DNA of 29,619 nucleotides, from contig CAYSHN010000001.1 in assembly GCA_964430815.1 (NCBI GenBank), positions 1 to 29,619 on the forward strand, read 5' to 3'. Positions 1 through 29,619 of the stretch are shown piece after piece; within the stretch, counting starts at the first letter, position 1; every line of letters begins with the position of its first letter. This DNA comes from an uncultured Calditrichota bacterium (GTDB lineage Bacteria; Calditrichota; Calditrichia; JAJRVZ01). The translations under genes and the position numbers were made by a program. The notes under the pieces are model-generated. The model saw only the letters and a program-made list of their open reading frames with translations. It did not search any database and was not told the DNA's origin.

Positions 1-737
1 CGGTACAGAAAAACCACTTCTACAAAAAGGGTTATTAATTCAATTATGCCGATGCCGATAATAGCGGATATATTTTTAGATTTTAATGCATCCACCATGG
101 TGGAGAGTACGGCATAACTACCCAGTACGATGAATAGTAAGAAGACAAACAAGGGGATACGAATAAAACTTGCCGACAATTGTTCACCGGTAATATTGGA
201 AAAAGTATCAACCACCAGTGGTGTCATTACATAGGTAAAAATAATCGCTTCCAGTAAACACCACAGCAGCGTTAAAAAAACGGCAATCCAGGGGATGGAA
301 GAACTGACCACGCTCTGCCCGGCATTGCGGATCAGACGGAAAGGCAGGAATAAAATATCTTTGATCAGGGCCCAGATAGCCAGAACAATGAGTTTAATCA
401 ATCCGAGCAATCCGCCAAAAAAATTAAAGAGGAATTTAAAAATACCGCCCCAGAAAGAGACAATTGATTTACCCAAATCCCACCAGGTTATAATTAAGGC
501 GGTTATAAATTCACGACGGTTTTGTCTGAAGATTACAGTTAACAGGCAGGCGATGGTAACCCAGCAGCCTAAGATGAAAGCACAGACCGGTAATAATAAA
601 AATAACCTTTTTCCTAACATCACCAGAACATTATCCGCTGCTCCCCAGGCGAAGGTTATAAACGCATCCTGAAAAAACAGAGGGAATAAAAGTATGGAAA
701 GAATAACCTTTATGATTCCACTGGTCTCACTAAGCAT
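1..737 (-). CDS. Polytopic membrane protein of unknown function, truncated at the left window edge
   Basis: Not in the ORF track. Manual reading of the - strand gives AGGAG-N7-ATG(737) and an open frame to the edge: MLSETSGIIKVILSILLFPLFFQDAF...IPWIAVFLTLLWCLLEAIIFTYVMTPLVVDTFSNITGE...IIELITLFVEVVFLY, with many hydrophobic segments. Confidence 0.8.
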   Translation of the reverse strand, partial: MLSETSGIIKVILSILLFPLFFQDAFITFAWGAADNVLVMLGKRLFLLLPVCAFILGCWVTIACLLTVIFRQNRREFITALIITWWDLGKSIVSFWGGIFKFLFNFFGGLLGLIKLIVLAIWALIKDILFLPFRLIRNAGQSVVSSSIPWIAVFLTLLWCLLEAIIFTYVMTPLVVDTFSNITGEQLSASFIRIPLFVFLLFIVLGSYAVLSTMVDALKSKNISAIIGIGIIELITLFVEVVFLY

Positions 738-906
738 AAATGGATCTCCTATTTTTATTTAAAATAGAAAACACACTCTATCGGAAAATATAAATTTATC
801 TAATCGCCCCTAAATTGACAGAAATTTGAATCGAATTAATTAATATAAGGCAAAATCTATAATTTATAATCGAATGAATGCTAAAAACATTGAGAAGTTT
901 TTTAAG

Positions 907-2109
907 TTATTTCCGGATGTATTTCAATTTAAGATAATAGTCATCAATTCCTAAGGCAACCAGCAGGCGATCCACTTTCGAGCGAACTAGCATTTTTAAA
1001 ATTTCCCAGTTCCCAAATTTATTTCTCGACTGACCTAACTGCAGATAGGCCTGACGTGAAGTTTCATACACTACCGGTTGCCTGTCTGCTGACTTACGGA
1101 TAAGTGTCATGGACCCTGTCGGACAGGTGGTAACGCAGAGCCCGCAGCCGATACAGCGGTCCAGGTTTATGATGGATTTGCTATTTTCGATATAAATAGC
1201 ATCCATCTGACACCGATCTACACATGTTTCACATCCGTTGCAGGTATCGGCAGCTGAAGTGGCATAGAAAGGGGAAGATATATGGTCCACCGGTCTGGGT
1301 AGTTTTTTCAATGTTCTTAAGACACCACAGCAACAACCGCAACAGCAGCAGATATTGCCCGCCTTTTGGTAATTTCCTGGTTGTAATACCAGGCCTGCTT
1401 TATCGGCCTGGTGTAAAATCTCAATGGCCTGCTGTGTACTGATTACACGACCAAGGCCGTTTCGCTCATAGTAATCGGCGGTCAGCCCAAAAATGAGACA
1501 GGATTCAAGTGGCTTGGTACATCCTGATCCGGTCATGGTTTGTTCGCGACGGCAAATACAGGGAGCAACAACAATCTTTCCCCGCCGGCGAAGTAATTCT
1601 TCGGCGTTTTCATAAGTCATAACTTCAAGTTTGGGGGTCAAGCTGCGATTAACAGGAATGGTACGTAATTGTGGAATTTTCCAGGCTTCCTTGAAAAGGG
1701 TCGGGATATAATCATCCATATCCTTGATTAATTCCAGATCCAGATTCTGAACATGGTACTCCCAGATGCCAATAACAAACTGATTAGCCATAAACAGAGG
1801 TTGATTATCAGATTTTTCTATACTGTATATTAATCCCTTTAAAGACATCTGTCTTAATCTTGATAAAGCCTGAACAAAAGGGATACCGGCCCTTAGAGCA
1901 ATTACGTCTGCTTTTTCGGGAATCAAGGTGAGCTGAACAGCCAGTTCCGCTTCGGTCGGTGTGAATAATCTACGCAGTAATCGTATTTCTAAACCGTTGT
2001 CGGTCTTTGGAAAACCGGCAGGTAAATTATTCAGATGCCCGGCTAATTTTTTATACAAAAGTTCAGATTTGTCTTCTAGTAGCATTGAATCGTCTTGAGG
2101 TACTTTCAT
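907..2109 (-). CDS. 4Fe-4S dicluster (ferredoxin-type) protein with N-terminal extension and Cys-rich middle domain
   Basis: Two CxxCxxCxxxC motifs (CNGCETCVDRC, CIGCGLCVTTCP), plus PCICR...C...C and ICCCCGCCCGVL. Start placed at ATG 2109 after GGTAGGG rather than the ORF-track 2163. Confidence 0.8.
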   Translation of the reverse strand: MKVPQDDSMLLEDKSELLYKKLAGHLNNLPAGFPKTDNGLEIRLLRRLFTPTEAELAVQLTLIPEKADVIALRAGIPFVQALSRLRQMSLKGLIYSIEKSDNQPLFMANQFVIGIWEYHVQNLDLELIKDMDDYIPTLFKEAWKIPQLRTIPVNRSLTPKLEVMTYENAEELLRRRGKIVVAPCICRREQTMTGSGCTKPLESCLIFGLTADYYERNGLGRVISTQQAIEILHQADKAGLVLQPGNYQKAGNICCCCGCCCGVLRTLKKLPRPVDHISSPFYATSAADTCNGCETCVDRCQMDAIYIENSKSIINLDRCIGCGLCVTTCPTGSMTLIRKSADRQPVVYETSRQAYLQLGQSRNKFGNWEILKMLVRSKVDRLLVALGIDDYYLKLKYIRK

Positions 2110-2209
2110 AATTTTCCCTACCATAAACCTTAAATAATTTACCAAAAGCAATCTTGTGAGCAAAAATGATTATGGTAATTCTTACAAATACTTTTAATCT
2201 ATAGCTAAT

Positions 2210-2239
2210 AAAAAAACCCGGCTCAAATTAAGCCGGGTT
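2210..2239 (-). terminator. Rho-independent terminator after the M16C peptidase gene
   Basis: The - strand reads AACCCGGCT-TAATTTG-AGCCGGGTT-TTTTT: a 9-bp stem plus U-tract, about 36 nt after the stop at 2276. Confidence 0.8.
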
Positions 2240-2275
2240 GTGCTCAAATTAAAATACAGATCTACGATCGATTGA

Positions 2276-5263
2276 TTACTGGCTGAGTGGCAGCACCTTG
2301 CCGAATAGATTCTCATTCATTTTTATCTTCTCTTCATTACCATATACACAATAAGCCTGTTGGGCTATAATATCGGCCACCATTTTTTCCATATTCTTAA
2401 TATCCTGCACTGTCACCGCCAGTACCGCTGTTCGTTCTTGCTGAAGCTGATCCTGGTTTCTTTTTTCCAGATAGAAACGAACGGCCAGATTCCCTTTTTG
2501 TGAAGGGGTTAATGGTTGATCCAGCTCGGCGATAGTTCCAATAATATACCGGGTCATGGTCTTATGGTCAGCTTCAAAATTGTGTAAATATTGTGGTGTA
2601 GCGCTATAATTGTCCAGAGTTTCCTTCAGATTTGGGTCACGGTATGAAGCAAAATAGACCTGACCGTTCGGGGCAAAGTATGAGAATCCCCCATAAGCAC
2701 CGCCAATCACCCGTATCTGATTTTGCAGCCAATCGGTGGAAAGAATCTGGTTCAAAACACGCATGGTCCCGTTCCAGTTATATCCTAATTTTGTATAATC
2801 ATATCCCTGCAGGACATACTGTACTTTTGAAGCACTCATCAGTGCTTCGTTCTTTTTGTTCAATTGGAAAGCCCAGGGTTGGTAGACCACTTTAACTTGC
2901 GGCAGTGTCTTCACAAAGTCTTTCAAGCTTTTAGTAAATGAGGCCTGATCGGATTTTCCACAGGTAGTCTGCACTATCAGGTTATCTTTGGTGAATATTA
3001 ATCCGGCAGTCCTGATCAGATTAGCGATAATCATGTCAGCTTGCGCATCAAAATTCTTCACCAGATTTGATACAAACCAGTAATATTCCATTCCGCCGGT
3101 TTGTTCGTTGAACATACCAGTATCACTGTAATAAGATAATAGTCGTGTCCGGGCATAACCAAAACCATTGCGTTGAACATTTGCGTCCAACCGTGATTGA
3201 TGCCTGATTAAAACTGCCTTCAGACGGTCCTTATCGGCAATATGAGAATTATTTACAATTTCCCCTACCAGTTCGAACATTTTATCGATCTTGTTATTCA
3301 TGGCTTTGGAAGAAACGATGAATTTGGGTTGTAAGTGTTTATCATCCTGATTTTCCAGGTAAGTACTCAGGTAAGTCTCGAATCCACCGGTATGCAGGTT
3401 TAGGGCTTTGTCTAGTTCACCAAAGCTATAGTTATCAGTATTCATACTACCCAAAACTTCGGCCAGCAAGGCGGTATACGGTATCAACTCAACTGGTAGT
3501 ATACGTATATCATAATACGATTGCCAGTACAAGACATTGTTGGTAAACGTTTCGTAATACAGAACAGGGACAGATTCCAGCTGTTTTTCAGTGACGGCAT
3601 ACCACTCTGCCTTTGGATTTATATCCTTGAGATCCAGCAGTGGTATGGTGGCCAGTGCCTCAGGGCTGTCTTCCCGTTGCTGATAGTCAATCAAATCAGT
3701 GGTTTCTTTTACCAGTGCATCTACATCTTGATCAGATAAAGTCGCTTTATAGTTTTGCAGTTGTTTTTCGATTTTCAAACTGGTTTCCGATTCCAGCCCG
3801 GGTTTTGGTTGTAAACTCAGCAGCAAGGCATGAGGATTATCGAGCATATATTGGCGGATCACCGATTCCAGGTAACCATTCTTAATGGCTGTTTTCAGTT
3901 CCGCCAGCGGTTTTTCATATTCCAGGCCGAGAAACGGATCAGCAGTGTAAAACCAGCCATAAATTTGCTGAAAATTATAAGTCAGGCCTTTTTGAGCATC
4001 ATCCCCTTCGCGCAGACGGAATTCAATGCGGTTCAGGGTACCCTCCACCGCTTGCTGGTCCAGTCCGCTATCAACTACGGCAGTAAATGTCTTGCTGACC
4101 AGTTCATTAAACCTGTCTTTATCTGCGGGATTGGCATTTTGGACCATAATTTGAAGAACATTCTGTTGTAAATCATCCAGTGACGCGGATACATCCTGAC
4201 CGATAGCGGCCTGTTGTAGCGCCAGACGCAACGGAGCCGATTCCTGGTTTACCAGTACTTCAGCCAGGATTTTAAGAGCCAGAGTGAGTTTCTGATCAGC
4301 ATTCAGACCAGCTACATAGTTAAGGGTCAGATAGGTCTGATTTACTGTATCGCTGCCTGCAGTGGTGGCATAATAACTGATTACTTCCTTGCGCTCTTTA
4401 AACGATGGCTGCAAGGGGATGGTTACCCGGGCATCGCTCAATTGATAATGAGACAAATAAGCCTCATCGATAAAAGCCAGTTCTTTATCCAGATCAGCGT
4501 TTCCGTATAGAAAAATGTAACTATTGACCGGATGATAATAACGGCGGTGGAAATTCAAAAAGTTTTCATAAGTCAGAGTGGGAATAGCCGTGGGATATCC
4601 CCCGGAAGAAAACCGGTAATCGTTATCCGGAAAAAGATATTTATTGACCTGATAACCCAGCTCACGGCTTGGATTGGAATAAGCCCCTTTCATCTCATTA
4701 TACACCACGCCTTTGTAAACCAATGCACTATCTTTGGCGGTCAGTTCATAATGCCAGCCTTCCTGTTTTAAAATACGCGGGTCGGTATAGATCAAAGGAT
4801 AGAATACCGCATCCAGATAGACATGCATTAAGTTAAAATAGTCTTTATCGTTCATACTGGCTATGGGATAGATGGTAATATCACTGCCGGTCATGGCATT
4901 TAAAAAGGTATTTAAGGAGCCTTTGGAGAGTATGTCGAAAGGACTTTTAACCGGGAAATTTTTTGAACCGTTCAGTACGGCATGTTCCATGATATGGGGA
5001 AAACCTGCATCGGAAGGGGGCAAAGTTTTAAAGGCAATACTGAAGGTTTTATTGGCATCAGCGGCAGCAATTTTGAACAGCCGGCCGCCACTTTGCACGT
5101 GCTCAAAATATAAACATTCTGCATTTACCTCTTTGACAAACCGTTTATCCAGCAGTTTAAAACCATGGTAAATGCTGCCTTTTTTATAATCAGCAAATGC
5201 GGTGGCAGACCAGGCCATCACCAATAGCAATAACCCGGTAATTAACGTTCGTTGTAACGGCAT
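2276..5263 (-). CDS. Insulinase-family (M16C) presequence-protease-like Zn metallopeptidase with N-terminal signal peptide
   Basis: HxxEH motif HIMEHAVLNGSKNFPVK, TFLNAMT, GVVYNEMKG and C-terminal IRVIGGAYGG...FASYRDPNL. The N-terminus MPLQRTLITGLLLLVMAWSATAFA looks like a Sec/SPI signal. Confidence 0.92.
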   Translation of the reverse strand: MPLQRTLITGLLLLVMAWSATAFADYKKGSIYHGFKLLDKRFVKEVNAECLYFEHVQSGGRLFKIAAADANKTFSIAFKTLPPSDAGFPHIMEHAVLNGSKNFPVKSPFDILSKGSLNTFLNAMTGSDITIYPIASMNDKDYFNLMHVYLDAVFYPLIYTDPRILKQEGWHYELTAKDSALVYKGVVYNEMKGAYSNPSRELGYQVNKYLFPDNDYRFSSGGYPTAIPTLTYENFLNFHRRYYHPVNSYIFLYGNADLDKELAFIDEAYLSHYQLSDARVTIPLQPSFKERKEVISYYATTAGSDTVNQTYLTLNYVAGLNADQKLTLALKILAEVLVNQESAPLRLALQQAAIGQDVSASLDDLQQNVLQIMVQNANPADKDRFNELVSKTFTAVVDSGLDQQAVEGTLNRIEFRLREGDDAQKGLTYNFQQIYGWFYTADPFLGLEYEKPLAELKTAIKNGYLESVIRQYMLDNPHALLLSLQPKPGLESETSLKIEKQLQNYKATLSDQDVDALVKETTDLIDYQQREDSPEALATIPLLDLKDINPKAEWYAVTEKQLESVPVLYYETFTNNVLYWQSYYDIRILPVELIPYTALLAEVLGSMNTDNYSFGELDKALNLHTGGFETYLSTYLENQDDKHLQPKFIVSSKAMNNKIDKMFELVGEIVNNSHIADKDRLKAVLIRHQSRLDANVQRNGFGYARTRLLSYYSDTGMFNEQTGGMEYYWFVSNLVKNFDAQADMIIANLIRTAGLIFTKDNLIVQTTCGKSDQASFTKSLKDFVKTLPQVKVVYQPWAFQLNKKNEALMSASKVQYVLQGYDYTKLGYNWNGTMRVLNQILSTDWLQNQIRVIGGAYGGFSYFAPNGQVYFASYRDPNLKETLDNYSATPQYLHNFEADHKTMTRYIIGTIAELDQPLTPSQKGNLAVRFYLEKRNQDQLQQERTAVLAVTVQDIKNMEKMVADIIAQQAYCVYGNEEKIKMNENLFGKVLPLSQ

Positions 5264-5410
5264 AAAAATTACCTCCAGTTTAAAATAGATTTGTAAGAAT
5301 AATTAATCCAGATTAGTTAAATGAATTTAAGAATATACGCAGATTATTTATATAAGATGCACTTTCCATGCGTAGGAAGCATTTGCACACAACTTTGCTA
5401 TCAAAAGCTA

Positions 5411-5607
5411 AAACGCAAAGGACGCTAAGGTTAACGCCAAGGACGCAAAGCAAATATACTGGAATAATTTTCTGCGTCGGTCAGCGTGCATCTGCGGCAA
5501 ATAGGCTGATTAATTAACCGCGGATAAACGCAGATGTAAGGCGCAGATAATTTTTTCTGATTATCTCTTCTGCGACCTCTGCGATTACCTTGGTGCCCTT
5601 TGCGTTT
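5411..5607. repeat. Nested imperfect inverted repeats built from CGCAAAG/CGCAGA-type units (REP/MITE-like intergenic element)
   Basis: 5411-5430 AAACGCAAAGGACGCTAAGG matches the reverse complement of 5588-5607 (AAACGCAAAGGGCACCAAGG) at about 17/20. An inner pair, ~5470-5498 (TCTGCG units) versus ~5517-5548 (CGCAGA units), is also complementary. Confidence 0.7.
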
Positions 5608-5664
5608 AATGTTTGAATTACCGCAGTTTAATTAAATAGTCATCTAAAAACATGGATATAAAAT

Positions 5665-6612
5665 TTAAGCATAAATGGAACTGGCATACTTATAGCCCGA
5701 ATCGGGAAATATTGTTATGATATTGGCCTGTTTATCGATCTGCCGGGCCAGTTTAATCGCGCCGTAAATATTTGCTCCGCTGGAACCACCGGCAATAATC
5801 CCTTCTTCGCGGGCTAACTTCAGGCTCCATTCAAAGGCGGTTTTATCATTCACTTGAATCATGTCGTCCAAAATATCAAGTTGAACGGTGGGTAACAGAA
5901 ATTCATCTCCCAACCCTTCCAGGCAGTAGTGATGTGGCTTTATCAGGATCTTCTTTTTAAAATATTCATAAAAGACTGATCCTTCGGGATCAATTCCAAT
6001 GAGTTTGATCTTGGGATTTTTTTCTTTTAAATAACGTCCGGCGCCGCACAATGTTCCACCTGTACCGACACCGACGACCAGGTAATCAATTTCCCCGGCC
6101 ATTTGTTCCCATATTTCCGGGCCGGTGGTCATATAATGCGATTCATTATTATTCAGGTTATTGTGCTGATCAACGTACAGGGAATGGGGAGTGGTTTGAG
6201 CAAGGAACCTGGCGTAGTTATTATAGGACCGCTCATTTTCCGGTGGCAGGGTGGCGTCTACTAAAATTACCTCCACCCCTAAATGCTGCAACATGCGTAT
6301 TTTTTCCCTGCTGGTTGAATCACGGATAACGATTTTACATTTATATCCTTTTTGAATGGCCACAATTGCCAGGCCCATGGCGGTATTACCAGAGGAATTC
6401 TCGATGATCGTATCACCGGGTTTTATTTTACCTTCCGCTTCTGCTTTTTCAATCATATACTTGGCAATACGGTCTTTTACACTACCACCGGGATTGGTAA
6501 ATTCAAATTTAGCCCAGACATTGGCTTTAATGCCTTTGGTAATTAAATTTAATTTTACTAAGGGAGTATTTCCAATTGCATCAGTCAGGTTCTCAGAACG
6601 GCACCGGTACAT
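5665..6612 (-). CDS. PLP-dependent cysteine synthase / cystathionine beta-synthase family enzyme (no C-terminal CBS domains)
   Basis: IGNTPLV, NPGGSVKDRIA (PLP lysine), SSGNT, HYMTTGPEIW, VGTGGT, LEGLG and GGSSGAN motifs. ATG 6612 follows GAGGA. Confidence 0.9.
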   Translation of the reverse strand: MYRCRSENLTDAIGNTPLVKLNLITKGIKANVWAKFEFTNPGGSVKDRIAKYMIEKAEAEGKIKPGDTIIENSSGNTAMGLAIVAIQKGYKCKIVIRDSTSREKIRMLQHLGVEVILVDATLPPENERSYNNYARFLAQTTPHSLYVDQHNNLNNNESHYMTTGPEIWEQMAGEIDYLVVGVGTGGTLCGAGRYLKEKNPKIKLIGIDPEGSVFYEYFKKKILIKPHHYCLEGLGDEFLLPTVQLDILDDMIQVNDKTAFEWSLKLAREEGIIAGGSSGANIYGAIKLARQIDKQANIITIFPDSGYKYASSIYA

Positions 6613-6851
6613 AGTCAAGTTCCTCTGGAAAAAATTGTAGTTAGAAATTTCAGTTAACTAAGGTCTGCTAATGGTACGATATGATGTTTGGCTAAGATGC
6701 ATCATGATTAGCATAATTGCAATATAGCAGTAAGCAGCTATTTGGGGCAAGTATGTTTTTATATAATTAAATTGGATAGAATTTTGAATATTAACGTATA
6801 TTAATTAAAAGGCCGGCTGGATAATCCGATAAAAAAGCTTGAAAGGAATAA

Positions 6852-7271
6852 ATGAATGGAAAGCCATATAAAACTGGCAGGAATTCTCAATATGTCTATC
6901 GATCTTTAGTCTTAATTGGAACCTTATTCCTTGGTATACTGGCGGCATCGTTTGAAGATGTCTATGCATTCCTGGTACAGTCTGATGCTATAAATCCGCA
7001 TGAAGTTCCATTAGCATTACTGAATATCGTACCGGTTATCCTGTCCTTGGTTGCGATTATGATGATCATCGTTTCAATCGCCGGTATCATTGGGGGTTTT
7101 GCTGTGCTGAATCGGAAAGAATGGGGCCGGATTGTATTGCTGGTAGTGAGTTTCTTTAACCTGATACGTGTACCACTGGGTACTGTACTCGGTGTCTACA
7201 GCATCTGGGTGCTGCTGGACAAGGAGAGCATTCAGATTTTCAATATATTTGCCGATAAAAAGGAATATTAG
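6852..7271 (+). CDS. Small membrane protein of unknown function (3-4 TM)
   Basis: GAAAGGA-N4-ATG; hydrophobic helices; GGFAVLNRKEWGRIVLLVVSFFNLIRVPLGTVLGVYSIWVL. Confidence 0.75.
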   Translation: MNGKPYKTGRNSQYVYRSLVLIGTLFLGILAASFEDVYAFLVQSDAINPHEVPLALLNIVPVILSLVAIMMIIVSIAGIIGGFAVLNRKEWGRIVLLVVSFFNLIRVPLGTVLGVYSIWVLLDKESIQIFNIFADKKEY

Positions 7272-7355
7272 ATTCAGGGTCATCGAAATCAGGTTGAGCA
7301 ATTATATGGAACTACCGGATGAGTGGTAGCAGAGTAAGGAGCAATAATATCTATT

Positions 7356-7763
7356 ATGCATAACTGGCCTGGCAGGAATTCACTTCTGCATATACTCTTT
7401 CTGTTTATAGTTTTTATTTCTATTATCAAGCGGGAGAGTGAAACAAACACATGTTTCAATTCTGTTCAGTTCTCCAGCCAAACCTATACCAGTTTTGTTG
7501 TTGCCGGCAAGCAGGAACCGGATCAACTCATTCAACGCCACGATCCGTTTACAAAAGGTGCGTACCCAAATCAATTATTTAGTCATCCCCGCGGAGTGCC
7601 TGACTGTTTAACGCTTAAATTTGCCATTCATGATTATAATGATATTATTTATAATACATCTCATCAATATTCTCCCCTTAATTATATTTTAAATATACTT
7701 CATCGTCAAAATATCTGGCATCAATCCTCTGAAAATGGTTCCTCAGTCCCGTTGATCTGTTAA
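7356..7763 (+). CDS. Putative leader ORF (N-terminal hydrophobic segment) upstream of secA2; candidate secretion monitor
   Basis: 135-codon open frame in AT-rich DNA, AAGGAG 14 nt upstream (long spacing), hydrophobic stretch LLHILFLFIVFISII, ends ...NIWHQSSENGSSVPLIC*. No family recognised. Confidence 0.45.
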   Translation: MHNWPGRNSLLHILFLFIVFISIIKRESETNTCFNSVQFSSQTYTSFVVAGKQEPDQLIQRHDPFTKGAYPNQLFSHPRGVPDCLTLKFAIHDYNDIIYNTSHQYSPLNYILNILHRQNIWHQSSENGSSVPLIC

Positions 7764-7770
7764 TAACAGC

Positions 7771-7879
7771 TGATCGTTTGATCAAGTTATCCTTACTTTA
7801 TCAGAATTATTTTAATTGCTTTCGTATTTTATGGTGATTCTGCTGCCGCTGGTTCATGCGGCTGAGATCAAACCGATCA
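7771..7879 (+). promoter_or_regulatory. Long nested RNA hairpin between the leader ORF and secA2
   Basis: TGATCGTTTGATC (7771-7783) pairs with GATCAAACCGATCA (7866-7879, one bulge). An inner stem CAGAATTAT (7802-7810) pairs with GTGATTCTG (7834-7842, two G-U pairs). Confidence 0.45.
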
Positions 7880-7940
7880 AATGTTTTTATTGATTTGCCA
7901 AAAGCCAAATATTTATGTAACTAACAGCAGGAATGATATC

Positions 7941-10349
7941 ATGAAGTATAAAAAACTAAAAACAAAATTCCAGCGACTATATCAAAGACTTAATGGTTGT
8001 ACCATTGAATATGACCTGACACCTTATTATACCATCCTGGAAGAGATTAATTCCCGTGCACTAATATTCAGTAATAAAACCGATCAGCAACTTGTACAGA
8101 TGTCTGCGGAATTAAAAAAGCAGGTTCAGCAGAATGATATAACTGAACAACTGTTGATTGAAGCATATGCCCTGGTTCGTGAAACGACCGGGCGGGTACT
8201 TAAGTTAAGTCCATTTGATGTCCAGATAATTGGGGCAATAGCTATGCAACGGGGAAAATTAGCTGAAATGCAAACCGGAGAGGGAAAAACTCTGACAGCA
8301 GTATTCCCTGCCTATCTCCAGGCCTGCGGCGGAAAGGGTGTCCATATCCTGACTTTCAATGACTATTTAGCACGGAGAGACGCCCTGTGGATGGGTCCGG
8401 TTTATCAATTCTTAGGTCTGACGGTTGGATTTATCCAGCAGGGCATGACGGTACAGCAGCGGCGGTCCGCCTATCGGGCCGAGATAACTTACATAACTGC
8501 CAAAGAAGCCGGTTTTGATTATCTGCGGGATAGTTTGTGCCTGGAACAGGATAAAATAGTCCAGCGGCCATTTAACCTGGCTATAATTGATGAAGCGGAT
8601 TCCATATTAATTGATGAGGCTCGTATTCCACTGGTTATTGCCGGAGCGGCCGATGATTATATCGCACATGTCCATCAATTGGCCGGAATAACCCGCTCGT
8701 TAGAGAATGAAATTGATTTTGAATTTGATGAATATGGTCGGGATATCCATTTAACCGATCCTGGCCAAAGACATGTTGAAAAAATGTCAGGCTGTGGGAA
8801 TTTATATAACACAGAAAATATTGAGTTATTAACCCGTTTACATTGTGCACTCCATGCCGAATTCCTGTTACATCGTGATGTCGATTATATTGTACGTAAT
8901 GGTAAAATTGAACTGGTTGATGAATTTACCGGCCGGGTAGCCGATAAACGCCGCTGGCCAGATGGCCTGCAGGCAGCCCTGGAAGCTAAAGAGAATATCG
9001 ATATTCAAGCCAAAGGGAATATCCTGAATTCCATTTCACTACAACACTTTTTACAACTCTATCCCAGCATATGTGGTATGACTGCTACGGCGCAGGCGGC
9101 GGAAGAAGAATTTCGGGAATTCTATAATTTAAATATCGTAGTCATTCCACCTAATCGAGAATGCATCCGCATAGATCATCGGGATATTATTTTCAGAACT
9201 AAAGTTGAGAAAGAACAAGCGGTACTTAATGAAATTATCAACATCCATCAGACTAAACGTCCGATCCTGGTTGGTACCCGCAGTGTGGAAGAGTCGATCA
9301 GACTAGCTGACACTTTGCGGCAAAAGGGTTTAGAGTGCGAAGTTTTAAATGCGAAACGGGATGAATATGAAGCTCAGATTATTGCTGAAGCTGGTAAATT
9401 GGGCGCCGTCACCATTTCCACCAACATGGCCGGACGGGGCACTGATATCCGCCTGGGTGGTGTCGATGAAAAAGAAAAATTACAAGTCATGGAATTAGGT
9501 GGTTTATATGTGATCGGTACCAATAAGCATGAAAGTAAAAGAATTGATCTGCAATTACGCGGGCGGGCCGGCCGGCAAGGAGACCCCGGATCTTCATGTT
9601 TTTTTATAAGTATGGAAGATGATATATTTCTCAAATATCGCCTCAAAGATCTGCTACCGGAATATATTCTAAGCAGAACGCAAAATGGAGAAATAGATAG
9701 TCCGATCGTCAGCAGAGAGATAGCCAGGATCCAGCGTATTTGTGAAGGTCAAAATCTGGAAATTAAAAAAACATTGTGTAAATATTCTGGGTTGATTGAA
9801 CAACAAAGAGTGATATTATTTACCCGCCGGCAGGGCATCCTCTGTGACCGGTTAGGCCCGGCTTTATTCAAAAAGGAATCAACGGAAAAGTATAATTACT
9901 ATTCTGCTGTGTTCGGTAATGAGAAACTGGAAAACCTTTGCCGCTCGATTTCTTTATATCAGATCGATTCCAGTTGGTCTGAATATCTGGCCGAAATTGC
10001 CGACATCCGTGAAAGTATTCATTTGAAACGCGTCGGCGGGCAGGATCCGTATATTGAATTTCAAAAGTTAGCCATAAAAATCTTTGATGAACTATTGGCC
10101 AAATTGGATGAGCAATTGATTCATATTTTCAACTCTTTGCCAATTAAGGAACAAGACATTAATCTGGAAAAACTGGGGCTGCGGGCACCGGCAGCTACCT
10201 GGACATACCTGGTCAATGACAATCCGTTTGAACATAATCTGGGGATGCAGTTAATCGGAGATGCTGGTATGCAAATTGGTGCTGGCATCCTGACTCCTTT
10301 ACTGGCTATGCAATTGATGTTCAGAAAAAAAAGTTCTAAACTGAAATGA
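7941..10349 (+). CDS. secA2: Accessory Sec translocase ATPase SecA2
   Basis: SecA motifs EMQTGEGKT, NDYLARRD, IIDEADSILIDEARIPL, RRWPDGLQAALEAKE, TNMAGRGTDI, QLRGRAGRQGDPG. It has a shortened wing region, no C-terminal CxC zinc motif, and the AATWTYLVNDNPF tail I associate with SecA2 paralogs. Start ATG 7941 follows CAGGA; the ORF track begins at 7881. Confidence 0.85.
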   Translation: MKYKKLKTKFQRLYQRLNGCTIEYDLTPYYTILEEINSRALIFSNKTDQQLVQMSAELKKQVQQNDITEQLLIEAYALVRETTGRVLKLSPFDVQIIGAIAMQRGKLAEMQTGEGKTLTAVFPAYLQACGGKGVHILTFNDYLARRDALWMGPVYQFLGLTVGFIQQGMTVQQRRSAYRAEITYITAKEAGFDYLRDSLCLEQDKIVQRPFNLAIIDEADSILIDEARIPLVIAGAADDYIAHVHQLAGITRSLENEIDFEFDEYGRDIHLTDPGQRHVEKMSGCGNLYNTENIELLTRLHCALHAEFLLHRDVDYIVRNGKIELVDEFTGRVADKRRWPDGLQAALEAKENIDIQAKGNILNSISLQHFLQLYPSICGMTATAQAAEEEFREFYNLNIVVIPPNRECIRIDHRDIIFRTKVEKEQAVLNEIINIHQTKRPILVGTRSVEESIRLADTLRQKGLECEVLNAKRDEYEAQIIAEAGKLGAVTISTNMAGRGTDIRLGGVDEKEKLQVMELGGLYVIGTNKHESKRIDLQLRGRAGRQGDPGSSCFFISMEDDIFLKYRLKDLLPEYILSRTQNGEIDSPIVSREIARIQRICEGQNLEIKKTLCKYSGLIEQQRVILFTRRQGILCDRLGPALFKKESTEKYNYYSAVFGNEKLENLCRSISLYQIDSSWSEYLAEIADIRESIHLKRVGGQDPYIEFQKLAIKIFDELLAKLDEQLIHIFNSLPIKEQDINLEKLGLRAPAATWTYLVNDNPFEHNLGMQLIGDAGMQIGAGILTPLLAMQLMFRKKSSKLK

Positions 10350-10507
10350 CTGTTCCGGCAGTATACACAATATTGCTAAATTACTTTTTAGCAAATATAT
10401 TATTAGTAGTGAGCAAGGTGATATTTGCTGTGTTCTATCACCTGAGAAGGTATATATTGATTACACCGGTTATCTATATTTATCTATACTTTTAAGCGAG
10501 GTGAACT

Positions 10508-11539
10508 ATGATTGCTAGATTTAATCCAGCATCAGCATCAAATCGGTCCAGCAAACTATTGCTGCTCCTGTTTTATCCTGCAATTATATTTAGCGCAACT
10601 GGTTTAATTCAAGCCCAGGGCAGCCTGGGGCAAGTACCAGGGTCAATCGCCACCTTTTCCATCGTCGCCCGTGACTCATTGACCGGAGAACTGGGTGTGG
10701 CCGTGGCCTCCCGTTTCTTTGCTGTAGGTTCGGTAGTTCCCTGGGCACAAGCCGATGTGGGGGCTGTTGCTACACAATCTTTTGCCAATACCAGTTATGG
10801 CTGGAGAGGACTGGAGTTACTGAAGCAAGGTGTTAATCCGGAAGAGGCTGCACAAATATTGTTGCGGACAGATAGCGATCGAGAAAAGAGGCAGTTTGGA
10901 ATTGTAGCAGCAGATGGAAAATCGACGAGTTATACCGGAAAAAATTGCCTCTCCTGGGCTGGCGGACGGTATGGGCGTGATTACGCGGTTCAGGGGAATA
11001 TACTGGCCGGTGAAGTGGTGGTTGCGGGTATGGAAACTGCTTTTTTAGAAACAAAAGGGACACTGGCGGACCGACTGTATGCGGCCTTACTGGCTGGCGA
11101 TAAAAACGGAGGGGATGCCCGTGGAAAACAATCAGCTGCTTTGCTGGTGGTCAAAAAAAATGCTGGTTATGGCGGGTTCAATGACCGGGCTATCGATATA
11201 CGGGTTGACGATCATGTCGAACCATTTATAGAATTGGGGCGCTTGCTGGAATATGCACAGATGAATTATTCCTGGAACGAAGCCTGGACATTATTTACCC
11301 AAAAGATGTATAAAGAAGCATTACCATATATGGAACGAACGGCAAATCTGGCATCGGAAAATGCCGAGGTGCTATATGATCTTGCTGTTATTCGGTTGGC
11401 AGCGGGGAACCAGGATATGGCTTTGAATGCTCTGGGAAAAGCACTGCGCTTAAATCCAAAATTGAAGAAACAAGCCGGAAACGATGAAGATCTTCGAGCT
11501 TTACGGGAAAATAAATCATTTTTAGAATTAATTAAATAA
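10508..11539 (+). CDS. DUF1028 (Ntn-hydrolase-like) domain protein with signal-like N-terminus and C-terminal TPR
   Basis: ATFSIVARD...GVAVASRFFAVGSVVPWA...GAVATQS, GGDARGKQSAALLV and DIRVDDH..PFIEL.RL. The C-terminal AEVLYDLAVIRLAAG...ALNALGKALRLNP is TPR-like. SD is GAGGTG. Confidence 0.85.
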   Translation: MIARFNPASASNRSSKLLLLLFYPAIIFSATGLIQAQGSLGQVPGSIATFSIVARDSLTGELGVAVASRFFAVGSVVPWAQADVGAVATQSFANTSYGWRGLELLKQGVNPEEAAQILLRTDSDREKRQFGIVAADGKSTSYTGKNCLSWAGGRYGRDYAVQGNILAGEVVVAGMETAFLETKGTLADRLYAALLAGDKNGGDARGKQSAALLVVKKNAGYGGFNDRAIDIRVDDHVEPFIELGRLLEYAQMNYSWNEAWTLFTQKMYKEALPYMERTANLASENAEVLYDLAVIRLAAGNQDMALNALGKALRLNPKLKKQAGNDEDLRALRENKSFLELIK

Positions 11540-11562
11540 GGAAATCCTAAAGGAGATTGACT

Positions 11563-12477
11563 GTGAGCACAATCAGAAGGATCAAGAAAGTTTTAAAAAG
11601 TAAACCGACACTGGAAGGTGCCGGTGTCCATCTGAAGCGGGCTTTTGGCAACCAGCATGCCCCGCAATTGGATCCATTTTTATTACTTGATGATTTTCAT
11701 TCCAATAATCCTCAGCATTACCTGGATGGATTTCCGTGGCATCCCCATCGCGGCATAGAAACTATTACCTATATGCTGCAGGGCAGGGTGGAACATGGGG
11801 ACAGTATGGGTAACAAGGGGGTGATCAAGCCAGGCGGAGTCCAATGGATGACTGCCGGCAGCGGCATCGTTCATCAGGAAATGCCCAAAGGTAGTAAGGA
11901 TGGCTCCATGTGGGGTTTGCAGTTATGGGCTAATTTACCTGCTGCCAATAAGATGATGGAACCCCGTTATCGAGAAATAAGCAGTGATCAAATTCCTGAA
12001 GTTATGCTGGATAAAGGTGTGCGCATTAGAATTATTTGCGGAAAAATTGATCAGACCAGGGGAGCTGTACAGGATGTAGTCATTGATCCCGAGTACCTCG
12101 ATGTGACTATGCCGGCTGGTGTTAATTTCAGACATCCGGTAAATGCCGGTTATACTTCTTTCGCCTATGTATTGGAAGGAAAGGCTTACTTTGAACCCGA
12201 ACGGGACCCCTATCACTATGAAATTGAAGGTAAGAATTATTTCGATTTTAAGCGTGAATGTTTACAAGGAGTTGAAAACCTGATCATTTTTGCTGACGGT
12301 GAAGAAATTGACATCGCGACGGAAAATGAGAATGTGCGATTTTTACTTATTTCCGGACGGCCGATCAAAGAACCCGTGGCCTGGTATGGTCCGATCGTCA
12401 TGAATACTCGTGAGGAACTGCAAATTGCCTTCGAGGAGTACCAGCAGGGAACTTTTTTAAAACATCAAAAAAAATAA
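11563..12477 (+). CDS. Pirin family protein
   Basis: DPFLLLDDF, FPWHPHRGIETITY, GGVQWMTAGSGIVHQEMP, GLQLWANLP and EPVAWYGPIVMNT motifs. GTG 11563 is 7 nt after AGGAG, a better start than TTG 11557. Confidence 0.93.
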   Translation: MSTIRRIKKVLKSKPTLEGAGVHLKRAFGNQHAPQLDPFLLLDDFHSNNPQHYLDGFPWHPHRGIETITYMLQGRVEHGDSMGNKGVIKPGGVQWMTAGSGIVHQEMPKGSKDGSMWGLQLWANLPAANKMMEPRYREISSDQIPEVMLDKGVRIRIICGKIDQTRGAVQDVVIDPEYLDVTMPAGVNFRHPVNAGYTSFAYVLEGKAYFEPERDPYHYEIEGKNYFDFKRECLQGVENLIIFADGEEIDIATENENVRFLLISGRPIKEPVAWYGPIVMNTREELQIAFEEYQQGTFLKHQKK

Positions 12478-12539
12478 GAAACTGTTCAGTTCGGCTGAAA
12501 TAGCAGTCGCGAAATACTACTGACCTCCTTTTCTGTAAT

Positions 12540-13478
12540 CTATCTTTTGTCGGTAAAGTGCTTTGCGGAAACTAGAATAAGGCTTTTAAGAAATTTGAAA
12601 GCGACAACTATTGTGATAATTAAAACGAATGCCAACGCAATATCATTAAGATCAACACCAGGTATTTTTGTAAAATCAGTTTTCACAGGACTATTCCAAA
12701 CGAACTGAAGTAAAAATAGGATTGCCGAATTCTTAATCAGGTCCAACCAGCGGGATCGGCTGATCAAGCGAGCTGCATAACCGATAACTTCGCAACCGAG
12801 CATTGCCAGGAAAAAAAGTGAATAATACAATGAAGCATCCGGGCCAAACAGAGGCACTGGATTACCGGGATTGTTGATTGAAGCGAAGAATATTGTTCCG
12901 AATCGTATAAACATGAAAACAAAAAACAAAAAAACCAGAATCAAGATGGTCATAAAAACTATTTTGGGCTTTCTCATTTCTTTTGCCGATTCTCCCGCTG
13001 CAAAAAGGTTCGGCCAGGGCAGGCGGACTTCCTTTTTTTTCTGGGTCACGAAATAAAGGAATATCACTACTAATCCGAGATCATAAATGTAAGCCATTGG
13101 TATGTAAAACAATACCTGCCATGTATCCATATTGGGAATATACAAGAAGGGGAACACCACCATACTGAGATGAAACAGAAAGGCAGCGAGGATCAAGGCA
13201 AAGTGGCAGGCAAAGAGAATTCCGGTATAAAGAAAAAGATACCGTTTAAAGGTTGGTGAGATGATCTCAATTCCTTCCAGGTATTTTGCTGCGACTTGTT
13301 GCGGCGTACCATACCCTGAAACGGTCTTATTTACGGCATCTTCGGTTATTGTTTCAAATCCAGCTTCTGCTTTTTCAAGGATATGGCTTTTGATTTCCGC
13401 CAGTATCTCCTCGGCACCATCCTTGACAGCCAGATCGTGGCTGATTTCGCGGAGATAATTTTCAAGGTTTTGATACAT
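12540..13478 (-). CDS. PadR-associated membrane protein with N-terminal HAAS-like helical domain
   Basis: YLREISHDL...EEILAEIKSHILEK...YGTPQQVAAKY followed by several TM helices. Overlaps the padR stop and has a GGAGG SD. Confidence 0.75.
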   Translation of the reverse strand: MYQNLENYLREISHDLAVKDGAEEILAEIKSHILEKAEAGFETITEDAVNKTVSGYGTPQQVAAKYLEGIEIISPTFKRYLFLYTGILFACHFALILAAFLFHLSMVVFPFLYIPNMDTWQVLFYIPMAYIYDLGLVVIFLYFVTQKKKEVRLPWPNLFAAGESAKEMRKPKIVFMTILILVFLFFVFMFIRFGTIFFASINNPGNPVPLFGPDASLYYSLFFLAMLGCEVIGYAARLISRSRWLDLIKNSAILFLLQFVWNSPVKTDFTKIPGVDLNDIALAFVLIITIVVAFKFLKSLILVSAKHFTDKR

Positions 13479-13809
13479 GATATTTGACCTCCATTATTTT
13501 TTTTAGAATTTTGTTTTGTTCCTCCCAGATAGAGAGAGCTTTTTTCCGCACCGACCGCCCCAGGGGGCTAATGAGGTAAAACTTCTTCGGCCTGTCATCA
13601 CTGACGTCCCATTCGCTCGTGATCAAACCGTTCTTTTCGAGCCTGCGAAGAATGGGATAGAGAGTGTTCTCTTCCACCGTATACCCGGTCTGTTCGAGAA
13701 ACTTCAGCATTTTGTACCCGTACATTTTTTGCTCAAGTACCGCCAGAACGAGGATTTGGAGGAAGCCCCTGTTCATTTCGGTCTCAAGATTTGTGATATC
13801 TATTTCCAT
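13462..13809 (-). CDS. PadR family transcriptional regulator
   Basis: RGFLQILVLAVL...MYGY...ENTLYPILRRLEKNGLITSEW...RPKKFYLISPLGR is a short-type PadR wHTH. Confidence 0.93.
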   Translation of the reverse strand: MEIDITNLETEMNRGFLQILVLAVLEQKMYGYKMLKFLEQTGYTVEENTLYPILRRLEKNGLITSEWDVSDDRPKKFYLISPLGRSVRKKALSIWEEQNKILKKIMEVKYHVSKP

Positions 13810-13839
13810 TTCTCTTCCTTTTATATACTATACGATACA

Positions 13840-13868
13840 AACATACTGTATGTTGCACAGTATATCAA
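13840..13868 (-). promoter_or_regulatory. Sigma70 promoter of padR overlapped by a perfect 7-7-7 operator
   Basis: The - strand reads TTGATA-17nt-TATGTT. The palindrome ATACTGT-N7-ACAGTAT (13843-13863) fills the spacer. Confidence 0.65.
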
Positions 13869-14036
13869 GTATTTTTTCCCTTTATAAATATTGGGGGTTT
13901 ACTTGATATCAGTCTAGGCCCGACAAAGGCTTTTTATTAAAGGTGTGCTTTTTGCTAGGGTTTTTGTCACTGGAAATCGCTAAAAGGAGCTAAAAACTCT
14001 CATATGAGTTTAGAATGGTTTCTTCTGTGGGAATAA

Positions 14037-14144
14037 ATATCCCTTCTCCTGGTGAAATGTTATTGCATTTGAATACTCGACCAGGCCTAAACATAAATTA
14101 TTCTGATCAACATAGTTGTATTCCACACCAGGAGCAGGGGATAT
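14037..14144. repeat. Intergenic 18/19-bp inverted repeat enclosing further stems (structured RNA or MITE-like)
   Basis: ATATCCCTTCTCCTGGTG (14037-14054) versus CACCAGGAGCAGGGGATAT (14126-14144). Internal stems are AAATG/CATTT and GAATAC/GTATTC. Confidence 0.5.
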
Positions 14145-14181
14145 CCATTTAAATTATCAAAAAGACTACTGGCAAAACTAT

Positions 14182-15060
14182 TTATTTAATAAAGAGCATT
14201 CTTTTGCTTTGAGTAAATGTTCCAGCTTCCAGATTGTAGAAATAAGCCCCGGAAGGTAACATCGTATTTGGCTTCCATTGCATGGAATGGTATCCTGCCG
14301 CCATATTCTGCCGGTTAATCAGTTTATCCACAACTTTGCCGCTCACGTCATATACAGTTAAAGTAACTTCGCTGTTCCGTGGTAACGAAAATCCGATTGT
14401 TGTAGATGGATTGAATGGATTGGGATAATTCTGGTTTAGCAAGATGGTCGATGGCAAAACGGAGTTTGCAGTCTCCACACTAGTGGGATTCATGGAAAGA
14501 GATAGATCATCAATTAAAAATTGCGTTCCGATGTGATCAGTCTCGGTTGAATGGTTAGTAACTATAATTTCTATCCATACTGTATCCGGTGTAAATTCCG
14601 GATTGGGATAGTAAATTCCAACTGCGAAAGGGGTATAGGCAGAAGCGGAATTAGAAATCTCAAGTGCACCTGTGCCAATGAAATTCCCACTGTTCGACAT
14701 GGTGACAGCAATAATCAGGACGTCCCCTTCTATAGGTGTAAATTGATAAAATCCTTCCAGGCTTAGATACTTTGCAGAAACGGGAAATCCAGTTCCATCA
14801 TCACCAGACAAAATAATCGGTGGCCAGGGTGTACTCAAAAAATTAACAACCTCACCTTTAAGGGCATAAGATCCACTATGACTGGTATTCGATTGGGTAA
14901 CTGGTACATAAAGTTGTTCAGCATTATTAACACTCCAATGATCGGGAGTATTGCCCGTCCATTGTTCAAAACCACCATTTAGTATTTGGGCAAAACTCAT
15001 TACGGGCAATAAAAAAATTGCTAAGCTACTTAGCAGAACACATGCTGTTACTCTTCTCAT
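14182..15060 (-). CDS. Secreted protein with T9SS type A-like C-terminal sorting domain and a CBM-like NGGFE domain
   Basis: Signal peptide ending SFA-Q, then ILNGGFEQWT. The C-terminus is LNQNYPNPFNPSTTIGFSLP...VTLTVYDVSGKVV...SGAYFYNLEAGTFTQSKRMLFIK*. Confidence 0.88.
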   Translation of the reverse strand: MRRVTACVLLSSLAIFLLPVMSFAQILNGGFEQWTGNTPDHWSVNNAEQLYVPVTQSNTSHSGSYALKGEVVNFLSTPWPPIILSGDDGTGFPVSAKYLSLEGFYQFTPIEGDVLIIAVTMSNSGNFIGTGALEISNSASAYTPFAVGIYYPNPEFTPDTVWIEIIVTNHSTETDHIGTQFLIDDLSLSMNPTSVETANSVLPSTILLNQNYPNPFNPSTTIGFSLPRNSEVTLTVYDVSGKVVDKLINRQNMAAGYHSMQWKPNTMLPSGAYFYNLEAGTFTQSKRMLFIK

Positions 15061-15469
15061 AGTTAATCTCTCCTCTTTTATTGTTGAATTTGCAATAAGA
15101 CTATGAATTATTGTAAGTATTACGATTTATTTTACATTTTATATCTTATTTATACGTAACTAAACATTCAAGGTATTTATTTCTTTTTACAGGTAACTAT
15201 TATTCAATATTGTAAACAAGTATTTAAGGCCGGGGTAAAAGCCAAACTTAATTTTATAAGGAAGATGCTGTCAACAATGAAACTTGTTGTTTGTAATGGA
15301 TTTGTTTGAAATAAATCATATTTTCGTCCTACAGAATTATTACCTGGGGAGCAATGAAAAGAATAATGAAAGGATATATTTTTATTTTTAGAATGAATTG
15401 AATAAATTTAGAAAAAAGAAATGACTTAAAATCCCGGGATGAAGACAAAGGGAAAGAAGAGGAATTAAG

Positions 15470-17290
15470 GTGCAGATTCTGGGTATTTCTGCTTTTTATC
15501 ATGATAGTGCCGCCGCTCTGGTTAGCGACGGTGATATCCGTGCTGCGGTGCAGGAAGAACGTTTCACCAGGAAGAAACATGATTTTGAATTTCCGGAACA
15601 TTCGATCAATTATTGCCTACAAGCCAATAAATTGCAAGACCAAGACCTGGATTATGTGGTCTTTTATGATAAACCGTTTCTAAAATTCGAAAGAATCCTG
15701 GAAACGTATCTGCAGTATGCACCCTGTGGTTTTAGCTCATTTCGCAAAGCCATCCCCCTGTGGTTGAAAAGAAAACTATGGATAAAAAATCTGATTGAAG
15801 AAGCCTTACCGGGCTTTAAGGGTAAAATATTATTTACCGAGCATCATCAATCCCATGCCGCCTCAGCTTTTTATCCATCCCCGTTTACCAAAGCGGCCAT
15901 CATCACCACGGATGGTGTGGGTGAATGGACCACCACCAGCATCGGTTACGGGGAGCATAATAAAATAAAAATTTTACAGGAAATTTATTTCCCCCATTCC
16001 CTGGGCATGCTTTATTCTGCCTTTACTTATTATACCGGTTTTAAAGTCAATTCCGGCGAGTACAAGGTGATGGGCCTGGCCCCTTATGGTAACCCCATTT
16101 ATGTGCAGAGAATTCTAGACAATCTTATTGATATAAAAGAGGATGGGTCTTTTAAATTAAATATGAAGTATTTTAACTATACTTCCGGTCTGACCATGAC
16201 CAGCCGTCATTTTGATAAACTAATTGCTGGCCCAGCGCGGAAACCGGAATCGCCTTTGCGTCAGGTTGATATGGATCTGGCCCGCTCGGTACAGGATGTC
16301 ATCGAGATCGTTTTAAATAATATGGCCCGTTTTGCCCGGCAGGAGACCGGAGCAACTAAACTTTGCCTGGCCGGTGGGGTAGCCCTTAATTGTGTTGCCA
16401 ACAGTAAAGTTCTGAATCAGGATTTATTCGAGGATATCTGGATTCAACCGGCAGCCGGGGATGCCGGAGGAGCTCTGGGGGCTGCACTGGCGGTGTGGTA
16501 TCAATATCTTGGAAATCACCGGCCGGAACCGGGTGACCATGATCAGCAAAAAGGATCGTATCTGGGACCAGAGTACCCTGATGCTGATATTTTAACTTTT
16601 TTGCAGCAGGATAATATTCCATTTAAAAAATATGATGAAACGGATTTGCTGGAGCAGACAGCAGGATTGATTGCAGCCGGCAAGGTAATAGGTTGGTTCA
16701 AGGGACGCATGGAATATGGTCCGCGGGCTCTGGGTACCCGCAGCATCCTCGGCGATGCCCGTAATCCCGAGATGCAGAAACGGATGAATCTCAAAATCAA
16801 ATTCCGTGAATCATTCCGTCCTTTTGCACCCGCGGTGCTGGCAGAAGAGGCCAATAATTATTTCGTTTTTGACCGGGAAAGCCCTTATATGTTATTTACT
16901 GCCGCGGTAAAGCCGGAATTGCGGCGCGATATGACTACAGAAGAAAAAGCACGTTTCGGTCTGGATAAATTGAATGTGGTACGTTCCAGTCTGCCGGCTA
17001 TTACTCATATTGATTATTCAGCACGATTACAGACGGTGCACCAGGAGACCAATCCCGGATTCTGGAATCTGCTTAAAAGTTTTCAAAAACTAACCGGTTG
17101 CCCGGTGATCATCAATACCTCCTTCAATGTCCGCGGCGAACCGATCGTTTGTACACCACAGGATGCCTATAAGTGTTTTATGCGTACTGAAATGGATTAT
17201 CTGGTGCTGGGGAATTTTTTACTGGATAAAATGGATCAGCCGGAAGAGTCGAAAATGAAGTATAAACAGGAAAAATTCGAACTGGATTAA
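15470..17290 (+). CDS. Carbamoyltransferase (NodU/CmcH/SxtI-like)
   Basis: ILGISAFYHDSAAAL, EERFTRKKH, EHHQSHAASAF, GEYKVMGLAPYG, AGGVALNCVAN, PAAGDAGGA, GPRALGTRSI, FRESFRPFAP and NTSFNVRGEPIV motifs. GTG start after GAGGA. Confidence 0.95.
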   Translation: MQILGISAFYHDSAAALVSDGDIRAAVQEERFTRKKHDFEFPEHSINYCLQANKLQDQDLDYVVFYDKPFLKFERILETYLQYAPCGFSSFRKAIPLWLKRKLWIKNLIEEALPGFKGKILFTEHHQSHAASAFYPSPFTKAAIITTDGVGEWTTTSIGYGEHNKIKILQEIYFPHSLGMLYSAFTYYTGFKVNSGEYKVMGLAPYGNPIYVQRILDNLIDIKEDGSFKLNMKYFNYTSGLTMTSRHFDKLIAGPARKPESPLRQVDMDLARSVQDVIEIVLNNMARFARQETGATKLCLAGGVALNCVANSKVLNQDLFEDIWIQPAAGDAGGALGAALAVWYQYLGNHRPEPGDHDQQKGSYLGPEYPDADILTFLQQDNIPFKKYDETDLLEQTAGLIAAGKVIGWFKGRMEYGPRALGTRSILGDARNPEMQKRMNLKIKFRESFRPFAPAVLAEEANNYFVFDRESPYMLFTAAVKPELRRDMTTEEKARFGLDKLNVVRSSLPAITHIDYSARLQTVHQETNPGFWNLLKSFQKLTGCPVIINTSFNVRGEPIVCTPQDAYKCFMRTEMDYLVLGNFLLDKMDQPEESKMKYKQEKFELD

Positions 17291-17293
17291 AAG

Positions 17294-17698
17294 GTGAAAA
17301 AACTGCCACAAGATCCGACAAAAGAGTTACAAAAATTCTCGGTAGGCCTGTCGATAATTTTAATGTTGATTGCCCTGGCCCAGTATTTTTGGGGTGGTAA
17401 ATTATATTTATATTTTCTGCTGGCTGGTCTGCTGATCCTAGCGATTGGTTTAATTTTCCCAGCCTGGATAAAACCGTTACTGTGGCTCATGACCCGGGTT
17501 GGCAATTTGATGAACTGGGTCATAACCAATTTGATCCTGGCCCTGTTATTCTATTTGGTTTTTACCCTGGTTGCCCTGATTTGGCGCTTGATCGGACATC
17601 GTCCTCTGGATGTACGCTTTCCCGCCGTACAAAGAAGTTATTGGCGGAAACGGACAGACGGAGAAATTTCTCCGCAGCAGTTTGAGAAGCAGTATTAA
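17294..17698 (+). CDS. SxtJ-family membrane protein
   Basis: Starts 3 nt after the carbamoyltransferase stop. Pattern KELQKFSV...LKPL..LM...GNLMNWV...LILALLFYLVFT....WRLIGHRPL....SYW.KR....QQFEKQY. Confidence 0.85.
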   Translation: MKKLPQDPTKELQKFSVGLSIILMLIALAQYFWGGKLYLYFLLAGLLILAIGLIFPAWIKPLLWLMTRVGNLMNWVITNLILALLFYLVFTLVALIWRLIGHRPLDVRFPAVQRSYWRKRTDGEISPQQFEKQY

Positions 17699-17701
17699 GT
17701 A

Positions 17702-17932
17702 AAGTACCTTAGTCCCTTAGTCCCTAAGAAAAGATTAAAGATTTAAAAATTCATGGGGTGATGATGACGTAGGCATCAAATGTTTGTTACAATCAAGAAC
17801 ATACCAACTAAAAATACGACCCTGGTGGGTCGAATAAGTCCAACAAGAAACAATATCATGGTACACAGAGTATAAAAGGCAAATTGGTACAAAGTCACTT
17901 AGGGACTCAGGTACTAAGGGACTCAGGGACTA
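17702..17932. repeat. Mirror-image tandem octamer arrays (TAGTCCCT / AGGGACTC-A) with a central REP-like hairpin
   Basis: 17702-17725 reads AAGTACCT TAGTCCCT TAGTCCCT. 17901-17932 reads AGGGACTC AGGTACTA AGGGACTC AGGGACTA. The hairpin CGACCC-TGGT-GGGTCG lies at 17817-17832. Confidence 0.7.
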
Positions 17933-18088
17933 AAAGATTGCATATATAAACGGTGCCAGCGCTGAGCCCTGCGAGAGAATAATCAAAGCACTCAGTAATA
18001 GTAGAAGCAAAATGATAGGGGCCAGCCACCATTTTTTCCTGACCTTTATAAAATCCCAAAATTCGCCGACGATTGCTAATTTTCCCAT
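17930..18088 (-). CDS. DUF5989-family (SxtK-like) small membrane protein, 52 aa
   Basis: MGKLAIVGEFWDFIKVRKKWWLAPIILLLLLLSALIILSQGSALAPFIYAIF* carries the RKKWWL.P...S.LAPFIY.IF signature. AAGGA SD precedes ATG 18088. Confidence 0.88.
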   Translation of the reverse strand: MGKLAIVGEFWDFIKVRKKWWLAPIILLLLLLSALIILSQGSALAPFIYAIF

Positions 18089-18281
18089 TAATTTCCTTCT
18101 ACTATAAATCCACAAGACGACAATTTGGTACTTATTTTTCAATAAGTTTTCATGAGTGCATCAAGAACCTGATTTATAAAGATAAATAAAAAACAGGCAG
18201 GAAAAAAGATAATAAAATTTTGATTTATACAGGTTGCCAGATTATAAAGCATAAGAAAATCAGCGAGGATAATTTTTTTTC

Positions 18282-18320
18282 TTGACATATTTCATGAATA
18301 GTGTTAATGTGAGTCACTAT
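18282..18320 (+). promoter_or_regulatory. Candidate sigma70 promoter of the TonB/PorV locus with an overlapping palindrome
   Basis: TTGACA (18282-18287), a 17-nt spacer, then TAATGT (18305-18310) with an extended -10 TG. ATAGTG-N11-CACTAT (18298-18320) overlaps the -10 and start region. Confidence 0.5.
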
Positions 18321-18569
18321 AAATAGAGTTACTACTCATAATGTTAAAATGTAAGTCTCTATTTTTTCTACTGACGGCTAGATTCTTTCCTAGTCTGATC
18401 CCCGGGATCAAGGTCTATACTATATCCCAGTACGGCTATCAGCTATATCCAGGCCTAGTACCGGATGCTGCCAGCAGGCAGAAAGAACTGCAGTATTACA
18501 GCAGTACTGATCCGGTGATTTCAACTTATTGTACTATTCATAATAGTTAATAATTGTTACCGAAAAGGT

Positions 18570-20270
18570 ATGCGTTTTCTATCTGGTGAAATGAAATCAT
18601 CGAAATACTTTCTGTTAATCTGCTTATTGAGTCTGTTTAGTCAGTGCAGTCAGGTTGACTATAAAAATGATCCTGCTGTTTTAGCTCTGGTTGACCAGCA
18701 AACCATAACTCGTGAACAATATATCACCCGCTATCAGGATGTCATTCGCCGGACAGGATTGACAGATAATATGGAAGCCAGGCAACAAATATTGAATGGT
18801 CTGATTAATGAATATCTGTTAATCAGGGAAGCTTATTCCCGGGAACTGGATGCCGGTTCTGCTGGTCAGCAGGAGTATGAAAGGATAAAAATTCAGGAAT
18901 TATTAAATTCCTTTAATCGAGAATTCATCCAATCCAAAATAACGGTTAATAGTGACGAGTTGAAAAAACTTTATACGGATATGAATACAAAAGTTTTAGC
19001 CCGTCATCTCTATGCCCCCACCAAACAAAAAGCCGATTCACTGTATAACTTATTACAGAGGGGAATACCCTTCGAAAGACTAGCTGCTGAAAATTTTAAT
19101 GATCCTGTTTTACGTGAATCGGGTGGCTCCCTGGGCTATTTCTCGGTAGATGAGATGGACCCTGCTTTTGAAGAAGCAGCATTTGCCCTGGGCGTAGGTG
19201 AAACATCAAAACCAGTACGAACAAGTGATGGCTATAGCATTATAAGATTGGATAACCGCTGGACCAAACCGATTATCACTGAGACAGAATATGCTCAAAA
19301 ACGACCACAACTGGAAAAATACTGGATTAACCGCAAGACGGTACGAGCCACCCAACGGTATACCGACTCTCTGCGCCAGACGTTGAACATTTCGTTTAAT
19401 GAACCTTTAATTCAGGAATTATTCCGGTTGTCACAGGAAAAACAGAAACAGGGTATGATCGAACAGAATCAATTAATGTTTTCAGAAGCAGACCAAATGA
19501 AAAATCAGATCGTTCTCTCCAGTGCAGCAGGAGACTGGGATATCCAGATGTTAAAGGATCAAGCCAGATTTACTTCACCGGCACAGCAAAGCTGGATTCG
19601 TGACCCGGAGAATTTAAAAGATTTTATTGCAGGGCTAGTTGTCCGGTCGTATATTTTAAAACAGGCCCGGGAAGCAGGTTTGAATGAAACTGCTGACTAT
19701 AAAAAACGGGTAGCTGAGGAGTTTGACAATTATCTCCTGGAATCTATGGAAAATCATATTATTCAGGACATGGAAATTCCTCAAGATTCACTTCTTAATT
19801 ACTATAATGACGATCCACAACGTTTTGCAATCCCTGCCAAAGTATATCTGCGTGAAATTGTATTAAATGATAAAAGGGATATAAGTCTGATTTCAGGCAA
19901 ACTGGAACAGGGATCTGATTTTGCTGATCTAGCTAGGCAATATTCAGTTCGCCGGCGAAGCGGCGTTGACGGGGGAGCTCTTGGTTATTTGACCCCCGAA
20001 GATCTGGGGTCCTGGTCTGCTCAGATATTTACTCTTCAACCAAATGAATGGCGCGGTCCTTTCCAGTCTGATTCCTTGTATATTTTTTTACAATGCGTTG
20101 AAAAAAAGCCGGTTCAACCACGTACGTTTGAAGCCGCCAGGGAAGATGTAGGAAAAACGCTCCGGAGTCTATGGCAAGAAAGAGAGCGAAATAGGATAAT
20201 AGCCGAGATCCGCTCCAGAGTAAAAGTGGTAACCTATTCGGATAAATTAAAAAACATTCGGATTAACTAA
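18570..20270 (+). CDS. Peptidyl-prolyl isomerase/foldase with two parvulin (rotamase) domains, probable lipoprotein
   Basis: Lipobox-like FSQC. Rotamase 1: RHL...FERLA..NF.D...SGGSLGYF..DEMDPAFEEAAFAL.VGETSKPVRTSDGYSII. Rotamase 2: LREIV...DFADLARQYS...DGGALGY. The start may be ATG 18591. Confidence 0.88.
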   Translation: MRFLSGEMKSSKYFLLICLLSLFSQCSQVDYKNDPAVLALVDQQTITREQYITRYQDVIRRTGLTDNMEARQQILNGLINEYLLIREAYSRELDAGSAGQQEYERIKIQELLNSFNREFIQSKITVNSDELKKLYTDMNTKVLARHLYAPTKQKADSLYNLLQRGIPFERLAAENFNDPVLRESGGSLGYFSVDEMDPAFEEAAFALGVGETSKPVRTSDGYSIIRLDNRWTKPIITETEYAQKRPQLEKYWINRKTVRATQRYTDSLRQTLNISFNEPLIQELFRLSQEKQKQGMIEQNQLMFSEADQMKNQIVLSSAAGDWDIQMLKDQARFTSPAQQSWIRDPENLKDFIAGLVVRSYILKQAREAGLNETADYKKRVAEEFDNYLLESMENHIIQDMEIPQDSLLNYYNDDPQRFAIPAKVYLREIVLNDKRDISLISGKLEQGSDFADLARQYSVRRRSGVDGGALGYLTPEDLGSWSAQIFTLQPNEWRGPFQSDSLYIFLQCVEKKPVQPRTFEAAREDVGKTLRSLWQERERNRIIAEIRSRVKVVTYSDKLKNIRIN

Positions 20271-20291
20271 AGCTTAAAAAGGTAAATTCAC

Positions 20292-23063
20292 ATGAAGAAA
20301 ACTAACAGTTTATTTTCATTCATCATCTTATTAGGGCTTGGACTCCCATTAGGTCTGTTGGCACAGAATAGCGGTAAAATAGCCGGAACTGTGACAGATG
20401 CCCAGACAAATGAAATCCTGATCGGTGCTAATGTGGTTATAGAAGGAACCATGTTAGGTTCCGCTACTGACCTGGAGGGAAATTATTTTATACTTCGTAT
20501 CCCCCCCGGCAAGTATAATGTTAGTGTAGCCTACATCGGCTATCAAAAACTTGTCTATCATGATGTACAGGTTATGACGGATTTAACAACCCGCCTGGAT
20601 TTTAAAATCAAACCGGAAACACTCAGTGCTGAGGAAATCGTCGTTGTCGCTGAAGCGCCGGTGATCCGTAAGGATCTCACGTCTTCTGAAGCCAGGGTTC
20701 AGTTTGAGGAAATAGAAAGAATGCCGGTCCAGGAGTTGAGCGATTTATTGGATATGCAGGCTGGTATCGTGCGGGATGCAGGAGGGGGTATCCATATTCG
20801 TGGGGGACGTACCACCGAAGTATCCTATATGGTAAATGGCATCAGTATAACCGACGATTTTTACCGGACCCAATCACTACAAGTGGAGAATGAATCAATA
20901 CAGGAATTGCAGGTAATCAGCGGAACCTTTAATGCTGAATATGGAAATGCCATGAGCGGTATCGTAAACGTGGTGACCAAAACCGGTGGAAATGAATTGT
21001 CCGCGGATCTGGAAGTATGGGCCGGTGATTATTTAAGCAGCCGCAATGATATTTTTTGGAATATCGACAATTTCAATGTGACCGATATTTATAATATTCA
21101 GGGAAGTGTCAGTGGTCCCCTTATACCCAATAAACTCTCCCTCTATGCCACAGCCCGCCGCTGGTATACCGATGGCTGGCTTTATGGCATCAATTACTAT
21201 TTACCGCAGGGCAGAAGCCGGGTGGTTAACGGGGATACGGTGAGTGCGCTCGGGGATGGCAGTGCGGTAGCGATGAATTTCAGGGACCGCTGGAGCGGTC
21301 AGGCCACCCTGGAATGGCAAATTGCTACACCATTCAAATTCAGGATTGATGCCCTGGGCAGTTACGAAGAAAGACGGAATTATAACCATTTTTATAAATG
21401 GAATCCTAATGGTGATAAAGGTGATGTAGAAAACGGTTACAGTGTCATCTCCAATGTCATCCACCAGCTGGGAGTAAATACTTTTCATGAAATTACGCTG
21501 GCCTATAAATATAACGATCTCGTCTCCAAATTATATGATAACTATAATGATTCCCGCTATGTACATCCTGATTCTGCGAATACCGGAGCGCAACAATTTG
21601 CTAAAGCCGGCACCAATCTGGGTTACTTTGACCGCAGCAGTGAAAGCCGCATAGCCAAGTATGCTCTGACCAGCCAGCTGACCAAACGGCATCAGGTCAA
21701 AACAGGTCTGGAGATACAATCGGACAAGGTTTATTATAATGATATTACTCTGGTTCCGGCAGAAGATGAATTAGGCCAGCAAATTGAACCTTTCGTACCC
21801 TATATTACTGATATTACAACTTCCACTCATAATGAATTTACCCGTAAACCATTCAAATTTTCAGCATATATCCAGGATAAAATTGAATATGAAAGTTTAA
21901 TCATCAACATTGGAATGCGTTATGATTATTTCGATGCCAACGGTAAAATTCCTAAAGATCCGGAAGATCCGAATATCTATAATCCCTCCAAGTTGAATAA
22001 TATTTACCGCGATACCAACGGTGATGGTGTGATCGATTTATCCGAACGAACAGTTGAAAACGAATTAACGGTTGAAGAAAGAGAAGCATTCTGGTATAAT
22101 GAAACTTCGGTTAAAACGCAGTTAAGCCCCCGTCTGGGCGTAGCCTATCCGATAACCGAGCAAGGGGTTATTCACTTCTCCTACGGCATCTTCCAGCAGA
22201 TTCCTGAATATTACCGTTTGTATATATCCGATCAAATCAAGATCTCGAAATCGGCGGGAGTTTATGGTCCTTACGGTAATCCCGATTTGAAGCCGGAACG
22301 TACCACCATGTACGAACTCGGTCTGCAGCAACAGTTCAGCACTGATTTAGCTATTGATGTTACCGGTTTTTATCGTGATATCAGAAACTGGATCTCGACC
22401 AGTGCTCAGATTCCGACTAACCTGAGTGGTGTCTCTTATGTGATATTCAACAATCGGGATTTTGCTAATGTGCGGGGAATTACCCTGTCGGTTGATAAGA
22501 AATTTTCTCAAAATTATTCCTTTACAGTTGACTACACCTACCAAATGGCTGAAGGAACTAATTCAAATCCCGAACAGGAATTTAACTCCCAGCAGGGAGG
22601 TGCCGAACCGACCAAGATTCTGACCCCGCTGGATTGGGATCAGCGACACTCGATAAATGCAAATCTTTTCATAGGCAGTGGCAGCTGGGGTGGCAGTTTG
22701 ATCGGTCGTTTCAATAGCGGTCAGCCTTATACGCCTTCGTCGGTTACCGCCACCAGAACCGGACAAAGTATCCTGGCTGGATTGCCCGATAACAGTAGAA
22801 GTAAACCGGATCTATTTACGCTTGATTTTACAGCCTATAAGAATTTTATTTACAAAGATTTCAATTTTCAGATTTTTTTGAAAATATTTAATTTACTGGA
22901 TGCAGCTAATCCGTTGTCCGTTTATACGGATACCGGCCGGGCGGATTATACCTTGTTGTTATTAACCCAGGCCGCACAGGCGGACAATACCTGGTTTGTA
23001 AATCCCGGTTATTATTCCGAACCGAGACGAATTCAAATTGGCACGAAAATAAGTTTTAGATAA
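20292..23063 (+). CDS. TonB-dependent receptor (carboxypeptidase-regulatory-like N-domain, plug, barrel)
   Basis: Signal peptide; GKIAGTVTDAQTNEILIGANVVIEGT...ATDLEGNYFILRIPPGKY; plug HIRGGRTTEVSYMVNGI...GTFNAEYGNAMSGIVNVVTKTG; LKPERTTMYELG; ends PRRIQIGTKISFR*. Confidence 0.93.
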   Translation: MKKTNSLFSFIILLGLGLPLGLLAQNSGKIAGTVTDAQTNEILIGANVVIEGTMLGSATDLEGNYFILRIPPGKYNVSVAYIGYQKLVYHDVQVMTDLTTRLDFKIKPETLSAEEIVVVAEAPVIRKDLTSSEARVQFEEIERMPVQELSDLLDMQAGIVRDAGGGIHIRGGRTTEVSYMVNGISITDDFYRTQSLQVENESIQELQVISGTFNAEYGNAMSGIVNVVTKTGGNELSADLEVWAGDYLSSRNDIFWNIDNFNVTDIYNIQGSVSGPLIPNKLSLYATARRWYTDGWLYGINYYLPQGRSRVVNGDTVSALGDGSAVAMNFRDRWSGQATLEWQIATPFKFRIDALGSYEERRNYNHFYKWNPNGDKGDVENGYSVISNVIHQLGVNTFHEITLAYKYNDLVSKLYDNYNDSRYVHPDSANTGAQQFAKAGTNLGYFDRSSESRIAKYALTSQLTKRHQVKTGLEIQSDKVYYNDITLVPAEDELGQQIEPFVPYITDITTSTHNEFTRKPFKFSAYIQDKIEYESLIINIGMRYDYFDANGKIPKDPEDPNIYNPSKLNNIYRDTNGDGVIDLSERTVENELTVEEREAFWYNETSVKTQLSPRLGVAYPITEQGVIHFSYGIFQQIPEYYRLYISDQIKISKSAGVYGPYGNPDLKPERTTMYELGLQQQFSTDLAIDVTGFYRDIRNWISTSAQIPTNLSGVSYVIFNNRDFANVRGITLSVDKKFSQNYSFTVDYTYQMAEGTNSNPEQEFNSQQGGAEPTKILTPLDWDQRHSINANLFIGSGSWGGSLIGRFNSGQPYTPSSVTATRTGQSILAGLPDNSRSKPDLFTLDFTAYKNFIYKDFNFQIFLKIFNLLDAANPLSVYTDTGRADYTLLLLTQAAQADNTWFVNPGYYSEPRRIQIGTKISFR

Positions 23064-23082
23064 TTAAAGCAGGTAGATACTT

Positions 23083-26000
23083 ATGAATCTAAGCAAAATA
23101 CTAAACAGGTTAATTAGACCAGCTTTCAGGTTTTGGATCCTGAGTTTGGTGTTCTATGTAATCACCCTGGCACCCGTTCAGGTTCAGGGTTATGTTCCTT
23201 CCGATAACCGGGCCGATGCAAACTATCGAAGACATTCTAACCTTGATGGGAATAATGTACGGGTTACCGTGCACAATTTTGGTCTGAATGGCTGGGAAAG
23301 CAAAGAACCTGATTTATGGGGATTTGAATGGCCTAAAAATACCAAACGGGAATATATCGTATTTGTATCGATATGGTTGGGTGGTGAAGTGACCAACGAT
23401 CTGGGCGAAACGGTGAATATTGTGGATATTTCGACATCCCGCAGCAGTCCCACTGGTAATCCGTACAGTTTATTACCGGTTCCCGGTTTTCTTAATCCTG
23501 ACCATCCTAACAAGGAATTAGCCCGAAGTGATGATCTGACCAGCTGGCCGCGGGCAGCCGATGGCGGTTGGAAGGATAAAATGGATGATACAAACGATCC
23601 TGGTTGGATCGGTTCCTGGAATGGTTTTTTTGGTAAAAATGTATATAATGCCGATTTGGAGATGTATTATCGCTGTGGCGATGATTTGTATAACCGGGGA
23701 AATTATATCCCCGATACAACCGATCGAACTCGCGGTGGCCTGGGACTGCTGATGGATGAAAGAGCCTTTGCCTGGACTCAGATCCTGATCAACGACGTGG
23801 TCTTTTTTATCAATGATATTAAAAATGATGCCACCAAGCGGATTGGCAGAACAGTATTTACCATCTGGCTGGCTGATCTGGTCGGCGGCGATTCCAATGA
23901 TGATGAACCATACGTAGACCTGCAAACCAATATAGCCTTTTTAACCGATCATGACCGTGTTGGAACCGATCCCTGGGCAGGAACGACGGTTGGACTGGGA
24001 TCAGTCAAATACATTGAAACACCTGGAAATCAGGTGAATGGTATTGATGACGACGGTGATGCTGACGCTGAAGAAAATGCTAATCTGCTGACCAGAATAG
24101 ATGGTGATCCGGCAGTGCGGATACCTCTATTCACCAGTGATGATTTTAGTTCACGAAGTTTATCAGCCGGTGATAAGATCGTGCTGATTGATTCAAGCAC
24201 TTTTGAAAGACAGATCATTGAATATCCAGCAGGAGGCGGGCTCGTAAAAACATTGGGTCGGATGGTAGAACTGCCGGTGGACGGAATCACGCTTACGGAG
24301 GATACTCTTTTTAATTCTATTGATGACGACCTGGACGGCTTAATTGATGAACGAATATCACTACATTTGCAACGATTCAATGATATTACCGGGTCAATTG
24401 TACCGGTGCGCTATATCAATTATCTGTCATTTAATGTTGGTGATACCATTAAACGTGGGTTCGTGGTAGCGGGAAAAGGTGCAGTTCAGAATTATCAGAA
24501 TGTTGCACCGATGATCGATGAATCGCGTGATGACGCTTTTGATAATGATAATGATTGGGATCCGTTTCAGGACGACCTGGGTTTGGATGGAGCAGAAAAT
24601 ACCGGTGACCAGGGGGAAGGTGATGGTGTACCCTCCAGTGGTACTGGTACTGAACGCCCGGGAGAGCCGAGTATTGATAAAACTGATGTCAGTGAAACAG
24701 ATCTGATCGGTATAACCGGTGCCCTGCAATTCCCAGCCTTCAGTTTAAATTTTTCTACAATGAAAGACAGGGTCATAATGCTTAATTACATGCGACCGGG
24801 CTATTTCAGTCTGCCGCGCAGAACCGGAGAGTACGATTTGTGTGTATCTTCCGGATATTTCCCGCTGGATCCGGGTGAAAGGCAAAGGATGGCTGTTTCT
24901 GTGGCCATGGCCGGTGGCGGTGTAACTAAAAACGATGATATCCAAAGTGCTATTAAAAAGCAGAAACAGGCACGTATTGCTTATGAATCCGATTATCGCT
25001 TTGCCCAGGCTCCGCTCCAGGTAACGCTTACTGCTGTTCCGGGGGATGGAAAGGTCACTTTATACTGGGATGATGTTGCCGAATCATCTGTCGACAATTT
25101 TATTAAACGCCTGGATTATCCCAATGCCGCTGAAATGTCTCGCGATTTTGAAGGATACCGGGTTTATCGCTCGACCGATGCGGCCATGCTGGATCCAATG
25201 GTAATTACCGATGGCAAAGGTAATAAATTGATGCGGGTACCAATTGCTCAATTTGATCTGAAAGATGGGTTAACAGAGTACCATCCCATTGATATTTATG
25301 GGATAAAATACTGGCTTGGTGACGATTCAGGTCTTCAACACAGTTATGTAGATTCCGGACTCACCAATGGACAGCGTTATTTTTATGCTGTTACCGCATA
25401 TGACCGTGGTTTTACTGACGCTGAAATTGCACCGACTGAAACACCCATCCGGATTGATGTGGACACCCAGGGCAATATTGTTACCGGGGTTAATGTGGCA
25501 GTGGTTCGTCCCCGTGCGCCAGTGGCGGGATATCTACCGGCAGAAGTCGACAGTTTCATTCATGTCAGCGGTTCTTCCACGGGGCAGATCGGGATCAAGA
25601 TTATCGATCCGCGCTGGATCAAACAGGGTCATGAATATCAATTGATCTTTGAAGATACGCTGATCCGCGGAACAGTTCTGGATGTGCTAACCACGAAAAA
25701 CTTTACGCTAACGGATCTTACCGTCGATAGTGTAATGATAGATAAAAGTACCAATTTGGCAGCTGACTACGAACAACCGATACTCGATGGATACCGCTTA
25801 ATATTTACTAATGAAGATAAAGTAATGACCGATCCGGAAAAGGCAAAGTGGTCAGATCCTAACATTTTTGAATTCCAATTTAGTCCGGTTCAATTTCTCA
25901 ATATAAAAGGAGTACAAAATCCCTTTGATTACGTGGTAGTTTTTGGAGATGTTGGCATGTCAACTTCCAAAGATACCTCGATAAGTTTCTCTCATATGCC

Positions 26001-26715
26001 GGCGAAAGATGTTAATTTTAAGATATTGAATATTTCAAAGAATAATATACCGATCGAGTTCGCATTTGGTGAGATTGATGGTACAGACGGAAAATTTTCC
26101 ATTGACACTAGTGATGCGGATAATGCAGATGTAATCCGGTTTCTGGAACCTAATGCACAGGGAAAACTGATCTGGACTTGGCAATTGATTTTAAATTTAC
26201 AACCACAACCGCCTGTTGGTCGTAATCCTGATTCGGGTGATTCCCTGTTTTTGTATCTGCGTAAACCATTTTTATCCAGTGATAGCTACCGTTTTAAAAT
26301 GAAAACAGAATCGTTGTCAACGCAACTGGCCAAGGCACAACTTGACAGAATCCGGGTGGTTCCGAACCCGTATATTGCTGCCGAGACCTGGGAACCGTTC
26401 AATACATACTCCAGCGGACGCGGCCAACGCGAGATACATTTCATCAATTTACCGCCTAAATGTACCATTCGCATCTTCAACGTTTCCGGTGAACTTATCG
26501 ATAAGATTGAATACGACAGCAGGGTCGATGCCAACAAGGAAGTTACTGGTTTGAAGCGGCTCACGGATGGAACCGATAGCGGTTTGAATGACGGTACCGC
26601 CATCTGGGATTTATTGAGTAAAGATAAGCTGGAAATTTCATATGGAATCTATCTATATCATATTCAGGCACCGGGTATCGGGGAAAAAACAGGAACTTTT
26701 GCGATAATTAAATAA
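23083..26715 (+). CDS. Large secreted protein (1210 aa) with Asp-rich Ca-binding-like motifs, an FN3-like module and a variant T9SS/FlgD-like C-terminal domain
   Basis: Signal-like N-terminus; LDGNNVR...FEWPK; DDDGDAD, DDDLDGLIDE and DNDNDWD..DDLGLDG; FN3-like LTAVPGDGKVTLYWD...FEGYRVYRS...YVDSGLTNGQRYFYAVTAYD. C-terminus is IRVVPNPY...IHFINLPPKCTIRIFNVSGELI...WDLLSKD...YGIYLYHI...GTFAIIK*. Confidence 0.8.
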   Translation: MNLSKILNRLIRPAFRFWILSLVFYVITLAPVQVQGYVPSDNRADANYRRHSNLDGNNVRVTVHNFGLNGWESKEPDLWGFEWPKNTKREYIVFVSIWLGGEVTNDLGETVNIVDISTSRSSPTGNPYSLLPVPGFLNPDHPNKELARSDDLTSWPRAADGGWKDKMDDTNDPGWIGSWNGFFGKNVYNADLEMYYRCGDDLYNRGNYIPDTTDRTRGGLGLLMDERAFAWTQILINDVVFFINDIKNDATKRIGRTVFTIWLADLVGGDSNDDEPYVDLQTNIAFLTDHDRVGTDPWAGTTVGLGSVKYIETPGNQVNGIDDDGDADAEENANLLTRIDGDPAVRIPLFTSDDFSSRSLSAGDKIVLIDSSTFERQIIEYPAGGGLVKTLGRMVELPVDGITLTEDTLFNSIDDDLDGLIDERISLHLQRFNDITGSIVPVRYINYLSFNVGDTIKRGFVVAGKGAVQNYQNVAPMIDESRDDAFDNDNDWDPFQDDLGLDGAENTGDQGEGDGVPSSGTGTERPGEPSIDKTDVSETDLIGITGALQFPAFSLNFSTMKDRVIMLNYMRPGYFSLPRRTGEYDLCVSSGYFPLDPGERQRMAVSVAMAGGGVTKNDDIQSAIKKQKQARIAYESDYRFAQAPLQVTLTAVPGDGKVTLYWDDVAESSVDNFIKRLDYPNAAEMSRDFEGYRVYRSTDAAMLDPMVITDGKGNKLMRVPIAQFDLKDGLTEYHPIDIYGIKYWLGDDSGLQHSYVDSGLTNGQRYFYAVTAYDRGFTDAEIAPTETPIRIDVDTQGNIVTGVNVAVVRPRAPVAGYLPAEVDSFIHVSGSSTGQIGIKIIDPRWIKQGHEYQLIFEDTLIRGTVLDVLTTKNFTLTDLTVDSVMIDKSTNLAADYEQPILDGYRLIFTNEDKVMTDPEKAKWSDPNIFEFQFSPVQFLNIKGVQNPFDYVVVFGDVGMSTSKDTSISFSHMPAKDVNFKILNISKNNIPIEFAFGEIDGTDGKFSIDTSDADNADVIRFLEPNAQGKLIWTWQLILNLQPQPPVGRNPDSGDSLFLYLRKPFLSSDSYRFKMKTESLSTQLAKAQLDRIRVVPNPYIAAETWEPFNTYSSGRGQREIHFINLPPKCTIRIFNVSGELIDKIEYDSRVDANKEVTGLKRLTDGTDSGLNDGTAIWDLLSKDKLEISYGIYLYHIQAPGIGEKTGTFAIIK

Positions 26716-26786
26716 TCGTAAGCTAGTTTAAATGTAAATCCGTCGCAGGTTAGCATGACAGTACAAATAAATATAATTTTATAGGA

Positions 26787-27851
26787 ATGAAGAATATTAT
26801 GAAGAGAATAGCACAATCTCTGAACCAGCAGGCAACAGCAGGATTACTGCTGGTGGTTTTTCTCTTACTGTTTGGTAGCGCAAGTATGGCTCAGGATGTG
26901 AAAAAAGTCGGAACCTCGGCAGCTACTTTCTTAAAAATACCAGTCGGAGCCAGAGGTATATCTATGGGAGGTGCATTTGTTTCTATCGCTGATGATCCGA
27001 GTGCATTATACTGGAATCCGGGTGGCCTCTCACGTATCGAAAAATATTCCCTGATGGTGGATCACTCTCCCTGGTTACCAGGTTTAAGTTTCAATTTTAT
27101 TGGTCTGGTTATGCCTTTAGAATCTTTTGGTACACTGGGCATCAGCGTAACCTCGCTTAGCACCGCCGAAATGGATGTGACCACTCCCGCAAATCCTATG
27201 GGTACCGGTGAAAAATTTGATGCAGCATCAATGGTTGCCGGTGTCTCGTATGGCCGGAAGTTAACGGATAGATTTACCATTGGGGGTACAGTAAAGTACG
27301 TTAATGAGCGAATTATGAATTGTTCAGCAACCGGTCTAGGTGTTGATCTCGGTACAATTTATAATACTCCGTTATCCGGATTACGAATGGGTTTCAGTGT
27401 TTCAAACTTTGGTACAAAGATGCAAATGGACGGTGAAGATCTTAATGTGCGTGTGGATATCGATCCCAGCCAGTTGGGTAATAATCAGAGTGTGGTCGGA
27501 CGGTTAAAGACGGATAGTTTCGATCTGCCTCTGATCATGCGGTTGGGACTGTCGTATGATGCCTGGCAGGCTGAGAACACGCGGGTGACCGTGGCGGCGG
27601 ATGGAATTAATCCCAACGATAATGCGCAATTCCTTAATGTTGGGGCCGAAGCGGCTTTTCTCGGTGAAATGCTGATTATCAGTGGAGGTTTTTCGGAACT
27701 GTTTCTGGAAGACCGTGAAAAAGGTTTAACAATGGGAGCCAGTTTTAATCCTAATATCATCAGTGGTGTCGGTCTTAATGTCGGCTATGCTTTTCAAAGT
27801 TTTCAACATTTACCAGATGTAAATAGATTTACTTTAACAGTATCATTTTAA
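26787..27851 (+). CDS. PorV/PorQ-family outer-membrane beta-barrel protein
   Basis: KVGTSAATFLKIPVGARGISMGGAFVSIADDPSALYWNPGGL is the FadL/PorV-type N-terminal signature. Also SYGRKLTDRFTIGGTVKY, DLGTIY, GFSVSNFGTKM, and a C-terminal RFTLTVSF* beta-signal. Confidence 0.88.
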   Translation: MKNIMKRIAQSLNQQATAGLLLVVFLLLFGSASMAQDVKKVGTSAATFLKIPVGARGISMGGAFVSIADDPSALYWNPGGLSRIEKYSLMVDHSPWLPGLSFNFIGLVMPLESFGTLGISVTSLSTAEMDVTTPANPMGTGEKFDAASMVAGVSYGRKLTDRFTIGGTVKYVNERIMNCSATGLGVDLGTIYNTPLSGLRMGFSVSNFGTKMQMDGEDLNVRVDIDPSQLGNNQSVVGRLKTDSFDLPLIMRLGLSYDAWQAENTRVTVAADGINPNDNAQFLNVGAEAAFLGEMLIISGGFSELFLEDREKGLTMGASFNPNIISGVGLNVGYAFQSFQHLPDVNRFTLTVSF

Positions 27852-27938
27852 TCGGTGAGGAAAGGAGGGCCAATCTTTAAAAAATTCAGAAGCAATTTAC
27901 TATATCATTTTTAATTTGACGAATTTAAGGAGGTCTTT

Positions 27939-29619
27939 ATGACGTCAAGGTTTACATTGTTAACTTTTACAGTTTTATTTATCCTGAGCCTGGGATTAAC
28001 TGTACAGGCCCAGAATGTATTTGTGACTTTTCGTTTTAATTCCTGCACCAACCTGGATACGCTTAAAGCATCTAACGGCTTTGTCGAAATGAGAGGTGCA
28101 TTGAATACAGTTGCGCCGAATAATCTTCCTAATGGCCAGGTAATCGACTGGAGTGCCTCATCAACTCTGGAAATGGTCAATGTTGGTGGTGATTATTGGG
28201 AACTTACCGTGGAAATGGCACCCGAGGATACACTGTATTATAAATACTGGACAGGATATTCACCCTCCGTGGGAACCTTTCCTGACGGCGGCTGGGAAGG
28301 TCCATTCCTTCCTTCCAACGGCCTGACCTGGAATACGCGAACTTTCATTTCGGGGACTACGGATAGCGTATTAGACGTACAGTACTATCATCCGAGCACA
28401 GCTGGAACGGTTGACCAATACTTAGCGCCGTTTGAGAACAAAGCAGATTCCGTAGCCGTATATTTCCGGGTCAATATCGGTGGTGAAATGGAAGCGGAGA
28501 GATTTAATCCGGCCAGCAATGGCCCTGTTGGCGTCCGCGGTAATGGCGGTGGTACAGGCCAGGTCCTGAGTTGGGATATCACCAAAGTTCTATTGAACTG
28601 GGAAGAAGGTAGTGTTTATCGGACAGGTTCCTTCTGGTCAGGTGTTGCTTATTTTCCAAAAGACAGTTTGACAGTGGGAGAACAGCAGGCCTTTAAATTT
28701 TATGCGGAAAATACATCCGACTTCAGCTGGGAAGACGGTGGCGACCATAAGTTCAAATATCCGGTTGGTTTGAAAGACACGACTATTGCCTGGACCTGGT
28801 TCAGTAATAAACCGATTACGGGTACCGCGCCGGTAACGAGTATCATAACCTGGCGGGTCAGCACAGAAGCGCTTAAAGCCATCGGCATGTTCGATCGTGG
28901 TGTCGGTGATGAAATATCGGTAAGAGGGCCTCGAGGCTGGGATGTAGATGTTCCATTATATTATGAACCTACTTTAAAGGAATGGGATTCAGCCAATGAA
29001 GAGTTCAAATTACCTCCGGGAACAGAAATTTTTTATAAATACTATGTGAACTGGGATTCTTCCCGCTTTGATACCTTAAGCCCAAATTACATCAAGGGAA
29101 TCAGGGCGAATGATAATGGTTGGGAGGAACCGGGCAGCACAGGCGGCGGTAACCGTATCCATGTATTTCAGGATGCAGCCGAACAGACCGTAACCGGCGA
29201 TTTTGGTTTTGACCGCCAGTTCTTTAACAGCGTACCGGCCAACGGTGTTTTTGATATTCCTATCACTGTTACCTGGAATGTGGACATGACCAATGCCACT
29301 AATGCCGATTCCAATACGCTAGGCGATCTGTTCAGACCGGGTCTGGATACTGTCTGGGTTCTGTGGGATGGCGAACTGCTGGCTATTGCCCAGGGTCAGG
29401 ATATGTGGTATGATATAAATAATAATCGTGATTCGCGCTTTTTAATGCTGACAGATGGAAACGGCGACATGATCTATAGCGGATCGTATACCATAGCACC
29501 GACGGAAAAATTTCCTAATGGCTGGTTTCAGCTTGGCTACAAGGTGGCCTACTCTACTTCTGATGGTGGCAGAATTATACATGGTACGGGTAATGAGAGA
29601 GGCCGCCGCTATCTGCAGT
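27939..29619 (+). CDS. Secreted multi-domain protein with tandem CBM20-like (starch-binding-type) modules, truncated at the right edge
   Basis: Not in the ORF track. AAGGAGG-N5-ATG 27939 opens a frame of 560 codons to the edge. Signal peptide MTSRFTLLTFTVLFILSLGLTVQA, then repeated V.F/W.VN...V.G...W...W...YK(Y/F)...WE...(N)R patterns. Confidence 0.8.
   Translation, partial: MTSRFTLLTFTVLFILSLGLTVQAQNVFVTFRFNSCTNLDTLKASNGFVEMRGALNTVAPNNLPNGQVIDWSASSTLEMVNVGGDYWELTVEMAPEDTLYYKYWTGYSPSVGTFPDGGWEGPFLPSNGLTWNTRTFISGTTDSVLDVQYYHPSTAGTVDQYLAPFENKADSVAVYFRVNIGGEMEAERFNPASNGPVGVRGNGGGTGQVLSWDITKVLLNWEEGSVYRTGSFWSGVAYFPKDSLTVGEQQAFKFYAENTSDFSWEDGGDHKFKYPVGLKDTTIAWTWFSNKPITGTAPVTSIITWRVSTEALKAIGMFDRGVGDEISVRGPRGWDVDVPLYYEPTLKEWDSANEEFKLPPGTEIFYKYYVNWDSSRFDTLSPNYIKGIRANDNGWEEPGSTGGGNRIHVFQDAAEQTVTGDFGFDRQFFNSVPANGVFDIPITVTWNVDMTNATNADSNTLGDLFRPGLDTVWVLWDGELLAIAQGQDMWYDINNNRDSRFLMLTDGNGDMIYSGSYTIAPTEKFPNGWFQLGYKVAYSTSDGGRIIHGTGNERGRRYLQ

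Follow-up and report, generated by a model that had tools for sequence, protein, structure and literature searches.

In P. gingivalis, the PorZ-PorQ and PorU-PorV pairs each comprise a large secreted protein whose C-terminal domain (CTD) is kept and held by a 14-strand FadL-like barrel, with the CTDs of PorZ and PorU bound to PorQ and PorV, respectively (PMC10202324). Type-B CTD substrates, whose CTDs are probably uncleaved, require a PorP/SprF-like barrel encoded directly downstream (PMC10202324; PMC12618676), and in such pairs (SprB-SprF, Fjoh_3952-Fjoh_3951, PG1035-PorP) the barrel is a specific anchor or targeting device (PMC12618676; PMC10202324). For the T9SS, a possible presence in Ignavibacteriota and Rhodothermota has been reported (PMC11285876), and Melioribacter roseus has been reported with a classical SusCDE operon (PMC3534657). 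Here, we describe a five-gene outer-membrane module by which many relatives of the Bacteroidota most likely capture plant or storage polysaccharides and import them without SusD, found in a window of 29,619 nucleotides (the whole stretch of DNA that was analysed) from an uncultured Calditrichota bacterium. We found no published description of this module in the literature, and it appears never to have been studied before.

The five genes are co-directional and closely spaced, as originally predicted, with spacers of 21, 19, 71 and 87 nt; all of them, and the regions within them given below, lie on the + strand, and their coordinates stand as first assigned. Gene 1 (18570..20270) encodes a SurA/PrsA-like PPIase of 566 aa with two parvulin domains (Pfam Rotamase_3, E 1.1e-28; Rotamase, 8.6e-24; Rotamase_2, 1e-21; SurA_N matches are weak), and its matches to NCBIfam PPIase models fall below the equivalog cut-offs. 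A lipobox-like Cys26 after the signal segment (N-terminus ...LLSLFSQC...) is retained in most orthologues, which fits the proposed foldase lipoprotein and makes lipidation probable. Gene 2 (20292..23063) encodes a TonB-dependent receptor of 923 aa, with CarbopepD_reg_2 (8.7e-19), Plug (2.4e-10) and TonB_dep_Rec_b-barrel (3.8e-26) all above the Pfam cut-off. The SusC/RagA model TIGR04056 (cut-off 368 bits) covers residues 29-234 only and reaches 87 bits, and PDB sequences match no more than the plug and the N-terminal, CarboxypepD-like domain. Judged by these profiles, the receptor is SusC-like at its N-terminus (CarboxypepD_reg domain and plug), with a generic, non-SusC barrel.

Gene 4 (26787..27851) encodes an outer-membrane barrel of 354 aa that belongs to the PorV/PorQ family (NF033709, 184.5 bits, cut-off 90) and stays below the equivalog cut-offs for PorQ (92 bits against 220), PorV (68 against 250) and PorV2 (71.5 against 325); among solved chains, PorV of F. 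johnsoniae comes nearest (6h3i_F, E 2.6e-7). Two genomes carry paralogous modules, each with its own barrel, 51-53% identical to each other, so the barrel is not a genome's single housekeeping PorV. The scores and the paralogs together show what is, by sequence, a module-specific paralogue of PorV/PorQ, matching the dedicated barrel that had been proposed. Gene 5 (27939..29619), cut by the window end, encodes at least 560 aa of a secreted, multi-domain protein assigned to the CBM20 family by its family profile. The window copy itself scores 21.5 bits against CBM_20, below the cut-off of 23.3, so that its CBM20-like character, claimed from the outset, is carried by its family: CBM_20 is found in 26 of 38 members (best 9.7e-12), CBM53, CBM48 and AMPK1_CBM match some of them, and the family profile matches the starch-binding domain of glucoamylase (2vn4_A, E 1.9e-6). 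Por_Secre_tail is present in 37/38 members, and full-length orthologues (about 710 aa in the related locus L029) have a T9SS type-A CTD of canonical form at their end. Elsewhere in the window, positions 14182-15060 encode a canonical Por_Secre_tail protein as well.

The centre of the module is gene 3 (23083..26715), which encodes a secreted protein of 1210 aa, here called the large protein, with a signal peptide, no lipobox and no Pfam or NCBIfam domain match. Its family carries hypothetical annotation only. A total of 615 homologues were found, the best 120 being 54-88% identical over their full length; identity between phyla is 54-60%, and relatives at E<=1e-3 form 2872 clusters at 50% identity. 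The full-length family profile matched no PDB sequence, and the AF2 model of the protein has a mean pLDDT of 74. The N-terminal 440 residues of the mature protein (23188..24507) are mostly beta, with conserved D-rich motifs (GNQVxGIDxDGDAD), and were modelled by AF2 on 86 sequences with a pLDDT of 85.2 and a pTM of 0.75; no solved fold relative was found, the best Foldseek PDB match having an E of 0.16 and a probability of 0.02, and the model thus points to a novel fold, predicted with confidence. An acidic Asp/Gly-rich loop (24514..24705), defined by invariant or near-invariant columns, carries the motif DESRDDxFDNDxDW...DKTDVSETD almost unchanged across the family, falls below pLDDT 50 at mature residues 443-506, and might, by analogy, bind Ca2+.

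A CTD of the T9SS type had been predicted at the end of the large protein. The region concerned (26350..26712) shows a PNPY motif, a conserved insert of about 20 residues (AAETWEP..SGRG.RE), a seven-strand sandwich and a C-terminal FAIIK; AF2 places the seven strands at mature residues 1056-1173, with the insert (1061-1079) below pLDDT 50. The domain is invisible to standard HMMs because neither Pfam nor NCBIfam matches it, and profile-profile comparison supports it: hhalign aligned it to the Por_Secre_tail CTDs of the neighbours with a probability of 96.2% (E 2.2e-9). Its profile's sole match among PDB sequences is the PorU CTD (E 0.21), and among 38 diverse relatives, 11 match CHU_C, five FlgD_ig and four Por_Secre_tail. 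These alignments show a T9SS CTD, as predicted, that is divergent and atypical. No carbohydrate-binding or SusD-like domain was recognised in the large protein by Pfam, PDB profile or Foldseek searches.

Conservation of the order receptor, large protein, barrel, on which the original prediction had been staked, proved nearly invariant in 80 related loci taken from contigs of one genome per species. The receptor gene lies immediately upstream of the large-protein gene in 74/75 loci and the barrel gene immediately downstream in 72/74, the two exceptions being a frameshifted assembly and a locus with an inserted CTD gene. The PPIase gene, the first of the conserved module, immediately precedes the receptor gene in 68/71, and a CBM20-family gene follows the barrel gene in 58 loci. 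All five positions are occupied alike in 53 of the 80, and the order holds in essentially every locus where the contig permits a view. A SusD-like gene after the receptor gene, likewise said to be lacking, was found neither in the window, nor in L029 (which runs collinear with everything in the window from 15644 onward, at 84-85% nucleotide identity), nor in any other of the 80 loci. Across loci, the identity of the large protein to the window copy is correlated with that of the receptor (r 0.97), the barrel (r 0.95), the CBM protein (r 0.93) and the PPIase (r 0.88). The five genes are inherited jointly as a unit in at least six FCB lineages; among the taxa with such loci are Calditrichota, KSB1, Ignavibacteriota, Rhodothermales/Balneolales, Marinimicrobia and WOR-3. 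The occurrence in Rhodothermales/Balneolales corrects the range of lineages first proposed.

The proposed role in glycan uptake is strongly supported by the surroundings of the module. CAZyme, LacI and sugar-transporter genes surround the same core in 47 of the 58 loci of at least 15 kb, with GH13, GH53, GH2 or GH5 as the enzymes; the remaining 11/58, with none of these four nearby, count against this reading. One galactan-type set combines GH53 with GH2/GH5 and Leloir genes and includes the nearest relative of the window (L001: GalK, GalT, GH2, module, GH53-CTD, GH5; L029: module, then GH53-CTD and GH2), whereas an alpha-glucan-type set combines GH13 with LacI and sugar transporters; L003 holds GH31, an amylase, the module, GH53, GH5 and SSF, and other loci hold GH13 with CBM48 and a CTD, LacI, SSF and SBP. 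The core is thus coupled to interchangeable enzyme sets. The tree of the large protein follows enzyme type only partly, with GH13-type and GH53-type loci mixed in the Calditrichota clade. For the window locus, the nearest relatives point away from starch: collinearity with L029 indicates that genes for a GH53 galactanase and a GH2 enzyme probably lie just beyond the window end, so that beta-1,4-galactan is the likeliest substrate here, the window itself ending before any enzyme gene.

On balance, we consider it probable that these genes form the core of a polysaccharide-utilisation locus (PUL) built on a plan other than SusC/SusD, and that it works by docking. Sec would carry the large protein and the CBM20 protein across the inner membrane, and the T9SS across the outer one. 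The large protein would retain its unusually conserved CTD, which, on the strength of synteny and by analogy with PorZ on PorQ and type-B-CTD proteins on PorP/SprF, would stay docked in the cognate barrel encoded downstream. Docking would hold the large protein at the surface, next to the receptor or above it, in the place of the SusD lid or surface lipoprotein of Bacteroidia, and it would replace SusD functionally. The CBM20 protein, together with T9SS-secreted GH53 or GH13 enzymes, would bind and cleave the polymer, the receptor would take in oligosaccharides with TonB energy, and the PPIase would chaperone assembly of this large outer-membrane complex. Against this reading stand the absence of any recognisable carbohydrate-binding or SusD-like domain in the large protein and its conservation, which far exceeds what is usual for SusD and surface glycan-binding proteins. 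This conservation, together with the partial fit between its tree and enzyme type, suggests that the large protein has a generic role, structural or mechanical, and does not serve to recognise the substrate.

There is a negligible probability that chance or a loose drift of the operon brought these genes together without any joint function, because their order is near-invariant across phyla, over half of the loci agree at every position, and the components diverge in a correlated manner. It is very improbable that the receptor works outward, like Oar of Myxococcus, a TonB-dependent barrel that acts as an exporter, and serves as the dedicated exporter of the large protein or the CBM protein. 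Its N-terminal CarboxypepD_reg domain and generic rather than SusC barrel would suit such a role, as would a gene that always directly precedes that of a very large secreted protein; however, both candidate cargoes bear T9SS-type CTDs, which already specify an export route, and the LacI, SSF or ABC sugar transporters, Leloir genes and cytoplasmic or periplasmic GH2 and GH13 around the loci fit import.

The large protein could be a surface-anchored enzyme or processing factor (a new glycanase, for example) and not a lid or binder in the manner of SusD. Its family keeps Asp, Glu, Arg, Trp and Tyr invariant at many positions along 1200 residues; such strong conservation across phyla is more typically seen in enzymes or parts of machines than in proteins that bind glycans; the N-terminal fold, confident and without solved relative, leaves room for an activity; and the CBM20 protein could supply glycan binding instead. 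We regard this as unlikely, since searches of Pfam, NCBIfam and PDB sequences and with Foldseek brought up no catalytic family, and one family occurring with both alpha-glucan and beta-galactan sets ill fits a bond-specific hydrolase; were it so, the module would still be a glycan-utilisation system with the barrel as anchor, and only the replacement of SusD would be wrong. Less likely again is a T9SS or outer-membrane-biogenesis accessory, in which a PorZ/PorQ-like attachment unit with its own foldase would secrete or attach neighbouring CTD enzymes, the receptor being merely a co-regulated importer and the module capturing no glycan. The top whole-model Foldseek match of the large protein is indeed PorZ (5m11, E 1.4e-5), but with a TM-score of about 0.1 it may owe most to the CTD and to beta domains of a generic kind; Reg_prop propellers occur in 6/38 distant relatives, and one relative weakly matches the N-terminal propeller of PorZ, but the large protein of the window has no propeller match. 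Of the equivalog models, PorQ gives the barrel its highest score, and the BAM dome of Bacteroidota likewise has FadL/PorV-like barrels and surface PPIases among its building blocks (PMC12578637). Against this stand several divergent module copies per genome, each linked to a receptor of its own, and a link between receptor and large protein that is the tightest in the module and that a general secretion accessory would not need.

The original prediction is confirmed in its observation and supported in part in its interpretation: of the four findings that could have refuted it, three were looked for (gene order, a downstream susD and a single housekeeping PorV), each with an outcome in its favour, and glycan uptake is supported as well. 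It was framed as an alternative to SusD outside the Bacteroidota; MAGs labelled M. roseus contain the five-gene module, and with the SusCDE operon reported for that species, the module counts as a supplementary system more than as a strict substitute.

Like the BAM dome, in which BamG holds BamH-K, including PPIases, the module would use a FadL/PorV-like barrel as a platform for extracellular proteins and a dedicated PPIase lipoprotein within an outer-membrane machine (PMC12578637); its barrel, however, scores negligibly against the BamG model (15.6 bits, cut-off 250), BamA and BamD are absent, and the setting is carbohydrate use. As in type-B pairs, a substrate gene is followed by its own barrel gene, and the C-terminus of the large protein weakly matches CHU_C (type B), but the barrel is of the PorV/PorQ family, with no PorP/SprF family among its Pfam matches, the CTD aligns best with type-A CTDs, and the cargoes known for type B are adhesins, which may come with PorE but are not partnered with a TonB-dependent receptor. 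With PorZ-PorQ and PorU-PorV the module shares the barrel family, nearest to PorQ, and a CTD whose only PDB match is that of PorU. It differs in that its barrel is neither a PorQ nor a PorV equivalog, the large protein has nothing but the CTD in common with PorZ and PorU, and the pair sits within a nutrient-uptake operon, in several copies per genome and strictly linked to a TonB-dependent receptor. As in the PULs of Bacteroidota, the gene for a TonB-dependent importer with a SusC-type CarboxypepD_reg domain and plug is accompanied by genes for surface proteins that bind glycans, for glycoside hydrolases (secreted and periplasmic), for inner-membrane sugar transporters and for a regulator (LacI in module loci), and one core is reused with different enzyme sets. 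Unlike in PULs, SusD is absent, the receptor barrel is not SusC/RagA, a PPIase gene stands upstream of the receptor gene, and the latter is followed by genes for a 1200-aa non-lipoprotein with a T9SS-type CTD and a PorV/PorQ-family barrel, the surface proteins of the module appearing to be anchored or exported via the T9SS rather than by lipidation.

The module lies on the plus strand of the window, running from 18570 to the window end, and consists of five genes encoding a parvulin PPIase (gene 1, 18570-20270, 566 aa), a TonB-dependent receptor (gene 2, 20292-23063, 923 aa), a 1210-aa protein that Pfam and NCBIfam leave unrecognised over its whole length (gene 3, 23083-26715; here the big protein), a PorV/PorQ-family barrel (gene 4, 26787-27851, 354 aa), and a protein of at least 560 aa with a sub-threshold CBM_20 match (gene 5, 27939 to off the window end). 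ORF positions together with Pfam and NCBIfam searches bear out the five co-directional genes of the original prediction, with spacers of 21, 19, 71 and 87 nt. Promoter and terminator scans of the window gave counts that do not stand above the shuffled expectation (32 vs 27.7 and 15 vs 11.1, respectively), no internal terminator stood out, and a search with Rfam found no RNA family anywhere in the window. The PPIase has two parvulin domains, with Pfam matches above threshold to Rotamase_3, Rotamase and Rotamase_2 (100.6, 84.8 and 78.4 bits) and weak SurA_N matches under the cut-off. In most lineages it is a probable lipoprotein.

Just upstream of the module is a group of three genes, encoding a carbamoyltransferase (15470-17290, plus strand; Carbam_trans_N/C, E 4.9e-97), an SxtJ-like small membrane protein (17294-17698, plus strand) and a DUF5989 mini-protein (17930-18142, minus strand; E 3.3e-23). 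The first two have same-sized counterparts in the same place in L029 (616 and 134 aa), a contig from a Calditrichia MAG that carries the closest related locus, and the stretches of all three align with L029 at ~85% nucleotide identity. Two 26-nt inverted repeats (17703-17728 and 17898-17923), 88% complementary and made up of TTAGTCCCT units, bracket ~170 nt that form the one stretch of 15644-18088 not aligning with L029; this may be either a small insertion or an intergenic repeat able to form a hairpin. Further upstream, the gene for a PadR-family regulator (13462-13809, minus strand) overlaps the start of a gene (12540-13478, minus strand) whose 312-aa product has a HAAS domain at its N-terminus; the two look like a PadR-linked membrane sensor pair. 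Between these groups, 14182-15060 (minus strand) encodes a 292-aa protein whose N-terminal part has no family match and which ends in a canonical Por_Secre_tail/FlgD_ig C-terminal domain; the organism therefore encodes ordinary cargo of the T9SS type.

Relatives of the big protein are encoded in at least 586 stretches of a one-genome-per-species collection. The best 80 of these were analysed, with gene order read from tblastn searches with the five window proteins and from ORF calling with mechanically set starts. By their public record labels, these best 80 loci belong to Calditrichota, KSB1/Zhuqueibacterota, Ignavibacteriota/Melioribacteraceae (including Rosettibacter primus), Rhodothermales, Balneolales, Marinimicrobia and WOR-3. 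The receptor gene was directly upstream of the big-protein gene in 74 of 75 loci and the barrel gene directly downstream of it in 72 of 74, the two exceptions being a frameshifted assembly and a locus with an extra CTD gene (T9SS C-terminal domain) in between, so that the predicted conservation of the receptor-big protein-barrel order holds. The PPIase gene preceded the receptor gene in 68 of 71 loci, and a CBM20-family gene followed the barrel gene in 58 loci. Across loci, identity of the big protein to its window counterpart correlated with that of the receptor (r 0.97), barrel (0.95), PPIase (0.88) and CBM protein (0.93), and the genes of the module have therefore been inherited as a unit.

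Individual loci depart from this arrangement. The PPIase is missing from the WOR-3 locus L075 and from L063 and L080; in L075 a further CTD protein, of 949 aa, is encoded between big protein and barrel, and modules duplicated in tandem occur in L063 and L047. The big-protein gene (7896-11523) and the CBM20 gene (12747-14880) of L029 are each split into two overlapping ORFs; because L029 is otherwise collinear with the window, these splits are probably assembly frameshift errors rather than pseudogenes.

The receptor scored above the Pfam gathering scores for Plug (PF07715, 41.3 bits vs a cut-off of 23.9) and for the 22-strand barrel domain TonB_dep_Rec_b-barrel (PF00593, 93.4 vs 27), and a CarbopepD_reg_2 domain ahead of the plug (residues 30-118, 67.8 bits) gives it an N-terminus of the SusC/RagA type. 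It failed the SusC/RagA model TIGR04056 itself (87.4 bits vs a cut-off of 368.25), which matched only residues 29-234, comprising the N-terminal domain and plug, and there was no SusC-like chain among its PDB sequence matches. The original prediction that no SusD follows the receptor was upheld both in the window, where Pfam gave no SusD or TPR match in the 1210-aa product of the next gene downstream, and in the related loci, with the big-protein gene rather than a susD gene as the next gene in 74 of 75 and the SusD family absent from their annotated flanks. A classical SusCDE operon has been reported in Melioribacter roseus (PMC3534657). Since MAGs labelled M. roseus contain the module, it seems to be a system additional to SusD systems rather than a strict replacement of them.

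The barrel belongs to the PorV/PorQ family, scoring 184.5 bits on NF033709 (cut-off 90; residues 43-354, model positions 1-326), with a Pfam PorV match at 27.4 against a cut-off of 27. Its only solved sequence relative is PorV of F. johnsoniae (6h3i_F, E 2.6e-7). It fell under the equivalog cut-offs for PorV (NF033710, 68.1 vs 250), PorQ (NF033711, 92 vs 220) and PorV2 (NF052325, 71.5 vs 325). Paralogous copies also occur within genomes: a single MAG holds two complete modules on different contigs (L013 and L016), whose barrels, big proteins and receptors are 53%, 59% and 55% identical, the barrels of the two tandem modules in L047 are 51% identical, and in L063 the tandem copies of receptor and big protein share 58% identity. 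Because of these sub-equivalog scores and the within-genome paralogy, we rejected a housekeeping PorV, in agreement with the proposal of a dedicated barrel distinct from the genome's single housekeeping copy; judged from sequence, the barrel is module-specific.

The original prediction also placed a CTD on the 1210-aa protein. No Pfam or NCBIfam model supported it, since standard models miss this CTD, and it was therefore tested separately; profile-profile comparison then recovered it. The type-A CTD models PF18962 and TIGR04183 had no match at gathering threshold in the 1210-aa protein, and the last 140 residues matched only the type-B CTD model CHU_C (PF13585; E 0.022, 15.3 bits vs a cut-off of 27). 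The last ~120 residues contain a PNPY motif, a strongly conserved insert of ~20 residues (AAETWEP..SGRG.RE), and a CTD strand pattern ending in FAIIK, and hhalign aligned the C-terminus with the Por_Secre_tail CTDs of neighbouring genes over 56 columns (probability 96.2%, E 2.2e-9). Among 38 diverse relatives, Por_Secre_tail was matched in 4 (best 7.3e-7), FlgD_ig in 5, and CHU_C weakly in 11 (best E 0.0013), and the only PDB sequence match of the C-terminal profile, a weak one, was the PorU CTD. AlphaFold2 (AF2) placed seven strands at the extreme C-terminus (mature residues 1056-1173); the CTD fold, as described in the literature (PMC11285876), is a 3+4 sandwich of strands beta1-beta7. By homology, the big protein thus ends in a T9SS CTD of divergent type. 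In the AF2 model the conserved insert (mature residues 1061-1079) had a pLDDT below 50; such poor modelling of a nearly invariant segment would fit one that takes on order only when bound to a partner. When indel covariation was examined between the ~20-residue insertion of the window-type CTD and the barrel, only ORF-start artefacts were correlated, and the insertion was confined to one clade.

The big protein belongs to a large family. A database search found 615 homologues, from sources including KSB1, Calditrichota and Melioribacteraceae, of which the best 120 were 54-88% identical along their whole length, and which carry the name 'hypothetical protein' wherever the source gives one; an exhaustive HMMER search over 1.84 billion cluster representatives yielded 2872 clusters at E<=1e-3, or 453 with the limit at E<=1e-30. 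Asp, Gly, Trp and Tyr are invariant at a great many positions of the family alignment, which also has several D-rich motifs, and its full-length profile matched no solved structure among PDB sequences. The AF2 model of the mature protein is mostly beta and multi-domain (pLDDT 74, pTM 0.56), and its only Foldseek matches in the PDB were PorZ (E 1.4e-5) and strings of FN3 domains; assignment of a function from these matches was rejected, given TM-scores of ~0.1. Modelled alone from 86 sequences, the N-terminal 440 residues gave a confident structure (pLDDT 85, pTM 0.75) with no significant Foldseek match in the PDB (best E 0.16). Reg_prop beta-propeller repeats were found in 6 of 38 diverse distant relatives (ids within P0121-P0260, some ~1500 aa; best E 1.8e-17), and one distant relative weakly matched the N-terminal propeller of PorZ, which together hint at a link between the family and PorZ-like surface proteins.

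The window ends ahead of any enzyme gene, and the CAZyme context was read from the related loci, where it shows a role of the module in glycan utilisation. In a Melioribacteraceae locus (L001) the module lies between GalK, GalT and GH2 genes and genes for a GH53-CTD protein and GH5, and in one from Calditrichae (L003) between GH31, esterase and alpha-amylase genes and genes for GH53, GH5 and an SSF transporter. L029, collinear with the window from 15644 to its end at 84-85% nucleotide identity, continues past the module with a GH53 galactanase bearing Por_Secre_tail and then a GH2 enzyme. Other loci have GH13 amylases (some with CBM48 and a CTD), LacI regulators, sugar transporters of the SSF or ABC type and a GDSL/TPR protein that recurs among them, and GH13, GH53, GH2 or GH5 genes were near the module in 47 of 58 loci of at least 15 kb. 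In a neighbour-joining tree of the big protein, deep clades were GH13-associated, one large clade was GH53-associated, and a Calditrichota subclade was mixed. Pairing a single outer-membrane core with exchangeable sets of enzymes is the hallmark of PUL-type systems.

Gene 5 bears on the substrate. Its window copy scored 21.5 bits for CBM_20 (PF00686) against a cut-off of 23.3, and across the gene 5 family 26 of 38 members matched CBM_20 (best 9.7e-12) and 37 of 38 had a canonical Por_Secre_tail; the profile of this family matched the starch-binding domain of a glucoamylase (2vn4_A, E 1.9e-6). Starch was rejected as the first-choice substrate here, as the collinear L029 has GH53 and GH2; given its CBM20-family gene, the window locus might still act on an alpha-glucan. 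A region of ~265 residues is common to the GH53 galactanases of L001, L003, L029 and other loci and to the N-terminal portion of the CBM20-family protein (36-47% identity, mostly 41-47%), and because of this common region the 'CBM20-like' modules of the GH53 locus type may bind galactan rather than starch. A protein of ~648 aa with a GDSL-like lipase/acylhydrolase domain and C-terminal TPR repeats, found at 14937-16880 in L034 and in ~20 other loci, is placed directly after the CBM20 gene in GH13-type loci and could be a carbohydrate esterase.

In the T9SS, the CTDs of PorZ and PorU are retained, with PorQ and PorV holding these proteins in place (PMC10202324), and substrates with type-B CTDs need a PorP/SprF-like barrel encoded directly downstream, which targets or anchors them, the substrates themselves probably being uncleaved (PMC10202324; PMC12618676). 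A T9SS is reported as possibly present in related phyla (PMC11285876), and the Por_Secre_tail protein at 14182-15060 is indirect evidence for one in this organism. The big protein would be exported via Sec and the T9SS, and we infer that its conserved CTD would stay docked in the cognate barrel, that it would thereby be placed beside or over the receptor in contact with it, and that the PPIase would help assembly; the CBM20 protein and T9SS-secreted GH53/GH13 enzymes would bind and cut the polymer, and the receptor would take in the oligosaccharides. Because the big protein/barrel pair follows the same genetic logic as cognate T9SS pairs, we consider these six steps, taken together, to be the most likely course of events, and reasonably probable. 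Docking would agree with the place of the barrel gene immediately after the big-protein gene in 72 of 74 loci and with the correlated divergence of the two proteins (r 0.95). Since the big protein has no glycan-binding domain recognisable by Pfam, NCBIfam, PDB profile or Foldseek searches, is far more conserved than SusD-like proteins usually are, and does not track enzyme type cleanly in its tree, a generic mechanical or enzymatic role is suggested for it.

That the big protein is a surface-anchored enzyme we consider unlikely, though less so than a second alternative, in which the module is a PorZ/PorQ-like accessory for secretion or attachment; the PorZ Foldseek match of the big-protein model and the Reg_prop propellers of some distant relatives speak for this accessory, and we regard it as improbable. 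It is more improbable again that the receptor is an Oar-like exporter, and chance adjacency of the genes has a vanishingly small probability.

Returning to docking in the cognate barrel, the data can be read jointly, in a tentative proposal to which we give a little less than an even chance, as a widespread and so far undescribed outer-membrane machine. Its TonB-dependent importer would act together with a surface protein of 1200 aa that has no lipid anchor and is instead kept in place by permanent docking of a specialised T9SS CTD in a PorV/PorQ-like barrel of its own, a dedicated PPIase aiding assembly. The 'cognate shuttle' principle of the T9SS would thus have been recruited for nutrient uptake, the N-terminal 440 residues would form a new fold of generic function, for instance a lid or feeding device, and glycan capture in Calditrichota, KSB1, Ignavibacteriota, Rhodothermia/Balneolia and Marinimicrobia would depend mainly on this machine.

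Glycan foraging in Bacteroidia is explained by SusC/SusD loci; to our knowledge, polysaccharide uptake in their sister lineages, which are plentiful in sediments and soils as well as in hot springs and the ocean, is largely unknown. Full-text literature searches found no description of the module, and the Melioribacter roseus and Caldithrix abyssi genome papers give none. The module is present in at least 586 matching stretches, and the big protein forms thousands of sequence clusters, all unannotated. If the mechanism is true, glycan-utilisation loci could become recognisable where SusD-based PUL predictors find nothing, and nutrient import would be added to the roles of cognate CTD-barrel pairs, which have to date been described for the attachment complex and gliding adhesins. 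The big protein offers a putative new large fold for structural study, and M. roseus, Rosettibacter and C. abyssi are cultured hosts for experiments.

Compared with canonical PULs, the module shares co-localised CAZymes, a regulator and sugar transporters, as observed in the related loci, and is PUL-like in its working but fails the defining SusC/SusD tests. Compared with the cognate pairs of the T9SS, the gene logic of big protein and barrel is alike, but the barrel is of the PorV/PorQ family while being neither PorV, PorQ nor PorP/SprF, and its setting is one of nutrient uptake.
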